Assembly (NCBI GenBank): GCA_040220235.1
Contig: JAVJTO010000096.1
DNA: 64,000 nucleotides
Source of the DNA: Coleofasciculus sp. B1-GNL1-01
GTDB lineage: Bacteria > Cyanobacteriota > Cyanobacteriia > Cyanobacteriales > Coleofasciculaceae
Direction: 5' to 3' (one strand)
The translations under genes were made by a program, and so were the position numbers. This document shows, piece after piece, positions 1 to 64,000 of the stretch. The notes beneath the pieces were generated by a model. That model was not told the DNA's origin. It searched no databases and worked only from the letters and a program-made list of their open reading frames with translations. Position 1 is the first letter of the stretch. Each line of letters starts with the position of its first letter.

Positions 1-68
1 AAGCATTGACTCGACCTGCTCAATGACTGCTAGACTCATATCATACATGAGTTTTAAGGCCAATCAGG

Positions 69-215
69 ATGTCTGGAAAGAAAATTTACGATGAGCCAAA
101 ACGCAGGTTTACGATGACATTGACCGAAACAGCTATCAAATAGTTAAAGATAAAACGACTGGAGTTGGGCGCTAATAGCCTTAGCGACGTAATAGAACGG
201 ATGGCGCGACATTAA
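69..215 (+). pseudogene. Small ribbon-helix-helix/CopG-like DNA-binding protein with an internal stop codon
   Basis: Manual translation from ATG69 gives MSGKKIYDEPKRRFTMTLTETAIK*LKIKRLELGANSLSDVIERMARH*. The beta-strand/helix/SxSDxIE pattern is RHH-like; the in-frame TAG is one change from TGG. Confidence 0.55.
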
Positions 216-446
216 AACTTACCCAAAAAGTCAAAATATGGGTAGCTTTGGGCAAGTATTTGGTTACAGTTGCTTACCCTTTTAAGTAGGCTGGTGGAAA
301 TCAACCCAACACGATTAATTTCTGCAAATAGACCTTAAACCCTGACATAAACGTAGCTTGCTTCTCAAGGGCAGCGAGTATGACGAATGACAAATGACGA
401 TAAGAGCCGTTAACTTTAATTGTCCCCACCTACTTCCCTCCTAACC

Positions 447-1466
447 ATGACTTTACCTGAATCCAGCCGATTGCAATTGACCCCAGATTTGAACATCTGT
501 CGCCTCCTAAATGGCTTATGGCAAGTATCTGGCGCTCATGGACGCATTGATCCCAAAAAAGCCATTCCCAGTATGTTTGATTATCTAGATGCTGGCTTTA
601 CCACCTGGGATCTCGCCGATCATTATGGACCGGCGGAAGATTTTATTGGCGAATTTAAGCGTCAACTGGTGGCGACTCGCGGTGAGGAAGCGTTAGCAAA
701 CATGCAAGCCTTTACCAAATGGGTACCCCGCCCAGGTCGGATGACTCGACAATGGGTGGAGAAAAATATCGATCGCTCTCGCCAACGGATGGGAATGGAT
801 TGCCTGGACTTGTTACAATTCCACTGGTGGGACTACCGCGATCGCAACTATCTGGACGCCCTCAAGCAGATGGCACAACTGCAAGCCGAAGGGAAAATCA
901 AGCATCTGGCGTTAACCAACTTTGATACCGAACACCTAAAAATTATCATCGACGCCGGGATCAACATCCTCTCCAATCAAGTCCAGTATTCCCTGATTGA
1001 CCGCCGTCCTCAAGTCAACATGGAACCGTTTTGTCAAGACCATGACATTAAACTTTTCACCTATGGCACCCTCTGCGGCGGCTTGTTATCAGAAAAGTAT
1101 TTAGGACAACCTGAACCGGGTTGGGCAGAACTGTCTACGGCTAGCTTGAGAAAATACAAGAACATGATTGATGGGTGGGGCGGTTGGCGTTTATTTCAAG
1201 AGTTGCTCACCGTACTCCAGGATATAGCGACTCACCATAATGTGAGTATTCCGAATGTAGCCGTGCGGTATATCCTCGATCAGCCAGCCGTAGCTGGTGT
1301 GATTGTTGGGGCGAGGTTAGGCATATCGGAACATATAGACGATAATGCCAGAGTATTTACCATGACTCTCGATGCCAAGGAAAAGGAAAAGATTGAAGCC
1401 GTATTAGTCAAGTCTTATGATTTGTATCAAATCATTGGCGATTGTGGCGACGAATATCGACGATAA
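447..1466 (+). CDS. Aldo/keto reductase
   Basis: GLWQ, DLADHYG, FTKW, LDLLQFHWW, GKIKHLALTNF and NQVQYSLID motifs. Start placed at ATG447; the ORF track starts at 420. Confidence 0.9.
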   Translation: MTLPESSRLQLTPDLNICRLLNGLWQVSGAHGRIDPKKAIPSMFDYLDAGFTTWDLADHYGPAEDFIGEFKRQLVATRGEEALANMQAFTKWVPRPGRMTRQWVEKNIDRSRQRMGMDCLDLLQFHWWDYRDRNYLDALKQMAQLQAEGKIKHLALTNFDTEHLKIIIDAGINILSNQVQYSLIDRRPQVNMEPFCQDHDIKLFTYGTLCGGLLSEKYLGQPEPGWAELSTASLRKYKNMIDGWGGWRLFQELLTVLQDIATHHNVSIPNVAVRYILDQPAVAGVIVGARLGISEHIDDNARVFTMTLDAKEKEKIEAVLVKSYDLYQIIGDCGDEYRR

Positions 1467-1546
1467 GCCAGAAAAGACATTCCCGAATCCGTGATCTGGG
1501 GGGAGTATACTCTAAACTCAAGAATAACCAGAAAGATAGCAGACCA

Positions 1547-2689
1547 ATGGAACACTCTCCCGTTGACGCCCAACCTGATACTCAATCAGTGTCATCGGCG
1601 TCTCCTCATTGGACGCCATTTGATCACACGATGATGCAACGGTGCATCGAGCTTGCTCGCCGTGCCCTCGGACGAACTAGCCCTAATCCTTTAGTGGGTG
1701 CTGTCATTGTCCGAGATGGAGTGATCGTGGGAGAGGGATTTCATCCAGGCGCAGGTCAACCCCACGCAGAAATTTTTGCTCTCCGTCAAGCGGGTGACAA
1801 GTCTCAGGGAGCGACAATTTATGTCAACCTAGAGCCTTGTAATCACTATGGACGAACACCCCCCTGCACAGAAGCCTTAATTGCCGCAGGAGTGGCTAAG
1901 GTTGTCGTCGGTATGGTTGATCCCAATCCTCTCGTGGCAGGGGGTGGAATTGAGCGGCTGAGAAAGGCGGGGATTGAGGTTGTCGTGGGTGTGGAAACGG
2001 AGGCTTGTCGCCAGCTTAATGAAGCCTTTATTCATCGCATCCTGCATAAGCGTCCCTGGGGAATGCTGAAATATGCTATGACACTCGACGGCAAAATTGC
2101 CACCGCCAGTGGTCACAGTGCTTGGGTGACGGGTCAAGAGGCGCGGCGGTATGTGCATCAACTTCGGACGGCTTGTGATGCCGTTATTGTCGGGGGTAAT
2201 ACTGTGCGTCTGGATAACCCTCATCTCACCAGTCACGATACCGATACTCACAATCCATTGCGAGTGGTCATGAGTCGCACCCTAGACTTGCCCATCGATG
2301 CCCGTTTATGGGAAACCGCTGATGCTCCCACGTTAGTTTTGACCGAGATCGGAGCCAATCCGGATTTACAGCACCAGCTAGTGAACAAGGGAGTAGAAGT
2401 GATTGAAATGACGCCTCTGACACCCGCCAAGGCAATGGCGTATCTGTACGACCGACAGCTTTCAACGGTGTTATGGGAATGTGGTGGCACTTTGGCAGCC
2501 AGAGCGATCGCGGATGGCACAGTCCAAAAAGTACTGGCATTTATTGCTCCGAAAATTGTCGGTGGTATAACAGCGCCCTCACCTGTTGGGGATTTAGGAC
2601 TAGCAAGGATGACAGACGCCCTGACGCTTGAACAAGTCAGTTGGCGTCAGCTTGGATCAGATTATGTTGTGGAAGGCTATGTGTCATGA
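1547..2689 (+). CDS. ribD: Bifunctional diaminohydroxyphosphoribosylaminopyrimidine deaminase/reductase
   Basis: PNPLVGAV, HAE and LEPCNHYGRTPPC Zn-deaminase motifs; KYAMTLDGKIAT and VGGNTVRLDNP reductase motifs. Start at ATG1547. Confidence 0.95.
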   Translation: MEHSPVDAQPDTQSVSSASPHWTPFDHTMMQRCIELARRALGRTSPNPLVGAVIVRDGVIVGEGFHPGAGQPHAEIFALRQAGDKSQGATIYVNLEPCNHYGRTPPCTEALIAAGVAKVVVGMVDPNPLVAGGGIERLRKAGIEVVVGVETEACRQLNEAFIHRILHKRPWGMLKYAMTLDGKIATASGHSAWVTGQEARRYVHQLRTACDAVIVGGNTVRLDNPHLTSHDTDTHNPLRVVMSRTLDLPIDARLWETADAPTLVLTEIGANPDLQHQLVNKGVEVIEMTPLTPAKAMAYLYDRQLSTVLWECGGTLAARAIADGTVQKVLAFIAPKIVGGITAPSPVGDLGLARMTDALTLEQVSWRQLGSDYVVEGYVS

Positions 2690-2888
2690 ATTTATAAATT
2701 ATGAATTATGAATTATGAATAACCGAAAAAGAGGTTTAAGTTTTACCGGTTGTAAGAACGGGTTTCACGATTATCGTTTCTTGCCACCCGAATGCCGCTA
2801 AACCCGCCCTGACTCAGTGCTGGCTTGGAGAGAAGCGAGTATAACAAATGACGAATGACAAATGACGAATGACGAATGACGAATGACT
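2689..2888. repeat. STRR heptamer arrays (TATGAAT; ATGAC[AG]A) flanking a REP-like hairpin at 2751-2810
   Basis: Tandem TATGAAT at about 2700-2720 and tandem ATGACGA/ATGACAA at 2848-2888. CGGGTTT...AAACCCG inverted arms lie between them. Confidence 0.8.
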
Positions 2889-2893
2889 AAAAA

Positions 2894-3520
2894 ATGCTTG
2901 AAGTAACCATTTTCAGCGTGTTAGTCGGCAATCTGGGTTGGCAATCAGTAGTTGTCAGTACATGGCTGCGCTGGCGACAGATGATCGGGAGTCATCATTA
3001 TCAGGAGGAGGAAGAGGAGATTGTGATGGGTTTTGAGGCAAAAGAAGACTCAGCGTTATTACAGCAGCGACAAGCGAACGGCACGATTGACCGTATGAGT
3101 CATCCAGAACAACCTTCAGTAGACCCGCAACTGGTTGGCTGGGAATTCAAAATTGTGCGATCGCACCGGGACTTATTTCATAAACCGGCTGTGTTTCAAC
3201 AACTGTGTGAAGAAGAAGCCTTGGCGGGTTGGATCTTATTAGAAAAACTCGATGATCGGCGCGTTCGATTTAAGCGACTGATTGCGTTACGGAATATCAT
3301 TGATCCCCAACAGCTACCGTTTGATCCCTACCGTTGTTATTATGGGTCGTCATGGACTGCCCGAAGTTGGTTGGGTCTAGTCGCCGTGCTGATTGCGATC
3401 GCAACTCCTGCCTATCTGAGTTATAGCCTCGTTTCCAACCTGCTACACGACTCTCCAGAGGCTTCACCCCCATCTCCTTACCAAGATATACCTGCCCAGG
3501 ATTTCCCACCCGCGCCGTGA
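2894..3520 (+). CDS. Hypothetical membrane protein
   Basis: Core GWEFKIVRS...LCEEEALAGWILLEKLDDRRVRFKR followed by a C-terminal TM helix. The start may be downstream. Confidence 0.7.
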   Translation: MLEVTIFSVLVGNLGWQSVVVSTWLRWRQMIGSHHYQEEEEEIVMGFEAKEDSALLQQRQANGTIDRMSHPEQPSVDPQLVGWEFKIVRSHRDLFHKPAVFQQLCEEEALAGWILLEKLDDRRVRFKRLIALRNIIDPQQLPFDPYRCYYGSSWTARSWLGLVAVLIAIATPAYLSYSLVSNLLHDSPEASPPSPYQDIPAQDFPPAP

Positions 3521-3663
3521 CGTGATTATCTTTAATCCTACTCTGAACCTTTATTGGTAACGGTTGAGCGTTTGTGCAGCCAACCCTCGTTATCAAAAAT
3601 TGGATATTGGAAACATCCTAGAATAGTAGACAAAGCGTGACTAAGGCTAGGAGAGTGGGCAAG

Positions 3664-5295
3664 GTGAGTTCACAAGGGAAATGGATCTGCGATGGTGAAC
3701 CGAAAAATAATGATCAGTCTTATGTTGGTACAGGTTCCCATGCTCCCCACGACAATTATGGTCCAGATTGCTCAATCTGTGGCTTGCCCAGAGAGGCGAT
3801 GCAGAAAAAAACGGTCATGTCGGGTAAGGGTGTTAAAATACCACGATTTTCCCTACCGATTCTAGTGGCGATCGCACTCTTAGTTCTGTTGGGTGGTGGT
3901 GTGAGTTGGTATCTGGCGACAAGGGACAATCAGACGCAACCTGTCACCGATAATGAAACGCCAACACCGACGTCACCCTCACCCCAGAACTCTACCGCTT
4001 TACTCAGTGATACCGCCAGTCCAAGTAATGCTTCACTGATGAGTCAGGGTGAAAAGATATTACTGGATACAACATCTGCCAAACAAGCTGGCGCGGCTGC
4101 ATTTGCTCAACAAGATTGGGATCAGGCGATCGCACAATATCAACAAGCGACGACTTCTGACCCCAATGATCCAGAAAGTAAACTCTATTTCAATAATGCC
4201 AAAGCTAGGCAAATCGGTAATCCATTGGCAATCGCGGTTGTAGTTCCGATTACGCCGAGTGAGAATGAAGCCAAAGAAGTGTTGAGGGGTGTCGCATCGG
4301 CACAGGCGGAATTTAACGCCTCTCCAACACCAGCCAATCGCTTACTGGAGGTGATAATTGTCAATGATGATGGCACAGGTAAAACTGCGTCTTTGGCAGA
4401 GGATTTAATTCAATTCCCCACTGTCTTAGGCGTGATTGGACATGGGGTTGATGCCGGAACCCGACAAGCGATCGCACAATATGAAAAAGCTGGGTTAGCC
4501 GTAATTTCACCCGTGAGTACCAATGTGACACCTGACCCGACAGGTCAGTCTATCTTAAAAACTATTTCTCTGGCTCAACAAGACCAGGAATTACTCACCA
4601 CCTATTTACAACAAGTGGGTGAAACCTTGGCAAATTATGCCGCCCAACAATCCTCTCCGGCATCGGTGGTGGTATTTTACAATTCTGACAGTCCCTATAG
4701 CCAAGCTCTAAACGCTCAGTTTACCGCCGCCTTGTCTCAAGGTAAAGGTAAGGTGGTGAAAACGGTTGATATTACTGCTAATCCGAATATTGACCCCGCC
4801 GGGGAAATTCAGAGTGCTACTCAAGCGGGTGCAACAATGGCATTTCTGGCATTGAGTAAGAATAAAGTAGATACCGCGATCGCACTCGCTCAGGCAAATG
4901 CTGCTCAAGCTGAAAACCCGTTAGGTTTAATTGGGGGAGATGAACTTTATAACCCAACCATTTTAATTCAAGGGGGTGATGCGATCGCGGGAATGGTACT
5001 GGCTGTTCCTTGGAGTTGGCAACCCGACAATGCTTTTGCCCAAGAAGCCGCCCAGATTTGGCGAGGTAGAATTAGCTGGCGTACCACCACAGCTTATGAT
5101 GCAACAGACGCCTTAACGACAGCGTTGAGTCAGAACCCCACTCGCACCGGAGTGTACCAGCAGCTTAATCAAGGGATTCCCATTTCTGGGACAGCACAAG
5201 ACTTTAATCTGTTTAATCAAATCCCTCTGGTTAAAGCCGTTCCTGGTTCTGCGGGTCCGACGGGTTCGCGGTATCAGTTTGATCCGGTACAGTAA
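3664..5295 (+). CDS. Membrane-anchored type I periplasmic-binding-protein (LivJ-like) receptor with N-terminal Cys/His motif, TM helix and TPR-like segment
   Basis: WICDG...H..H...CSICG, then TM (LPILVAIALLVLLGGGVSWY), P/T linker, QAIAQYQQA..DPNDPE, and a PBP1 fold (IAVVVPI, LRGVASAQ, LGVIGH, GGDELY, TAYDA). Start could be GTG3637 or GTG3664. Confidence 0.8.
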   Translation: MSSQGKWICDGEPKNNDQSYVGTGSHAPHDNYGPDCSICGLPREAMQKKTVMSGKGVKIPRFSLPILVAIALLVLLGGGVSWYLATRDNQTQPVTDNETPTPTSPSPQNSTALLSDTASPSNASLMSQGEKILLDTTSAKQAGAAAFAQQDWDQAIAQYQQATTSDPNDPESKLYFNNAKARQIGNPLAIAVVVPITPSENEAKEVLRGVASAQAEFNASPTPANRLLEVIIVNDDGTGKTASLAEDLIQFPTVLGVIGHGVDAGTRQAIAQYEKAGLAVISPVSTNVTPDPTGQSILKTISLAQQDQELLTTYLQQVGETLANYAAQQSSPASVVVFYNSDSPYSQALNAQFTAALSQGKGKVVKTVDITANPNIDPAGEIQSATQAGATMAFLALSKNKVDTAIALAQANAAQAENPLGLIGGDELYNPTILIQGGDAIAGMVLAVPWSWQPDNAFAQEAAQIWRGRISWRTTTAYDATDALTTALSQNPTRTGVYQQLNQGIPISGTAQDFNLFNQIPLVKAVPGSAGPTGSRYQFDPVQ

Positions 5296-5450
5296 TATAG
5301 ATATTAATTTTCTCGTCATTCTGAATTCCCTAACAACACAGATAACGATAGGCTTCCAGAATATGAGAAATACATTCTAACCCAAAGATTTGAGGAGAGG
5401 GCGACCCGATCCGATTGAGTGGACTAGAGTTGTTCATTTATGGAAGCGGG

Positions 5451-5648
5451 CATCCGTGTCAACTTAAGGTCAAAAACCAATGCTGGCAAGGTTTTCAGCT
5501 ATGTCTATTTACTGCTCAAAATTTCCCCCTCATCCCCTAACCCCTTCTCCCACCGTGGGGAGAAGGGGAACCAGATTCTCTTACTCCCCTCTCCCCGGCG
5601 TGGGAGAGGGGCTGGGGGAGAGGGGTTGAGCTTAAGTTGACACCAATG
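5451..5648. mobile_element. 198-bp MITE with 18-bp imperfect TIRs and 9-bp target-site duplication, inserted in a REP
   Basis: TIRs CATCCGTGTCAACTTAAG ... CTTAAGTTGACACCAATG. Direct repeat GGAAGCGGG at 5442-5450 and 5649-5657. Host REP arms GGGCGACCCG (about 5399) and CGGGTCGCCCCTAC (5654-5667). Confidence 0.85.
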
Positions 5649-5683
5649 GGAAGCGGGTCGCCCCTACAAGGAAGGCAAGGATT

Positions 5684-5917
5684 ATGAAAAATTCACAAGC
5701 TTCTAAATTTCCTAACAATAATATAGGTGACGAGATGCTTCCAGAATATGACTTTGACTATAGCAAAGCTAGCCCGAATCGTTTTGTCACTCAAACTGAT
5801 GACTCTCCTGTAACAGTTACCCTGGCTCCAGATGTGGCTAAGGTTTTTAAGACATCGGAAGCCGTTAATCATGCCCTGAGAGCCTTACTTTCTGCAATGT
5901 CTGAGGTGACAAAATGA
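5684..5917 (+). CDS. BrnA-like antitoxin (orphan)
   Basis: DEMLPEYDFDYSKASPNRF...VTLAPDVAKVFKTSEAVNHALRALL pattern; RBS-like GGAAGG/AAGG upstream; no BrnT toxin next to it. Confidence 0.65.
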   Translation: MKNSQASKFPNNNIGDEMLPEYDFDYSKASPNRFVTQTDDSPVTVTLAPDVAKVFKTSEAVNHALRALLSAMSEVTK

Positions 5918-6034
5918 GATTATGTCCAGTCTATATCTCTCTGTGCTGTAATTATTCAGAGGCAAAGCTGATCCAGAATATCCCCTCTACGTCGCTTTTA
6001 TACCAAGTTGCATTCACTGTATTAGATCATGTCT

Positions 6035-6526
6035 CTACTCGCCAGCCGCTTGCAGAACATCTGTGTAAAGCTGCTGACTGACTCTAAATCTTGCCTGCAC
6101 AATCAAATCATCCATCACAGGCTTAACCGCCGAAATCATCCCCAGACGTTTAGCTGTAACCAAAACTCCTAAAAGTCCCTTGACTTTCAGTCCATATCTG
6201 GACGCAACGGTTCTACCCAATTGTTCATCAATCAGGAGCAAATCAGCATTGAGTTCAAGCGCCAGGGCAATGGCTTCAGCTTCGCCAGCGTCCAGTTCTT
6301 CACGCAGGGACTCGATCAGCTCATTATCATTATTGGTAAGATTCTGGATTTGAATCCAATCAAGTGTAGGGACAGTTGCGGCTTGGGTGTAAATTGTCGC
6401 CACCTGAGCGATTTCATCGGCAACAGCAGTGGGAATAATTATAGTGTGGTAAACCTGTTGCAGTAGAGGGAGATTCCCCAGAACGGCTAAGTTACTGATA
6501 GGTGAAGTGTTGCTAACGACAATCAT
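6035..6526 (-). CDS. DUF3368-family PIN-domain toxin
   Basis: MIVVSNTSPI, LDAGEAEAIALA, LLLIDE and GLLGVLVTAK motifs; ATGA-type overlap with the upstream gene. Confidence 0.9.
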   Translation of the reverse strand: MIVVSNTSPISNLAVLGNLPLLQQVYHTIIIPTAVADEIAQVATIYTQAATVPTLDWIQIQNLTNNDNELIESLREELDAGEAEAIALALELNADLLLIDEQLGRTVASRYGLKVKGLLGVLVTAKRLGMISAVKPVMDDLIVQARFRVSQQLYTDVLQAAGE

Positions 6527-6768
6527 TGTGGATACAAAGTATTAATTGTTTTAAGATCTTCTTTGAAATCCGCAACATCGTAATGAACACAGATATCCCG
6601 ACTGGCAATCAAATGCTGGAACTGGATTAGATTCATCCCCAGTAACCGACTGGCTTTGCCGATGCTGATTTTTTTCTGCTGGAAAAGCATTAGCACAATT
6701 TCTTGAATCAACTCGGCTTCTGAGAGTCGTGAGGCTTTAACGATTTCATCAGGAATGGTAACGCTCAT
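6523..6768 (-). CDS. UPF0175-family antitoxin
   Basis: LFQQKKISIGKASRLLGM...F..L....I...YD..DF.EDL pattern; directly upstream of the PIN gene. Confidence 0.9.
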   Translation of the reverse strand: MSVTIPDEIVKASRLSEAELIQEIVLMLFQQKKISIGKASRLLGMNLIQFQHLIASRDICVHYDVADFKEDLKTINTLYPQ

Positions 6769-6811
6769 GCTTATACCTCGCATCCATATAAATAATCAAC
6801 ACCTATAATTC

Positions 6812-6949
6812 CCCTGGTTTGGGCAACCCGCTTGCACGAATGAACACCACCCATCCACTCAATTGACTCGGATTGCCCTTTCCTCAACGGAGAATGAAAC
6901 CTTCCGCCGGAACGTTTCTACCCGATTGTACAAATTGCCCAAACCAGGG
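6812..6949. mobile_element. MITE-like element with perfect 15-bp terminal inverted repeats
   Basis: CCCTGGTTTGGGCAA (6812-6826) and TTGCCCAAACCAGGG (6935-6949). Confidence 0.65.
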
Positions 6950-7001
6950 AAGCCTTATAATACAGGATAAAACACTGATTTAAAATTCTATAGGATTTCT
7001 G

Positions 7002-7907
7002 GTGCTTCGTTATCGTCGCCGTCTTTGGTTGTATCCCCTATTCCAAATCCCCTTAATCTGTTTGGGTATATGTTTAGTCGCGGCTGTATTGTTTGCCTTA
7101 CTCGGACTGGGTAGACCATCGGTAGCCGTCGCGATCGCGTTAGATTTAAGTAGCAGTACCTTCTCTGAACCCTCCCAGTTTAACCAACCGGGTACGGTGA
7201 TGTATCAGGAAGTTATCGCTGTTGAGTCTTATCTTGACCAAAATGCTCAACTGTTAAGAGTTCCTAATCAAATTCAGGTCTTTGGTTTTGCGGGAGTTGT
7301 TTTACCCCTGACCGATTCCTTTCAAACCGATAGTCAACAGGTAAGTGCTGAATTGAACCAGGCGTTGCAAAATCCTAACCTGATTCAGCGAATTGTACCG
7401 GGTACAACGGATTTGAATTTAGCGATTCAGGAAGGAACAGACGCCTTAAGTCCAATTCAGGATCATTGCCGGGAATTACTCTTAGTCACCGATGGGGAAG
7501 CTGACGTTGATGCTGAGGTGATTCAAGCCGCCGCCGCCCGTCGGGTGAAGATTAACGCTGTTGTCGTGGGTGGAGACGCGCCTGATTTACGCAACGCGGC
7601 TGCTACTACAGGTGGGATCTATCACTCTGGTCAAGTCACCAATTTAGAAACTGTTTTCACGAATCAATTCTTTAGGAATTTTAACAGTAATCGACGCTGG
7701 GTTATTTTTTGGCTGGGTGCGGCTTGGATTTCTCTGATGTGGTTACTCATCCTCCCCTTAGATCGCTGGATTTTCCAAGGATGGCTAAAACTGCCCATGA
7801 ATCTCGCGGGTCAATTAGCGTTAGGCAATGCCTTCTTCTGGACAGTCGCCACCCTTTTAATTGTTTGGCATTTAGCTAAAGGATTACCATTTATTTCACT
7901 ATGTTAA
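7002..7907 (+). CDS. Membrane-bound von Willebrand factor A domain protein
   Basis: MIDAS-type DLSSS, GTTDL...AI and LLLVTDGE motifs; one N-terminal and two C-terminal TM segments. Confidence 0.9.
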   Translation: MLRYRRRLWLYPLFQIPLICLGICLVAAVLFALLGLGRPSVAVAIALDLSSSTFSEPSQFNQPGTVMYQEVIAVESYLDQNAQLLRVPNQIQVFGFAGVVLPLTDSFQTDSQQVSAELNQALQNPNLIQRIVPGTTDLNLAIQEGTDALSPIQDHCRELLLVTDGEADVDAEVIQAAAARRVKINAVVVGGDAPDLRNAAATTGGIYHSGQVTNLETVFTNQFFRNFNSNRRWVIFWLGAAWISLMWLLILPLDRWIFQGWLKLPMNLAGQLALGNAFFWTVATLLIVWHLAKGLPFISLC

Positions 7908-7917
7908 TTGTTTCATC

Positions 7918-8021
7918 TATAGCGTTTTCATTTGAGTTGTGAACCCCACCCCTGCCCTCCCCTTGCTAAGGGGAGGGTTTGGGAGGGGTAATATTTTCAC
8001 GTTTCATTTGGAACTGCTATA
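7918..8021. repeat. TATAGC...GCTATA-ended MITE-like repeat with an internal GC-rich hairpin
   Basis: TATAGCGTTTTCATTTGA left end; TCATTTGGAACTGCTATA right end; internal CCCTCCCCTT...AAGGGGAGGG. Confidence 0.55.
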
Positions 8022-8260
8022 TTACTCAATCCAATCCTCTTTTCATTAGAGTCTCACACCTCTATCAATCTGTGAAATCAGTGCGACTAACCTGCCAAAG
8101 CCCCAGCTCAATGATTGCTGTAAATCTGTGGAATCAGTGTTTTTCTATGGTATACTTTTCATTATGGGAAAATATGCCTGCCTATAGACTCGACACATAA
8201 GGCTTCAGACAAAAAGCGACAACCCCTACCAATTCTCGTTCATTCACCAAAGAAACCACC

Positions 8261-11200
8261 ATGGCAACTCAAGTCGAAGAAAAAAGCATGGTTCCCACTA
8301 TCCTCATTGGGATTGGTGGCACCGGTGCCGAAATCGTCTCCCGAGTCCGACGCTTAGTTGCAGAAACCTACGGCAACTTAACCAACTTCCCCATCCTCAG
8401 CTTCCTGGTTATTGACACCGATAAAGACTATAAAATCAACAACCCCGACGCCGCTGGTTCCCCTTTAAAAGATAACGAAAAACACTGGGCAAGTGTCAGT
8501 GGTAAACAAGTCCGGGATATGGTGTCTAATATGGAAAACTATCCCTGGATTAATCGCTGGTTTCCTAGAGAATTAGAACGCAACATCACCTCATTAGAAG
8601 CCGGTGCCGGACAAATTCGTGCCTGTGGGCGATTTGCTTTATGGTGTAACTATCACGAGATTCGGGATAAATTTATCGCCGCCTGTCAACGGGTGAAAGG
8701 GCGGGAAAATTTTATGTTAGATCGCTATGGAATAAAAGTGAGTACCAATGCGATTAATGTCTTCATCACGGGGTCTTTATCCGGGGGAACGGGCAGTGGA
8801 ATGCTCATCGATATGGGCTATAGTATTCGCAAGTGGTTAGAGGGAGAAGGCAGTCCCCTCATTACCGCCATTGTCCCCATGCCGAATGCGTTTGTGGGAA
8901 TTAGTGTAGGCGATCGCGTTTTGGCAAATGGCTATGCGGCTTTAATGGAATTAAGTTATTTCTCCGACTACCGCACCGAATATGTTGCCCAATTTAGTAA
9001 TAGTTTAACCGATGAAATCCGCAGTCAACGCCCTCCCTTTGATTTCACCTATTTAGTCGGCACTAAAAACGGCGAAAGTGACTTTAAACTGGATCAATTG
9101 CGGGAAATGATTGCTCAGAACATTTTCCTAGATTTAACCTCAGATTTTGCCCCCCATAAACGCTCAATTCGCGACAATATTAAGGGGGCTTGGGCGCAGG
9201 CTGATCCGGGGGGACGAGGGTATCCCAAGAACTTTATGAGTTTTGGTTTGTCTACGATAGAAATTCCTATCGCTCAAATTAGAACATCTTTATCGAATCG
9301 TTTGGCAAAGGATTTAATTGGGTGGTGGTTGAATGAGTCGGTGCAATTACCGCCGCAATTGTTGGAATTGGTGCGAGGGGATATCCTGAAGCGGATGCGG
9401 TTAACTGAGGCGGAATTAATTGCTGATTTATCAGCGGCGGCAGATCGGTCTTATTTAGCCGTCATTTCTGAATGGGTCAATAGTATTCGTAATGAAATTG
9501 CCACCGATAACTGGCTGCAATGCACCCAGCAAGGGGTGAAGATGTTGGCGTCGGAAAAGGGGAAGATTCTGCGATTTGTCGATGGGTATCTCAAGCCAAA
9601 GGTTGATAATTATCGCACCGATCATTTTCGCGAAATTAGTCCCGATGAACGGTTACATGGGGACTTCCTGAAAAAGATGTACGATAACCGAGATCAATTG
9701 ATTAAACGGGGGCGGAAAGCCTTAGAGGATGAGTTTTATCAGATTCTAGAGAACCGCCGTCAAGGACCTAAATTTGCCGATGCTTTCTTAGCAACGGTGC
9801 GACAGATTTTTGAGGATGCCAGTGATAAGTTTCGCCGGGAACAGGATAAAATTTGGTCACCGAAGGAATCGGAACGCCAGCGACAATATGAAGCGGCGCT
9901 GCAAGATATTACTGAATTTAAGGATAAGTTTGGTGTGACCAAACAAGCCAAAATGGAGGAGTATTGTGAATCAGCCCTGATCGGGTTAGAAGGCTGTTTA
10001 ACGGCAACGATTCAGCGGAAGGCACGGGGTCTCGGATTGGAGGTAATTAGTCGGTTACAAGAACATTTAACGGTATTAGAGCGGCGATTCAACCGATGGA
10101 AGCAAAAGCTGATTCAGGCACGGGATTTGTATCAGGAAAAAGCGAATCGGCAGGCGGAGAGTGCGGATGCTTTAGTGATTAATGGGATTAAGTTGTATGA
10201 CCGACAGGAACTGAATGGATTATATCAGGATTTAATTGAGCAGTTGGCAGGGGCGTCGGAGGGGAGTCAAACGGCTTATGAGATAGGCATGAATGGGGTA
10301 TGTAGTACGGTATCAGAAGAAGTGCTGAATTTAGCCAGTCCCTTGTGGAAAGAAACCCGGATGGCAGATGAGGTAATGCGGTTATTTGATATTACCGAAA
10401 TCCCGGATGTGCAAGATGAGGATTTGCGGCAGATTATTTTGGATCGCAGTCAGGCGGTGGTGGCGAAAGCCCCGCAGAGTAGTAAATTGCAGCAAGACTT
10501 AGCCGCGTGCGATCGCCTGTTCAAGGTATTTAATGATGATGCGGAGATTGTGAATAATTTACGCATTGCTTATAACAAGTCTAAACCGTTAATTCTGCTT
10601 GCGCGATCGGTGTTAACCGGGAAAGATGCTGGATTTACCCCCGCAACGAATACGAATGTAGCGCTATTGGGTGGGCGGAATACCAGTGATCCAGCCGCAC
10701 AGAAAATTATCCCTAAATTAGAAGAATTTCTGGGAAATGAGGAATCGATGAAACCCTTGGGAGATTTAGAACGACATCGCCTGGTATTTGTCCAAGAAAC
10801 AGGCGGATTTTCCCTACGTTGTATTGATGGGATGAAAGAATTACGCCAATCCTATCAAGATTGGAAAGGGGAAAGTATTGTGGCGAAACGGGCGCAGTTA
10901 CGGGGAGAAAGTCGCGATTTACCGATTCCCGTACATCTGCAAAAAGAACCGCCGTTTTGGGATGTGTTTCCTGAAGATCCGGCTATTTTTAGTTTAGTGG
11001 TTCAAGCACGGGCGCTGGGGGTATTGCGTCAAGAGGAAAATCGCACGACAAAGGAAACGGTGATTCGCTATACTCGGCAAACGGCAATTGGTGCAGAATC
11101 GGTAGATATTGCTTCTAGTTGGGAAGAAGCGTCTCAGGTGTTGGAGGTGTTAGCTTGTCGCCCAGATAGGGAAGAGATTCAGCGTCAAGTGATGCAGAAG

Positions 11201-11560
11201 CTGAATGCAGCAGAAACGCCCAGACAAAAGCAAGCCATTTTTGGGCAATTGACACAGTATTTGGAACAACGGGCGTTGGAGTTGGATAAGCAGGGGGGAA
11301 AAGATAGTCCTGATTATAAGCGAGAGGCGCGGATTTTGTTGGATGTGATTGAGCGGTATAAATTGAAGGTAGAGAGTCAGTCTGTGTCGCCAGGGGTTGT
11401 GCAGCAGCCTCGGAGTGATGGGGGGAATGCGCCAACTCAGATTGAGGCGAAGAGTGTAACGCCGCAAGCCCATGTTTTCTGTACGAATTGTGGGACGAAG
11501 AATCCTAGTAATTCTAAGTTCTGTTTTAAGTGTGGCACTCAATTGGTTAAATTGAACTGA
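8261..11560 (+). CDS. Tubulin/FtsZ-like GTPase (Tubulin_2 / FtsZl1 type) with long helical/coiled-coil region and C-terminal zinc ribbon
   Basis: IGIGGTG, IDTD, GAGQIRACGR, GSLSGGTGSG (tubulin signature) and ANGYAALMEL motifs; C-terminal CTNCG...FCFKCG. Confidence 0.92.
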   Translation: MATQVEEKSMVPTILIGIGGTGAEIVSRVRRLVAETYGNLTNFPILSFLVIDTDKDYKINNPDAAGSPLKDNEKHWASVSGKQVRDMVSNMENYPWINRWFPRELERNITSLEAGAGQIRACGRFALWCNYHEIRDKFIAACQRVKGRENFMLDRYGIKVSTNAINVFITGSLSGGTGSGMLIDMGYSIRKWLEGEGSPLITAIVPMPNAFVGISVGDRVLANGYAALMELSYFSDYRTEYVAQFSNSLTDEIRSQRPPFDFTYLVGTKNGESDFKLDQLREMIAQNIFLDLTSDFAPHKRSIRDNIKGAWAQADPGGRGYPKNFMSFGLSTIEIPIAQIRTSLSNRLAKDLIGWWLNESVQLPPQLLELVRGDILKRMRLTEAELIADLSAAADRSYLAVISEWVNSIRNEIATDNWLQCTQQGVKMLASEKGKILRFVDGYLKPKVDNYRTDHFREISPDERLHGDFLKKMYDNRDQLIKRGRKALEDEFYQILENRRQGPKFADAFLATVRQIFEDASDKFRREQDKIWSPKESERQRQYEAALQDITEFKDKFGVTKQAKMEEYCESALIGLEGCLTATIQRKARGLGLEVISRLQEHLTVLERRFNRWKQKLIQARDLYQEKANRQAESADALVINGIKLYDRQELNGLYQDLIEQLAGASEGSQTAYEIGMNGVCSTVSEEVLNLASPLWKETRMADEVMRLFDITEIPDVQDEDLRQIILDRSQAVVAKAPQSSKLQQDLAACDRLFKVFNDDAEIVNNLRIAYNKSKPLILLARSVLTGKDAGFTPATNTNVALLGGRNTSDPAAQKIIPKLEEFLGNEESMKPLGDLERHRLVFVQETGGFSLRCIDGMKELRQSYQDWKGESIVAKRAQLRGESRDLPIPVHLQKEPPFWDVFPEDPAIFSLVVQARALGVLRQEENRTTKETVIRYTRQTAIGAESVDIASSWEEASQVLEVLACRPDREEIQRQVMQKLNAAETPRQKQAIFGQLTQYLEQRALELDKQGGKDSPDYKREARILLDVIERYKLKVESQSVSPGVVQQPRSDGGNAPTQIEAKSVTPQAHVFCTNCGTKNPSNSKFCFKCGTQLVKLN

Positions 11561-11630
11561 AGGGTGTGATAACTTTAACTGATATGTTGTATTCGTAATT
11601 CTACGAACTACCGAAATACCTATACCGGTT

Positions 11631-11663
11631 ACTGACTTATAACTGAATTGTAACTGAATTATG
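11631..11663 (+). promoter_or_regulatory. Three tandem 11-bp direct repeats (candidate operator)
   Basis: ACTGACTTATA-ACTGAATTGTA-ACTGAATTATG upstream of the COP23-trypsin gene. The identical first 11-mer occurs on the minus strand at 17581-17591 and 19280-19290. Confidence 0.6.
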
Positions 11664-11786
11664 TATATAGCCTAAGAAATAAGGATATGATCTGATTAGC
11701 TTGCCAATAATGGTTCAGCAAAATCTAATTGCGATTTTATTTTTTGGGTCAATCAAGTATTTGGCAGTATTTTGAGCGGAGTAACT

Positions 11787-13028
11787 ATGAAAATTTGGTC
11801 GTTATTATTAGGTACTGTCGCCGTGACTCTGGGTGTTACTACATCGATGAATTTGTCTAGTCATGCCCAAGAGCGAGCGCCTACAACGTTCTACTGTGGT
11901 AGTCATAATGGTCAGCCAGCAACAATCGCTCGGCATGCGACACGGGGAGAAGTAGTCTTGATTATCTGGAGTAGCAGTTATTTTTCTAATTATGGCTATC
12001 CTCCTCAACGGCGCTGTGAAGAAGTTTCCCACAGGTTTCAACAAAATCATCAAAGTGGAGTATTAAACTATATTTCTTCTGGTAGATATAAGGGTTTTCC
12101 TGCACTATGCGCTTCTCGTAGTATCTCTGATAGGGTTGTTCAATGTCCTGCTGAAAGAGTTTTAGTAACCCTAAGACCCGGAGAAGATCCTCAGGAGGTG
12201 ATTTCGCAATTGGCTAATATAAATACTGGCAGTTCAACTTCTCCATTGATCTTTTATGAAGATCACATTCAACAATCAGGAAACCACTATATTGCAATTG
12301 ATGTTGGTGTGTGGATCAGATTCGCCCAATATTCAAGAAATTCTTCAGAATACATAAACTCTATTTCATGTAACTATTCTTTATCTAGACCCTGCCAAGA
12401 TGAATCTAATAGACCTGATGTGCAAAAACTAGCTACAAGCTTCACAGTTATCATTGTCAGTTATAAAAGTGTGCTGGAAAATGAAAATAGAACAGTTATT
12501 GTTGGTTCTGGAGCAATCATTGCTCAACAAGGAGACACTTATTATGTGCTGACCAGTGAACAAGTGGTCAACAATATAGCTGACTATGAAATTTTTACTC
12601 CTGATAAAAAAAACTATCCTGTCATATCTATTGAAAGACTATCTAACTCTGATTTAGCTATTTTAGAGTTTAAGAGTGAAAGAATCTATCAAGTTGCGGC
12701 AATTGGTGATACTAGTCGCTTGACTGGAGGAAATGCTGTGTATATTAGTGGTGACTTATATTTAGACGAAACACAAATATATCAGCTAGCTGAGGGACAA
12801 CTTACTGATACGGCAATTCCTGCTGATACGGCAATTTCTAGCCATAGAGCGCGTCTAGATTATACTAACGTTACCACAAGACCGATGAGAGGTGGACCAG
12901 TATTGGATGATAAAGGTGATCTAGTTGGAATTCACTTGAATGCTGGTTCTGGTATTCCAATAGACGTTTTTTTACAAGCAGCACCATCAGAGTTATTGAA
13001 CATTATGTACAAGAATGATTATCCTTGA
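11787..13028 (+). CDS. Secreted COP23-domain / trypsin-like fusion, probably catalytically inactive
   Basis: Signal peptide ending SHAQ; COP23-like FYCG...PATIAR...IIWSS.YF...GYPPQRRCEEVSHRFQ. The trypsin-like domain has VLTSEQVV (His lost), SDLAIL (Asp kept) and PMRGGPVLD (Ser lost). Confidence 0.8.
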   Translation: MKIWSLLLGTVAVTLGVTTSMNLSSHAQERAPTTFYCGSHNGQPATIARHATRGEVVLIIWSSSYFSNYGYPPQRRCEEVSHRFQQNHQSGVLNYISSGRYKGFPALCASRSISDRVVQCPAERVLVTLRPGEDPQEVISQLANINTGSSTSPLIFYEDHIQQSGNHYIAIDVGVWIRFAQYSRNSSEYINSISCNYSLSRPCQDESNRPDVQKLATSFTVIIVSYKSVLENENRTVIVGSGAIIAQQGDTYYVLTSEQVVNNIADYEIFTPDKKNYPVISIERLSNSDLAILEFKSERIYQVAAIGDTSRLTGGNAVYISGDLYLDETQIYQLAEGQLTDTAIPADTAISSHRARLDYTNVTTRPMRGGPVLDDKGDLVGIHLNAGSGIPIDVFLQAAPSELLNIMYKNDYP

Positions 13029-13072
13029 TAATTGACAAAGCTTAAGCCTTTAATATATTGAGAGATAAAAAA

Positions 13073-16000
13073 CTATCTATCCAAGCAGATATTGAATTCT
13101 TTTCTAATTTGAGGATGAGTAACTAGGTAATTTTCTAACCAGTCGCATCCTTGATTTAGCAATGCATCTAAGTCGTCCAGATCTGGAGTTTTTTCTCCTA
13201 ATAGTTGTTTAAACGACGGCTTAGATAACTGCCATAGTCTGACTACACCATCTTCTCCGGCGGTAGCGAGTCTCTGTCCATCCGGACTAAAACTTGAACT
13301 ATACACCTTGCCTTCATGACCAAATAATCCAAGAGGAAATCGGCTAGATTGAGTAGTTTCCCAGAGCCATACTGTACCATCCTCACCAGCAGTGGTAAGA
13401 ATAGGGCGAGAAGGGTCAAAGCTAAGGTGATTTATTCCAGATTGACGGCTATCAAAGTCTTCTACCTTCTGTTCTGCTACATTCCAAATTCGGACTTGGC
13501 TATTCTTACCTGCCATAGCAATCTGCTTTCCGTCAGCGCTAAAAATGATACTTGTAAGGATACTACTGCTACCCCTTGCTTCCACTTTCTGTTGTCCTTC
13601 TAGTGTCCAGAGTTGAAAAATGCCATCCTCTCCACCCGTGGCAATCAACTCTCCATCCGGACTAAAATTTACAGTTGTTACCGCATTTTGAGAAACTTGC
13701 CATTGAGCTTTAAGTTGCCCTATCAAGTTCCAAATCTTAACTGTACCATCCTTGCCACTCGTCGCAAAAAGTTGTCCATTTGGGCTAACACTAAAACTGG
13801 TAACGCCACCGGAATTAACTTGCCATTGAGTTTGTTGCTGTCCAGCTAAGTTCCAAATCCGCACAGTACCATCCTCACCCGCACTAGCTAGATGTTTTGC
13901 AGCAGTTATAAATTGCACACTACTCACACCACCAGAATGCGCTTGCCATTGAGTTTGTTGCTGTCCAGCTAAGTTCCAAATCCGCACAGTACCATCCTCA
14001 CCAGCACTAGCTAGATACTCTCCATCAGGACTAAAACTTACACTCATTACCCTACCTTGATGACCCTTCAATTGATTCTGCTCGTGAATACTATCCAAAA
14101 TGACCTGTAAGTGCAACGAAGTTCTAGCTACTAGCTTGCTAGTGCTAGAATCAGGAGTACCATGTTCGGCAAATTTCTTGACCTTTTGTCCAGCCTGCAT
14201 TATCAATAGCAGGGCTTCTATCTCTTTGAACTCTCTTTTGTCAACAGCTTTCTGTATTAATTCCTCAACCAAAAGCTTAGAGCGAGCATTGAATGCTTCT
14301 GTTTCAGCAACCTCGGCTCTCTGAGTTGCTAGTTGAACTTGCTGCTCGGCTCTGTCCAGTTCAATCGCTTTTTGCTGTGCCTGCTGAGTTACATTTTTTA
14401 AGGTTTTCCTTGCCGTGGTTAATTGTTGATTGGCTTCTTGAGCTTTCCTTTCAGCTTCTTGGCGTTCTTCCTTAGTCAATTGAACTTTTTGATTAACTTC
14501 TTTAAGTTGAGTTTCAACCGCTGTTAAGTGTTGGCTAGACTTTTGAGCCTTCCGTTCAGCTTCTTGGCGTTTATCTTCAGCTAATTTAACACTTTTATAA
14601 ACTACTTTTAATTGAGTTTTGGCATCCTTTAATTGGTTATTTGCTCTTTCAGTTTCCTGTTCTGCTTGTTCCCATTTATCCTCAGCGACTTGCGCTTTTT
14701 GACTAACATCTTTTAGTTTTGTTGTCGCACCCGCTAGTTGGTGAGTTTTCCTCCCCGCATATAAACTAGCAGTTACGGCAGCAATTAAGGATATTAACAG
14801 CACAATTGAACCGATACGAATGCTTCTATTCGCTCTTCGTTGAGCCGCATATAATACTCGATTAGCTTTTTCTACACTCTCTAATTCCTGTCTAACTCTT
14901 TCTGCTTCTAAAGCCTTCTGACTTTCTTGCCGATCTAATTCTTGACTAGCATCTAAGAACCGATAATCTTGAGGCATTAAATTTTTGTCGGCTGCCCAAG
15001 CTTTGGCATCTTGTAAAGCCTTGCCACGCAATAACCGTGACTCATCCTGACCATGAGAATCTAGCCAATATTTCAGCGCCTCTGCATAAGGACGCAACTC
15101 CGACAACTCTTTAGCACTCCAAGCCCAATCAAAGACTAAACCATAGAGGCGGTTGTAAACTCTCAAACTGCCTTCTAGCTTCACCACCAACCCAGACAAA
15201 CGCAGTTCCATTTGTTCGAGGCTGTCATCAGCAATAATTTCTCCCTGCTGCAAAATTTCCTGGTAAAGCCCCAACAATCGACCCTTACGCCGTTCATTCC
15301 ACAGCAGGCGATCGCGAATTGTCCGCAAATGCTCTGGATTGTCCCGCGATTCCCAGTTCTTGATCAAGTGCGATCGCACTAATCTCTCTACTGCCTCTGC
15401 TTCCTTGCCAACCGCAATAAATGACCCCGAAGTAGCAACGATTTGGCAAAGCTTTTGAGTCAGAAATGGCTGACCCCCCGTCCAATCTAACACCACAGCT
15501 AACACCGCCTGGGGATCATGACTAATCTCAGCTAATCCCTTGGCTAACGGTTGTGCTTCCTGCAATTGAAAGCCATAGAGTTCAACGGCTCGTCCAATAT
15601 TAAACGGGGTGCGCTTTTTATCTTCAATAAAATCAGAAGGCGTCGCCACTCCCAGTAATGCAAAAGTCAAGCGTTTATAAGCAGGCTTATCTACCCGTTG
15701 GTTGTAGAATGCTCGGATCAGGGCAAAAAAATCATCGGTCAAGAAATTTAAACTGAGAACATGATCAATTTCATCGATGAAAATTACAATATTTTCCGCT
15801 ATCTCGACCAGCAGCACTTCCTCAATAAACTCTCGAAAACGCTGCACAGGTGATAGACAATTACGCTCTTGCCACCAAGTTCTGCGATTAACTTTTCCCG
15901 ATAAATCGAACTCGCTGACTAAATCGTAGAACAATCCCATATACCAACTGGCTAGGGTATTCTTGTCACTACCAATCAGTGTCAAATCGAGAGCAGCACA

Positions 16001-16210
16001 GCGAATACCCTCAGCTTCCAGCCGTTGCATCGTTTGCAATCGCAAGCTGGACTTCCCCATCTGTCGCGAGTTCAGCACATAGCAAAAGTTTCCAGCCTTC
16101 AGCCCTTGATACAGGTTTTGATCTGCCTGTCGCGTGACATAACTTGGTGCGTCCGCTTCCAAGCTTCCGCCAACTTGATATCGGTAGGTTGAACCTTGCA
16201 CTGTACTCAT
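13073..16210 (-). CDS. AAA_35-type NTPase - TM helix - coiled coil - WD40 beta-propeller protein
   Basis: YQVGGSL...YVTRQAD, Walker A-like NSRQMGKS, Walker [21 protein letters not shown]; hydrophobic [16 protein letters not shown]; about 7 WD40 repeats ([18 protein letters not shown]). Confidence 0.9.
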
Positions 16211-16219
16211 TTTCAACGC

Positions 16220-17503
16220 TTAATTCCCTAGGCGATCGCGCAAATAATTACTATACAAATGATAGCGAGGTTTGACCTCATTTCCCTCTAACTGCACCAG
16301 ACCCAAACTTTGTAATTGAAAAGCTAGCATGGATTCTAATTGCACCGGATGTGTTGACTCGACTACTATTTTCATTGCCATTGCCAGTTCTGGATGCTCC
16401 TGCAAATTGCCCAAATGTCCCCGCAAATGATTAGCGTAAATTCCCGCTTCCGTACAAGCCTTTTGCAGCAGTTCCTCCAGGGTGATTTCGGAGCGAGTCA
16501 GGTGATAGATTGCCCTCTGTACGAGATAAGGATGTCCTCCCACCAACGACATTAGCTGATCCACTTGTGAACCCTGCCAATCCAATCCTTGTCGCTGTGC
16601 CAAATCCTGTACTTGTTCCCGGTTAAACTCCGGTAATTCTATGGACTCACCAACATTAAACGGCGACTGATGAATATTTAGCTCAATATACACTTCCGTG
16701 GAATGGGCAACAACCAACCGCAGTTTTTTCCAAAGCTTACTTCTCTTTCCTTTCTCATACCAAGCTCGCAGCATCGCCAAAAAGTTCCCAGCAATTGCAG
16801 AATAAGGAAAAATACGATCCACGTCATCTAACGCTAAGACCAAGGGATGCTCTAATTGACTGAGCAAATATTCCTCAAAATAAATTGTACAGCTCTGGCT
16901 GCTACCTAACTCGTCTACCCAATAATCAGTCAATTGATCTCGTAGTCTCAACTCGCGCCCCACGACACCACAGAACCAGCGCAGGAATTTATCCAGACTG
17001 CTTAAGACCGACCCATCGGCTAGCAGTAAACTTAAATTCACAGTTCGATACTTTTGTTTAGTTGCTTGAGCCAGAATCCTATCAATCAGCCAGGTTTTGC
17101 CCATTCGCTTCGGTGCTTTGATCCGCAGCAGGGAACCCGGTTGCAAGATTGTCTCATTGCAGCGAGATTCGATAGGAGGTCGCTCCATATACTCAGAGAC
17201 GGCTGTTCCTGTTTCCTCCCCAGAACAATCAACCGTAGCCAATTCCAACGCCTCTGCTGAAAATGCGCGATCGCTGCGTTCGTCTTCAAGATCAGCGATT
17301 TCCTTCAACTCTAATCCCAATCTTTCGCAAATTTCATAAAACGTCGCATAATCAACACGTCTACCATTGAGGAAACTACTCACTGTGGACAAAGCAAGCT
17401 GTAACTCCTCGGCTAGGTCTCTCTGGCGGAAAAAACCATTATGCTTAACTGCTCGTTTGACCCGTTCGATATACTGGGGGGAAATTCTTAGCGATCGCGA
17501 CAT
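16220..17503 (-). CDS. HTH (XRE-like) - AAA_35-type NTPase
   Basis: N-terminal QRDLAEELQLALSTVSSFLNG HTH; KAPKRMGKT, LALDDVD, HQSPFNVG and VGGHPYLV motifs. Start ATG17503; the ORF track starts at 17530. Confidence 0.9.
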   Translation of the reverse strand: MSRSLRISPQYIERVKRAVKHNGFFRQRDLAEELQLALSTVSSFLNGRRVDYATFYEICERLGLELKEIADLEDERSDRAFSAEALELATVDCSGEETGTAVSEYMERPPIESRCNETILQPGSLLRIKAPKRMGKTWLIDRILAQATKQKYRTVNLSLLLADGSVLSSLDKFLRWFCGVVGRELRLRDQLTDYWVDELGSSQSCTIYFEEYLLSQLEHPLVLALDDVDRIFPYSAIAGNFLAMLRAWYEKGKRSKLWKKLRLVVAHSTEVYIELNIHQSPFNVGESIELPEFNREQVQDLAQRQGLDWQGSQVDQLMSLVGGHPYLVQRAIYHLTRSEITLEELLQKACTEAGIYANHLRGHLGNLQEHPELAMAMKIVVESTHPVQLESMLAFQLQSLGLVQLEGNEVKPRYHLYSNYLRDRLGN

Positions 17504-17619
17504 GACTAATCCTTGAATGAAGCTAATCACATCATAATCTGCTTGATCATGACCTCAAGGGAACTGAGTCAGAAGTCGGTTATAAGTCAGTCATGAGTGT
17601 ATAGCTTATTGGTGGATTA
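17405..17619. repeat. Copy 1 of an approximately 215-bp direct repeat (5' end and upstream region of the HTH-AAA_35 gene)
   Basis: Aligns base for base, with scattered substitutions, to 19104-19318. Confidence 0.9.
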
Positions 17620-17686
17620 GAATTGTAGGGGCGCTAATGGTTTCTAGTTTAGTTACCAATGAAACCCAAGGCAATAAACAGTAGTC

Positions 17687-17878
17687 TTACTTGCGTTCCT
17701 TCTGTTGCCCAATAACTTTAATCAGTAGGGCGATGGAGCGAATTAGGACAGCGATCGCGAAGATGGTTTCAGGTACACTGCCTACTGGAACCTGTAGCGG
17801 TAGATTTGGCTCGACATGAGTTGGTACAGCAATGAGTGGTTCACCAGTGTGGATAATTTGATGTGCTTCACCTTGCAT
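17687..17878 (-). CDS. Small protein with a C-terminal hydrophobic helix
   Basis: 63 aa; AGGA RBS upstream of the ATG; TIFAIAVLIRSIALLIKVI followed by a basic tail; directly upstream of the AAA_35 pair. Confidence 0.55.
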   Translation of the reverse strand: MQGEAHQIIHTGEPLIAVPTHVEPNLPLQVPVGSVPETIFAIAVLIRSIALLIKVIGQQKERK

Positions 17879-18143
17879 GGTGTTTTTCCTAACTCTACAG
17901 TCTCATCCTCTAAAACCGCTTATTGAGGTCGAAACTGAGCAATGCTTGACTTGATAACTGAGTTCGTGACTGACTTACACCCTCAACCCTAATCGCTGCG
18001 TTAAACTGAAGTTCCCCTAGCAGTAGACACATCGATTAGGACTTTCAGCGCCATTGATTGTAGAGACGCGCCATGGCTTTCAGCAATCAGGTTTGGCATT
18101 TCGTTTCCCAGAGTGACAATAGAGCGATAAGTCCCGTAGTCCT

Positions 18144-18368
18144 TTATGCCGCATAGCGGATAATTTCTACCTCAGCTCCATTATTCACAGCCATCTCCGC
18201 CCGTTGAAGTACCTGCTCGGTAATCAAATCACTCAGATAATACTCACCACAATTATCACAAACCTCTGCTGGTACCCGTTTGATAATCACAATACTTTCG
18301 TCTCGTTCGAGAGTCACAGTCACTAAACCAGCTTGTGTTTCGCCATGCTGACAGATTACACACCTCAT
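18144..18368 (-). CDS. YgiT-type zinc-finger protein (MqsA-like antitoxin)
   Basis: MRCVIC...VPAEVCDNCGEYY motif. Confidence 0.9.
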   Translation of the reverse strand: MRCVICQHGETQAGLVTVTLERDESIVIIKRVPAEVCDNCGEYYLSDLITEQVLQRAEMAVNNGAEVEIIRYAA

Positions 18369-18372
18369 GCTT

Positions 18373-18652
18373 TTATCTCCGAGTTCTAAAATTATTTGTC
18401 CACAAATTGGGATCGGGGCGATAAGCCGTCACCACATATCCTGTATCCATAGATTCATTATGAAAATACAACATGAATGGGTTGACCTTCGACAAAATCT
18501 AATAACAGATAACTAGGAAACGGCTTATCATATAGATTTTATTCGATCACTTCCCCATAAGCAACAACAGTTTGTACATCAGCTTTACTAATTCGGCGTA
18601 GAAACATCTGTTGGATAGCATGACGTGAAAAAACTAGATTTTGACAATCCAT
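18373..18652 (-). pseudogene. DUF4258-family toxin pseudogene
   Basis: Manual translation: MDCQNLVFSRHAIQQMFLRRISKADV..VVAYGEVIE*..DKPFPSYLLL...PIHVVF, then a frameshift into VVTAYRPDPNLWTNNFRTRR*. Confidence 0.85.
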
Positions 18653-18673
18653 AAGTTATGGCTTACAAAATAA

Positions 18674-19045
18674 TCATTTCTTGTTGGCTTCCCGTTGCCT
18701 TCTGTTTTCTATCAGTTTGACTCGAACGGCTTCGTAGCCAGCACGGGGAGGAGCAGCCGCAATCCGAGCCAAGCGATCGCGGTTGCGTTCTTCCCAATAC
18801 TGTCGAATTTCTTCTGCCATTTGCAAAACGTCTTGATACTCTGCCTCTACCTCTACTTGATGGGCTTCAATATAGGCAAGAACTCCATTCATCTGCTCAT
18901 CAGTCAAATTGAAGACATCGCGAATGTACTTGTGTGGATAGTCGGCTTTGAGATAATCGATCACGTCATAGAGAGTGATCCGGGTACCCGCGATCGTTAA
19001 TCCCCGTTCAGTACGGATAATATATTCGTTACCAGCGTTCGTCAT
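18674..19045 (-). CDS. DUF433-family antitoxin-like protein
   Basis: IIRTERGLTIAGTRITLYDV...LTDEQ...LAYI pattern. Confidence 0.85.
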   Translation of the reverse strand: MTNAGNEYIIRTERGLTIAGTRITLYDVIDYLKADYPHKYIRDVFNLTDEQMNGVLAYIEAHQVEVEAEYQDVLQMAEEIRQYWEERNRDRLARIAAAPPRAGYEAVRVKLIENRRQREANKK

Positions 19046-19103
19046 TCCTATCTTCTACGGTAAGGAAATCCCTGATGTCGTTTTCAGTCTCCATCATAGC
19101 CCT

Positions 19104-19318
19104 CTCCTCGGCTAAGTCTCTCTGGCTCCAAAAACTATTACGCTTAACCACTCGCTTGACCCGTTCGATATACTGGGGGGAAATTATTCGCGATCGCGAC
19201 ATGACTAATCCGTGAATGAAACTAATCACATCATAATCTGCTTAATCATGACTTCAAGGGGATTGAGTCAGAAGTTGCTTATAAGTCAGTCATGAGTGTA
19301 TAGCTTGTTGGTGGGTTA
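19104..19318 (-). pseudogene. Duplicated 5' fragment and upstream region of the HTH-AAA_35 gene (repeat copy 2)
   Basis: MSRSRIISPQYIERVKRVVKRNSFWSQRDLAEE matches the N-terminus of 16220..17503, then diverges abruptly. Confidence 0.85.
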
Positions 19319-19439
19319 CGGCGAGATAGTTATTAAACAGTCATTCGTGCTGATTAAATTCCCGCCTAACCCACCCTACGTGGCACACCCAATTTTATGA
19401 ATTAGGATTAAACTGTAGGGGCGCACCGACGTGCGCCCT
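19309..19439. repeat. Two REP-like palindromes
   Basis: GGTGGGTTACGGCG...CGCCTAACCCACCCTAC and GTAGGGGCGCAC...GTGCGCCC. Confidence 0.7.
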
Positions 19440-19626
19440 TTTTTCACACCAATGTACGCCCCATTCAACCGTAACTTTCCTCTCACAATAAGCAACACCC
19501 TCATAAACTTCGAGCCTAAAATTAAGAGTCATTCCTAGAATCTTGATAGGCTTTGACCTTTTCGTATAAACTAGCAACAAACCTAGCAATTGAGTAGCCT
19601 TTCCCAATTATTGGTGTCATAATTTA

Positions 19627-20076
19627 TCAATTATCATCCTCCTCAAGCAACGCTGAATCTAACAATCGCTGCCAATCCTCATCGGTTGGCAATAAGCCTT
19701 GATATTTAATGCGCTGCATAATCAAAATATTATGACCCCAAGGAATTTCTGCAACAAGCTGTTTCAGAAATTCAGGTGCTTCAGCATAGGCTTCATAAAA
19801 CTGCTTGATTAACCACAAATTGCGCGGTGAAAATCCAGTTATTTGAGGAAATTCAGCCTTGAGGTCAGCCAATAGCCGTTCTACGACTGCCTTGCCCCAT
19901 CCTAACGCCTCCTGCCGCTCTACAATCAACTGCCCCAAAGACCAATACAAGCGAATCAGCGATCGATTAACTGCCCGCGCCGCCTCAATCCGACTTTGAA
20001 CAACCTGAATTTTAATGTCCCGGAGGAAATCCTGATAGGCGCGATCAAAAGAAGGTTTAATGGTACTCATGTTCAA
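19627..20076 (-). pseudogene. DUF1016/YhcG-family protein with an internal deletion of the PD-(D/E)XK nuclease domain
   Basis: AARAVN..LI.LYW..G, WGKAVVE, GFSPRNL and IPWGHNI N-domain motifs, joined directly to a short LLPTDEDWQ tail. Confidence 0.75.
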
Positions 20077-20239
20077 AACCCTGGATTACTGCGATGACTC
20101 GCTAATCTTACAGCCTATCCCTAGAATAGCCGCGATATCCCTACGGAATTAATGGAGGTGTTGAAAGCGCGATCGCACGTTTTTGACATCTAAATTACCC
20201 TTCGTCGGGACACGCTCCCCTGATACCCTGTTATTTCCT

Positions 20240-20779
20240 TTAGTTTTGCCATGTTGCATCTAGGGTAAAGTTACAAGAATCTTGGAGAATACAAACATCA
20301 TTTACTTGTATTAAATTACCTGTACAGAATATCGGAATGCGTTCTTGATACGCTTTAATCGCCAAAATATAATCACGTCCGCTTAATTCGGTCTGAATTT
20401 TACAGATTTGATTGTTGACGGCTCCAAATAGTGTAATTTGTCCGATTAATTCAGTCTTGTTTGCAGGCTGAATTTGCATCACTACTCCCTGAACCTTGAC
20501 AGCATTGACTGTTGCATTTAATAAATGGCTGGGTTCTTGACCTGTAATCCTTGCGTACAGGACAACGGGATCGAGATCGGCTTCATTCTCCCATTGGATC
20601 GTGCCTAAATCATGATTGACTCGGACTTTAGCAAAATAGTCTGGATTTTTTAAGGGAGTAAATATACCTGTAAATTCTATGATTTGACTAATATCAACTA
20701 TGCCCTCAACGCCATCATCGAATCGTAGATGGAGTTGATATCCTGCTAAAGGTTGAACATCGACAATATCTTTTAGCAT
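20240..20779 (-). CDS. DUF2442-family antitoxin fused to an additional C-terminal domain
   Basis: MLKDIVDVQPL..YQLHLRFDDG..G.VD...GTIQWENEADLDP..LY, plus about 90 extra residues. Confidence 0.8.
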   Translation of the reverse strand: MLKDIVDVQPLAGYQLHLRFDDGVEGIVDISQIIEFTGIFTPLKNPDYFAKVRVNHDLGTIQWENEADLDPVVLYARITGQEPSHLLNATVNAVKVQGVVMQIQPANKTELIGQITLFGAVNNQICKIQTELSGRDYILAIKAYQERIPIFCTGNLIQVNDVCILQDSCNFTLDATWQN

Positions 20780-20782
20780 GGC

Positions 20783-20833
20783 TTACTCTAAAGGAATGAT
20801 TTTGTTTAACGGTTGATTCGTTTGGGCGATCGC
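20783..20833 (-). pseudogene. 3' remnant of a DUF4160-family toxin, beginning at a HIP1 site
   Basis: AIAQTNQPLNKIIPLE* ends 3 bp before the DUF2442 ATG and resembles the C-terminus of DUF4160 proteins, the usual DUF2442 partner. Confidence 0.6.
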
Positions 20834-20995
20834 ACTTTCTTATACATCTAAATTGCCGTTGGTAGGGGCACGATACCATCGTGCCCTGCTATCAGACTGG
20901 TTAAGGTGCGTTACGCTTCGCTAACACACCCTACAGATAGAGCCTTTGCGTAATCCAAATCTTGAGCGGGTAACGCAACCCGTTATCATGATGTT

Positions 20996-23446
20996 ATGGG
21001 AAGAAGCAACACCTCTGGTCACACCACCGTTGTCGGGACTCACCCCTACCTTGAACTCAACAATCAAGGTCAAATCCAGCGCTTTTATCTCAACCAAGAC
21101 ACCCATACACTGGGACGCGATCGCACTTTCTCTAACCTCCCCATCCCTCCCAGTTGGGGCGTTATCTCTAACCGCCACGCCATCTTACGCAAAGAGGGTG
21201 AAGACTATCGTATTTTCGATGGCGATGGTCAACGTCCCAGTACCAATGGTATTTTTATCAACAAAACCCGAATCAACACCAGCCAAGGCTATCTCCTCCA
21301 AAGCGGTGTACAACTGGAAATTGGTCAAGATCCCCACAACTACATCCTCCTCACCTATACCAATCCCAATCGCAGCCAACTCACCGTCCAACCCAGTAAA
21401 CAGCGCCTATCCCTTCAAGGATTACGGGAGTGGCCCGTGGAATTGGGACGGGAACCGACTCCTGGACGCTACGCCGCCATCCAACTTGACGCGCCCACCG
21501 TCTCCCGCCTACACGCCGTTATCACTCCATTCCCCCAAGGTGGCTATGTCTTAGAAGACCGTAGCACCAATGGTACTTTCCTGAACGAAAAACTGATCAA
21601 TACTAGCGTTCCCCTCCAGGATGGCGATACCATCCGCATCGGACCCTTTAGCCTACTACTACGCCAAGACACCCTGGAATTAGTGGATCGAGGCAATTTT
21701 ATTCGCCTCGACGCCCATCGCTTAGTGCGTCAGGTTAAAGATAAACAGGGGCAAACCAAAACCATCCTCAGTCACATCTCTCTCCCCATTGAACCGGGAC
21801 AATTTGTCGCCTTGGTGGGCGGAAGTGGTACGGGGAAATCTACCCTATTAAAAACCCTCTTAGGCATTGAACCCACCCAGGAAGGTGCCGTTTTTCTCAA
21901 TGGCGACAACCTGCGACAGAATTTTAACCTCTATCGGTCTCAAATTGGCTATGTCCCCCAAGATGATATCGTCCATCCGGATTTAACTGTTGCTGAAGTC
22001 CTCACCTACTCCTGTCGGTTACGATTACCCCCGGATACCCATGTCAACGCGATCGTCGATCGCACTCTTGACCAAGTTAAGCTAGAGTTTGTCCGCAACA
22101 GTTTTGTCCGGGATTTGAGTGGGGGACAACGCAAACGGGTGAGTATCGCCGTGGAACTCCTGGCTGATCCCAAACTCTTTTTCCTGGATGAACCCACATC
22201 TGGACTTGACCCCGGATTGGACAAAGAGATGATGCAACTCTTACGGGAACTCGCCCATCAGGGGCGCACCATCCTCCTCGTCACCCATGCAACCGCCAAT
22301 ATTGAAGTCTGCGATCGCATCGCGTTTCTGGGTCGCGGTGGACATCTGTGCTACTTTGGTCCCCCGCAAGAGGCGATGGACTTCTTTGAAATGCCCTCTG
22401 GTGACTTAAAATACTTTGCCGATATTTACATCAAACTCGACCAAGGCAAAACTCAATCAGAAAATGAGCAAACTGTCAAGCATTGGACTGAGAAATTTTT
22501 GCATCATTCCGCCGCCTATCAAAGCTACATTCAAGCCTCCCTAAGTCCAGGAAAAGTCACGCCATCCCAACCCCCACCCAGTTCAGGAAGCGGGAGTTCT
22601 CCCCTAAACCAACTCTGGCTGCTAAGTAAACGCTACCTAAAACTAATTCTTCGCGATCGCCGCAGTCTCGCCCTCTCCTTACTCACCGCCCCAATTGGTA
22701 TTGGCTTAATTGTCCTCACGTTAGCGGGTAAAACCCCTTTAGCTGAACTTGACACCCTAGAGATAACCCAAGCGCCTCTCGCCTTACGAGTCCTATTTAT
22801 TTTTACCTGTGCAGCCATTTTAGTTGGACTCTTAAGTTCAGTCCAAGAAATTGTCAAAGAATCCAGTATTTATGCTAGAGAACGATTAGTTAATTTAGGC
22901 ATTTTTCCCTATCTGGGGTCAAAATTCCTGATCCGTTCAGGTTTAGCGATTCTGCAAACTCTTTTGATGGTTCTGGTTATTTTAGTGGGGTTTCAATCGC
23001 CTAATCCGGAAATAATTCCCTGGTCAATTGGTTTATCTTTAACTACATTTTTAACGTTAATGGCTACCTTGAGTTTAGGACTCTTGGTGTCCGCCTTAGT
23101 CACCAATGAAACCGAGGCAAATAATAGCCTATCCTTACTCTTTCTACCCCAAATTATCTTTTCTGGCGTTCTCTTTGAACTGACTGGTTTTGCCCGTAAA
23201 CTCTCCTGGTTAACCATCAGTCGTTGGTCAGTGGGCGCTTATGGTGCTTTAGTGGATGTCAATGCCATGGTACCGGAACAAACACCTCTACCTGGAATGG
23301 AACCGCTTCCCCTTCCCTTTGAACCGACGCCCGTTTATGATCCAACCTGGGACAACCTGAGACTTAACTGGGGTATCCTTTGTGTCCATACCGTTGTTTA
23401 TCTGGCGATCGCGCTTTGGTTACACAAGCGTAAGGATATTTTGTAA
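20996..23446 (+). CDS. FHA-FHA-ABC transporter (fused ATPase/ABC-2 permease, Rv1747-like architecture)
   Basis: Two FHA domains (LGR...SNRHA...STNG; LGR...SRLHA...STNGT); GGSGTGKS, LSGGQ and FLDEPTSGLD motifs; multi-TM permease. Confidence 0.95.
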   Translation: MGRSNTSGHTTVVGTHPYLELNNQGQIQRFYLNQDTHTLGRDRTFSNLPIPPSWGVISNRHAILRKEGEDYRIFDGDGQRPSTNGIFINKTRINTSQGYLLQSGVQLEIGQDPHNYILLTYTNPNRSQLTVQPSKQRLSLQGLREWPVELGREPTPGRYAAIQLDAPTVSRLHAVITPFPQGGYVLEDRSTNGTFLNEKLINTSVPLQDGDTIRIGPFSLLLRQDTLELVDRGNFIRLDAHRLVRQVKDKQGQTKTILSHISLPIEPGQFVALVGGSGTGKSTLLKTLLGIEPTQEGAVFLNGDNLRQNFNLYRSQIGYVPQDDIVHPDLTVAEVLTYSCRLRLPPDTHVNAIVDRTLDQVKLEFVRNSFVRDLSGGQRKRVSIAVELLADPKLFFLDEPTSGLDPGLDKEMMQLLRELAHQGRTILLVTHATANIEVCDRIAFLGRGGHLCYFGPPQEAMDFFEMPSGDLKYFADIYIKLDQGKTQSENEQTVKHWTEKFLHHSAAYQSYIQASLSPGKVTPSQPPPSSGSGSSPLNQLWLLSKRYLKLILRDRRSLALSLLTAPIGIGLIVLTLAGKTPLAELDTLEITQAPLALRVLFIFTCAAILVGLLSSVQEIVKESSIYARERLVNLGIFPYLGSKFLIRSGLAILQTLLMVLVILVGFQSPNPEIIPWSIGLSLTTFLTLMATLSLGLLVSALVTNETEANNSLSLLFLPQIIFSGVLFELTGFARKLSWLTISRWSVGAYGALVDVNAMVPEQTPLPGMEPLPLPFEPTPVYDPTWDNLRLNWGILCVHTVVYLAIALWLHKRKDIL

Positions 23447-23507
23447 ACCCTAACTTTTCAAGAGACTAGATACTTTGTCAGAAAAAGAACAAAAGTGATG
23501 GTTATAA

Positions 23508-23649
23508 TTATTCGTTGCTTTGCCAATCTTCAATTTTTAAATCCTGTACCCGATTGAACTCTCGAATATTATGAGTAATCAATGTCAGATTGTGAGCTAA
23601 GGCAATTGCAGCATTGCAATTATGGGCAATCGTTGGGACATGATATCAT
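23508..23649 (-). pseudogene. vapC: Internally deleted VapC (PIN) toxin
   Basis: An ATG overlaps the antitoxin stop (ATGA). Only the C-terminal AAIALAHNLTLITHNIREFNRVQDLKIEDWQSNE* remains. Confidence 0.8.
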
Positions 23650-23852
23650 AGGAACTCACGCACCTCATATTCACCTTGGGAGGGTCGCTTCAAATCAGGA
23701 ATGCTCCCTGCTGTATTTTGTAGGATAGAGAGCCATTCTGTTTTTTGGATTTGAATAATTACGGTTACATCCTGGTTTTTGAGTTCATCAGGCAGCTGTA
23801 GTTGTAAGAGTCCATCTGAACCGATGTGGGATTTCAGGGTAATTGGTTGCAT
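23646..23852 (-). CDS. Small VapB-like antitoxin
   Basis: MQPITLKSHIGSDGLLQLQLP...TAGSIPDLKRPSQGEYEVRE; upstream of the PIN remnant. Confidence 0.75.
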   Translation of the reverse strand: MQPITLKSHIGSDGLLQLQLPDELKNQDVTVIIQIQKTEWLSILQNTAGSIPDLKRPSQGEYEVREFL

Positions 23853-24099
23853 TTGTTTTCTTCTGTTTTTCTAGGATTAGTTTCGTTTCTAAGCTGTTCG
23901 GACTTGAAACCTTATTATCGACAACAGTGAAATCTTTGTCATGCGATCATCCTGCTCGCTACCCATTCCGAATTTAAATGCGCGATAGTTTACTACTTCA
24001 GTATAAATCAGGAGCCAGACCTCAAGTGTATTGGCAACATAATTGGGTCTGACTCTTTTGATGATTAATGTGATGCACCTCAATTAATCACAACTTAAC

Positions 24100-26682
24100 T
24101 TAAATATGAAGGGGTGGCTTCGTCACCTTCAACCCGGCTTCTTCTTGCACATATTCCTCAATGTCAATCGTGACTGGTTCAACCTTCCAGATCTCTTGAC
24201 AATACTCTCGGATCGTGCGGTCTGAGGAAAACTTCCCAGTGCGAGCTGTATTCAAAATGGACATCCGAATCCAATTCTCTTGGTCACGATAGGCGTGACT
24301 GACACGATCTTGGCAATCGATATAGGATTGATAGTCAGCAAACAACAGGTACTCGTCTTTGTAGAGGAGTGAATCCACAATTGGCTTAAACAAGTCCGGA
24401 TGCTCAGGACAGAAGTCACCTGAAGCAATGCGCTCAATCACTTCTTTTAATTGAGCATTACTATGGTAGTAGTCCATCGGGTTGTAGCCCCGGGATTTCA
24501 AGTCATAGACCTCTTGTGCGGTTAAACCAAATAAGAAGAAATTATCAGCCCCTACAGCTTCCCGAATCTCAATATTTGCTCCATCTAGGGTGCCAATAGT
24601 TAGCGCTCCATTCAGGGCAAACTTCATATTGCCTGTGCCGGAAGCTTCTTTACCTGCCATGGAAATTTGCTCGGACAGATTTGCCGCCGGGTAAATTTTC
24701 TGACCCAAGGAGACAGAAAATCCTTCCATAAACACCACTTTAATCCGACCAGCGACATCGGGGTCGTTGTTGACCACTTTAGCCACAGCATTAATCAACC
24801 GGATCACCAACTTCGCCATATAATAGCCTGGAGCTGCCTTGCCTGCAAAAATGAAGGTTCGGGGCAGAATTTCGATGCCCGGATTGCGCTTAATCCGGTT
24901 GTAGAGGGTAATGATAAACAAGACATCGAGCAACTGACGCTTGTATTCATGTAATCGCTTCACCTGGACATCAAACATGGAATTGGGATCGACTTCCACG
25001 TCATTAAACAGCAAAATATAATCCACTAACTCTTGCTTGTGCTGCTGCTTAATCTCGACAAACCGTTGGCGAAACTCTGGATCATCGGCAAAGGCTTCCA
25101 GTTTTTGCAACTCTTGCAGGTGAGTCACCCAATTGTCACCGATTTTTTCCGTGATTAAGTTGGAAAGTTGGGGATTACTCAGTAAGAGCCAGCGACGTGG
25201 GGTAATGCCATTGGTTTTGTTGTTGAATCGTTCGGGGAACATTTCATAGAAATCGTGCAGCACTCGCTGCTTGAGCAACTCTGTGTGGAGTGCGGCGACG
25301 CCGTTAATGCTATGGCTACCAAGACAAGCTAAATGTGCCATGCGGACGAATTTTTCCCCACCTTCCTCAATCAGGGACATGCGTTGTACTCGCTCCCCAT
25401 CACCCGGATATTTCACTTTGATCTGTTCCAGGAAGCGGTGATTAATTTCGTAGATAATTTCTAGATGTCGAGGAAGCAAACGCTCGAATAAGCTGACGGG
25501 CCAACGCTCTAGGGCTTCGGCTAGCAGGGTATGGTTGGTATAGCCAAAGGTGTGCTTGGTGATGTACCAGGCTCGGTTCCATCCCAATTGATATTTATCC
25601 ACCAACAACCGCATTAACTCGGCAATCCCAATCGAGGGATGGGTGTCATTGAGTTGGATGGCGATTTTTTCGTGGAACTGGTCAAAATTTCGGTGAGTGC
25701 GGCGGTAGGTATGAATGATGTCTTGTAGAGAACAGCTCACGAAGAAATACTGCTGTTCCAAGCGCAGTTGTTGACCTTGAGAAGTATTATCGTTGGGATA
25801 CAGGACTTTTGAGATATTCTCGGAGAATATCTTGTCTGTCACCGCACCCGAATAGTCTCCACTGTCAAATACTTGGAAGTTAAACTCTTCGGAGGCTCCG
25901 GCTCGCCACAGCCGTAGCGTATTGACGGTGTTGTTATGGTATCCCGGTACAGGGGTATCGTAGGGGGTTCCTAAGACTTTGCGATCGGGAATCCAACGCA
26001 CCCGATACTGACCCTTCTCATCATGATACCCTTCGGTATGTCCGCCAAACTTGACGACAACGGTTAATTCGGGACGGCGGATTTCCCAAGGGTTGCCGAA
26101 ACGCAGCCATTTATCAGGATGTTCGACTTGAGCCCCTTCTTCAATACGCTGATCGAAGATACCAAATTCATAGCGAATTCCATAGCCAACGGCGGGAATT
26201 TCTAAGGTGGCGAGGGAATCCAGAAAACAGGCGGCTAAACGCCCTAACCCGCCATTTCCCAGTCCAGGTTCGGGTTCGAGTGCCATTAAGTCATCCAGCT
26301 TTAATCCGGATTCTTCTAAGGCTTGACACACTCGGTCGTACATATTCAGGTTGAGCAAGTTATTGCTTAACTGACGACCCATTAAAAACTCTGCTGAGAG
26401 ATAATAAACGGACTTGACCTCTTTTTGCAGGTAGGTTGTCGCGGTATTAATCCACCGATGCAGCAAGCGATCGCGTACCGTGTAAGCCAGAGCCATGTAG
26501 TAATCGTAGGGGGTAGCTAAGAACTCGTTCTTGCCCTGGATATAGTACAAGTTATCGGCAAAGGCACGTTTTAGCGTCTCTACCGTCATCCCGGTGCGAT
26601 CGTCTTCTACTTGAATTTCCGGGAGGCAGACATTCGACTGGATGGGTTGATCGCTATTGGGTTCAAAAACTTGGTTATTCAT
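24100..26682 (-). CDS. glgP: Glycogen/alpha-glucan phosphorylase
   Basis: [30 protein letters not shown] and [10 protein letters not shown] (PLP lysine) motifs. Start placed at ATG26682. Confidence 0.97.
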
Positions 26683-27224
26683 AGACTGGTTGTTACTGAT
26701 GACACGATTTAATATCGTTCCCCCTGCTACTCTAGTCTCTAAAATTGGCGATGCCAAGGTATCAGACGTTGGGGTTTGCTTTCGCTCTATCCGTCAGCTT
26801 AACCGCATCAGACCGCGATCCGGAACGTCTGTGTAAAAATCTGTTATGCCTTGGCGCTAAGTGGTTGGTGGAGTCTTTTCCTCTTCAGGTGCGATCGCGC
26901 TCGTAAACTGCTCGGTATAATCTCTCCTAACCAAAAATTGATGTAATCCCCTTTTTAGCTGGGGTACTTTTTCCTTCTACCCCTTCTGCCCTAGAGGATT
27001 ACCGAATTACTGTCCTCCCCGTCTTCTGTCTTGGGATAGATGAAGGATCACCTTTTGGAGACTTCTACTAGCGCCGCTTCCTACCCAACCTCTATTTTGT
27101 ATGGATAGTTACCAAAACTATTTGTTAAATTTCTGGATTTTAGGCTGATTTTATATCAAAAGATACTTTATGAGGCTATGGAATTGCTATACCATCCATT
27201 CTAGCTAATCAGTCTAGCTGCCAA

Positions 27225-27267
27225 ATCATAATCATTTACTGAACTATCCTTCAGTAACATTCGCTAC
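27225..27267 (-). promoter_or_regulatory. Possible NtcA-dependent promoter oriented toward glgP
   Basis: GTA-N8-TAC at 27254-27267, followed on the minus strand after 23 nt by TATGAT. Confidence 0.35.
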
Positions 27268-27397
27268 TTATACTTCCCGGTTATGACTTTGGACAGAGGT
27301 TCTGCGGGAACATTTCTACTGACTGATGACTTGTCTTAGTTAGCGATTCGCGGATCTGTGGTTAGCAACTGTTGATGAAATCAGGAGATAGGCAATT

Positions 27398-27601
27398 ATG
27401 GGAGTCAAAACTTGTCTTTGTTGTGGTCATCCCCTCTTACGCCACGTAAGACGGCAAGGTATTTATTGGTTTTGCACAGTTTGCCATCAGGAGATGATTC
27501 CCCTGAAGCCAAGCCAGTCACCTATTCGTATCGATACTCTCAAGCTTATGCCAAACAGTCAGATTTTGCGATCGCGTCCCCTAGAAACCGTTCAATCTTA
27601 G
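27398..27601 (+). CDS. Small Cys-rich (zinc-ribbon-like) cyanobacterial protein
   Basis: CLCCGHPLLRHVR..GIYWFCTVCHQEM; AGGAG RBS. Confidence 0.75.
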   Translation: MGVKTCLCCGHPLLRHVRRQGIYWFCTVCHQEMIPLKPSQSPIRIDTLKLMPNSQILRSRPLETVQS

Positions 27602-27616
27602 CCTATCTTATGCCTT

Positions 27617-27768
27617 TAAGCTGTTCGGCATTTAAACCTTAATATCAATAATGGCGCAATCCTTGCCGTAGTGCGTTTAGCGAAGCCATGCCGCAGGCTT
27701 TGCATCTTGCTCGCTGCATTGAGCATCTTGCTCGCTACTAATACCCAATTTAAATGCATGACAGCTTA
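27617..27768. mobile_element. MITE with TAAGCTGT..GCATTTAAA TIRs (copy 1)
   Basis: TAAGCTGTTCGGCATTTAAA ... TTTAAATGCATGACAGCTTA; a second, inverted and truncated copy lies at 61378-61489. Confidence 0.8.
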
Positions 27769-27798
27769 TTCTGAGTTTTCACAGTATATGGCATCTCT

Positions 27799-27881
27799 GT
27801 AGGGGCGGGTTTCACTACTATCTTTTCGGTTGTACCCAGATGTAACTAAACCCGTCCAGACGTTGCATGCAACGTCTCTAC
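27799..27881. repeat. REP-like palindromes
   Basis: GTAGGGGCGGGTTT...AAACCCGTCC fused to AGACGTTGCATGCAACGTCTCTAC. Confidence 0.75.
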
Positions 27882-27901
27882 CCAGGTTTTTAACGGACTA
27901 A

Positions 27902-29179
27902 TCAACGGCTCACCTTTTTCTTTTTGGTTAGCCATAATCCTGTAGCGAATGCCATCAGTCCAGCTAAACTTCTAGGTTCGGGTACGGACACTGGATCACT
28001 TGGGCTATCGTCACCAATACTATCATCTGGGTGATCAGGAATCTCGTCATCGGGAGTATTGTCGATTGGATCATCGGCAACATCATCATCACTCGGTAAG
28101 TTTTCATCAATGTCATCCCCTGGATCGTTTACCACAGGAGGCGTAGGTGTTGGATTGTCTACAACAGGAGGTGTAGGTACTGGATTGTCTACAACAGGAG
28201 GCGTTGGAGGCTGCCAACTGGTTAGAATATCGTCGATCCAATTCGTGTAAAATGACGCACGGGTATCAAAGGAAAACTCGCCAAAGGAAGAATTGAGGGC
28301 ATCGTCAATATCAGAGGAAATACCATTCAGGTAATAAACTCGTAAACCAAAGGAAGTCACTCCTGCGATCGCGCCATCAATAAATGTGGGACTTCCAGAA
28401 TCTCCTAGTGCTGAGTTAACTTCATTTAACCCCAAACCTAAGTCAGCATAATCATCGCCAAACCAATAGCCAAAAGCATCATTCGCGGCAAGTCCGTTGT
28501 CAAAGTCGTAAGCTAATAAGGCGTCACTGAAGTTATCGGATAATAGTTGATTAAACAAATCCCCGGAAGCATCATAACGATTCTGACCGGAACGCTTCAA
28601 GCCATCCCAAAATTCATCACCAACGTTACCATTTCCAGATTGACCATAACCGACTTTATCGCCAACTTTACCCACTTCGTTGTTATTTCGATAAATGTCA
28701 TAGCGATCGACTGTATCTGGGGCAATATCGGTTAGCTCTAAAATGGCAATATCATAGCCATTAGATAAATCACCCGTCCAGTCATCATGAACAAAGATAT
28801 CAGCAATGGAGAGATTGACATCACCTGTGGATAAGTCAAACGTGGCTGTGCCATCCCAAACATCTAAAGTCCCAAAATCATCAGTGAGGCAATGAGCCGC
28901 CGTGAGAATATGAGCGCCTGTTCCTAATAATCCACCTGTACAAGAACTTCCCCAAAAACCACCTAGAGAAAGTTGAGCGACGCCATCATATCCCGTTCCG
29001 GGAGACACAAGATAATCATCAGGATTGCCTGTTGTCCTATAGAGGGGCTGGACTTGTGTCTGAATTGAGGTATTATTTAAATTCGCGGCTTTAGCAGGTA
29101 CAACAGTAACGAAAGGAGTGAGTAAACTTACTGCAGACAGAAGAGTTAGGGACTTGAAGCTAGACAAAGTGAAAGTCAT
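27902..29179 (-). CDS. Secreted trypsin-like serine protease with PEP-CTERM sorting signal
   Basis: Signal peptide (PAKAA); catalytic triad LTAAHC / DIAIL / GDSGSP; PTPPVVDNP repeats; VPEP-TM-KKKK terminus. Confidence 0.92.
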   Translation of the reverse strand: MTFTLSSFKSLTLLSAVSLLTPFVTVVPAKAANLNNTSIQTQVQPLYRTTGNPDDYLVSPGTGYDGVAQLSLGGFWGSSCTGGLLGTGAHILTAAHCLTDDFGTLDVWDGTATFDLSTGDVNLSIADIFVHDDWTGDLSNGYDIAILELTDIAPDTVDRYDIYRNNNEVGKVGDKVGYGQSGNGNVGDEFWDGLKRSGQNRYDASGDLFNQLLSDNFSDALLAYDFDNGLAANDAFGYWFGDDYADLGLGLNEVNSALGDSGSPTFIDGAIAGVTSFGLRVYYLNGISSDIDDALNSSFGEFSFDTRASFYTNWIDDILTSWQPPTPPVVDNPVPTPPVVDNPTPTPPVVNDPGDDIDENLPSDDDVADDPIDNTPDDEIPDHPDDSIGDDSPSDPVSVPEPRSLAGLMAFATGLWLTKKKKVSR

Positions 29180-29370
29180 AGTTACACCGGAATGAAGGAG
29201 TCACGATTAAACGGTTCACTGTCATCTGTCTCTGAGGGATTGACCCTTATGCACTTTTTTGAGAGTTGTAACGTTTATTCATAACCGGGATGAAATTTTT
29301 ACCAACGTGCATAAGTTCCCACTGCTGAGAGATATATACTAGAAAAGTATGGTTTGGGTTCAAATTGGTG

Positions 29371-32300
29371 ATGAATCAAAGCTGGAAATATTGGTGGTGG
29401 ACATTCGCCGGGATTGTTGGAATTGGCGGCGTTTTTGCGTTCTGGGATACGGCTGCTGTGGCTCAGATTACACCGGATACTACCCTAGGAACTGAAAATT
29501 CCGTGGTTACGCCCAATGTAGATATCCAGGGACTTCCGGCGGATTTAATTGAAGGTGGGGCGACACGGGACGCGGCGTTGTTTCACAGTTTCTCTGAGTT
29601 TAATGTTGGCGAGGGATTGCGGGTTTATTTCGCCAATCCGGTGGGGATTGAAACGATTTTCAGTCGGGTGACGGGGAGTGATGTCTCGGATATTTTGGGA
29701 ACGTTGGGAGTCAATGGGGACGCCAGTTTATTTTTGTTGAATCCCAATGGGATTATTTTTGGAGAAAATGCGCGGTTGGATATCGCGGGTTCGTTTGTGG
29801 CGTCTACGGCGAATTCTGTGGTGTTGGAGAATGGGGTGGAGTTTAGCGCTACGAATCCTGAAGCACCGCCGTTATTAACGATTAATTTAACACCAGGATT
29901 GCAGTATGGGTCAAATTCAAACGGAAAGATTGCCAATGCTGGGACGTTAGAAGTGGGTGTCGGTGAAACCCTGAGTTTGTATGGCAATACTGTCACCAAT
30001 ACCGGGATACTGACAGCACCCGGAGGAACAGTACAGGTATTAGGCGATCGCGTGGGATTGTTCGAGAATGCTCAAATTGATGTCTCCAGCGAGATGGGAG
30101 GCGGTACGGTATTGATTGGTATAGCTGAGGAAGCGAATAACCTATACATTCCATCAGTTACTCATGCTAATCGAACCTTTGTCAGTCCTGATACCATTAT
30201 CAATGCCAATGGAATTAGCAATAGTGATGGTGGTAACGTATTGGTTTGGTCGGATGAAGTCACTCATTTTTATGGCACGATTAGCGCCCGTGGGGGTGAA
30301 ATGTCTGGTAATGGTGGCTTTGTGGAGGTTTCGGGGAAAGACGTTTTAGAGTTTGATGGATTAGTCGATACGACTGCCGCGAATGGAACAACGGGAACAC
30401 TACTCCTTGATCCGACAAATATCGAAGTTGTACTTTTTGCAAATGAAACTGATAATTTAAATGATGTTGATGGGTTTGCTGATCCAGATATTGGGGCTGA
30501 TGGTGACACCAAAATTAATGCGACGGCGATTAACAATGCTGCGGCGGATGTCGTGCTTCAGGCGACCAATAATATTATTTTTAATGCTGCCGTTAATATC
30601 CGACAATCTGGCATCGGACTTACCGCCCAAGCCGGCAACACGATTACCGTTAATCGACGCATTGCCACGCCGGGTGGTGATATCCAATTAATCGGTGGCA
30701 TAACCTCTAATAATGGTTCTATTTTTATCAACGACGATGTTCGCTCTCGTGGGGGAGATATCGTTCTCCAAGCTGGTGGTGATATCGTAGTCGAGGAGGC
30801 GACAGTCAATACCGAATCGGGGTTTCTCGGAGATTCGGGAGACATGACGATTGAAACAGGGCGGTTAATTCTTCAGAATAAAGGACAGGTAGACACCAGT
30901 ACATTTGGATTGGGTAACGCCGGGAATCTAGATGTCCGGGCGACTGAAATTGAAATGACTGAATCCGTGAACGCTTCATCTAATATTCTTACAGGTATTG
31001 CTGCACAAACCAATCGAGGTTCTAGTGGCAATGCGGGTAGGATTACCATTGAAACAGAACAGTTAACCGCTGGAAATGGCGCACAAATAACTGCAACAAC
31101 ATCGGGTTCTGGAAATGCTGGAGAAATCATTGTCAGAGCGTCGGAAATTGAACTAATTGGCGACTCGTCATTCAATGGTTTTCCGAGTGGAATTTTGGCT
31201 AACAATCAACCGGGAAGCACAGGAGTCAGTGGCAAAATAACGATTGAAACCGAACGATTAATTGCCCGTGATGGTGCAGGGGTTTATGTTTCCACGTTTA
31301 CGGGTGAAGAGGGTGGGGAGCTAACTGTTCAAGCCTCTGAGATTGAATTAACCGGAACGGGCAAGATTTATCCCAGCGCTTTGTCTGCTCAAGCGCATCC
31401 AGGCGCAACCGGAAATGCTGGGCAAGTAACGATTGAAACCGATCAGTTAATTGCTCGCAATGGGGGGACTATCACAACGGCGTCAACGGCTGGCAATGGT
31501 GGAAATCAGACAATTCAAGCCACCGATTTTATCGACCTAGCTAATGGCGGGTCTATAGTGGCTAACGCGGCGGCAGGATTTGGTGGGACTATCTCGATGG
31601 AAACGAGAAATTTGACCCTTGAAAATGGGGGAATTATTAACACTAGCACGACGGGTCAAGGCGATGCTGGCAGTATTGCCATTCGCCAATCCGAATCCGT
31701 TACGGTAGACAAAGGGAGTGTGATCTCAAGTCTATCGTTTGGTTCAGGAATAGGGGGTAATCTTTTAATCGAAACGGGAACTCTTACGATTCGTGATGGT
31801 AGTGGTGTGGTCACCAGTACAGCGGGTCAAGGGAGTGCGGGAAACCTAACAGTACAAGCCAAAAACTCGGTTAATGTAATCCGTGATGGTCTATTATCAA
31901 CAGGTACTCTCGGTACAGGAACTGGTGGAAACCTTTTAATCGAAACCCGAAGTTTAAATGTCCAAGACGAGGGTAAAGTTTTCAGTAGCAGTTTAGATGC
32001 CAGTACATTTGATTTGAACAGTCTTGACCCGAACCTTTATTCACCTGATTTAATTGAACGAATTCGGAATAATGTTAATATAGCCGCTCAAGGAAATTTT
32101 ACTCAAGGGGATTCAGGAAACCTGATTGTTATTGCCACAGACTCCGTAAATGTGGCGAAGAATGGAGTGATTTCGACACAAGGTCGGGGTGAAGCATCCG
32201 GTGGCGATTTAACCATAAATACCCAACAGTTAACGGTTGATAACGCTGGTGCAATCGTCACGGATACCTTTGGTTCTGGTAATTCAGGAAACTTAACCAT

Positions 32301-33447
32301 TAGTGCCAACGATACGGTCAATGTTATCGGTTTTGGCAGCGATATTACCACTCAAACTCGTCCCGACAGTATAGGAAACGGGGGAACTCTTACCATTACC
32401 ACCGGACAATTAAGAATAGAGGATGAAGCCGCCGTATCCTCTGGCACATTTGGTCAAGGATTGGGTGGAGATATTCAGTTGCAAGGGAATTCTCTGGAAC
32501 TCGCCAATCGCGGACGTATCACCAGTCGCAGTGAAGGGTTGAACAATGCTGGCAATATTTTCATCCGTTTGAATGATGAGCTGCGATCGCGTCAAGGTCA
32601 AGTTGTGGCTACGTCCTTACAATTTGGTGGTGGTAATATCGATATCACGGCTCAAGATATTCTCCTGCGTAACAGCAGTCTAATTAGCACGAGTGTATTT
32701 GATAGTACAGGTGGCGGTGGCAATATTCAGATAAACTCTAATAGTTTTGTGGCTCTGGAGGACAGCGATATTCTAGCAAATGCTGATGCTGGACCCGGAG
32801 GCGATATTATCATTAACTCCTCAGTATTTCTGGCTGATTTGTTTTCGAGTGATCGGGCGATTCCAGTCGGTCGTAATCCGGGTGACTTAGATCGGTTTCG
32901 CCGTAATGGTGAGGTCGATATTTCGGTGGACTTTGCTCAGTTTTCTGGTAATCAGCCAGTTAATGTCGTTGATATTGTCGAGAATGTGAATCGATTTCGC
33001 ATTAATGAGCGCGTTGATATCTCCGCCGACTCTCGAACAGGTCGCGATGGTTCAGTTACCACTCCCGTACCTTTCTTTGGTCAAGGGTTAACCGAGTTAC
33101 CGACTAATTTTGTTGATGCAGAACGCCTGATTGACCGTTCCTGCAATGCGGGAGGTGCAGCCTTAGCTAGTAGCTTTATTTTCACAGGTCGTGGTGGTAT
33201 TCCACCGAGTCCTCTGGATGTTCTGGAGAGTGACGTGATGGTCAGTGATTGGGTAACTTTAGATGAGGAGACTCCAACCCAAACGCAACCAGAATCTGTC
33301 ACGTCCAATTCAAATCAACCTCGGCAAATTATTGAAGCGCAAGGGTGGGTAAAATTGGCAAATGGGCAGATTGTTTTGGTAGCGGAATCGCCCACCGTAA
33401 CCCCTCAGGTGAATTGGCAAAACGCCACCGACTGTGAAAGTCCTTAA
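29371..33447 (+). CDS. Filamentous haemagglutinin-like (TPS-domain) exoprotein
   Basis: AQITPDTTLG, LFHSFSEFNV and NPNGIIFG motifs; beta-helix GNAG.I.I repeats; cyanobacterial C-terminus TGRGGIP...IIEAQGWV. Confidence 0.93.
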   Translation: MNQSWKYWWWTFAGIVGIGGVFAFWDTAAVAQITPDTTLGTENSVVTPNVDIQGLPADLIEGGATRDAALFHSFSEFNVGEGLRVYFANPVGIETIFSRVTGSDVSDILGTLGVNGDASLFLLNPNGIIFGENARLDIAGSFVASTANSVVLENGVEFSATNPEAPPLLTINLTPGLQYGSNSNGKIANAGTLEVGVGETLSLYGNTVTNTGILTAPGGTVQVLGDRVGLFENAQIDVSSEMGGGTVLIGIAEEANNLYIPSVTHANRTFVSPDTIINANGISNSDGGNVLVWSDEVTHFYGTISARGGEMSGNGGFVEVSGKDVLEFDGLVDTTAANGTTGTLLLDPTNIEVVLFANETDNLNDVDGFADPDIGADGDTKINATAINNAAADVVLQATNNIIFNAAVNIRQSGIGLTAQAGNTITVNRRIATPGGDIQLIGGITSNNGSIFINDDVRSRGGDIVLQAGGDIVVEEATVNTESGFLGDSGDMTIETGRLILQNKGQVDTSTFGLGNAGNLDVRATEIEMTESVNASSNILTGIAAQTNRGSSGNAGRITIETEQLTAGNGAQITATTSGSGNAGEIIVRASEIELIGDSSFNGFPSGILANNQPGSTGVSGKITIETERLIARDGAGVYVSTFTGEEGGELTVQASEIELTGTGKIYPSALSAQAHPGATGNAGQVTIETDQLIARNGGTITTASTAGNGGNQTIQATDFIDLANGGSIVANAAAGFGGTISMETRNLTLENGGIINTSTTGQGDAGSIAIRQSESVTVDKGSVISSLSFGSGIGGNLLIETGTLTIRDGSGVVTSTAGQGSAGNLTVQAKNSVNVIRDGLLSTGTLGTGTGGNLLIETRSLNVQDEGKVFSSSLDASTFDLNSLDPNLYSPDLIERIRNNVNIAAQGNFTQGDSGNLIVIATDSVNVAKNGVISTQGRGEASGGDLTINTQQLTVDNAGAIVTDTFGSGNSGNLTISANDTVNVIGFGSDITTQTRPDSIGNGGTLTITTGQLRIEDEAAVSSGTFGQGLGGDIQLQGNSLELANRGRITSRSEGLNNAGNIFIRLNDELRSRQGQVVATSLQFGGGNIDITAQDILLRNSSLISTSVFDSTGGGGNIQINSNSFVALEDSDILANADAGPGGDIIINSSVFLADLFSSDRAIPVGRNPGDLDRFRRNGEVDISVDFAQFSGNQPVNVVDIVENVNRFRINERVDISADSRTGRDGSVTTPVPFFGQGLTELPTNFVDAERLIDRSCNAGGAALASSFIFTGRGGIPPSPLDVLESDVMVSDWVTLDEETPTQTQPESVTSNSNQPRQIIEAQGWVKLANGQIVLVAESPTVTPQVNWQNATDCESP

Positions 33448-33460
33448 TGAAAGCCCCATT

Positions 33461-34276
33461 CTAATCAATCGCCCGGAGGTTTAAACCACGGGTTAAAAGG
33501 GGGTAATATAAGGGCGGGTTTTGTTGAGCAGTTATCGGTGAAAAGCTTATCTGAGTGACTAAACCCGCCCCTACAATTGATTGACTGTACGCTTGCCAAG
33601 CTAACTCTAAGGTTGCCATTTCACTCCAAAAATCATTGGTATTTCGCAACGCTAATAATCGTGAGGCGCATTCACCCCGGTTTATGATACTGCACGCCCA
33701 GGTTACCAGATTTTCAAAGTTTACTGATTGTCCTGTGGGGTAACTCCAACGTGTGCCAAATTTAGCGATTTCTCCATTGGGATAATACCAGCGAGAGGCG
33801 ATTTTTGCGGTTTGTCCGTTGGGATAGTTCCAAATTGCGCCAAATTTCGCCGTTTGTCCGTTGGGATACTGCCAATTATCACCAATTTTTGCCCGTTGTC
33901 CATTCGGGTATTCAATAATTGCCCGTCCCCAAGTATCGGCTAATCCACAGGCGAATTGTTGCTGACTCTCGACTAATCGCACCAGATTGTTGGTTCCGTC
34001 AGACAGTCGCGCCAGTCGTGTCATGATGGTGAGATCCAGACATTCCTGGCTAGCGGTTGGGGATGGAATCGTTTCTACTGCTGAGGGTTGGGCGGTGTCA
34101 CAGTATTGCGCTTCTAGGGTAGCCAGGTTTTCGTCGTCTAAACCTTGTTGTATCGCGAGGCGACGTACCTGGCGAATTTGACGGCATTGAGTCGGTGTGG
34201 CGTCAGCGCGATCGCGGCTTATGCCAAGCACCAGTAGGGGTAATAGTGATAGTACCACCTGAATCGCCTGTTTCAT
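33461..34276 (-). CDS. Secreted protein with W.YPNGQTAK repeats; C-terminus extended through a REP
   Basis: Signal peptide; about five 13-aa (W/E)xYP(N/T)GQxAK repeats; the tail VGAGL...QNPP is encoded by the REP at 33511-33575. Confidence 0.75.
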   Translation of the reverse strand: MKQAIQVVLSLLPLLVLGISRDRADATPTQCRQIRQVRRLAIQQGLDDENLATLEAQYCDTAQPSAVETIPSPTASQECLDLTIMTRLARLSDGTNNLVRLVESQQQFACGLADTWGRAIIEYPNGQRAKIGDNWQYPNGQTAKFGAIWNYPNGQTAKIASRWYYPNGEIAKFGTRWSYPTGQSVNFENLVTWACSIINRGECASRLLALRNTNDFWSEMATLELAWQAYSQSIVGAGLVTQISFSPITAQQNPPLYYPLLTRGLNLRAID

Positions 34277-34665
34277 AGAGACAAATAATCCTTATCTTCG
34301 ATAATCCCCATATCTGAATTATTGTAAGGGATAAGGGGTCAAACCCCTCATTGGTTGATCAGAGTCTCCTTGGAGTTGATGAGTAAGTATCACTGGGAAA
34401 TGACTGCTGAGAACGATGATAATCTCTGTTTACTAGCCTTCGACACAACAACGATAAAAGCTTTACTGGATGAAGGTTTCAAGGGTTTGAGGCGTCAGTT
34501 TAAAGTACAGTTCTCATATTTTGTCTGACTCAGCCTCAGTGTATATACGGATTTTGATTTCAGTAGTTATTAACAAATTCCCGTAATTTACCCGATTTTT
34601 TCAGGCTAGGGTTTTGAATAAGATTGACTTGTAAATCAAACAAAGCTTTTGAGGAATTCAAGTCA

Positions 34666-35157
34666 ATGATTCGTAAGACCCTAATCGCTTCTACTTTAGT
34701 TCTGTGCGGTACTGTTGGATTCACTTCTTCGGCACAAGCTGAGGAAACTACCGATGTTCATTTTACCGCTAATGTTCCCGCATCTTGCACGTTTAGCGAG
34801 GTTAATAATGGAACTCTAGGACTCGTCACTGGAACTACATTAAGCAGTGCTATTGCTGATGGTGGTACAGCTGGTACTGCTAAACTTACCTGCAACAATG
34901 TTCTTGCCACACTAACAGCAGATGCTCCTGCCCAACAAGGAACAGTTGAGGGTTACGATCATAGTACAGCATTAACCACTGTTGGTGTTACAGGTACTGG
35001 TGCTAACGCTGTCGCTATTGTTGCACCTGCTACTCCAGCAGCCGTACCTCTTCCAGGTGAAACCAATCTGACAGTAAACATGTCAACAACTCCGCTAACT
35101 GGATTTATTCCTAGTGGTGACTATGACTTTTTTGTGCGGTTGACTGTAGCTCCTTAG
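34666..35157 (+). CDS. Putative chaperone-usher-type pilin (spore coat U / Csu-like subunit)
   Basis: Signal peptide SAQA; F.ANV..SC; G.A.LTCN (two Cys); C-terminal GDY...V.LTVAP beta-zipper-like motif; AGGA RBS. Confidence 0.65.
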   Translation: MIRKTLIASTLVLCGTVGFTSSAQAEETTDVHFTANVPASCTFSEVNNGTLGLVTGTTLSSAIADGGTAGTAKLTCNNVLATLTADAPAQQGTVEGYDHSTALTTVGVTGTGANAVAIVAPATPAAVPLPGETNLTVNMSTTPLTGFIPSGDYDFFVRLTVAP

Positions 35158-35451
35158 CCACAAGGTTATTCGTCAATCTTCGCTTTTGTCTAGTCAATTA
35201 GCTGCTGGGGAAATCGAGGGGAATGTAACCCTAGCAGCTAATTATTCGCTTGAACAATACTTGAACAGGCAAAATTTAGCACCATGTTTGATTACACTAA
35301 AAAAATTACCTTTTTTTCTAACCTTGCTGTCAAAGCGTTTCAAATTTGATGGTTGATTGTTCATCGTAGATTATTAATTGCTATGAACAATAAACCATGA
35401 ACTATAAACATAAAATACCACTTTTTTTAAGCAGACGTTAATATCTGCCCT

Positions 35452-38400
35452 ATGTTTCACGCCGTACCGCCCCATTCACCGCCAGAAATTGTACATCACG
35501 TAACTCCAGACAAGGCAGATCAAGTTCGCGAACATCCATTTATAATCGCCAACACGCCAACATTTCCCACCCAAAATCCTGTCGCATCTCATTCAATTCC
35601 GAGTTCACCTGAATTATTCTTCCCGGAATATTCCGACTCAAATTTACCGACTTTGCCAGAAGGAATAGAATCATCTAACGCTGCTAAACTCGGACAACCG
35701 ATTTCAGTCAGCATCTCCGATAATCAGCCAATACAACCCGAATTTTCTTCCTCGAATCCTTCTATTCAATTCAATCCTGTTAATCTGGATCTGACTCTCT
35801 ATCCGGCTGAACCAAATAATTCAACATCGAATAGTTTACCATCCCCAGCAGACTCAAATCCTAGCTTAAATCCGGCTAATTCAACATCAGAACCCGAAAA
35901 ACTCACGGATCAGGAACCCACACCTCAACCCGAAACATTACCCCCGCAAAACCCGGATATCTTAACCCTTCCTCAAACTCAATTTTCAATTGCCCAAGTT
36001 CCAGATGATTTCTCCTCCTTTCTGGTAGGAATCAAAGTCAACAATCGCCCGGTAATTACTAGCACTTTAATTCGCGGGCAAGAAGACGGAGAAGCTGCGA
36101 TTAATTTTGAACAATGGTTGTTACCTTACGACGCTATCGTCAAAGCCTTAAAATTAACCGCGACCGTTTTACCCGACAATCAAATCGAACTGCGATCGCC
36201 TACCCAGGTTATTCGCCTCAACCCCAGTCAACTCAAGACGGATTCAGAATTAGGCTTGGTGTTTTCCGTGGCGGATGTGCGAACCTTATTCGGCGTAGAA
36301 ATCGAATTTGACATTATTGATTATGCAGTTTCAATTCAAGCCCCCTGGTTAAATCAACGGCGTCAACGGGGAAAACGAGACGTCATTATCCAAACCGAAG
36401 GATTGCCCCGAATTGCCCCCTCTGGCTTCTCCCTTTCCGCTGTTGAACAACGAATTGATGCGAGTGGAACGGCGACTCAATCACCGAACTATCGAGGAAA
36501 TGTATCCGCTGTGGGGAGTATTTTTGGGGGGAGTTGGTATATCCGCGCCAATCAACCCCAACTCTTCTCCTCTGATACCTGGAGTTTAGCGGAAGCGCGA
36601 TTTCAACGCCAAACGGATGCGGCGGATTATATTATTGGATCTCAACCCCCTTTCTGGCGTAGTCAAAGTCCAGGAGATTATTGGGGATTCACCACGATTC
36701 AACGGAATGGTTTTATCCCCCAACTCCAACTCTACGGCGGTTCTGATCCCCGTCAACGCCTACAAGCGGCGCAAATCGGACGCACGATTTCTGGAACAGC
36801 GGAACCGGGAACATTAGTGCGTTTGGTGCGAGGATTAAGTGATGACGCGATCGCAGAAGTTCTGGTGGATTCTTCAGGTGTCTACCGCTTCGAGGATGTG
36901 GAATTCGAGAGTCAATCGTTCAATAATTATCGTATTTTACTCTATCCCCAAGGGCGACTCACGGAAACCCCAGAACTTCGAGACGCCACTTTTTCCAATG
37001 TACCCGGACAAATCCCCGCCGGATCAACAGCCGTTATTGTCTCTGGAGGATGGCGGCGACAATTGTCGGGTTTGAATCAAGAAATATTGGGCAATTTTAC
37101 CGACATCCAAGGTGGAGTGATGGGGCGCTGGGGGGTTTCTAATAGCCTGACATTAGGGGCTGGTGCGGTTTACGACGAATCGTTTCGGGGATTAGCAGAA
37201 GCCTTTTTTCAGCCAGAAGGCTTCCCTTTAAAAGCCGCCGTCTCCGTTTTAAGTGGTACAGAGGAGTCCGACTGGGATATTAACGCCAACGTACTGTTTG
37301 AACCCTCCCCTAATTTTACCGCCCGATTCACAAGCGATCGCTTCGCCCAACGGTTGAATGCGTCTTGGCAAGTGTTACCGGGTTTCACCCTATTTGCCAA
37401 TACCAGCACCAATGATGCAACGGCGGCTGGTGTACAATTCGCTTTAAGCAGCAAAAACGCCTTTACCTTTGCCCGTCTCAGCGTCGATACCCAAAGCCGT
37501 TTCCGGTGGAACTTGATTCAACGCCTGAATCAATGGGAATTTCGGTCATTGGGGAATGAAATTAGCACCCAATCTGAACTCGGTTATCGTTTCTCGGATA
37601 GCTTAAGTACGGGTCATTCTTTGGTTCTCGGTTATGATACCCGTAACCAAAATAGTCATGACTCTTTAGCCAGCCTGACTTGGCGCTATCGTTCCCCCCA
37701 AAAATCGGGGGATGGGAACCCCCTCTGGGATGCCCAACTAGGCTATGGTATCGGTTCTCGCGGTTCCGGAATAGTTGCCTCAGTCGGAACCTCGATTTTA
37801 CCGGGTTTACGCCTACAAGCGCGATATCAAGGGATAGCCGTAAGTTCCGATAACTCTGCTTTCAGCTTAAACCTCGTCTCCAGTCTCAATCTACAACAAG
37901 GGATTACCCCCAGAGACACCAAAGCCGACTATCTCCGCACCCAAGGCGGACTCTTGATTCAACCCTTTTTTGACCGCAATCAAAATAGTAAACCTGATCC
38001 AGGGGAAAAATACTACACCGACTCTACCTTACTCCTAGTGAATCAGCAGTCTCTGGGATCATTACGCGCCGATATCCAAGAGGATCGGATCATCATGAAT
38101 TTACCCCCTGGAATCTATCGCCTCGACTTTGATCCGGCGGGTTTTCCCTTTGATTGGCAAGTGATTAATGAAGCCTTGGCGGTGGAGGTGGTGGCGGGGA
38201 GTTATACACCGATTCTGATTCCCTTGGTTCAGTCTTACACAATATCGGGAATTGTCACCGATAACCAAGGTCAACCTGTGAGTGGGGCGAGAGTTGAAGC
38301 CATCCAACCGAATTATGGTACTCGGTCATTTTCCATTACTAATGATGCTGGCGTTTATTATTTAGAACGGTTACAGCAAGGAACATACCGCCTGCAAATC

Positions 38401-38481
38401 AACAATCAGCCTGCGTTTCCCCAGACGATTGATCTGAAAAATAGTTCGGAATTTTTCCAAGAACTGAATCTGAATTTATAG
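35452..38481 (+). CDS. Usher-like outer-membrane protein with carboxypeptidase-regulatory-like (Cna-B) domains
   Basis: Long amphipathic beta-strand region; G.AEPGTLV.L; PFFDRNQN; ISGIVTD..G.PVSGARV...TNDAGVYYL; directly downstream of the pilin-like gene. Confidence 0.65.
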   Translation: MFHAVPPHSPPEIVHHVTPDKADQVREHPFIIANTPTFPTQNPVASHSIPSSPELFFPEYSDSNLPTLPEGIESSNAAKLGQPISVSISDNQPIQPEFSSSNPSIQFNPVNLDLTLYPAEPNNSTSNSLPSPADSNPSLNPANSTSEPEKLTDQEPTPQPETLPPQNPDILTLPQTQFSIAQVPDDFSSFLVGIKVNNRPVITSTLIRGQEDGEAAINFEQWLLPYDAIVKALKLTATVLPDNQIELRSPTQVIRLNPSQLKTDSELGLVFSVADVRTLFGVEIEFDIIDYAVSIQAPWLNQRRQRGKRDVIIQTEGLPRIAPSGFSLSAVEQRIDASGTATQSPNYRGNVSAVGSIFGGSWYIRANQPQLFSSDTWSLAEARFQRQTDAADYIIGSQPPFWRSQSPGDYWGFTTIQRNGFIPQLQLYGGSDPRQRLQAAQIGRTISGTAEPGTLVRLVRGLSDDAIAEVLVDSSGVYRFEDVEFESQSFNNYRILLYPQGRLTETPELRDATFSNVPGQIPAGSTAVIVSGGWRRQLSGLNQEILGNFTDIQGGVMGRWGVSNSLTLGAGAVYDESFRGLAEAFFQPEGFPLKAAVSVLSGTEESDWDINANVLFEPSPNFTARFTSDRFAQRLNASWQVLPGFTLFANTSTNDATAAGVQFALSSKNAFTFARLSVDTQSRFRWNLIQRLNQWEFRSLGNEISTQSELGYRFSDSLSTGHSLVLGYDTRNQNSHDSLASLTWRYRSPQKSGDGNPLWDAQLGYGIGSRGSGIVASVGTSILPGLRLQARYQGIAVSSDNSAFSLNLVSSLNLQQGITPRDTKADYLRTQGGLLIQPFFDRNQNSKPDPGEKYYTDSTLLLVNQQSLGSLRADIQEDRIIMNLPPGIYRLDFDPAGFPFDWQVINEALAVEVVAGSYTPILIPLVQSYTISGIVTDNQGQPVSGARVEAIQPNYGTRSFSITNDAGVYYLERLQQGTYRLQINNQPAFPQTIDLKNSSEFFQELNLNL

Positions 38482-38592
38482 CAACCGCCAAGACAGTTAG
38501 GACATTATAAATTCGTAGAGACGTAATACATGTTAAAAATTAAAAATTATCAAATCCTTACTGTTCCTTGTTCCCTGTTCCCTTTGTTCCAC

Positions 38593-40185
38593 TCACAAGG
38601 ATATTAACGGTAGCGTAACCGTAAATCTTGTACCCACATCAACCTCGCTGGATAAGGTAATCGTTCCCCCGTGGGCGTCCACACTATTTTTGACAATTGC
38701 CAGTCCCAATCCAGTTCCCTCGATATTCCCCACATTCGCCGCCCGGTGAAATGTTTCAAACAGTCGTTTTTGGTCTGATTCGGGAATGCCAATTCCTTTA
38801 TCTTGAATTGTGAAAGTCGCTTCCTTGGGCGAACAACACAGAGACAGTCGTACAGTAGACCCTTCGGGGGAGTATTTAATCGCATTGGAGAGCAAATTGC
38901 CAATAATATGCCGCACCAGTTTTTCGTCTAAACAGGTGGCAATGCTGTTTGGGGTTTGGGGTGTATTATTATACTCACAGGTAAACTCAAAATGATGTCG
39001 TTTACCAATCCCCTGTTGTAACTCCTCTACCAGTTCGCCACACAAGGAGGGCAAATCTAGAGACGTGGGATTGAATTCAACTTTACCCGCTTCGGCTTTG
39101 CCCAGAACTAACATATCATTTAACATATCAATCATCTGGTTGGTCGCCTTTTGCACTCGATGCAGGTGGGTTATTTGTTTCTCCTCAGTCAACTTGTGGC
39201 GGTAATATTCCAACATTTGAGCCGATGAAAGAATAGTCGTTAGCGGAGTGCGAAACTCATGGGATGTCATCGACACGAAACGGGATTTTAATTCGTTGAG
39301 TTCCTGTTCTTTTGCCAGTGCCATAGAAACGGCAGCTTCGGCTTGCTTCAGCTTAGTAATATCCATTAGCATACCATACCAAAGAATATCACCGTTATCG
39401 AGTCGTTCCGGACAGGCTGCACCTTGAATCCATTTATTCTTACCAGATGGTAAAATTATTTCTCCTTCCCAGTTCCAGGGTTGTAACGTTTGGGCTGAAA
39501 TAGCAACAGATTGATCAAAATACTCGCGCTGATCCGGGTGAATTAGCTCAATAATTACTGTAGTATTCTCCTGGATAACTTCAGGTTCGAGTTCATAGAT
39601 TTGGCGGCAGCCAGGACTAATATAGGGAAAAGCCATTGAACCATCGGGACGCAACAAAAATTCGTAAAGCATTCCCGGTACATTTTTCGCTAGCTTTTGT
39701 AAGCGTTGTTCGCTTTGCTGGAGTGCCTCTTGTACTTGCTGACGTTCAATAATTTCCTGTTTCAGACAGGCGTTTTGCTGTTGCAGTTGCTGTGTCAGTC
39801 TGCGGATTGTTAGGTGAGTTCTGACTCTGGCTAAAACTTCTTCATGCTGAACAGGTTTAGTGATGTAATCCACTGCACCCAGTTCAAATCCTCTCACTTT
39901 ATCTACTGTGTCAGAAAGCGCCGTCATAAAAATGACCGGAATGTCTTGAGTGGAGGGGTTGGCTTTCAACTGACGACAGGTTTCAAAGCCATCAATTCCG
40001 GGCATAAGTACGTCCAACAAGATAATATCAGGGTGAGCATAGTCTACCCGTTCGATCGCGCTTTCTCCATCTTGAGCGATTAAGACTTCAAAGCCCGAAT
40101 CACTCAAACCATCGGACAAGACGCCCAAATTCGTAGGATTATCGTCAACGATTAGAATTATTCCTTGCTCAATATCCATACTCAA
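38593..40185 (-). CDS. Hybrid sensor histidine kinase (REC-PAS-HisKA-HATPase)
   Basis: ILIVDD..LLDVLMP..YITKP receiver; SHEFRTPL, NLLSNAIKYS, DKGIG and GTGLGL kinase motifs. Confidence 0.95.
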   Translation of the reverse strand: MSMDIEQGIILIVDDNPTNLGVLSDGLSDSGFEVLIAQDGESAIERVDYAHPDIILLDVLMPGIDGFETCRQLKANPSTQDIPVIFMTALSDTVDKVRGFELGAVDYITKPVQHEEVLARVRTHLTIRRLTQQLQQQNACLKQEIIERQQVQEALQQSEQRLQKLAKNVPGMLYEFLLRPDGSMAFPYISPGCRQIYELEPEVIQENTTVIIELIHPDQREYFDQSVAISAQTLQPWNWEGEIILPSGKNKWIQGAACPERLDNGDILWYGMLMDITKLKQAEAAVSMALAKEQELNELKSRFVSMTSHEFRTPLTTILSSAQMLEYYRHKLTEEKQITHLHRVQKATNQMIDMLNDMLVLGKAEAGKVEFNPTSLDLPSLCGELVEELQQGIGKRHHFEFTCEYNNTPQTPNSIATCLDEKLVRHIIGNLLSNAIKYSPEGSTVRLSLCCSPKEATFTIQDKGIGIPESDQKRLFETFHRAANVGNIEGTGLGLAIVKNSVDAHGGTITLSSEVDVGTRFTVTLPLISL

Positions 40186-43011
40186 TCACTCTATTTCTCT
40201 ATTCATATATTCCTGCAAAAACTCACGAATCCGTCTTTCCTGAAACTCTTTGGCAAAGTGGCGCAATTGGGTTGTAAACGGTACAAAACGCTGATTCGCT
40301 TGTTCCAGGAGAGTGGCTTGCTCTATGATACCCTTAATGTTACCTCGCATCGCTAGATCGAACAAGATTGCCAATTCTTCCGGTGGTGGGGCAATGAGGT
40401 TACTCTTCAGCAATGGTTCACTATTGCTAACTTCGGTTGTCTGACTTTTGACCTCTGACTCGTTATACACCCATTGCAAATCCAGATGAATTCTTAACTG
40501 TTCTAAAAGTTCCGAAAATCGAATCGGTTTGGGCAGAAAACCATCACATCCTGCCTGACAACTTTGCTGACGATCATACTCAAAAACACTGGCAGACATA
40601 GCAATAATTGCCACAGTTTGAAACTTGGGGTCTTGGCGTAGCTGTCTAATCGCCTCGAAACCGTCCATTACTGGCATCACTAAGTCAGTAAAAATAATAT
40701 CAGGGTTCAACGTCCTGGCTTTATGTAATCCATCTTGCCCATCTGTTGCCTCAATCAGTTTAAATCCTAACGGTTCTAGGAAATCAACCACTATCGAGCG
40801 ATTTGCACAGTTGTCGTCTATAACCAAAACCTTAGAAGATACCCCCTTAAATCCTGTAATTTCGTCCCAGTTACTTCGAGTAATAGTTCTCCCAGCTTGA
40901 ACCTGTGGTAACCTTAAATCTAGCCAAAAAATACTCCCCTTTCCTAAAAAACTTTTAACCTGAATTTCCCCTCCCATCATTTGCACGAACCGTTGCGCGA
41001 TCGCGAGTCCCAATCCCGTTCCTTCCACTTGACGAGAATGCTCACCCACTTGATGAAACGGTAGAAATATTTCAGCTACTTGTTCAGGTGTCATGCCGAT
41101 GCCCGTATCTTCAATTTGAAACCGAAGTTTGGCGATTCCTGGGGAGTTTTTCGCTACAATATCCGTCCGGAGTGAATATTGAGTTAACACAGACTCTTCT
41201 CCCTGAACCTGCCCATTTTCCATCTCGGTTACATAGCCAACCTTAAACACCACGCCACCCGTTTTAGTGAACTTAATCCCATTACTCAACAAATTCAGCA
41301 ACACCTGTCGCAACCGTTTCTCATCTCCCCGCACAGCTACAGGTAGTGAGGCAGAAAATTGCTCAGTAAACGCAATTCCTTTTTGGTCGGCACGAATGCG
41401 AACCAGTTCAGCAATACTTTTAAGAAATTGAGGAAAATGAAACTCACTCGGATGGAGTTCCATTTTTCGCGCTTCAATTTTAGACAGGTCTAAGATATCA
41501 TTAATTAGAGTAAGCAAATGTTCACCACTGTGCTGAATAATCTCTAAACCATCTTGTTGCTTGGCACTCAGAGTTTTTTCTCGCTTGAGAATTTGAGCAT
41601 AGCCCAAGATACCATTCAGGGGTGTTCTCAATTCGTGGCTCATGTTTGCTAGGAATTCACTCTTAGCGCGATTGGCAACATCAGCCACTTCCTTAGCTGT
41701 CTGTAATTCCTGAGTTCGCTGTTGAACGTTCACTTCTAAGGTGCGGGAATAGTCCTCTAACTGCTGCTTGGCGGCGGCTAAATTCGCGTTCGTGGCTAAC
41801 AGCGCTTGTTCTTTTTGTCCCAGTGTGTTCATCAGTTTCTGGAACGACATTGAGAGTCTGGCTACCTCATTTTTCCCTGGTAGTACGTTGATTTTCACGT
41901 CTTTTTCACCCCGTTGCAGGCGATCGGCGATCGCCGTAATTCCCAATAGGGGGCGAGTGATACGTTCAACAAATAGCCAACTTCCACTGGCAAAGACTAA
42001 ACCCAGGACTAATCCCCATAGGAAGATGCGCTGTTGGAGTTGTCTGGCGGCGGCAAAGGCAAGGGGTGTGGGTTGTCGCACCAGTACAATCCATCCTAAT
42101 CCCGGATACGCCTTAAACCCGTTTGTCTTCTGAAAAGCCGTCAGGTAAGATTTGCCATCTGACCAAGTTTCCACCCCATAACCCGATTCTCCCGGTTGAG
42201 ACTCCCTTAAGTTCGCCAACGCCACAGGGGACAATTGCGCCTCAGGAGAACCCACTAGCACCGTGCCATCAGCCGCTAAAATCAACAGTTCAACCTGTTC
42301 CCGTTGCTGTACAGGATCGAGTAAATTCTCCTGAACTTTTTCTGCCCATTGCCAATATAGGTGCGCCCCTAAAACCCCGCGAAATTGCCCATTATTATCC
42401 CATACAGGTGCAGCGATATCTACAAAACGCAAGGGTTGGTTTGTAGGATTAGGAAGATATTTTTCTAACAATAATGCTGGGTGAACATCACCCACAAAGG
42501 GACTGATTTTAGCCCGGTCAAACCAAGGGCGGGCTGAGACATCTTCACCGGAGAGAATACCACCCGTACTGGCAACCACTTGACCTTGGGGATCAGTTAA
42601 ACCAATCCAGGCATAATCAGGGTAGGTTTCTTGTAACCTTTCCAGAAGCGATCGCTTCTCGACGTTGGTTGTGTCTGGACTGCTGAGTGTTTCTAGGGAG
42701 GCAACAATTTGAATCTCCCGGTAGCGCTCAAACATCCCTCGATCCAACAGTTCAGTGGTATTATGTACCAGCTTGGTAAAGAGTTGTCCCCGCAGCGCTT
42801 GAAGCTGATTCCCTGTGGTGTATCCTACCGCCAGACTGGTGAGGCTGGAAAAGAGTAGAGTCAGTAAGAGTAATCCCAACCCCAGTTGGGTGGGAAGTCG
42901 TCGGCGTGGATTGAAGTGGGAGGCGACAAAGCGCCAGTTTCGGGTCAGTTTAGCCAGTTTCCTGGGACGTGAACGAGGGCGAGATGAGGGATTTGGACGC
43001 AAGGGAATCAT
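40186..43011 (-). CDS. Hybrid sensor histidine kinase (TM-Cache-TM-HAMP-HisKA-HATPase-REC)
   Basis: YAWIG...DVSARPWF..A...FVGDVH Cache-like region; [21 protein letters not shown]-terminal receiver. Confidence 0.95.
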
Positions 43012-43116
43012 CAGGAAAGACTGATTCTATTTTCTCCAGTGTGTTCCACTAGACACAACCGTGATTTTACGGAAGTCTATCTTGAGTTCGTCTCGATTTG
43101 TTCAGGATTTAATTAA

Positions 43117-43144
43117 GTAGAGACGCGCCATGGCGCGTCTCTAC
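43117..43144. repeat. Perfect 28-bp REP palindrome
   Basis: GTAGAGACGCGCCATGGCGCGTCTCTAC. Relatives at about 18060, 27859 and 48555. Confidence 0.85.
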
Positions 43145-43243
43145 AACTTGCCCATTAGTCAGTAGCCAATTAATTTGGGTAAGGGTTCCTCTACCTGTAA
43201 GTTCCCCTAACTGATAAACTAATAAATTTAGAGGAGAACAAAG

Positions 43244-43423
43244 ATGAGCCAATCTCCACGCGATCGCGCTTTTGATCCGATTAGCGAAACTCGAGAATGG
43301 CATGCTGCTGCTACCCCAGAAAATGCTGAGAAGATAGCCCAAAAGCTAGGCTGGTCTAACTACTCGATCAAAAAAGCACCGAGTAGCTGGGGATTATCCT
43401 ATATTGTTGTCAAGGAGGATTAA
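43244..43423 (+). CDS. Small hypothetical protein (59 aa, missed by the ORF track)
   Basis: GAGGAG RBS; MSQSPRDRAFDPISETREWHAAATPENAEKIAQKLGWSNYSIKKAPSSWGLSYIVVKED*; stop 3 bp before the next ATG. Confidence 0.65.
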   Translation: MSQSPRDRAFDPISETREWHAAATPENAEKIAQKLGWSNYSIKKAPSSWGLSYIVVKED

Positions 43424-43426
43424 TTA

Positions 43427-43744
43427 ATGTTCAACGCCGTTTCTAGAAAGGGCTTAAAAATTAGACAGCAAACAAGTTCCGAGATAGTGCCAGGAACAAT
43501 CGCTCGATATCGGGGCAGTATTGATCGTCTAAAAGAGTTCTTATTAATTCACGAAATTAACCCCGAATATACGGCGCTCAAAAATGCTGATGGTAGTCCC
43601 CAGCGTGAACATGATATGGTCAAAGCCGAAGTTCTCAAACCGGAAAATGGTTACTGCGATTACTGCCTATTTTGGGTGGAAAAGAAGCAGTTAACTCCTC
43701 TGAACGAAAAGGAGTACAGAGAGATTTTGGCACACATTATTTAG
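43427..43744 (+). CDS. Hypothetical protein
   Basis: 105 aa; strong AAGGAGG RBS; no recognisable domain. Confidence 0.7.
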   Translation: MFNAVSRKGLKIRQQTSSEIVPGTIARYRGSIDRLKEFLLIHEINPEYTALKNADGSPQREHDMVKAEVLKPENGYCDYCLFWVEKKQLTPLNEKEYREILAHII

Positions 43745-43999
43745 ACGCCTCACTATGAATTCGTTGTCATTTGTAATTAGGGTCTGCTGAATAAGTATTT
43801 AAAAGCGAGAGGATTCTTAAAGGTTAAAACCTTGCCACGACAACTGTTCCCCGTTGCCTATTCCCTGTTGCCTTTAACCCACCATCAACAATTCATTTAG
43901 CTTACTCTTCAATCTTCGGACTAATCAAACTAACAATTGAGCACACTAAGTACCGAAGACCCGAAATATTTTGGCACACATTATTTAGTCATAATCAGA

Positions 44000-44950
44000 C
44001 TATTTTCCTTTAATACTCTCATAGTTCTCGACAAACCACTGATAGGTCAATTCTAAACCTTTCTTTAACGAAATGTTGGGTTGCCAACCAGCGGCATTCA
44101 GTTTCGAGGTATCCAACAGTTTACGCGGTGTGCCATCGGGTTTAGAGGAATCAAATTTCAACTCACCCTCATAACCCACCACCGCTTTAATTAACATCGC
44201 CAAGTCTTTAATCGAAACCTCTTCCCCTGTCCCCACATTCAGGAATTGGATATCATCATAGTGATTCATCAGGAAAACCAAGGCATCCGCTAAGTCATCC
44301 ACGTATAAAAATTCCCGCAGCGGCGAACCCGTTCCCCAAATTTCTACCGCCTCAGCATTATTAATTTTTGCTTCATGGGTTTTCCGCAATAGGGCGGGGA
44401 GAACGTGGGAATTGGCTAAATTGAAATTATCATTAAGACCATAGAGATTCGTGGGCATAGCCGAGATAAAATTTACCCCATATTGCCGACAATAATTTTC
44501 GCAAAGTTTGAGTCCGGCAATTTTGGCGATCGCATAAGGTTCATTTGTCGGTTCCAGATACCCACTGAGTAGGTGTTCTTCCTGCATCGGCTGGGGACAG
44601 TGTTTGGGATAGATACAGGATGAGCCGAGAAATAACAACTTTTCTACACCAGACAAATAGGCGCTATGAATAATATTTGATTCAATCATTAAGTTGTCGT
44701 AGAGAAACTCAGCCCGGTAGGTATTGTTGGCATTAATCCCCCCGACTTTTGCCGCCGCGATAAACACGTACTCTGGGCGTTCAGCGGCAAAGAAATCTTC
44801 TACGGCTTGCTGGCGTCTTAAATCCACCTCTTGGCTAGTTTTGAGGATAAGATTGGTATACCCGTTATCGCGTAAACATCTAACAATGGCGCTACCCACT
44901 AAGCCACGATGACCGGCTACATAAATTTTTGAGTCCTTGTTCATGGTCAT
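44000..44950 (-). CDS. fcl: GDP-L-fucose synthase
   Basis: [29 protein letters not shown] and DGTPRK motifs. Confidence 0.97.
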
Positions 44951-45079
44951 ATTTATTAGATACTTGAAAACACTGAATAATCCATAATTCCAGGGCGGAT
45001 AATTTTGATAAATTATTGGTTACCGTATTCTCTAAGTAACTCTCGTCCGCCCTTACCAATACGTCCGTTTGACCTTGGC

Positions 45080-46165
45080 TCAATCAACAGGTGCGTGAGC
45101 AGCGGAATGTTCGTAAGTATTTTCTTTGTGTTTTTCAAACAGTTCTGCCCCTTCACCATTCGATGATTTGCCGAAGCTACGTAAATCGGCTTCTACCATC
45201 AGGGCGACTAACTGTTCAAACGATAAAGACGGTTGCCAATTTAGCTTTTCCTTAGCTTTTGTCGGATCACCAATGAGTAATTCGACTTCCGCAGGACGTA
45301 AATAACGTGGGTCAAACTCTACATAATCTTGCCAATTCTTACCGACACAGTTAAAGGCAATATCCAAAAATTCCCGAATTGAGTGAGTTTCACCTGTGGC
45401 GACGACGTAATCGTCGGGTTCGTCTTGTTGCAGCATCAGCCACATGGCTTGAACATAGTCTTTAGCATAGCCCCAGTCTCGCTTGGCGTCTAGATTCCCC
45501 AGATAGAGTTTTTTCTGCTGTCCCGAGACAATCCGGGCGATCGCCCGAGTAATCTTACGGGTGACAAAGGTTTCTCCCCGACGCGGCGATTCATGGTTAA
45601 ATAAGATACCATTGCAACCAAATATCTCGTAAGACTCGCGATAATTCACCGTTTGCCAATGGGCATACACCTTAGCACAAGCATAAGGACTACGGGGATA
45701 AAATGGAGTAGTTTCCTTTTGGGGAACTTCCTGCACTTTACCAAACATTTCCGACGAACCCGCCTGATAGAAGCGCACATCAATACCTGTGCGATTTCGA
45801 TAATCCCGAATCGCTTCCAACAGGCGCAGGGTTCCCATTCCCACCGCATCCACCGTATATTCCGGACAGTCAAAACTGACGCGAACGTGAGATTGAGCGC
45901 CCAAATTGTAAATTTCTTTGGGTCTAACTTCTTCGAGAATGCGGCGTAAGGTTACGCCATCGGTCAAGTCGCCGTAGTGCAGAAATAATCGGGCAACCTG
46001 ATTATGAGGATCAACATAGATATGGTCAATGCGATCGGTGTTAAAGGTGGAAGTTCGCCGGACAATTCCGTGAACTTCGTAGCCTTTCTCCAGTAATAAC
46101 TCACTTAAGTAGGAACCGTCTTGACCAGTTATACCTGTAATCAGCGCTCGTTTGGGTTGCGTCAT
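45080..46165 (-). CDS. gmd: GDP-mannose 4,6-dehydratase
   Basis: [38 protein letters not shown] and RDWG motifs. Confidence 0.98.
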
Positions 46166-46526
46166 CCTTGAATCGTCCTGTGATGCGTATGGGCAACAGT
46201 GGTTGACAAAAGTGTTAATCTCCCAACTGGATTTTGGGATCAGGGAAATTATTCCTTAGATTATCCTAAAATTCCCAGCATTGATCAACTTTCTTTTGAC
46301 TCATAACCTATCAAGCCTACCATGTCGGAGTTCGATGATCTCTCTGGCGCGGTTTTGTCATCGTTGTTCCGTCCGGTGTTTGGTTTATTTCCGTCAAAAC
46401 CCAGGAAAGTCCTGCCGGGAATAACATTGAACACCGAAGCCATCCCAATATTACGCTGATTTACTGCATTTGAGCCGAGAGGTTTAATTCTGAATTAATC
46501 CTCCCATGCTCCCCATGCTTAATTCG

Positions 46527-47258
46527 TCAGTACGCCCCATTATTTTTTGGGGAAATCATTACGCCGATTGTTTTCAACACCAGCCATAAGTCAAGCCAAA
46601 AATTTTGGAAATTCACGTAATAAACATCGATTTGTACTCGACGGTTATAGGGAATGTCATTGCGCCCTGAAACTTGCCATAGTCCAGTAATGCCTGGTTT
46701 AATTGTCAAGATTTTATCCATGTAACGCCCGTACTTATGCATTTCTTCCGGGACTAAGGGGCGAGGACCGACCACACTCATATCTCCTTTCAAAACATTC
46801 CAAAATTGCGGAAACTCATCCAGGCTCGTATATCGCAAGAATTTACCAATCCAGGTCACTCTGGGGTCTTCCTTGAGCTTGAAATTTTCTTCAAACTCAC
46901 AACGAATAGAGGTTGATTCGGTCATCATTTCTAGCAATAGTTCATCTGCATTTTCCACCATGGTTCTAAATTTAATACACCGAAACGGCTGATAGTCTTT
47001 ACCGATTCGCTCCTGAACATAAAAAATAGGACCCGGTGAACTGATAGCGATTAAGACCGCTAAGAGCAGGTAAATCGGGAAAAACACCGTGAGAATCGAT
47101 AGGGAAAATACGACATCAAACAGCCGCTTGGCAAAAATTCCGTCTAAGCGATATCGAGACAGACCTTTGGGTCTACTGCGTGGAGCGCGGGGCTGGATAC
47201 CACGCTTCACGAACGCTCGCAACGTCTTGACGGAGATAAGTTGGCTTTGGGCAGTCAT
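46527..47258 (-). CDS. Priming sugar (phosphoglycosyl) transferase, Bac_transf family
   Basis: KRLFD, KFRTM, DPRVT, SLDEFPQF, VGPRP and KPGITGLWQVSGR motifs. Confidence 0.95.
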   Translation of the reverse strand: MTAQSQLISVKTLRAFVKRGIQPRAPRSRPKGLSRYRLDGIFAKRLFDVVFSLSILTVFFPIYLLLAVLIAISSPGPIFYVQERIGKDYQPFRCIKFRTMVENADELLLEMMTESTSIRCEFEENFKLKEDPRVTWIGKFLRYTSLDEFPQFWNVLKGDMSVVGPRPLVPEEMHKYGRYMDKILTIKPGITGLWQVSGRNDIPYNRRVQIDVYYVNFQNFWLDLWLVLKTIGVMISPKNNGAY

Positions 47259-47349
47259 CTTACTCCTTCACTTCACACCACACGTCACGATCATAAAGCC
47301 AGAAGCGGTTAGCTAAGGCAATAGCGACCAGGAAACTGGAATTTATGAC

Positions 47350-48486
47350 TCAACATCGTGACAGGTGGTCTCGATAGCAGCCGTCCAGAAACGTCAAGTA
47401 GCGATCGCTAAACACAGTTGGCGCAAATTGAGCCGCGTTTAATTGTATCTGTTCGGGACTAAAGGCAGTGGCTCGTGCTTCAAAGACTTTCACCGCCTCC
47501 ATCAAAGCCTGGGGACTTTGGTCTAGAAAAAACAGACCCGTACCCTTATCCGGATGTTTCCGGATATCCCGAACGGTTTCCAATGCCCCACCAGCACCAT
47601 AGGCAATGACTGGTGTACCACAAGCTTGAGCTTCCACCAAAGCAATGCCAAAATCTTCACAGGCAGCATAGACAAAGGCTTTTGCCTGTGCCATATACTC
47701 CTCGACCACGCGATCGGGACAAAAACCCAGGACTTGCACGTTGGGTTTAGCCAGATGGCGCAGCGCCTGCAATTGCGATCCCTCGCCAATGACGACCAAA
47801 GGATATCCCAGTTGATTGAACGCCTCCACGATTAAAGTCACTTGCTTATAACTAACCAATCGAGAAACCGTCAAGTAAAAATCTGACTTTTGAGCCTGGA
47901 AAGAAAACCGTTCCGTATGAACCGGAGGGTAAATCACCTGTGCCTCTCGCCTGTAGCAACGCCAAATCCGTTGTGCGGTATGGCGGGAGTTAGCAATAAA
48001 ATAATCCACTCGATTGGCTGAGATCACATCCCATTGACGCAACCGATGCAGCAGATACCGCGTGATTGACCCAGGGAGTCCCCGCCCCATAGCACTGCTG
48101 TTGAGGTAATCAAAGGTCAAATCCCAAGCGTAGCGCATCGGTGTATGGCAGTAGCAGATGTGTAGCTGTTGTGGACGGGTGAGGACACCTTTGGCAACCG
48201 CATGGGAGGAGGAGAGAATTACATCGTAATCCCGCAAATCTAGCTGTTCAATGGCTAAGGGTAGCAGGGGTAAATACTTCTGTACCCCCTTCCTCGCCCC
48301 AGGAAAATGCTGTAGAAAAGTCGTGCCAATCCGACGCTCAAACAAATAACTGTGGGGATTGGTTGATTCAAAATCAATCAAAGCATACAAATCTGCCTCA
48401 ACGGACTTGAGGATTTCTCGAACCACCCGTTCAGAACCCCCCGTTGCGTTGGGCGTTAGCCACTCATGCACCAAGGCATATTTCAA
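47350..48486 (-). CDS. Glycosyltransferase family 4
   Basis: LVHEWL...GGSE, YCHTPMRYAW and EDFGIALVEAQACG motifs. Confidence 0.93.
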   Translation of the reverse strand: MKYALVHEWLTPNATGGSERVVREILKSVEADLYALIDFESTNPHSYLFERRIGTTFLQHFPGARKGVQKYLPLLPLAIEQLDLRDYDVILSSSHAVAKGVLTRPQQLHICYCHTPMRYAWDLTFDYLNSSAMGRGLPGSITRYLLHRLRQWDVISANRVDYFIANSRHTAQRIWRCYRREAQVIYPPVHTERFSFQAQKSDFYLTVSRLVSYKQVTLIVEAFNQLGYPLVVIGEGSQLQALRHLAKPNVQVLGFCPDRVVEEYMAQAKAFVYAACEDFGIALVEAQACGTPVIAYGAGGALETVRDIRKHPDKGTGLFFLDQSPQALMEAVKVFEARATAFSPEQIQLNAAQFAPTVFSDRYLTFLDGCYRDHLSRC

Positions 48487-48603
48487 GAATCGTTATCCCC
48501 CAATACAAGTCTGTTCAAATAAGCTGTAGTTTCATTTATTTTTCCCCAGCTTCCAGACGTAGCATGCTACGTCTCTACATGCTTCCCCATCTCCCCCCTA
48601 TCA

Positions 48604-49050
48604 CTATTGACCGGAGCAGTAAGCATTAAGATTATCAACTAATTGCTTTTCTGGAGTCGTTGCTTGCTGTAAACTCATCTGTGCTGTTTCCGCCCCTTGG
48701 CGGTCTTTCTGCTCAAACGCCACCGCGAAATTCCGCATCGCTTGACTCGTATCGCGATACATGTTGACAAAACTGGCTTGATAGTCTTCCAACGTCTCGT
48801 CGGTTACGTCTATCGCGTTCATTTCTTCAGAAGCCTTATCCATGACAGCCGCCGCTTGTCGCATTGCCTCAGCTTGCGGATTGTCCTCTTGAACACCACT
48901 GGTCACGACTTTGGCGTCACTGACCGCCTGATTCGCCACTTGAATCATTTGATTACACTGGGCAACCTTGCTCTGACCACAGCTTACTGCCAATAGGCTA
49001 ATCACAGCCGTGACACTTAGCCGCAGGAAATTTCGCCGGGGACGATACAT
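48604..49050 (-). CDS. Hypothetical helical lipoprotein
   Basis: Lipobox LAVSC, KVAQCN, and C-terminal YC. Confidence 0.75.
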   Translation of the reverse strand: MYRPRRNFLRLSVTAVISLLAVSCGQSKVAQCNQMIQVANQAVSDAKVVTSGVQEDNPQAEAMRQAAAVMDKASEEMNAIDVTDETLEDYQASFVNMYRDTSQAMRNFAVAFEQKDRQGAETAQMSLQQATTPEKQLVDNLNAYCSGQ

Positions 49051-49103
49051 GAATGCTCTTAGGTTCATTGAAGAATAAGCCGTCCAACATTTTAACGCTA
49101 CTC

Positions 49104-49586
49104 CTAGCTTACTGACTTCTGCTGGGCTTCGATGGCAGCCGCAAGGCGTTGGAGTGTTTCAGTGAGTTCTCCAAGTTCTGCGAGTGACTCATTTTGGTTT
49201 TCGGCTAAGGTTTGCACCGCATCACTCAAGGCAAAGAGTTGGTAACCCTGTTGTTGAACTTGATGCCCTTGGTGTTGCACCTGCACAGCCAACGCATCAA
49301 CCCGCTTACCTAGACACTCAACCGTCTCGGTTGTGGCAAGCACCGCCTCACCAATTTGCCCAACAATGGATTCCAAACGGCTGAGTCGAGCTTCTAGGGC
49401 AAGAGTCCTTTTGTTGGTAGAGTTGAGGTTGTTTGTAGCCTTTCCAGTCTGGGTGTGTTTATTCACCGATAATTGTTTCACTGCTTCAAAAAACTTATGT
49501 GAACTCCCAGTTTCTAAGAAAATAGCAATTGTCCATACTTTACTAAGGAGGTGGGGACAATTAAAGTTAATGGTACGGATCGTCAT
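49104..49586 (-). CDS. Coiled-coil hypothetical protein (true start probably downstream)
   Basis: Heptad-rich LEARLSRLE...LTETLQRL region. Confidence 0.6.
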   Translation of the reverse strand: MTIRTINFNCPHLLSKVWTIAIFLETGSSHKFFEAVKQLSVNKHTQTGKATNNLNSTNKRTLALEARLSRLESIVGQIGEAVLATTETVECLGKRVDALAVQVQHQGHQVQQQGYQLFALSDAVQTLAENQNESLAELGELTETLQRLAAAIEAQQKSVS

Positions 49587-49670
49587 TGGTCATTGGTCAT
49601 TCGTCCTTTGTAAGGGTTTGAGGCTTGTTAACATAACTTCATAAGGTTGAGTTTATTTCCACCAACCTAC

Positions 49671-50675
49671 TTAATGATGACGCCGTTGATGCCATTGCCA
49701 AGCATCGCTGATAATTTTACTGAGTTCCGGGTATTTGGCAGACCAACCCAAAATTTTCCTCGCCTTGTCGCTACTACCCACCAAAATTGGTGCATCACCA
49801 GGGCGGCGATCGCACTCAATGATTTTAATCTCTTTCTGGGTGACTTGCCTTGCTGTGTCAATCACCTGTCGCACCGAGAAACCATTGCCACTGCCTAAAT
49901 TCAAGATTTCACTCTTGCCGCCACCTAACAAATACTCTAGCCCGAGGATATGGGCATCTGCCAAGTCGCTGACATGAATATAATCGCGCAAGCAGGTTCC
50001 GTCTGGGGTGGAGTAGTCGGTTCCCCAAATGGCAATCGAGTTCCGTTTGCCTAATGCGGTCCACAGGACTAAGGGAATCAGATGGGTTTCTGGGTAATGG
50101 TCTTCACCCAGTAGTCCTTCGGGATTCGCCCCAGCCGCGTTGAAGAAGCGAAATACAATTGAACGTAAATTGTATGCGCGATCAAAGTCCGCTAGCATCC
50201 GCTCCATCATCCACTTACTCGTCGCATAAGGATTAATCGGATTTTGCGGATGGTCTTCGGTCATGGGTACTTGCTGAGGCATCCCGTAGACGGCACAGGT
50301 GGAGGGAAACACTAAGGTTTTCACATTAGCGGCGACCATGGCTTCTAAGAGGGTCAGAGTGCCACTCACGTTATTGCGGTAGTATTTAGCCGGATAGGTA
50401 ACCGACTCACCCACGGCAATATAGGCGGCAAAGTGGAGTACAGCCGCAATATTGTGGCTGGCGAAGAGTTGGTCTAACAGAGTGCGATCGCCCACGTCCC
50501 CGATCACCAATTTCGCTTTCAGGATCTCTTCGACAAACTCTCGATGTCCACAGACCAGGTTATCCAGTACAACGACGTTGTAACCTGCCCGTTGCAGGGC
50601 TAATACTGTGTGAGAGCCGATGTATCCAGCTCCGCCAGTCACTAGAATTTCCGGTTGGACTTGCGACACGCTCAA
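49671..50675 (-). CDS. galE: UDP-glucose 4-epimerase
   Basis: TGGAGYIGSH, HFAA...VGES, YATSK, THLIP and DGTCLRDYIHV motifs. Confidence 0.95.
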   Translation of the reverse strand: MSVSQVQPEILVTGGAGYIGSHTVLALQRAGYNVVVLDNLVCGHREFVEEILKAKLVIGDVGDRTLLDQLFASHNIAAVLHFAAYIAVGESVTYPAKYYRNNVSGTLTLLEAMVAANVKTLVFPSTCAVYGMPQQVPMTEDHPQNPINPYATSKWMMERMLADFDRAYNLRSIVFRFFNAAGANPEGLLGEDHYPETHLIPLVLWTALGKRNSIAIWGTDYSTPDGTCLRDYIHVSDLADAHILGLEYLLGGGKSEILNLGSGNGFSVRQVIDTARQVTQKEIKIIECDRRPGDAPILVGSSDKARKILGWSAKYPELSKIISDAWQWHQRRHH

Positions 50676-50999
50676 ACCGTCCCTGTTTCGTTTTATAGAC
50701 TAACTTTACAAATATTTTCGCTATTTGTCTTTGCTTGAATAGTAATTTGGCTCAAAACGGCTTCTCCCCCCTCTTCTCCATCGCCCCTATCCCCCCTCTC
50801 CCTCATTTCCCTCATGCTTGTGGACAATGACGAGTATAATGCCCGTGTTAGGGTTATTTGAACCATGCTCTCCCCAAGTGATACGTTACACAAAACTTGA
50901 TCCCAATCCCCCCTAACTTGTTAATTGTTATTTTGAGGAGTCAGACTAACAAGTAACAATTCCTCGCTCACTATCCAAACATTACACCGTCAAAACACA

Positions 51000-51977
51000 A
51001 TGTTTTTACTACTGACTCGAATCCTACTCTGGCTGCTGATTGCAGTTATTCTCTACAACCTGTTTAAGAAGGTAATCCCCAAGGAGTATTTTACCTTGCT
51101 TGGGGGTTTATTTCTGTTTGGCTTCATTGTTGTGGCGTTTTTCTCTCCCGGCAATGATGCAGTATCAACGATTTGGCAGGTTCTCTCGTTTTTCTTGAAA
51201 CCTGTCGGTGCTTGCATCGTGCTGTTGGGTTTTGCCCTCCGCCAAGGGCTGGATAAGTCAAAGAACCAGGTTATGGCAGCCTTACTAATCTTACTCCTCG
51301 CCAGCACGCCCTTTTTCTCTAACCTGTTGGCGGCTAGCACGGAACAAACAGTGGTTACGCCTGAGTCGGCGGCGGCTCAAACCGCCTCAGCGATTGTGGT
51401 TCTTGGACAAGGAACCACCCAGCCCGATGAACCGCCTCGAACCCAAGTTCAACTCACCGATACGGGCGATCGCATTCTTTATGCCGCTCAACTGTATCGA
51501 CAATCTGGCAATAACCCCTTAGTCGTGGTTAGTGCTGGTCCTCGACCTAACCTGGAAGGAAATCAAGACCAAATTGTCGAAGCCAATGATATCCGCTCCT
51601 TACTGGTTCAGTTTGGGGTTCCCCAAACTCGGATTGTGCTTGAACCCACGGGTACCAATCTCCGCACCAGCGCCGAAGAAGTTGAAGATATATTACGCGA
51701 TCGCGGCATAGCAGACAATCGCGTTTTTCTGGTTACTTCAGCCTATAACAGCCGTCGTGCTCAACAGGCGTTTAGAAGTGTAGGTCTTAACAATGTTGTT
51801 GCTAAACCGACCGGCTTCTTTACCATTCAACCGGGAACAACATCCACAATCACCCAATGGATTGAATCTTTTATCCCCTCTGTAGAAGCGCTGACTGTCA
51901 CGACGCGAATTGTGGAAGAGTTTTACGCCTCGATTTACTATTATTTGCGAGGTTGGCAAGCTCCCGCCGTTGTTTAA
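51000..51977 (+). CDS. YdcF/DUF218 family membrane protein
   Basis: N-terminal TM helices; AIVVLG, DRILYAAQLY and LVTSA...RR motifs. Confidence 0.85.
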   Translation: MFLLLTRILLWLLIAVILYNLFKKVIPKEYFTLLGGLFLFGFIVVAFFSPGNDAVSTIWQVLSFFLKPVGACIVLLGFALRQGLDKSKNQVMAALLILLLASTPFFSNLLAASTEQTVVTPESAAAQTASAIVVLGQGTTQPDEPPRTQVQLTDTGDRILYAAQLYRQSGNNPLVVVSAGPRPNLEGNQDQIVEANDIRSLLVQFGVPQTRIVLEPTGTNLRTSAEEVEDILRDRGIADNRVFLVTSAYNSRRAQQAFRSVGLNNVVAKPTGFFTIQPGTTSTITQWIESFIPSVEALTVTTRIVEEFYASIYYYLRGWQAPAVV

Positions 51978-52043
51978 CCATTTCGCGAATCTGAAAAATC
52001 TGCAAGGTGGGAACCTGTCACTTGGCTCAAGGGAACCTGGTTT

Positions 52044-52199
52044 GTAGGGGCGGGTTTTACCATTATTGTTACTTAGGGAGCTGCGTAAAAATAAAGTACC
52101 AGTGAGGAAAGCTGAATTCATGAACTCAGCCAAGCTTCCTTGGTACATTATTAAGTTGCAAGTCCCTTACCTTACCCAGATACAGCTAAACCCGCCCTA
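52044..52199. repeat. REP with a nested small MITE (about 52076-52166)
   Basis: GTAGGGGCGGGTTT...AAACCCGCCCTA arms are separated by GGGAGCTGC..ATAAAGTACCA...TGGTACATTAT..GCAAGTCCC, flanked by TTA on both sides. Confidence 0.65.
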
Positions 52200-52330
52200 T
52201 CTTTCCTATGATTCAAGACTTTAATCGGATAAGCTGAAAACAGCCTATAACTTCAGGTCGATGACAAGTTCAGTCAGTGAGCAAGAAACTAGAGATTCAC
52301 TGTTGAATCCCTAGCTATTTCTCATCGATT

Positions 52331-52819
52331 ATGGACAAGATAAAAGAACACAAAGACCTTTTAGAGGTTGCTGAACATTTTTTTGCCGATGGCAAATTAA
52401 TGCAGGCGATTAGTTATGCTACAGCTTCTCTTGATTTGACGATAAGCGTTGCCAAAGGAACTGTTTTAGAACTAAAACACGATGAGTCTTCCAGCCTTGA
52501 AGCATTTGACGGAGTTGTTGTTCAGGATGAATTTGGCAAACAAAAAGTTAATTTTCAAGTTTCTCAAGAATTACAAAAAATGCAGGAAATTTTGTTATGC
52601 TATGCCCTAAAAATAGATTATGAAAAGTATTTTAGATATAGAACCTGGGTAGGTTATGCAGTTATCACTGGAGAAAACACGCCTGATAAAAAAGTGAAAC
52701 TTTCCTTGGAACTTAATAATATAGAACAAGATCAGGCGAGAACAGCTTTAGATTACTGCCAGCAGCTTGTTCAACAAATTGAAAGCAAAATTGAGCAGTT
52801 TAAAACAAGTTTTAGTTAA
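52331..52819 (+). CDS. Hypothetical protein (HEPN-like helical pattern possible)
   Basis: 162-aa ORF, AT-rich, ending A..ALDYC..LV..IE. Confidence 0.6.
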   Translation: MDKIKEHKDLLEVAEHFFADGKLMQAISYATASLDLTISVAKGTVLELKHDESSSLEAFDGVVVQDEFGKQKVNFQVSQELQKMQEILLCYALKIDYEKYFRYRTWVGYAVITGENTPDKKVKLSLELNNIEQDQARTALDYCQQLVQQIESKIEQFKTSFS

Positions 52820-52964
52820 AACAAAAAAGGGGAGTAGTTAACCCGGATTTAGTCTTAATAAAAGGCTAGGACAGATTGAATGGCTCTGGCGATAACGTAC
52901 CAGTAATACCCCTTCTGTCTTCTGCCCTCTGGTCTCTGTCCTCTACCTTTTGCTATACCTTTAA

Positions 52965-53870
52965 CTAACTATGGGTACAAGCATAATCTAACACTGGTTC
53001 TTGAAATCGGTCAGCTTTGAAATAGTTTTCATCCACGGATATCGTATCCGTTACTTGACCATTTTGCACATCGCCAATTTTAATTCGCGATAGTAACTCA
53101 CGTTGGCAATTTCCCGAATATCTGACATATTTGCCACTGGCGTTCACATCGAAGTTAATCGCATTTCCATTACGACTAATGGTATTAATCCCGACTTCCC
53201 AAGGTTGGGGATTTACTCTACCTAATTCACCACCAGACTCGGCTGTAGTCCCAGGAACAGGTCTCCACACAACACCTTCAATAGAATTCAAGCAGGCATT
53301 TTTACCACTCATATCTTTAAAGCAGTCGCCGTTTTTGTTGAGAATAACCACTTGGTCAACACTATTAAACTGTTTGAGTGTGTTGGTTACAGCTTTTTGA
53401 ATTCCCGCATCTTCACCAAGTCCAGCCGTATAGACGGTGCGACAAAACTGAAGTTGGGCAATTCCATTGGAGATATCAACAGTAAAGTTTTCACCACAGG
53501 TAGATTCGCCTCGAAAGTCAAATAAATCAGCAAATCCTTGCTCTTTTTCGGCGGATGTCGGACCTTGGACGACTTGCTCAATCGCAAATTCAGCAACATC
53601 AACGCGGGATGTGGTGCGGGTTACAGGTTCAACGTACCCTATGGTTTGATTGTTGGCGGAAGGCTTGGGTAAAAAGACTTGAATTTGTCTGGGATCATCT
53701 GGATTTTGGCTAATTGTTTGGGGTTGAGGTTGTGAGGTGGCTTCAGAGTTCTCCGGAGTGGTTACAGAGGTGCTGTGCGCTTCCCAAGCCGATGCAGTCG
53801 TGAAAGATAGCGCCAAGACAGCACTCATCAACATTGATTGGTGTTTTAAATTTATTTTATTCCTACTCAT
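52965..53870 (-). CDS. Secreted GerMN-domain protein with an extra C-terminal domain
   Basis: Signal peptide; IQVFLP...VEPVTR...AIEQVVQGPTSAE...TLKQFNSVDQVVIL. Confidence 0.8.
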   Translation of the reverse strand: MSRNKINLKHQSMLMSAVLALSFTTASAWEAHSTSVTTPENSEATSQPQPQTISQNPDDPRQIQVFLPKPSANNQTIGYVEPVTRTTSRVDVAEFAIEQVVQGPTSAEKEQGFADLFDFRGESTCGENFTVDISNGIAQLQFCRTVYTAGLGEDAGIQKAVTNTLKQFNSVDQVVILNKNGDCFKDMSGKNACLNSIEGVVWRPVPGTTAESGGELGRVNPQPWEVGINTISRNGNAINFDVNASGKYVRYSGNCQRELLSRIKIGDVQNGQVTDTISVDENYFKADRFQEPVLDYACTHS

Positions 53871-54043
53871 AAAATATCTAACATCATAGTTTGCCTACTA
53901 TTTTTATGATCACTATTAATTCAATACGCTTCATCTTGCTAAAGTCATAGCTGGTGTAAGGCTTTTGGGTGAAGCATTCGCGATGAAAATTTGGCAGTCA
54001 ATCCGAAAACTATAGGGGCGAAGGCTTCGCCCCTACGTAAGGT

Positions 54044-56842
54044 TTAATTTTGGTCGCCTGCTGACTTTCTCAGATTGGGTGCAGATTTTGGGGTTTGGTT
54101 CAGTTGCTGTAAGATGCTCTCCAGTTCTTGCTGATATTGACCATATTTTTGCCAATTCCCTTGACGCATGGCTTCCTGTGCTTTTTGATAGGTTTCCAAG
54201 GCGGATTGGGCAAGTTTGGACACTCCTTCTTTGGGTGGAGCAGAGGGTGGAGCCGAAGTAGGTTCTTGTACCTCGGGTTGGGTTCCACCAAAGATAGTGG
54301 CTAATGCTTCCTCTAAGGTTTCTTCCATGACTACTTCTTTCGCATACGCCACAATCACCCGCTTCAATTCGGGCAGTTCCCCTTGTTCCGCCCGCAGATA
54401 AACAGGTTCGACGTAAAGTAAAGATTGGTCAATGGGAATCACTAATAAATCGCCACGAATCACCCGTGAACCTTCCTGACTCCATAAGGTTAATTGTTGG
54501 GAGATTTGCGGATTTTGGTCAATGCGAGCTTCAATTTGAGAAGGACCATAAACCAGTTCTTGTTTCGGGAATTCGTACAAAAGTAATTTGCCGTAGTTTT
54601 CCCCATCAGAACGCGCTGCCATCCACGCAATCATGTTATCTTTATTGACGGGCGTAAAGGGCAGAATTAGAATAAATTCTTCACTCGATGCTTCGGGTAA
54701 GCGCATGATCACATAATAAGGCTGCATGATCTGCTCATTCCCTTCATAGATTTCCGTGGGAAAGCGCCACAAATCCTCCCGATTGTAAAAGACTTGGGGA
54801 TTATTCATGTGGTAGGACAGATACATCTGCGCCTGAATAGTAAACAGATCCAAAGGATAGCGAAAATGCGCTTTTACATCAGTGGGAATCGCGTCGTTGG
54901 CTGTAAATAGGTTAGGGAATATTTTACGATAGGTTTGCAGTACAGGGTCATCTTCATCAACGACTAAAAACTGCATTGTGCCATTAAAGGCATCCACGAC
55001 AACTTTAACCGAGTTACGAATATAATTAATATCCCCTTGAGACATTTGGGCGATATCCCCATCTTGGGATATGGCGTTCGCATTATTACTCTGGGAAACA
55101 GGTTCAGAATAGGGATAGCGATCGCTTATCGTATAGGCATCAATAATCCACTGTAATCTGCCGTTAATTAGGGTAATGTAGGGGTCTTTATCAAACCGTA
55201 AAAAAGGTGCAACTTGGCTCACCCGTTCCTGAATCGGGCGATGGTAATGAATGCGGGAGGTGTTGGTAAAGTAATTCGAGATTAAAATCTTCAGATCACC
55301 TAAATCATAAGCATAAGCTAATCGTTGCCACAGTGAAGGAATCGGTACACCCCCATTTCCTTCGTAATTCGTGAAGGCATTTTCATCACCACGGGGATAG
55401 TCAAATTCTTGAGTTGTTGTCCCGGTAAAGATATAGGTATCGGTTTCTTCTCCGTAGTAAATGGCGGATTCATCTACTTGTAGATCGACTTGAGAAACTG
55501 GCGGGATATCTTTGATAAACAGTTCGGGTAAGCCATCCTCCGTCACTATATTAACCGGACTCATCACCAAACCATAGCCATGGGTATATTTTAGCCGTTC
55601 GTTGACCCAAGTCTGAGCGCGATCGGGGACTTGGGAATACACTAATTCCCGTGGTGAAAGCATCACCTGTCGGTAATTATCGTCAATGGTGTAGCGATCA
55701 ACATCGACATCCTTAAATCGATAGTAAAGGCGAATTTCTTGCAGTTGACGATAGGTACTTAATAAGGGTCGATAATCCCACAAGCGAATGTTACGAATCG
55801 TGGATTGATTTTCTTGCAAGGCTTGGCGACTTAACTGTTCTTCCGCTGGATAGTCTTGGGTGGGGACTTCATCTAAATCATAAGCCTTGCGCGTATAGGC
55901 GATATTATGTTCAATGTAGGGCTTTTCTTTTTCTAATTCATTGGGTTCGACAATAAATCGTTGTTGAAACCAGGGAAAAAGACCACTGAAGACGAGAAAA
56001 GCAATCAGATAAATCCCGATGCCATAGGTGGGTAAAGCAATATTATTTTGCCAAATGGCTAGGATAAACGATAAGCCTAGCAGAAGTGAGATAACGCTCA
56101 TAATCCAAAACGCTAGACGTTGAGCATGAGCATCGGTGTACCCTGCACCATAGACGACACCATCAGCATTGTAGAGTAATTCGTAGCGTTCTAACCAAAA
56201 GCCGATCGCAATCACTAAGGCAATTCCCGCTAACAGTAAACTGAGATGGGTTTTCACATCTTTGGTTAGGAAATGTTGCCAGTAGCGATCTAACCGTATT
56301 TTGCCTTTCAATACATAAACGGTAACAGCTAGAACAAACCCCCAGCCAAAGAGAGTCAATACCCAATTTTTTAACCCTTCATAGAATGGAAACTGAAATA
56401 GGTAAAATCCAATATCCTGTTGATAAATGGGGTCAGTCAGATTAAAATCGGTGGCATTCAAATACTTTAATATCGTCTCCCAAGCCGCAGCACTGCTGGT
56501 GGCGGCGGCTAAACTAATCAGGAAGATCCCCACTAAGACAGTGGAATTGGCGATACTATCGGTATAGGGAGCTAAATCACTACCGTCTAGGAAACGAAAG
56601 GCGCGATCGCGAGTTAGACGCTGCGCCATCCAGTAGTTAAACCACAAGAATAGTCCGTAAATAATAAACGTTCCCACCCAAGCAATAATTTTCCAGGTGA
56701 TCCGCGTCCAGAATACATCTGAAAAGTTAACGGAATTAAACCACCAGGCTTCAGTAAGAATGTGAACCAAGGTGTGAGAGAAAGGTAAGCCGAGGATGAC
56801 GACTAAGAGAAAGCCTATGATAATTTTATTGGCTGATTTCAT
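54044..56842 (-). CDS. UPF0182 family membrane protein
   Basis: NIRLWD, DVDVDRY, YTHGYG, HFRYP.DLF and VRGDLLVIP-like motifs. Confidence 0.95.
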   Translation of the reverse strand: MKSANKIIIGFLLVVILGLPFSHTLVHILTEAWWFNSVNFSDVFWTRITWKIIAWVGTFIIYGLFLWFNYWMAQRLTRDRAFRFLDGSDLAPYTDSIANSTVLVGIFLISLAAATSSAAAWETILKYLNATDFNLTDPIYQQDIGFYLFQFPFYEGLKNWVLTLFGWGFVLAVTVYVLKGKIRLDRYWQHFLTKDVKTHLSLLLAGIALVIAIGFWLERYELLYNADGVVYGAGYTDAHAQRLAFWIMSVISLLLGLSFILAIWQNNIALPTYGIGIYLIAFLVFSGLFPWFQQRFIVEPNELEKEKPYIEHNIAYTRKAYDLDEVPTQDYPAEEQLSRQALQENQSTIRNIRLWDYRPLLSTYRQLQEIRLYYRFKDVDVDRYTIDDNYRQVMLSPRELVYSQVPDRAQTWVNERLKYTHGYGLVMSPVNIVTEDGLPELFIKDIPPVSQVDLQVDESAIYYGEETDTYIFTGTTTQEFDYPRGDENAFTNYEGNGGVPIPSLWQRLAYAYDLGDLKILISNYFTNTSRIHYHRPIQERVSQVAPFLRFDKDPYITLINGRLQWIIDAYTISDRYPYSEPVSQSNNANAISQDGDIAQMSQGDINYIRNSVKVVVDAFNGTMQFLVVDEDDPVLQTYRKIFPNLFTANDAIPTDVKAHFRYPLDLFTIQAQMYLSYHMNNPQVFYNREDLWRFPTEIYEGNEQIMQPYYVIMRLPEASSEEFILILPFTPVNKDNMIAWMAARSDGENYGKLLLYEFPKQELVYGPSQIEARIDQNPQISQQLTLWSQEGSRVIRGDLLVIPIDQSLLYVEPVYLRAEQGELPELKRVIVAYAKEVVMEETLEEALATIFGGTQPEVQEPTSAPPSAPPKEGVSKLAQSALETYQKAQEAMRQGNWQKYGQYQQELESILQQLNQTPKSAPNLRKSAGDQN

Positions 56843-57341
56843 AATTTTTTAATTAACTCACCGGAATCCATAAGCCCTGATCCCACCCTAACACGAATGT
56901 TATGGACTAACTCTAAGTTCGTAGTTGCGCTTCAGCGCTAAAAATCCTAGCATCGCCCACGACAAACCCATACGTCAGTGCTATTCTTCTGCAACATGGG
57001 GTTTCCAACTCAAAGTCAAGGTATCAGAACTTCCCATTATAGTGAAGAGACATAATTTTTTCCTCTAACAAACGGTATAAAAAATTATTAGGGTGGTTCA
57101 GTTATCACATTTTTACACTGTGTCAGTTTTAGGAATGAAACCAAGTGACTAATCAAGTATCAATAAAAATTGTCAATTCTAGGGCAAATTGATATTTTTT
57201 ATCAATAAGTTAAAAGGTTTAAGTTTAATTAAAATCAGCTAATAGTCATTGACCTACCTGCCATAATAGAGAGAGGATGTTAGTAAGAGTTCATTACAGT
57301 GATTACTGGATCGAGCTTGTTCTCATCCCTTGATGTGACCA

Positions 57342-58586
57342 ATGCTCTTGCTATTAATACGTAAGGTATTCCTATCTCTACAGAGGAATGACCAACTTAG
57401 GGAGGAACTGATGCATATCAAATTGAATTATCTTAAGCAGGTATTAGACTATGAAAACAGGCAAAATATTGTAGGGATTCCAGATATTATTCGCCGCACG
57501 ATTTACCTGTTGGGTTTATCTGCCATTTTCATCAATCCAGTTGCAGCTAGCGAAGTTCAATTTCCTAGAACTAGCTTGACCACGGCGGAGAGTTTCATCG
57601 CCCAAACTACTGCTGAGGATTTTCTCCGACGAGGAGTACAAAAATTAGAAACAGGTGACTTCAGAGAAGCAATTGAGGACTTCAATCAAGCAATCGAGTT
57701 AAATCCTAACTTGGCTAAAGCCTACAATAATCGTGGAGTGTCATATTTTTCAATCGGGAACATTAATCGTGCGATCGCGGATTTTAACCGGACACTGGAG
57801 ATTAATCCTAATTATGCTATGGCATATAATAGCCGAGGATTTGCTCGTCTGCAACAGGGAAATCTTCAACAAGCCCTTTCTGACTTCAACCAAGCGATTG
57901 AACTTAAGCCTAATAATACTTTGTTTTATCAAAACAGGGCTAGTGTTCATTTAACACAGAGAAATATTCAAGGGGCGATTTCCGATTTGAACCGAGTAAT
58001 CCAGCTCGATCCTAATAATGTACAAGCTTATGCTGATCGAGGAGTTGCTCGTCTGCAACAGGGTGATATTCAACAAGCCCTTTCTGACTTCAACCAAGCA
58101 ATTGAGCTGGATTCTGACTTAGCGATGCCCTACAACAATCGGGGACTTATTTATCTACAACAAGGCGAACTTCAAGAGGCAATAGCTAATTTTAACCAAG
58201 CAATTGAGTTGAACGCCAACCTATTCTTAGCCTATAATAACCGAGGAAGTGCATTGTTAGAGCAGGGCAAACTCCAAGAAGCTATTGCGGATTTTAACCA
58301 AGCGATTAAGATTAATCCTAACTACGCTCAAGCCTACTCAAATCGTGGGTTTGTTCATCTGCAACAAGGAAATATTCAACAAGCTCTCACTGATCTTAAC
58401 CAAGCGATTGAAATTAATCCCAACTACACCTCAGCCTATTATAGTCGAGGTCTTACCCGTATTCAATTAGGTAAAAAAGAAGAAGCGATCGCGGATTTCC
58501 AAAAGGCAGCAGATTTATCTAGACAGCAGGGTGACATGACGCTTTACCAATTGTCCCTTGACCAAATCCAGATGCTTCAGCAGTAA
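57342..58586 (+). CDS. TPR-repeat protein (paralog 1)
   Basis: About 9 TPRs of the A..DFNQAI.LNPN.A.AY.NRG type. Start uncertain (57342 or 57411). Confidence 0.9.
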   Translation: MLLLLIRKVFLSLQRNDQLREELMHIKLNYLKQVLDYENRQNIVGIPDIIRRTIYLLGLSAIFINPVAASEVQFPRTSLTTAESFIAQTTAEDFLRRGVQKLETGDFREAIEDFNQAIELNPNLAKAYNNRGVSYFSIGNINRAIADFNRTLEINPNYAMAYNSRGFARLQQGNLQQALSDFNQAIELKPNNTLFYQNRASVHLTQRNIQGAISDLNRVIQLDPNNVQAYADRGVARLQQGDIQQALSDFNQAIELDSDLAMPYNNRGLIYLQQGELQEAIANFNQAIELNANLFLAYNNRGSALLEQGKLQEAIADFNQAIKINPNYAQAYSNRGFVHLQQGNIQQALTDLNQAIEINPNYTSAYYSRGLTRIQLGKKEEAIADFQKAADLSRQQGDMTLYQLSLDQIQMLQQ

Positions 58587-58642
58587 TTGCTGCTACATTA
58601 TTCGGCAATTTATATGAAATAAGTCGATATCAGGAGGAATCT

Positions 58643-59953
58643 ATGAGACTAATTCATGCTACAATTCCTTTATTGGGTTTAACTTCTGTCCTAATCATTC
58701 CAGTTACTACTCATGCAATCCAACCTGTTCAAATTGGGTCTACCACAGTTAACCGCTACATTGCCCAAAATACGGTTGATGATTTTCTTCAACAAGCAGT
58801 AGAAAAATTAGAAAGAGGAGACTTGCGCGGAGCAATTGATGATTTCACTGAGGCGATTGCAGTTGAGCCTAATTTGGCTCCCGTCTATGATTACCGAGGA
58901 TTTGCACGTTTAATATTAGGTAATCTTCAAGAGGCAATCGCTGATTTTAACACAGCAATAGAGCTTGATTCTAACTTTGCCAATGCCTATAATCATCGAG
59001 GACTTGCTTTTGATCAACTCGGAGAAGCTCAAAAATCAATTGCTGACTACACTCAGGCAATAGAACTTGATCCTAGTTTAGTTGGTGCTTATCACAATCG
59101 AGGGGTGGCTTTTGAAAAATTAGGAGAAATCCAAAAGGCAATCGCTGACTACACTCAAGCAATCGAGCTTCAGCCTAATTTCGTTAGGGCTTATAACAAT
59201 CGAGGAAGCACTTATCTAAATCAGGGAGATATTGAACAAGCCATATCAGACTTCAATCAGGCAATAAATATTAATGTCAATGATGCTGATGCTTACTATA
59301 ATAGAGGTATTGCTTATATTCAATATGGCAATATTGAGAAAGCCATGTCTGACTTTAATCAAGCAATACAGCTTAATCCAAATTATGGTTTAGCGTACAA
59401 TAATCGCGGACTTTTGTATCGAGAACAGGGACAGCTAGAGGAAGCTTTGGCTGACTTCAGTAAGGCAATTGAGATTGAACCTAACCTAGCAATCGCCTAC
59501 AGCAACCGAGGTACTATTTACCTGAAACTCATAGAAATACAGAATGCTATCCGCGACTTTACTCAAGCCATTAAACTGAACCCCAATTATGCTATGGCTT
59601 ACAACAACCGGGGATTTGCATATCTGCAACGGGGAGAAATGCAGAAAGCTTTTGCCGATTTGAACCAGGCAATTGAGATTAATCCCTATCTAGCTCTCGC
59701 CTACGCAAACCGGGGACATACTCACCGAAAAACAGGAGATATTGAGAGTGCCATTGCTGACTACACTCAGGTAATTGAGATTATTCCCAATAATGCTGCC
59801 GCTTACTACCAACGGGGAACTGCCCTTGTTCAATTAGGCAACGAAGAAGAAGCGATCGCGGATTTCCAGAAAGCCGCCGATTTGTTTAGACAACAGGGTC
59901 AAATGACATTTTACCAAAATGCCCTTGACCAAATCCAGGAACTTCAGCAGTAA
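58643..59953 (+). CDS. Secreted TPR-repeat protein (paralog 2)
   Basis: AGGAGG RBS; signal peptide; about 11 TPRs. Confidence 0.92.
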   Translation: MRLIHATIPLLGLTSVLIIPVTTHAIQPVQIGSTTVNRYIAQNTVDDFLQQAVEKLERGDLRGAIDDFTEAIAVEPNLAPVYDYRGFARLILGNLQEAIADFNTAIELDSNFANAYNHRGLAFDQLGEAQKSIADYTQAIELDPSLVGAYHNRGVAFEKLGEIQKAIADYTQAIELQPNFVRAYNNRGSTYLNQGDIEQAISDFNQAININVNDADAYYNRGIAYIQYGNIEKAMSDFNQAIQLNPNYGLAYNNRGLLYREQGQLEEALADFSKAIEIEPNLAIAYSNRGTIYLKLIEIQNAIRDFTQAIKLNPNYAMAYNNRGFAYLQRGEMQKAFADLNQAIEINPYLALAYANRGHTHRKTGDIESAIADYTQVIEIIPNNAAAYYQRGTALVQLGNEEEAIADFQKAADLFRQQGQMTFYQNALDQIQELQQ

Positions 59954-60010
59954 TCCACTCTACATCATACATAAATTCCCCATTTAATATGTCGAGTTCA
60001 GGAGACATCT

Positions 60011-61015
60011 ATGAAATTCATTCACCGTACAATTCCTCTATTGGGTTTAACGGCTATCCTGATCACCCCAATAACTGCTCGTGCTGTTCAAAATTGCCCA
60101 ATAGATGCGGTTACGCTCAAAGATTATATTGCCCAAACCACTCCTGAGGATTTTATCCAACGAGGAATACAGCAAGAGCAAAGTGGTGATCTTAAGGGAG
60201 CAATCACTAACTTTAATCGAGCAATTGAGCTTAACCCTTTTTATTCCCCAGCTTATGCTCAACGAGGAATTTTTCGCCTGAAACAGGGTGATATTAGTGG
60301 TGCAATTAGGGACTTTAATCGGTGGACTGAGATTAATCCAAACTCTGCCCAAGCATACAACTTCAGAGGATTTGCTCGTCAGCAACAGGGGGACATTGAT
60401 AGTGCGATCACCGACTTTAACCGGGCGATTGAAATTGATCCTAATTACGCCCCAGCCTATGACAATCGGGGAGTTGCTTACGGACAACAGGGAGAAGTCC
60501 AGAAAGCGCTAGCCGACTTTGACACAGCAATTGAAATTGACCCTAACTTCGCTCCAGCTTATCACAACCGCGCAGTTGCCCGTGTGAAACAGGGCAACAT
60601 GGAGGCGGCAATTCGCGACTTTAATCGGGCAATTGAGGTTGATCCGAACGATGCTCAAGCCTACTATACTCGAGGAGCTGTCTATTTTAAACAGGGAGAT
60701 ACCCAAGCAGCACTCGCTGACTTTAATCAGGCAATTACGATTGACCCTAATAATGCTCAACCTTACTATAATCGCGGAGTTGTCCGTGTAGTACAGGGGG
60801 AACTTCAGGAGGGAATTGCCGATTTCACTCAATCGATTCAACGTGATCCTAACTATGCTGCTGCCTACTACAATCGGGGAACTGCCTTTGTTCAATTAGG
60901 GAACGAAGAAGAAGCGATCGCGGATTTCCAAAAGGCGGCAGAGTTATCCAGACAACAGGGTAATATGACAATTTATCAAAATGCCCTTGACCAAATTCAA
61001 CAGATGCAGCCGTAA
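60011..61015 (+). CDS. Secreted TPR-repeat protein (paralog 3)
   Basis: AGGAG RBS; signal peptide; about 8 TPRs; same C-terminal cap as paralogs 1 and 2. Confidence 0.92.
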   Translation: MKFIHRTIPLLGLTAILITPITARAVQNCPIDAVTLKDYIAQTTPEDFIQRGIQQEQSGDLKGAITNFNRAIELNPFYSPAYAQRGIFRLKQGDISGAIRDFNRWTEINPNSAQAYNFRGFARQQQGDIDSAITDFNRAIEIDPNYAPAYDNRGVAYGQQGEVQKALADFDTAIEIDPNFAPAYHNRAVARVKQGNMEAAIRDFNRAIEVDPNDAQAYYTRGAVYFKQGDTQAALADFNQAITIDPNNAQPYYNRGVVRVVQGELQEGIADFTQSIQRDPNYAAAYYNRGTAFVQLGNEEEAIADFQKAAELSRQQGNMTIYQNALDQIQQMQP

Positions 61016-61163
61016 AGAGGTACATGAGGTAAGGGTACGGCAATGCCGTACCCCTACGAGTGATAATTGATTCATAATGGAGATTAATCTCGCTGGTTAA
61101 TACACCCTCCCTCAAGGAGTGTATTGGTTAGCAAGCGTTAGCAAAAAGGTATTGGAACACAAT

Positions 61164-61355
61164 ATGAACACTATCGAATCCATCGTTCTCAGAGAACTCC
61201 GCCAACTGCCCCCAAGTCAACAAAATGAAGTTTTAGATTTTGTGCAATTTCTCCGCAGAAAATCTCCCAATATTCCGAAAAAAAGTGTTAAAGGACTCTG
61301 TGCAGATCTGCCCTTTGACTTAACCGATGCTTTTGGGCGCAATCATCGTCTGTAG
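61164..61355 (+). CDS. DUF2281-like antitoxin (orphan, 3' end possibly truncated)
   Basis: LRQLPPSQQNEVLDFVQFL...KGLCADL pattern; followed by a MITE rather than a toxin gene. Confidence 0.7.
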   Translation: MNTIESIVLRELRQLPPSQQNEVLDFVQFLRRKSPNIPKKSVKGLCADLPFDLTDAFGRNHRL

Positions 61356-61377
61356 TCTACTAACTTGAAAACTGCCG

Positions 61378-61489
61378 TAAATTGGGTATGAGTAGCGAGC
61401 AAGATGCAAAGCCTGCGGCATGGCTTCGCTAAACGCACTACAAGGATTTCGTCATTGTTGACATTAAGGTTTGAATACCGAACAGCTTA
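61378..61489. mobile_element. MITE copy 2 (inverted, one end missing)
   Basis: The reverse complement matches 27617-27752 (TAAGCTGTTCGG.ATT.AAACCTTAAT...GCGTTTAGCGAAGCCATGCCGCAGGC...ATACCCAATTT). Confidence 0.8.
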
Positions 61490-61527
61490 TATCCTCACCC
61501 AACTATCTGCAAACATCCTTTGCTGAT

Positions 61528-62601
61528 TTAACCATAAATTTTCCGGTAGTAATCTTTGTACTCCTTCGACAGCAACGGTTCCCACCAATCCCGATGGGTC
61601 AAATACCATTCAACGGTGCTACGTAATCCCCCTTCAATGGTTTCTTGAGGTGTCCAACCCAGTTTTGCCTTAATTTTGCGAGCATCAATCCCGTATCGGC
61701 GATCGTGTCCGGGTCGATCTTTTACAGAAGTAATTAACTTTTTACTGGGAGAAACAGGTAAATCCGAAGCTAATTCATCCATAAGCTGGCAAACCATCTG
61801 AACCAAATCCAGGTTCTTGATTTGGTTGTTACCGCCAATGTTATAGGTTTCGCCGGGAGTTCCTTGGTGAATGACTAAATCAATGGCTTGACAGTGATCA
61901 TTCACATAAAGCCAGTCCCGCACATGCTGTCCATCTCCATAAACGGGTAAGGGTTGACCCAGCATGATGTTAATACACATCAAGGGAATCAGCTTTTCGG
62001 GAAACTGATAGGGACCGTAGTTATTTGAGCAATTGGTAATTAATGTGGGGACGCCGTAGGTATGATGATAGGCACGAATGATGTGATCACTACCCGCTTT
62101 AGACGCCGCATACGGACTGTTGGGTTGATAGGGTGTTGTTTCACTAAATAACGGGTCATTCGGACTCAAGCTGCCGTATACTTCATCCGTAGACACATGA
62201 AGGAAGCGATCGCTCTTTGGACACCCCCGTTTTTTCCAATGCTGGCGAAAGGCTTCGACTAGAGTTGATGTACCCAGAACATTTGTTCTCACAAACGCTT
62301 CGGGTCCTAAAATGGAGCGGTCAACATGGGATTCCGCCGCAAAGTGGGCGACGGTATCAATTGTCTCACTGCGGAGTAAGGCATCAACCAACGTGCGATC
62401 GCAAATATCTCCCGGTACAAACCGCAAATTCTCTCGTCCCTCGACTGGCTCTAGATTCCGACGATTGCCGGCGTAACTGAGCAAATCGAGAACAACGACT
62501 CGATCATCGGGGTAGCGATCGCACCAGTGATGGACGAAGTTGGAGCCAATAAACCCCGCTCCACCTGTTATGAGTATGCGGCGAGGTTCTCGTGAAGGCA
62601 T
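61528..62601 (-). CDS. rfbB: dTDP-glucose 4,6-dehydratase
   Basis: TGGAGFIGSN, HFAAESHVDRS, STDEVYG, YAASK and DRPGHDRRY motifs. Confidence 0.97.
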   Translation of the reverse strand: MPSREPRRILITGGAGFIGSNFVHHWCDRYPDDRVVVLDLLSYAGNRRNLEPVEGRENLRFVPGDICDRTLVDALLRSETIDTVAHFAAESHVDRSILGPEAFVRTNVLGTSTLVEAFRQHWKKRGCPKSDRFLHVSTDEVYGSLSPNDPLFSETTPYQPNSPYAASKAGSDHIIRAYHHTYGVPTLITNCSNNYGPYQFPEKLIPLMCINIMLGQPLPVYGDGQHVRDWLYVNDHCQAIDLVIHQGTPGETYNIGGNNQIKNLDLVQMVCQLMDELASDLPVSPSKKLITSVKDRPGHDRRYGIDARKIKAKLGWTPQETIEGGLRSTVEWYLTHRDWWEPLLSKEYKDYYRKIYG

Positions 62602-62726
62602 AATGACTTGGGTTCCTTTTTGCTGTAATCTCGGAGGGGATAATTCTAACCGTCGATCATCTTAACATCCGGTTGGGGATCAAGGATGAGACGGGTCAAA
62701 AATTGATAGCGCCAGCCCATCTGAGG

Positions 62727-64000
62727 CTAGAGTATGGGTACAACTACGTCAGGTGGGTTGGAGGCTTCAGGGCTTTCCTCTGCTGGATTCGCTGACTCTT
62801 CAGGTTGGTCTTTTTGAGCCTCGGACTCTGAGGTTGTGTCTGATGGCGATGGTTGTTCAGAGTTTTCTGGATCACCATCCGAGGTTTCTGAATTGGATGA
62901 GGAAGAACTTGGGGAATTCGAGTCCTCAGCCGCCTCCGGATTCTCAGGTTGGGGTGTTGGCGAATTAGAACCCTCAGGAGTCTGATCCGAGGCTTCGGGA
63001 GGTGTTGGCTTCGGACACACCTTGTCTTGACCTGAGAACTCTACCGAGACTTGGTATTCCTGGGGCTGTTCCGTGCGATTCAGAAAACGATGAGCTTGAA
63101 TTGTATCTTGTGCCTTTTGCTCAAGAATGGGATCACCTGCTCGTTGAATGACTTGTAAATTCGTCGGTTTGCCATCAGTGCCGACAACGACGCTATATCG
63201 GACGTTGCCATTCGCCCGCTTCTGGCAAGCGGCTTTGGGATAAGAAGCAATCAATGTTCTGGGTGGAGGTTGTACCTTATTCTCTTCAGCGCCAGTGATA
63301 TCTGACTGTTGCTCAGAGTTGGGTTTCTCGGCTACTGACTGATCCGATTCTGATGCCGTCTCTTCCGGATTTGGGGTTGGATCATCTTCATTAGCGGCGG
63401 GATCAGTCTCTTGATTGAGAGCAACTTCCTTTTTATCTCTGTGGGGTTCCGGTGGTTTAGAGCGTGGATTCGTTAACACCGATGAGTTGCGATCATCGCG
63501 TAATTGCGCTGCCAAACGATCAATACTCGGCATCGGCTCTGTTTGTATGGATCTTGATTCAGGATTCATTGTTCCTGGGGGAGGCGGTGGCGGAAGTTGG
63601 CTGGGAAAAACTGGAATTCCTAGATTTCTCCTCATGGGTGGAAATGGAGTACTCGGTTGATTCCGGGAGATTCGGGTTCTGGTTCGTTTCCGAGTCGAAG
63701 ACGACGATGACGGAATTTTTAACGATTGTGAAGGGGACGCCACGGAAATGTTGCCATCGAGGGGTAAAGAATCTAAGGAATCCTGAGAGGGGAGAGGTGG
63801 GAGCGGTGGGAATGGCGATTGTAATGGTGTCTGCTGATAAATATAGGGGGGAACCGTTGGCACTGATAAATCGGGTAGGCGACTCAAATCGGCTTCGCTT
63901 AATTCCAGCATTTGTACAGTTCGCCGAGTTAGTGGCGCTTCATTGGAAAAAACGGGGACATAAGAGGGTAAGGTTAGCCCCAAGATGACATGAATACCCA
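62727..64000 (-). CDS. TonB-family energy transducer (5' end beyond the window)
   Basis: Frame open to the window edge (GIHVILGL anchor); Pro-rich spacer; YPKAAC...G.V...VVV..DG...D..L...A TonB_C-like domain. Confidence 0.75.
   Translation of the reverse strand, partial: GIHVILGLTLPSYVPVFSNEAPLTRRTVQMLELSEADLSRLPDLSVPTVPPYIYQQTPLQSPFPPLPPLPSQDSLDSLPLDGNISVASPSQSLKIPSSSSSTRKRTRTRISRNQPSTPFPPMRRNLGIPVFPSQLPPPPPPGTMNPESRSIQTEPMPSIDRLAAQLRDDRNSSVLTNPRSKPPEPHRDKKEVALNQETDPAANEDDPTPNPEETASESDQSVAEKPNSEQQSDITGAEENKVQPPPRTLIASYPKAACQKRANGNVRYSVVVGTDGKPTNLQVIQRAGDPILEQKAQDTIQAHRFLNRTEQPQEYQVSVEFSGQDKVCPKPTPPEASDQTPEGSNSPTPQPENPEAAEDSNSPSSSSSNSETSDGDPENSEQPSPSDTTSESEAQKDQPEESANPAEESPEASNPPDVVVPIL

Follow-up and report, generated by a model that had tools for sequence, protein, structure and literature searches.

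The locus at positions 11631 to 17979 of the 64,000-nucleotide stretch analyzed here (the window; contig JAVJTO010000096.1 of Coleofasciculus sp. B1-GNL1-01) raises the question of whether its four genes, two for AAA_35 proteins, one for a COP23 protein and one for a small peptide, make up a single transmembrane signaling system, as the first-pass annotation had proposed. All four genes are real, and what that annotation had observed was confirmed as a whole by open reading frames and Pfam matches. The type A gene occupies an open reading frame at 16220–17530 on the minus strand, but its likely start is the ATG at 17503 because a TATGAT box lies at 17536–17531. The resulting 427-residue protein (16220–17503) combines the expected N-terminal helix-turn-helix (HTH), which is XRE-like (HTH_3/HTH_26, residues 22–84), with an AAA_35 STAND NTPase (PF14516; E 1e-142, 474.8 bits, curated cut-off 27). 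The type B receptor gene follows after 3 nt on the same strand (13073–16216), the close spacing and common orientation being as first described. It encodes a second AAA_35 STAND NTPase (PF14516; E 2e-31, 109.2 bits, curated cut-off 27), a helical linker, a single hydrophobic helix at residues 468–486 with none within residues 1–60, a coiled-coil-like stalk of three 35-residue repeats (encoded at 14413–14727), seven WD40 repeats and two C-terminal cysteines, which bears out the earlier reading of transmembrane (TM) helix, stalk and propeller in one AAA_35 gene. The gene for a 413-residue COP23 plus Trypsin_2 protein (11787–13028, plus strand; PF14218, PF13365) converges on the B gene. Metatranscriptome contigs (four runs of seven with part of the stretch) cover A, the peptide gene and much of B, with little on the COP23 gene; because these contigs do not reveal strand, level or DNA carry-over, no inference on expression is drawn.

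A STAND module of two genes, type A with an HTH or other output and type B as the receptor, is represented at this locus by the two AAA_35 genes. Across the phylum, 36 of 121 genomes have AAA_35 genes. The genome under study has 40, comprising 21 of type A and 19 of type B that form nine co-oriented pairs and one convergent pair. The recurrence anticipated for a gene-neighborhood survey was found: a co-oriented B gene lies directly downstream in 40 of 66 A relatives, counted as full-length, non-redundant copies with 2 kb of downstream DNA. The pair might instead consist of separate homo-oligomers that are neighbors through an old tandem duplication, with A regulating the operon only. The homology of the A and B profiles (99.7%) is compatible with this reading, as are the 11 of 21 A genes in this genome that are unpaired with an adjacent B, the approximately half of copies that are unpaired, and the preservation of nucleotide binding motifs on both sides: Walker A GK is invariant in 114 A-type proteins, and RQMGK[ST] and the Walker B DE are present in 100% of 79 B-type proteins. 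In A-type Walker B motifs the first acid is D in 93%, and the second is E in 53% or D in 24%. Nevertheless, pairing persists although A and B are only ~20% identical, A at this locus has no sensor domain and B no output domain, and the distances of A and of B correlate over the 10 pairs of this genome (Mantel r 0.85, P 1e-4), a correlation that also follows if pairs duplicate together. With the heterodimer model described below, these observations make independent homo-oligomers quite improbable.

Structure models of both NTPases gave PAB2304 and SSO1545, which we take to be MNS-type STANDs, as best matches (Z 19.5–20.8, rmsd 3.7–4.2, 290–315 aligned). The matches to these proteins, to resistosomes and to CED-4 were full-length, encompassing the nucleotide binding, helical and winged helix domains of the STAND fold, so that A and B are predicted to adopt the fold of archaeal STAND ATPases. 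With the A profile, a sequence search of solved structures returned short P-loop matches only. Heteromerization of the AAA_35 domains, which had been part of the original proposal, gained support from a 1:1 A–B complex model that scored 0.70 against 0.00 for the best of three controls; this mark was reached by 116 of 157 solved pairs and by 2 of 215 mismatched pairs. Runs agreed in at least 94% of contacts with pLDDT of at least 84, and the conserved Arg255 helix of A was placed on the nucleotide face of B. The model supports an A–B complex, although any head-to-tail AAA+ pair may satisfy the tool through memorized structures.

The part of B beyond the TM helix most likely faces outward, in agreement with the suggestion that the propeller lies outside the membrane. 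The helix is present in 54 of 68 full-length B proteins, and in 43 of these 54 lysine and arginine residues are more abundant on its N-terminal than on its C-terminal side, with the reverse in 4 and equal numbers in 7. Elsewhere the tails after the helix include CHASE2, periplasmic binding and peptidoglycan-binding domains; B proteins without the helix carry GAF or kinase domains. The propeller could also face the thylakoid lumen. The repertoire of fused domains bears on a further reading, that the pair is a real switch that serves defense against invaders in the manner of paired NLRs, with transcription as one output among others that damage the cell. Some A-type genes carry TIR, kinase, trypsin or CHAT domains, B proteins bear repeats such as WD40, TPR and LRR, and the locus is patchy, being intact in two of nine same-genus genomes searched and flanked by toxin-antitoxin-type genes. 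Moreover, Kaur 2021 (PMC8195603) reads another paired STAND operon as acting against invaders. However, the tails of many B proteins are sensors of ordinary kinds (CHASE2, GAF, periplasmic binding proteins), the outputs include GGDEF and histidine kinase domains, and this copy is devoid of a toxic effector domain. The defense reading is considered unlikely.

The DNA that A may recognize was apparent as a phased repeat. The unit ACTGA[CG]TT recurs every 11 bp, with the last copy 33 nt before the -10 box. The A–B promoter (17531–17591, minus strand) has three repeats at 17591–17559 and, with this 33-nt spacing, the TATGAT box noted above. Three direct repeats of ACTGA[CA]TT (11631–11663, plus strand) also form a candidate operator for the COP23 gene, whose TATGAT box (11686–11691, plus strand) begins 33 nt downstream of the first base of the last repeat, a spacing shared by 8 of 16 training promoters. 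When 17.3 million positions were scored with a matrix derived from other genomes, the COP23 array came first among three-unit arrays and the A–B promoter third, or first among two-unit arrays; the seed of the matrix was chosen after the repeats in the window had been seen and 12 of its 28 training promoters have no array. The sequence CTGACT is present in 14 of 29 promoters of this HTH subfamily versus 0 of 53. A blind motif search gave 64 matches in 39 of 251 genomes versus 8 control matches; an HTH of the same kind as that of A lay within 800 nt of 11 of 30 fetched sites, and in 9 the site was 18–99 nt upstream in the same sense. An 11-bp repeat array with fixed spacing to the -10 box is thus proposed, from sequence, to mark promoters of this HTH subfamily, a feature that is new here. 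The position of the array suggests activation rather than repression. A repeat search at period 15 returned many matches. The borders of the locus as originally drawn fall on repeat arrays, which had no part in the first-pass finding. The A promoter recurs, together with the first 42 codons of A, as a 215-bp copy (19104–19318, minus strand; 90%) that now precedes a DUF433 gene.

The COP23 protein is a secreted trypsin-like protein without catalytic His and Ser, as had been noted. In an alignment of trypsin domains these residues are replaced by Gln259 and Arg368, respectively, and Asp is retained; the His-Asp-Ser triad of an active S1 serine protease is therefore incomplete. His and Ser also are lost in P0001, P0002 and P0003 but retained in the nine other aligned trypsin domains. 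The N-terminus is signal-peptide-like when read by eye. A protein atlas search with the COP23 domain retrieved COP23 clusters only, with scores <0.8. The dead protease is probably an output of the A–B pair because its promoter ranks first, and the A promoter third, with the trained matrix. This role, one of three suggested originally, is a likely one in view of the box shared with the A–B operon and the retention of the array in genome G003.

Two other readings of this protein deserve consideration. It may be a passenger, functionally unconnected to the receptor, that captured a copy of the A promoter. The COP23 and A promoters have the first repeat in common and 16 of 17 nt alike from the -10 box, so the former may be a copy of the latter. 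In addition, COP23 loci are near AAA_35 genes in 4 of 60 cases versus 2.8 expected (P 0.31), an expectation that uses the high AAA_35 density of this genome and may be too high; in a post hoc subset of loci of the same family 4 of 24 are near AAA_35 versus 1.1 (P 0.023). The closest paralogous A–B pair in this genome (C88) has no COP23 gene. On the other hand, the array in G003 retains 26 of 33 nt and the spacing, with an improved matrix score (40.5), whereas the preceding 40 nt are alike at only 10 positions and the flanking DNA and 5′ coding end differ. Of 131 A loci, moreover, 6 (~4 independent events) contain or adjoin COP23, versus 0.6 expected at mean density; it is fused to B twice and lies directly behind B once (L148). 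A passenger is judged somewhat unlikely, if the strongest of the competing readings. Against the COP23 gene as a target of A, none of 60 other COP23 loci has the operator array before the COP23 gene. Another HTH protein could read the COP23 promoter, since no fewer than five HTH paralogues in this genome share the box. Alternatively, the pseudoprotease might be a periplasmic co-receptor or ligand carrier of the B propeller, its own induction forming a feedback loop. In loci L031 and L032, whose A partners are 62–65% identical to A here, the outer part of B ends in a C-terminal COP23 domain, and the catalytic loss is common to all four clade members, down to 36% identity. The two fusions are one lineage, however, and most WD40-type B genes have no COP23 nearby. 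A co-receptor seems unlikely, on a par with defense.

The peptide gene upstream of A (17687–17878, minus strand), with its hydrophobic C-terminal helix, was annotated correctly: 13 non-identical homologues of 62–63 residues with 67–78% identity indicate that the 63-codon frame is a gene. In 11 of 12 loci outside this one the homologues are head-to-head with a different HTH-STAND type, the usual partners of the family being AAA_16-like HTH-STAND and TPR gene pairs. The peptide was rejected as a dedicated component of the A–B module: among the loci scanned its profile matched only this locus and two near copies. Three repeats with a 12-bp period and a TAAACT box (18002–18007) 33 nt after the last lie beside it (17945–18007, plus strand); the array ranks first genome-wide at that period and is homologous to that at L299. 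As read from these sequences, the peptide and its array were carried in from another HTH-STAND module, and the array is what remains of an outward-directed promoter whose HTH-STAND gene has been lost. The peptide and the array may or may not be under the control of A. COP23 likewise was ruled out as a core component by its 4 of 60 loci near AAA_35. Overall, the interpretation of the first-pass annotation stood for the recurring pair, the outward propeller, the modeled A–B binding and the dead protease as likely output, but not for a conserved four-part system.

We favor, with some reservation, a split STAND receptor-activator in which A and B act as a pair to switch genes on and the COP23 gene is one target. 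A and B would each form one half of a STAND switch divided between two chains. B would cross the membrane once, with the NTPase inside and the stalk and propeller outside, and a signal at the propeller would open the NTPase. Opened B would join A head-to-tail, with the Arg255 helix of A on the nucleotide face of B as modeled. Once assembled, the A subunits would bring multiple HTH domains to direct repeats spaced by one turn of the helix, immediately upstream of the -35 region, and would turn on transcription in the manner of MalT. The predicted targets are the A–B operon itself and the secreted pseudoprotease, a local, exchangeable output. More tentatively, and with slightly less than even confidence, the pair may represent a large kinase-free class of cyanobacterial transmembrane signaling, in which a STAND receptor and a STAND activator co-assemble, one giving an arginine to the ATP site of the other, and read helically phased operators; this locus would supply receptor, activator, operator and a secreted target that may feed back on the receptor. 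If this is correct, two-component systems would be joined by a second type of cognate sensor-regulator pair, which would also be the first STAND switch to act on DNA from across a membrane. With its fixed spacing, the operator opens the reading to gel shift and reporter assays, renders regulons predictable, and offers a handle on the inducer of a COP23-family gene.

AAA_35 probably belongs, we assume, to the Npun2340/2341 family of the MNS clade, and a link of the module to the Hat WD-repeat protein of Synechocystis is conceivable. The Npun2340/2341 family was reportedly described by Leipe et al. in 2004, who may already have noted gene pairs. Within the literature searched, no receptor-regulator mechanism, operator or target for the family was found, and no description of an AAA_35 two-gene module or of AAA_35 function. 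The available portions of PMC4057619 and PMC2491639 do not give the architecture of Hat, and the family is named among MNS-clade STAND NTPases in the text of PMC8195603. The same text describes nSTAND2 two-gene systems that resemble the A–B module in having two adjacent STAND genes predicted to hetero-multimerize. One nSTAND2 partner has eroded NTP motifs, however, whereas A and B both keep Walker A and only the second Walker B acid of A varies. Furthermore, GT4 or HEPN domains are fused there, in contrast to an HTH and a membrane sensor here; GT4 and HEPN are absent from the Pfam matches of A, B and the paralogues (best five families per protein for the latter). In the COP23-trypsin clusters of cyanobacteria, COP23 likewise adjoins trypsin domains or is fused to them (33 of 60 loci), but at the present locus the protease domain is catalytically dead and a candidate operator array precedes the gene. 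MalT, a STAND transcription factor, forms a head-to-tail multimer that occupies several boxes with cooperativity and recruits RNA polymerase (PMC4381067). The likeness lies in box arrays at target promoters, which here are predicted operators of phased repeats at a fixed distance from the -10 box. MalT is one cytoplasmic chain with a sensor and a C-terminal LuxR HTH, whereas here an N-terminal XRE-like HTH and the sensor are on two chains and the sensor would lie beyond the membrane. Two-component systems share with the A–B module a membrane sensor and a DNA-binding partner, cognate gene pairs, and exchangeable input and output domains, but HisKA/HATPase and receiver domains are absent from the Pfam matches of A and B, and coupling would occur instead through NTP-dependent assembly.

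All four open reading frames named in the first-pass annotation were recovered at their proposed places by ORF calling in this 8.66-Mb cyanobacterial draft genome. In Pfam, the type A gene (16220–17530, minus strand) matched HTH and AAA_35, the type B receptor gene (13073–16216, minus strand) matched AAA_35 and seven WD40 repeats, and the converging COP23 gene (11787–13028, plus strand) matched COP23 and Trypsin_2; the 63-aa ORF (17687–17878, minus strand) had no match. AAA_35 is the family that we take to be Npun2340/2341. The trypsin domain lacks catalytic His and Ser as had been claimed, with Gln and Arg, respectively, at these positions in the alignment. Its three closest homologues have lost both residues too, with Arg or Lys for Ser and with Gln, or in one case Asp, for His, and nine other aligned trypsin domains retain both. 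The closest named homologue, P0002, is from Coleofasciculus.

The A–B pair is a real, recurring two-gene module and probably a new form of STAND signalling; the four-part system proposed initially is not conserved. Of the AAA_35 genes in the genome, 21 are A-type and 19 B-type, counts that include one partial A and two partial B genes; among them are nine co-oriented pairs (A then B) and one convergent pair. XRE or LuxR HTH, TIR, kinase or trypsin domains stand at the front of A, with GGDEF behind in some, and WD40, CHASE2, periplasmic binding, GAF, GUN4-LRR or cyclase domains form the rear of B. Among 131 related loci, where pairing was counted for non-redundant full-length A genes with 2 kb of room, co-oriented B adjoined 40 of 66 and divergent B only three, bearing out the expected AAA_35 partnership; TPR, peptidoglycan-binding, histidine kinase and COP23 occurred as further B tails. 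Across the phylum, AAA_35 was present in 36 of 121 genomes. Distances among A and among B proteins of the ten pairs were correlated (r 0.85), which shows the joint history of the pairs and not contact.

Several loci vary on this arrangement. In the paralogous C88 pair an HSDR_N gene is sandwiched between A and B (L018, 6848–7534). At C88-type loci (L018; L148, L311, L320) some genomes have a B that ends in a periplasmic binding domain, and other genomes have a WD40 tail with COP23 and trypsins behind it, and thus sensors have been exchanged at one locus. B-type NTPases fused to a histidine kinase (and receiver) lie behind XRE-type A genes (L312, 4988–7138; L164, 4754–7291), and are a link of the module to phosphorelays. 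CHASE2-type B genes adjoin DUF928 genes at three loci in this genome (L017, L022, L006), and a frameshift splits a trypsin-TIR-AAA_35 gene in another (L023, 5352–7521).

A membrane helix follows the NTPase in 54 of 68 full-length B proteins, with a positive-inside bias in 43 cases against four. Here B has a single hydrophobic helix (468–486), with five K/R residues before and three after it, and three 35-aa repeats downstream. The single helix and charge bias fit the predicted topology; the propeller most likely faces out, judging from this bias, the lack of a signal peptide and the periplasmic domains in the same slot of other B proteins. Profiles of A and B are homologous (99.7% in profile comparison, 19% identity), and AlphaFold models (pLDDT 93 and 87, respectively) best matched PAB2304 and SSO1545, followed by plant resistosomes, CED-4 and Orc1/Cdc6. 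The Walker A and Walker B motifs show no variation among 79 B sequences; GK is kept in 114 A sequences in which the catalytic acid varies, and Arg255 of A is 97% conserved. The proposal that the AAA_35 domains heteromerise gained support from a complex model scoring 0.70 (best control 0.00), which passes a mark reached by 116 of 157 solved pairs and 2 of 215 mismatched pairs. At least 94% of the contacts were shared between runs, and pLDDT was no lower than 84; in the interface, the Arg255 helix of A lies against the P-loop side of B. The result may, nevertheless, reflect likeness to solved AAA+ rings.

A candidate operator, absent from the first-pass annotation, is a new feature of the locus. 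A repeat search of the window revealed 30-nt likeness between 11631–11660, before the COP23 gene, and 17562–17591, before A, each with three ACTGAnTT copies at an 11-bp period. Triple CTGACTT arrays of period 11 (up to three mismatches allowed) occur four times in the genome, preceding A, the COP23 gene and two other genes with the same HTH. In other genomes, CTGACT was found upstream of 14 of 29 XRE-type A genes versus none of 53 other A genes (non-redundant; the 29 were reduced from 44 and exclude L144, a locus near-identical to the window), and the commonest spacings were 11, 22 and 33. A matrix built from 16 of 28 such promoters, one mis-called gene having been removed, was ranked over 17.3 million positions of this genome: the COP23 promoter came first and the A promoter third, ranks 2 and 4 being the A genes of paralogous pairs C88 and C12, for which the training set contained orthologues. 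In eight of 16 training promoters the distance from the last unit to the start of a TAnnnT box is exactly 33 nt, and in five it is 44 nt; it is 33 nt in both window promoters and in the related genome G003. The last unit stops just short of the −35 region, where activators usually sit. A blind search of 251 genomes gave 64 matches, spread over 39 of them, versus eight control matches. The same HTH lay within 800 nt at 11 of 30 fetched sites (three being one orthologous locus, once in this genome) and an A-type gene at two more; several of the remaining sites lie ahead of genes whose products have N-termini that look signal-like on visual inspection. G003 has the whole locus at 87% identity; its array before the COP23 gene is alike at 26 of 33 nt, versus only 10 of the preceding 40, and a nearby paralogue lacking the array matches the 5′ end of that gene at 90% identity. 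Elsewhere in our genome, STAND proteins of other types carry this HTH as a fusion (C94:86293, C49:12440, C151:36589, an iSTAND, and C4:57945), each with its own 11-bp phased repeats and often a divergent small hydrophobic ORF.

The COP23 pseudoprotease is a predicted target or output rather than a core part. The survey took 60 loci, one per cluster, from 85 matches in 31 genomes, leaving aside our own genome, the orthologue in G003 and the bulk of the 274-aa class; AAA_35 lay within 8 kb at four of the 60 versus 2.8 expected, so that the suggested co-occurrence was not supported. A trypsin gene adjoined COP23 at 33 of 60, and none of the 60 had the array. A passenger role for the COP23 gene is a less likely alternative. 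The reverse count found COP23 at six of 131 A loci, about four independent events versus 0.6 expected (P 0.004; 0.11 at three times the density), including two B-COP23 fusions and one COP23 gene 29 nt downstream of B. Together the counts suggest at most a weak, recurrent tie. Counted from the −10 box, the COP23 promoter of the window also agrees with the A promoter at 16 of 17 nt, and may therefore have begun as a copy of it. At L113 (G004:C7, ~1900–2850) the unit is deleted, so that the 3′ end of the tubulin gene runs straight into a piece of the dead trypsin domain.

The 63-aa peptide has its origin outside the A–B module, in another HTH-STAND module. Its profile matched in 14 of 401 genomes, and 10 of 12 fetched loci elsewhere were head-to-head with an HTH-STAND gene, the other two being fragments without one; a DNA search added L309 (11 of 13). 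The partner is AAA_16-like, mostly with a TPR gene next and once NACHT. A third array (17945–17980), ranked first at period 12, is directed outward from the peptide gene; its homologue at L299 faces the HTH-STAND gene, and two units are lost in G003. It is the promoter left behind by a partner gene that has since disappeared.

A 215-bp copy of the A promoter and 5′ end (19104–19318) leads into DUF433, an ORF (18410–18643) that is presumably DUF4258-like and a YgiT-type zinc-finger gene, and recurs in G003 and G007; A may thus control these toxin-antitoxin-type genes. On the other flank (3637–11560), a periplasmic-binding/TPR protein, a vWA-like 301-aa protein and a Tubulin_2-zinc ribbon gene occur in this same order in G027, G037 and G031 (vWA-tubulin in G029) without the A–B unit. 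The window also holds short elements with many copies across the genome (18018–18077 and 19310–19445), a TPS-domain protein with a large carboxypeptidase-regulatory-domain protein (29365–38481) and three tandem TPR genes (57342–61015).

In the mechanism that we propose, a signal received by the outer propeller would open B, A would join it head-to-tail, and several HTH domains of A would thus meet the phased boxes, switching on the A–B operon and the secreted pseudoprotease. We lean moderately towards this scheme as a whole; that the pair serves defence is a less likely alternative. MalT multimers are described as binding cooperatively to several boxes (PMC4381067). The literature search found no study of the A–B module, although Leipe 2004, outside that search, may already note pairs. 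The available text of Kaur 2020 (PMC7159879) mentions neither Npun nor COP23. Kaur 2021 (PMC8195603) names the Npun2340/2341 family, and the paired STAND operon that it describes differs from the A–B pair.

Follow-up and report, generated by a model that had tools for sequence, protein, structure and literature searches.

Short direct repeats stand upstream of two convergent transcription units in a 64,000-nucleotide stretch of Coleofasciculus sp. B1-GNL1-01 DNA (the window), one headed by the gene of an HTH-AAA_35 protein and the other by a COP23-trypsin gene. Are these repeats operators, which protein would read them, and would it switch transcription on or off?

Genes, arrays and promoter geometry of the module

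The predicted binder of the repeats is a 427 aa protein (16220-17503, minus strand, ATG at 17503) in which an XRE/Cro-type HTH is fused to an AAA_35 STAND NTPase. The HTH domain is of the Cro/C1 type, with HipB as its nearest solved relatives. A STAND-class NTPase is present behind it, as judged by Pfam (AAA_35) and by fold matches with low TM-scores (0.21-0.27): a Foldseek search with the structure model returned 2qen, 2fna, ORC/CDC6, Avs3 and NLRs, the nearest solved folds being archaeal STAND-like ATPases and ORC/CDC6, followed by Avs3, MalT (8bob) and NLRs. The neighbouring gene (13073-16216, minus strand) encodes another AAA_35 STAND NTPase, with a single membrane helix predicted around residue 468, a coiled region and a WD40 propeller, and its product is a predicted membrane receptor. 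Convergent with these genes, and with no terminator called in between, lies the gene of a 413 aa COP23 and trypsin-like protein (11787-13028, plus strand; Pfam PF14218 and PF13365), which has a hydrophobic N-terminus and is likely secreted. It is likely inactive as a protease, because the positions that we take, from general knowledge of trypsin motifs, to be the catalytic His and Ser are substituted. A further gene (17687-17878, minus strand) encodes a Pro-rich peptide of 63 aa with a C-terminal hydrophobic helix in the hydropathy profile; four homologues of this peptide are divergent from another XRE-NTPase subfamily, with an array in between. Seven RNA runs match part of the stretch, all as contigs. 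In the four that were compared with it, the contigs span fragments of the HTH and receptor genes and next to nothing of the COP23 gene, and they carry no strand, start or level.

All four stretches in which the original prediction had placed repeats do contain them. Array 1 (11628-11660, plus strand), upstream of the COP23-trypsin gene, consists of three 11-bp units with the core CTGA[C/A]TT, and array 2 (17562-17594, minus strand), also of three 11-bp units, lies upstream of the HTH-AAA_35 gene. The looser units described at 17957-17979 are real; their true form is a three-unit array with a 12-bp period (array 3, 17942-17976, plus strand), accompanied by a weak fourth unit at 17930-17941. In a scan for triples with 11/12-bp spacing, array 3 was the top-scoring array of the genome.

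Behind the arrays, at a fixed distance, lie -10-like boxes that had been overlooked. A predicted -10 box TATGAT starts exactly 25 bp past array 1 (11686-11691, plus strand) and another, that of the HTH-AAA_35 operon, exactly 25 bp past array 2 (17531-17536, minus strand), so that the last unit leaves the -35 position free; TAAACT follows array 3 (18002-18007, plus strand). The arrays, their 11-12 bp period and this fixed 25-bp distance are read directly from the DNA. No sigma-70 -35/-10 pair was called at the COP23 promoter. The COP23 and HTH-AAA_35 promoters are alike in array-to--10 spacing and in the bases directly 3' of the -10 box. Across 58 arrays, TAnnnT occurs 24-26 or 35-37 bp away in 33, versus 7, 7 and 8 at control offsets. 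In several members fused to NACHT or NB-ARC domains the last unit lies over the -35 region, with just 5-18 bp between it and the -10 box downstream.

A genome-wide count of the single 11-mer had been suggested, to see whether it is confined to the locus. It has seven exact copies in 8.66 Mb versus 3.7 expected under an order-5 Markov model, four of them elsewhere in the genome and without arrays, and was rejected as a specific signal, its copy number being not above chance. Allowing up to two mismatches, the window holds 25 matches versus 15.4 ± 3.75, a count reached in 2 of 100 shuffles. The copy at 19280-19290, proposed as a further site, is not independent, because it lies inside a 214-bp duplicate (19104-19317, minus strand; 193/214 identical) of the HTH-AAA_35 promoter and first codons (17405-17618). 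This duplicate, also found in the sister genome G003, holds a degraded array (19261-19293) and a -10 box (19235-19230), and gives rise to a truncated HTH ORF (19029-19202), with which a DUF433 gene overlaps.

If the arrays arose by chance, or belonged to a mobile element or a short tandem repeat, the lack of enrichment of the single 11-mer would fit. Against this, just five triples reach at least 29 bits genome-wide, and none of 40 column-permuted matrices gives five, the maximum being one. All five are intergenic, and their flanks are unrelated except for one duplicate. Neither many dispersed copies with common flanks nor head-to-tail 7-bp units, as in REP and STRR elements, were found genome-wide, the period of these few strong arrays being 11-12 bp. 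Together with the fixed distance to the -10 box, this leaves such an origin scarcely credible.

Distribution of the arrays among HTH genes

Motif discovery upstream of related modules had been suggested, and we ran it de novo on the upstream regions of 23 relatives, with the window left out. A period-11 consensus, RTRMCTGA[C/G]TT, was recovered, with a score of 413 versus 220-296 for periods 8-10 and 12-14. On the own genome, the relatives' matrix placed the COP23 promoter first and the HTH-AAA_35 promoter second, ahead of three HTH paralogue promoters. For 11/12-bp triples, the relatives-only matrix ranked the window arrays 1-3 in the 8.7-Mb genome, and two paralogous XRE-HTH-AAA_35 promoters came next. 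The array is not confined to the locus: it occurs family-wide at promoters of XRE-HTH genes, with three more in this genome.

At a threshold of 16 bits, applied to the own-genome and COP23-locus counts, arrays were found at 5 of 14 HTH paralogues (the relic counted in), at 0/17 and 0/19 AAA_35 genes without HTH, and at 8/4414 background ORFs. An independent set that takes in Nostoc, Scytonema and Calothrix records gave an array upstream of 37/83 HTH genes versus 0/24 AAA_35 genes without HTH, a contrast whose Fisher values are overstated because kin are not independent; at the remaining 46 of the 83 no array reached the threshold. These zero counts exclude that AAA_35 genes in general carry the array. 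In the same set, periods 9, 10, 12 and 13 gave 0, 3, 9 and 0, and the reverse strand 1. Pair matches at 18 bits numbered 13, 13 and 10 for periods 11, 9 and 12, without a period-11 excess below the top tail. Of 251 genomes searched in the order, 166 have the family HTH, which frequently occurs in many copies. By comparison of these upstream regions the arrays appear restricted to promoters of genes with the family HTH plus the COP23 gene.

Could another trans-acting cyanobacterial factor read the arrays, with the HTH-NTPase and COP23 genes as mere targets? The box stays constant before HTHs with several different recognition-helix (helix 3) residues (L013, L140, L264, L273, L274), and arrays precede an EAD4 gene (L091) and a NACHT gene (L101) without the family HTH, or have no HTH gene within 1.5 kb (L090, L095, L106). 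However, the top genome-wide matches are HTH paralogues and the window, with no wider regulon, and 15 genomes without an HTH match (E <= 1e-8) yield a single pattern match, inside an ORF. Boxes also differ between HTH subfamilies, and a like box is, according to the passages of PMC8205485, bound by XssQ, whose HTH is homologous. We regard such a factor as improbable. The XRE-HTH of the 16220-17503 protein probably binds the arrays; close paralogues, which have similar arrays, might bind them too.

Another HTH subfamily comes with an 11-bp array of its own, and cross-scoring gave 0/83 and 0/28. The matrix of this second array is in part similar to the first one in reverse complement (column correlation 0.43), so the boxes are variants within one family. 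R-D-T-x-[S/N] helices are paired with GTCGG/CCGACA arrays (6/7 vs 1/170), [K/R]-N-T helices with CCCAA[C/G]T (6/6), and the R-N-S helix of XssQ with AACTT. There are exceptions: L015 (L-N-T) retains GACTT, and R-D-T-x-R members retain GACTT-like boxes. On a 68-column tree either group is compatible with a single origin, 31 and 27 of 500 shuffles being as low. These pairings are no more than suggestive of a helix-to-box recognition code, the covariation being inseparable from kinship.

Array 2 might alone be at work. Array 1 would then be a neutral relic, left by an HTH-gene promoter that was duplicated and taken over by the COP23 gene, in the way that the 19104-19317 copy may have been by the DUF433 gene. 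The likeness of the two promoters in spacing and past the -10 box would suit this, promoter duplicates and orphan arrays do exist, and other COP23 loci are without an array: 0/28 other COP23/trypsin loci reach 16 bits (highest 14.8), so that COP23 genes as a class do not carry it. In the sister genome G003, however, where the COP23 allele is 52% identical, array 1 is selectively kept in a promoter that has otherwise diverged, as has the gene (22/24 core positions in register vs 53/146 flanking, in a comparison of two genomes), with TATAGT at the same distance from it as TATGAT. Array 3 is cut by a junction in that genome. Among genomes compared at this chromosomal site, the two that bear the module have the array and the three without the module lack it. 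COP23 domains also recur inside or directly behind such modules; at L035 and L118, COP23 and trypsin genes come after that of the receptor, in the same orientation. A relic is thus very improbable.

A candidate activator and its predicted receptor

We consider it reasonably probable that the arrays are operators of the XRE-AAA_35 regulator, likely an activating one, which works with the membrane-anchored AAA_35 receptor. The operator reading and the regulon link between the COP23 and HTH-AAA_35 genes, both put forward in the original prediction, gain support from the comparative tests and, by analogy, from the homologue XssQ. Oligomers of the XRE-HTH-AAA_35 protein would sit on the helically phased units, and the likely effect is activation of three targets: the regulator's own operon, the convergent COP23-trypsin gene and the gene of the small peptide. 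A ligand would be recognised by the outer domain of the membrane-anchored AAA_35 protein, which would seed the regulator oligomer, and the COP23 protein would likely be an outer accessory of the receptor. Of 44 partner AAA_35 proteins, 29 have a hydrophobic stretch at residues 380-560, and the C-termini of such partners are swappable: among 15 scanned, six are periplasmic-binding, two COP23, two TPR, one WD40, one GUN4 and one HATPase, and two gave none. Triggering by the co-encoded membrane-anchored protein has, in our estimate, about an even chance of being right.

The same protein on the same sites could instead be a repressor: covering the -35 side of the promoter, it would keep its own operon and the COP23 gene silenced or low until freed by a signal from the receptor. 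Autorepression is common among XRE/Cro-type HTHs, and HipB is the nearest solved relative of this one. The NACHT/NB-ARC-fused members with the last unit over the -35 point the same way, as do the XssQ-activated promoters, in which the box is oriented the other way. Yet arrays 1 and 2 stop 25 bp from the -10 box with the -35 position uncovered, the COP23 promoter has no called sigma-70 -35, and the only tested homologue, XssQ, is an activator in the passages of PMC8205485. Repression is therefore unlikely in our view. By analogy, the regulator probably activates, because XssQ does so and the arrays end next to the -35 position.

More tentatively, and short of what we would call probable, filamentous cyanobacteria may possess a kinase-free two-component system made of two STAND ATPases. 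In it, a membrane AAA_35 receptor whose outer domain can be exchanged (periplasmic-binding, WD40, TPR, COP23 or GUN4) would nucleate an XRE-AAA_35 activator on 11-bp arrays, a simple helix-to-box code would insulate the subfamilies, and COP23-family proteins, which have no known function, would be outer accessories and feedback output. This would tie COP23 proteins to a signalling module, and it points to NLR-like proteins as transmembrane transcriptional switches rather than agents of cell death. The predicted site, together with the promoter geometry and the variants among subfamilies, makes the family testable and its regulons readable from genomes.

Comparison with XssQ and other regulators

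The STAND activators MalT and AfsR/SARP, and PhoB/OmpR with their 11-bp boxes, are oligomerising activators that bind helical-turn direct repeats next to the -35. Their DNA-binding domains are of the LuxR or OmpR type, whereas the one here is XRE/Cro-type, and the sensor here is a separate STAND protein. No OmpR-type winged-helix regulator was matched among the 12 window proteins scanned. Another likeness is to the Npun2340/2341 family, reportedly defined in Leipe et al. 2004. The passages of PMC8195603 place that family among MNS-clade STAND NTPases and give no DNA site, regulon or transmembrane-receptor role for it. Both are cyanobacterial two-gene STAND pairs, alike here by fold only, with low TM-scores.

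XssQ (Slr5058) of Synechocystis sp. PCC 6803 is the only studied family member that we found in the literature searched. The passages of PMC8205485 present it as an HTH-STAND activator with published DNA binding and transcription activation and an EMSA-tested box, AAGTTnnAC; a further source is bioRxiv 10.64898/2025.12.18.694786. Its N-terminal XRE HTH, likewise on a STAND NTPase, is homologous to the one here (58.8 bits, E 2e-20 on the family profile from alignment A3; 42% identity over residues 3-72 in tblastn). An array unit in reverse reads AAGTCAGTCAT, related to AAGTTnnAC and not identical; the XssQ box is thus close to the reverse complement of the unit. As reverse complements, seven XssQ sites score 3.1-11.1 bits, values inflated because the picking pattern already shares AA.TT with the matrix. 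XssQ boxes are single or tandem near promoters, with a 12-bp spacing at xssE (passages of PMC8205485), and array 3, viewed from the peptide gene, has the orientation and spacing of that tandem site. In the xssQ promoter itself, for which the passages on XssQ in both sources describe no site, we find a unit 26 bp before TATCAT; the unit-to--10 distance in the regulator's own promoter is thus alike in the two systems.

The two systems also differ. The NTPase of XssQ is NACHT, whereas here it is AAA_35 without a NACHT match in Pfam, and the closest XssQ match in the genome is another gene (C2:1766-4105). XssQ is adjoined by the kinase XssS and the response regulator XssR, neither of which was found among the 12 window proteins scanned (7002-23443); here the neighbour is the membrane-anchored AAA_35 protein. 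Because the box at XssQ-activated targets is oriented opposite to arrays 1 and 2, the sign of regulation need not carry over. The sites here are triple arrays with the core GACTT, in contrast to AACTT for XssQ, and the putative targets are the regulator's own operon, the COP23-trypsin gene and the peptide gene, whereas those of XssQ are polysaccharide genes.

Arrays of phased units in the window

The module consists of two convergent transcription units, a COP23-trypsin gene (11787–13028, + strand) and an operon of an XRE-HTH-AAA_35 gene (16220–17503, − strand) and an AAA_35-WD40 gene (13073–16216, − strand), with a gene for a 63-residue peptide upstream of the operon on the same strand. All four repeat stretches of the original prediction are present. 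The copy at 19280, however, lies within a 214-bp duplicate of the promoter and first codons of the HTH gene (193 of 214 positions identical) and is not independent, so that the independent sites are three arrays: array 1 (11628–11660, +) before the COP23 gene, array 2 (17562–17594, −) before the HTH gene and array 3 (17942–17976, +) near the peptide gene. The units placed at 17957–17979 are indeed a repeat near the peptide gene, but they belong to array 3, which has a 12-bp period and not one of 11. A TATGAT hexamer is found 25 bp behind both array 1 and array 2. Confinement of the exact 11-mer to this locus did not hold: the 8.66-Mb genome has seven copies against 3.7 expected, and none of the four outside the window is within an array.

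The duplicated HTH promoter and 5′ end (19029–19317) are fused onto a DUF433 gene (18674–19045), likewise in the sister genome, G003. The second and third units of the duplicate are degraded; it may drive the DUF433 gene and an MqsA-like gene (18144–18368).

Distribution of the array across genes and genomes

The HTH was matched in 46 of 61 related genomes. De novo motif discovery in 23 upstream regions from relatives, a set that excluded the window and six near-duplicate or short loci, agreed with the proposed spacing, giving a best period of 11 and the consensus RTRMCTGA[C/G]TT. Using a weight matrix learned from relatives, the top five pair scores in the genome fell on the COP23 promoter, the window HTH promoter and the promoters of three HTH paralogues; below this tail, period 11 was without enrichment in the genome-wide pair scan. 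When triples spaced 11 or 12 bp were scored, ranks 1–3 went to the window arrays and ranks 4 and 5 to two paralogues. Five sites reached 29 bits, a count matched by none of 40 permuted matrices. Scores of at least 16 bits were obtained for 5 of 14 HTH paralogues and 8 of 4414 background ORFs, and for no AAA_35 genes lacking the HTH in this genome (0/17 and 0/19).

In an independent gene set, from which 49 training-like or redundant entries were dropped and which takes in Nostoc, Scytonema, Calothrix, Moorena and Symploca records, an array precedes 37 of 83 HTH genes versus 0 of 24 AAA_35 genes without HTH. Of 58 arrays, 33 have a −10-like hexamer located 24–26 or 35–37 bp downstream of their best pair (7, 7 and 8 at control offsets). 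A strict tandem pattern matched 32 times in 22 of the 61 genomes, some of them the source of training sites, versus five times for a reversed control; the 30 loci returned were mostly HTH promoters, with one COP23 promoter, six other NTPase/small-gene loci and five unrelated or coding. Eight additional arrays were found in 807 kb around HTH genes, versus none in 461 kb of HTH-free loci. Against the mechanism proposed below, 46 of the 83 HTH genes have no array, the box persists despite several helix-3 changes, some arrays precede genes without this HTH, and helix-box covariation is inseparable from kinship. We conclude that the arrays are a genuine regulatory element, a variant of the kind used by XssQ, an HTH-STAND activator of Synechocystis sp. 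PCC 6803.

Orphan arrays also occur in the genome: at C44:135959, before a NACHT-like gene fragment and opposite a response-regulator gene; at C9:5268, with four to five units and no clear gene behind; and in two copies (C15:27139 and 27691) between receptor-like and GDSL-like genes. Among relatives, six loci (L091, L101, L090, L095, L106, L109) share one array-bearing promoter type opposite small genes and a LuxR-type regulator; it stands ahead of XRE-TPR, EAD4 or NACHT genes, or where no regulator gene was detected. At L141:10762, a 22-bit array precedes the gene of a 437-residue protein that weakly matches an RTX calcium-binding repeat, a candidate target 8.5 kb from the regulator.

COP23 promoter and small divergent genes

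In G003 the regulator is nearly identical to that of the window, and the COP23-trypsin allele is 52% identical. Despite divergence of the COP23 promoter, the three units retain 22 of their 24 core positions, compared with 53 of 146 other positions, and a −10-like box still lies 25 bp behind the array; judged by this footprint, the COP23 array is under selection. The proposed link between the COP23 and HTH-AAA_35 genes thus gains support from both promoters ranking in the genome's top five and from conservation of the COP23 array in G003. At the same chromosomal site, comparable in five of nine genus genomes, two have the module and array, two a kinase gene instead, and in one both promoter and module are lost. 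None of 28 other COP23/trypsin loci carries an array. COP23 is fused to the receptor in L034 and L114, and COP23 with trypsin genes follows the receptor gene on the same strand in L035 and L118; given these arrangements and the separate array in the window, COP23 is placed either within the operon or under its own array. In both alleles the trypsin-like domain carries replacements at the His and Ser positions of the catalytic motifs, which makes it a likely pseudo-protease.

In G003 the allele encodes two COP23 stretches. Ahead of the variable cassette lie a vWA gene and the gene of a 1099-residue Tubulin_2 protein whose C-terminus holds a zinc ribbon (7002–11560); in two other genomes (G001, G007) the gene in the cassette's place behind them is Ser/Thr kinase-like.

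Four homologues of the peptide gene are divergent from a second XRE-NTPase subfamily, with another 11-bp array between (period 11 again best when motifs were sought de novo in 28 non-redundant promoters of this subfamily, 424 vs. 292–377). The matrices of the two HTH subfamilies do not cross-score. Other regulators are divergent from small membrane-protein genes, e.g. CyanoTRADDas_TM. Array 3 fits this pattern of arrays between regulators and small divergent genes; its + strand partner gene seems to have been lost. The G003 junction cuts array 3 behind its first unit. The genome's own second-subfamily XRE gene (G000:C70:108355–108761) stands opposite a small Pro-rich membrane-helix peptide gene, with the subfamily's best array between. 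Segment 17956–18640 is missing from G003 (compared at its counterpart locus, L043), and the MqsA-like gene is thereby gone.

Proposed mechanism and the XssQ precedent

Starting from what is established, namely the arrays, their geometry and distribution, the footprint and the homology, we infer that the regulator's HTH domains would occupy the phased units as an AAA_35-built oligomer, which would likely recruit polymerase. This would probably give positive feedback on the HTH-AAA_35 operon and induction of the COP23-trypsin and peptide genes. At low TM-scores, the regulator's predicted structure (mean pLDDT 76) resembles archaeal STAND-like ATPases, ORC/CDC6, Avs3, MalT and NLRs. The trigger would likely come from the membrane AAA_35 partner, because a hydrophobic segment follows the NTPase in 29 of 44 such proteins and different members carry different ligand-binding folds as outer domains. 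In the AAA_35-WD40 protein, a hydrophobic helix near residue 468 separates NTPase from propeller. One partner protein (L049:10991–13141) has a C-terminal histidine-kinase ATPase domain, joining the AAA_35 module to a classical two-component part.

A search of open-access literature, main articles only and most matches judged by their listing, returned no paper on the box, AAA_35 regulons or receptor pairing; the Npun2340/2341 family is named only in passing in the matched text of PMC8195603. The closest precedent is XssQ (to which a table in PMC12267927 points), an XRE-HTH NACHT STAND protein reported to cause a mobility shift of a probe carrying tandem AAGTTnnAC and to be required for target transcription (PMC8205485). 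Its HTH is a member of the family of the window regulator, and the XssQ precedent is the strongest support for the HTH as the predicted binder of the arrays. Reversed, the XssQ sites score 3.1–11.1 bits on the relatives' matrix, and the xssE site pair has 12-bp spacing. The site common to the divergent xssP and xssQ (L338:19809–19972) is 26 bp before TATCAT in the xssQ direction; its spacing to a −10-like box equals that of the window arrays, which suggests that XssQ is autoregulated. Since XssQ-activated targets read the box opposite to arrays 1 and 2, the precedent does not fix the sign of regulation there; viewed from the peptide gene, array 3 has the orientation found in XssQ targets.
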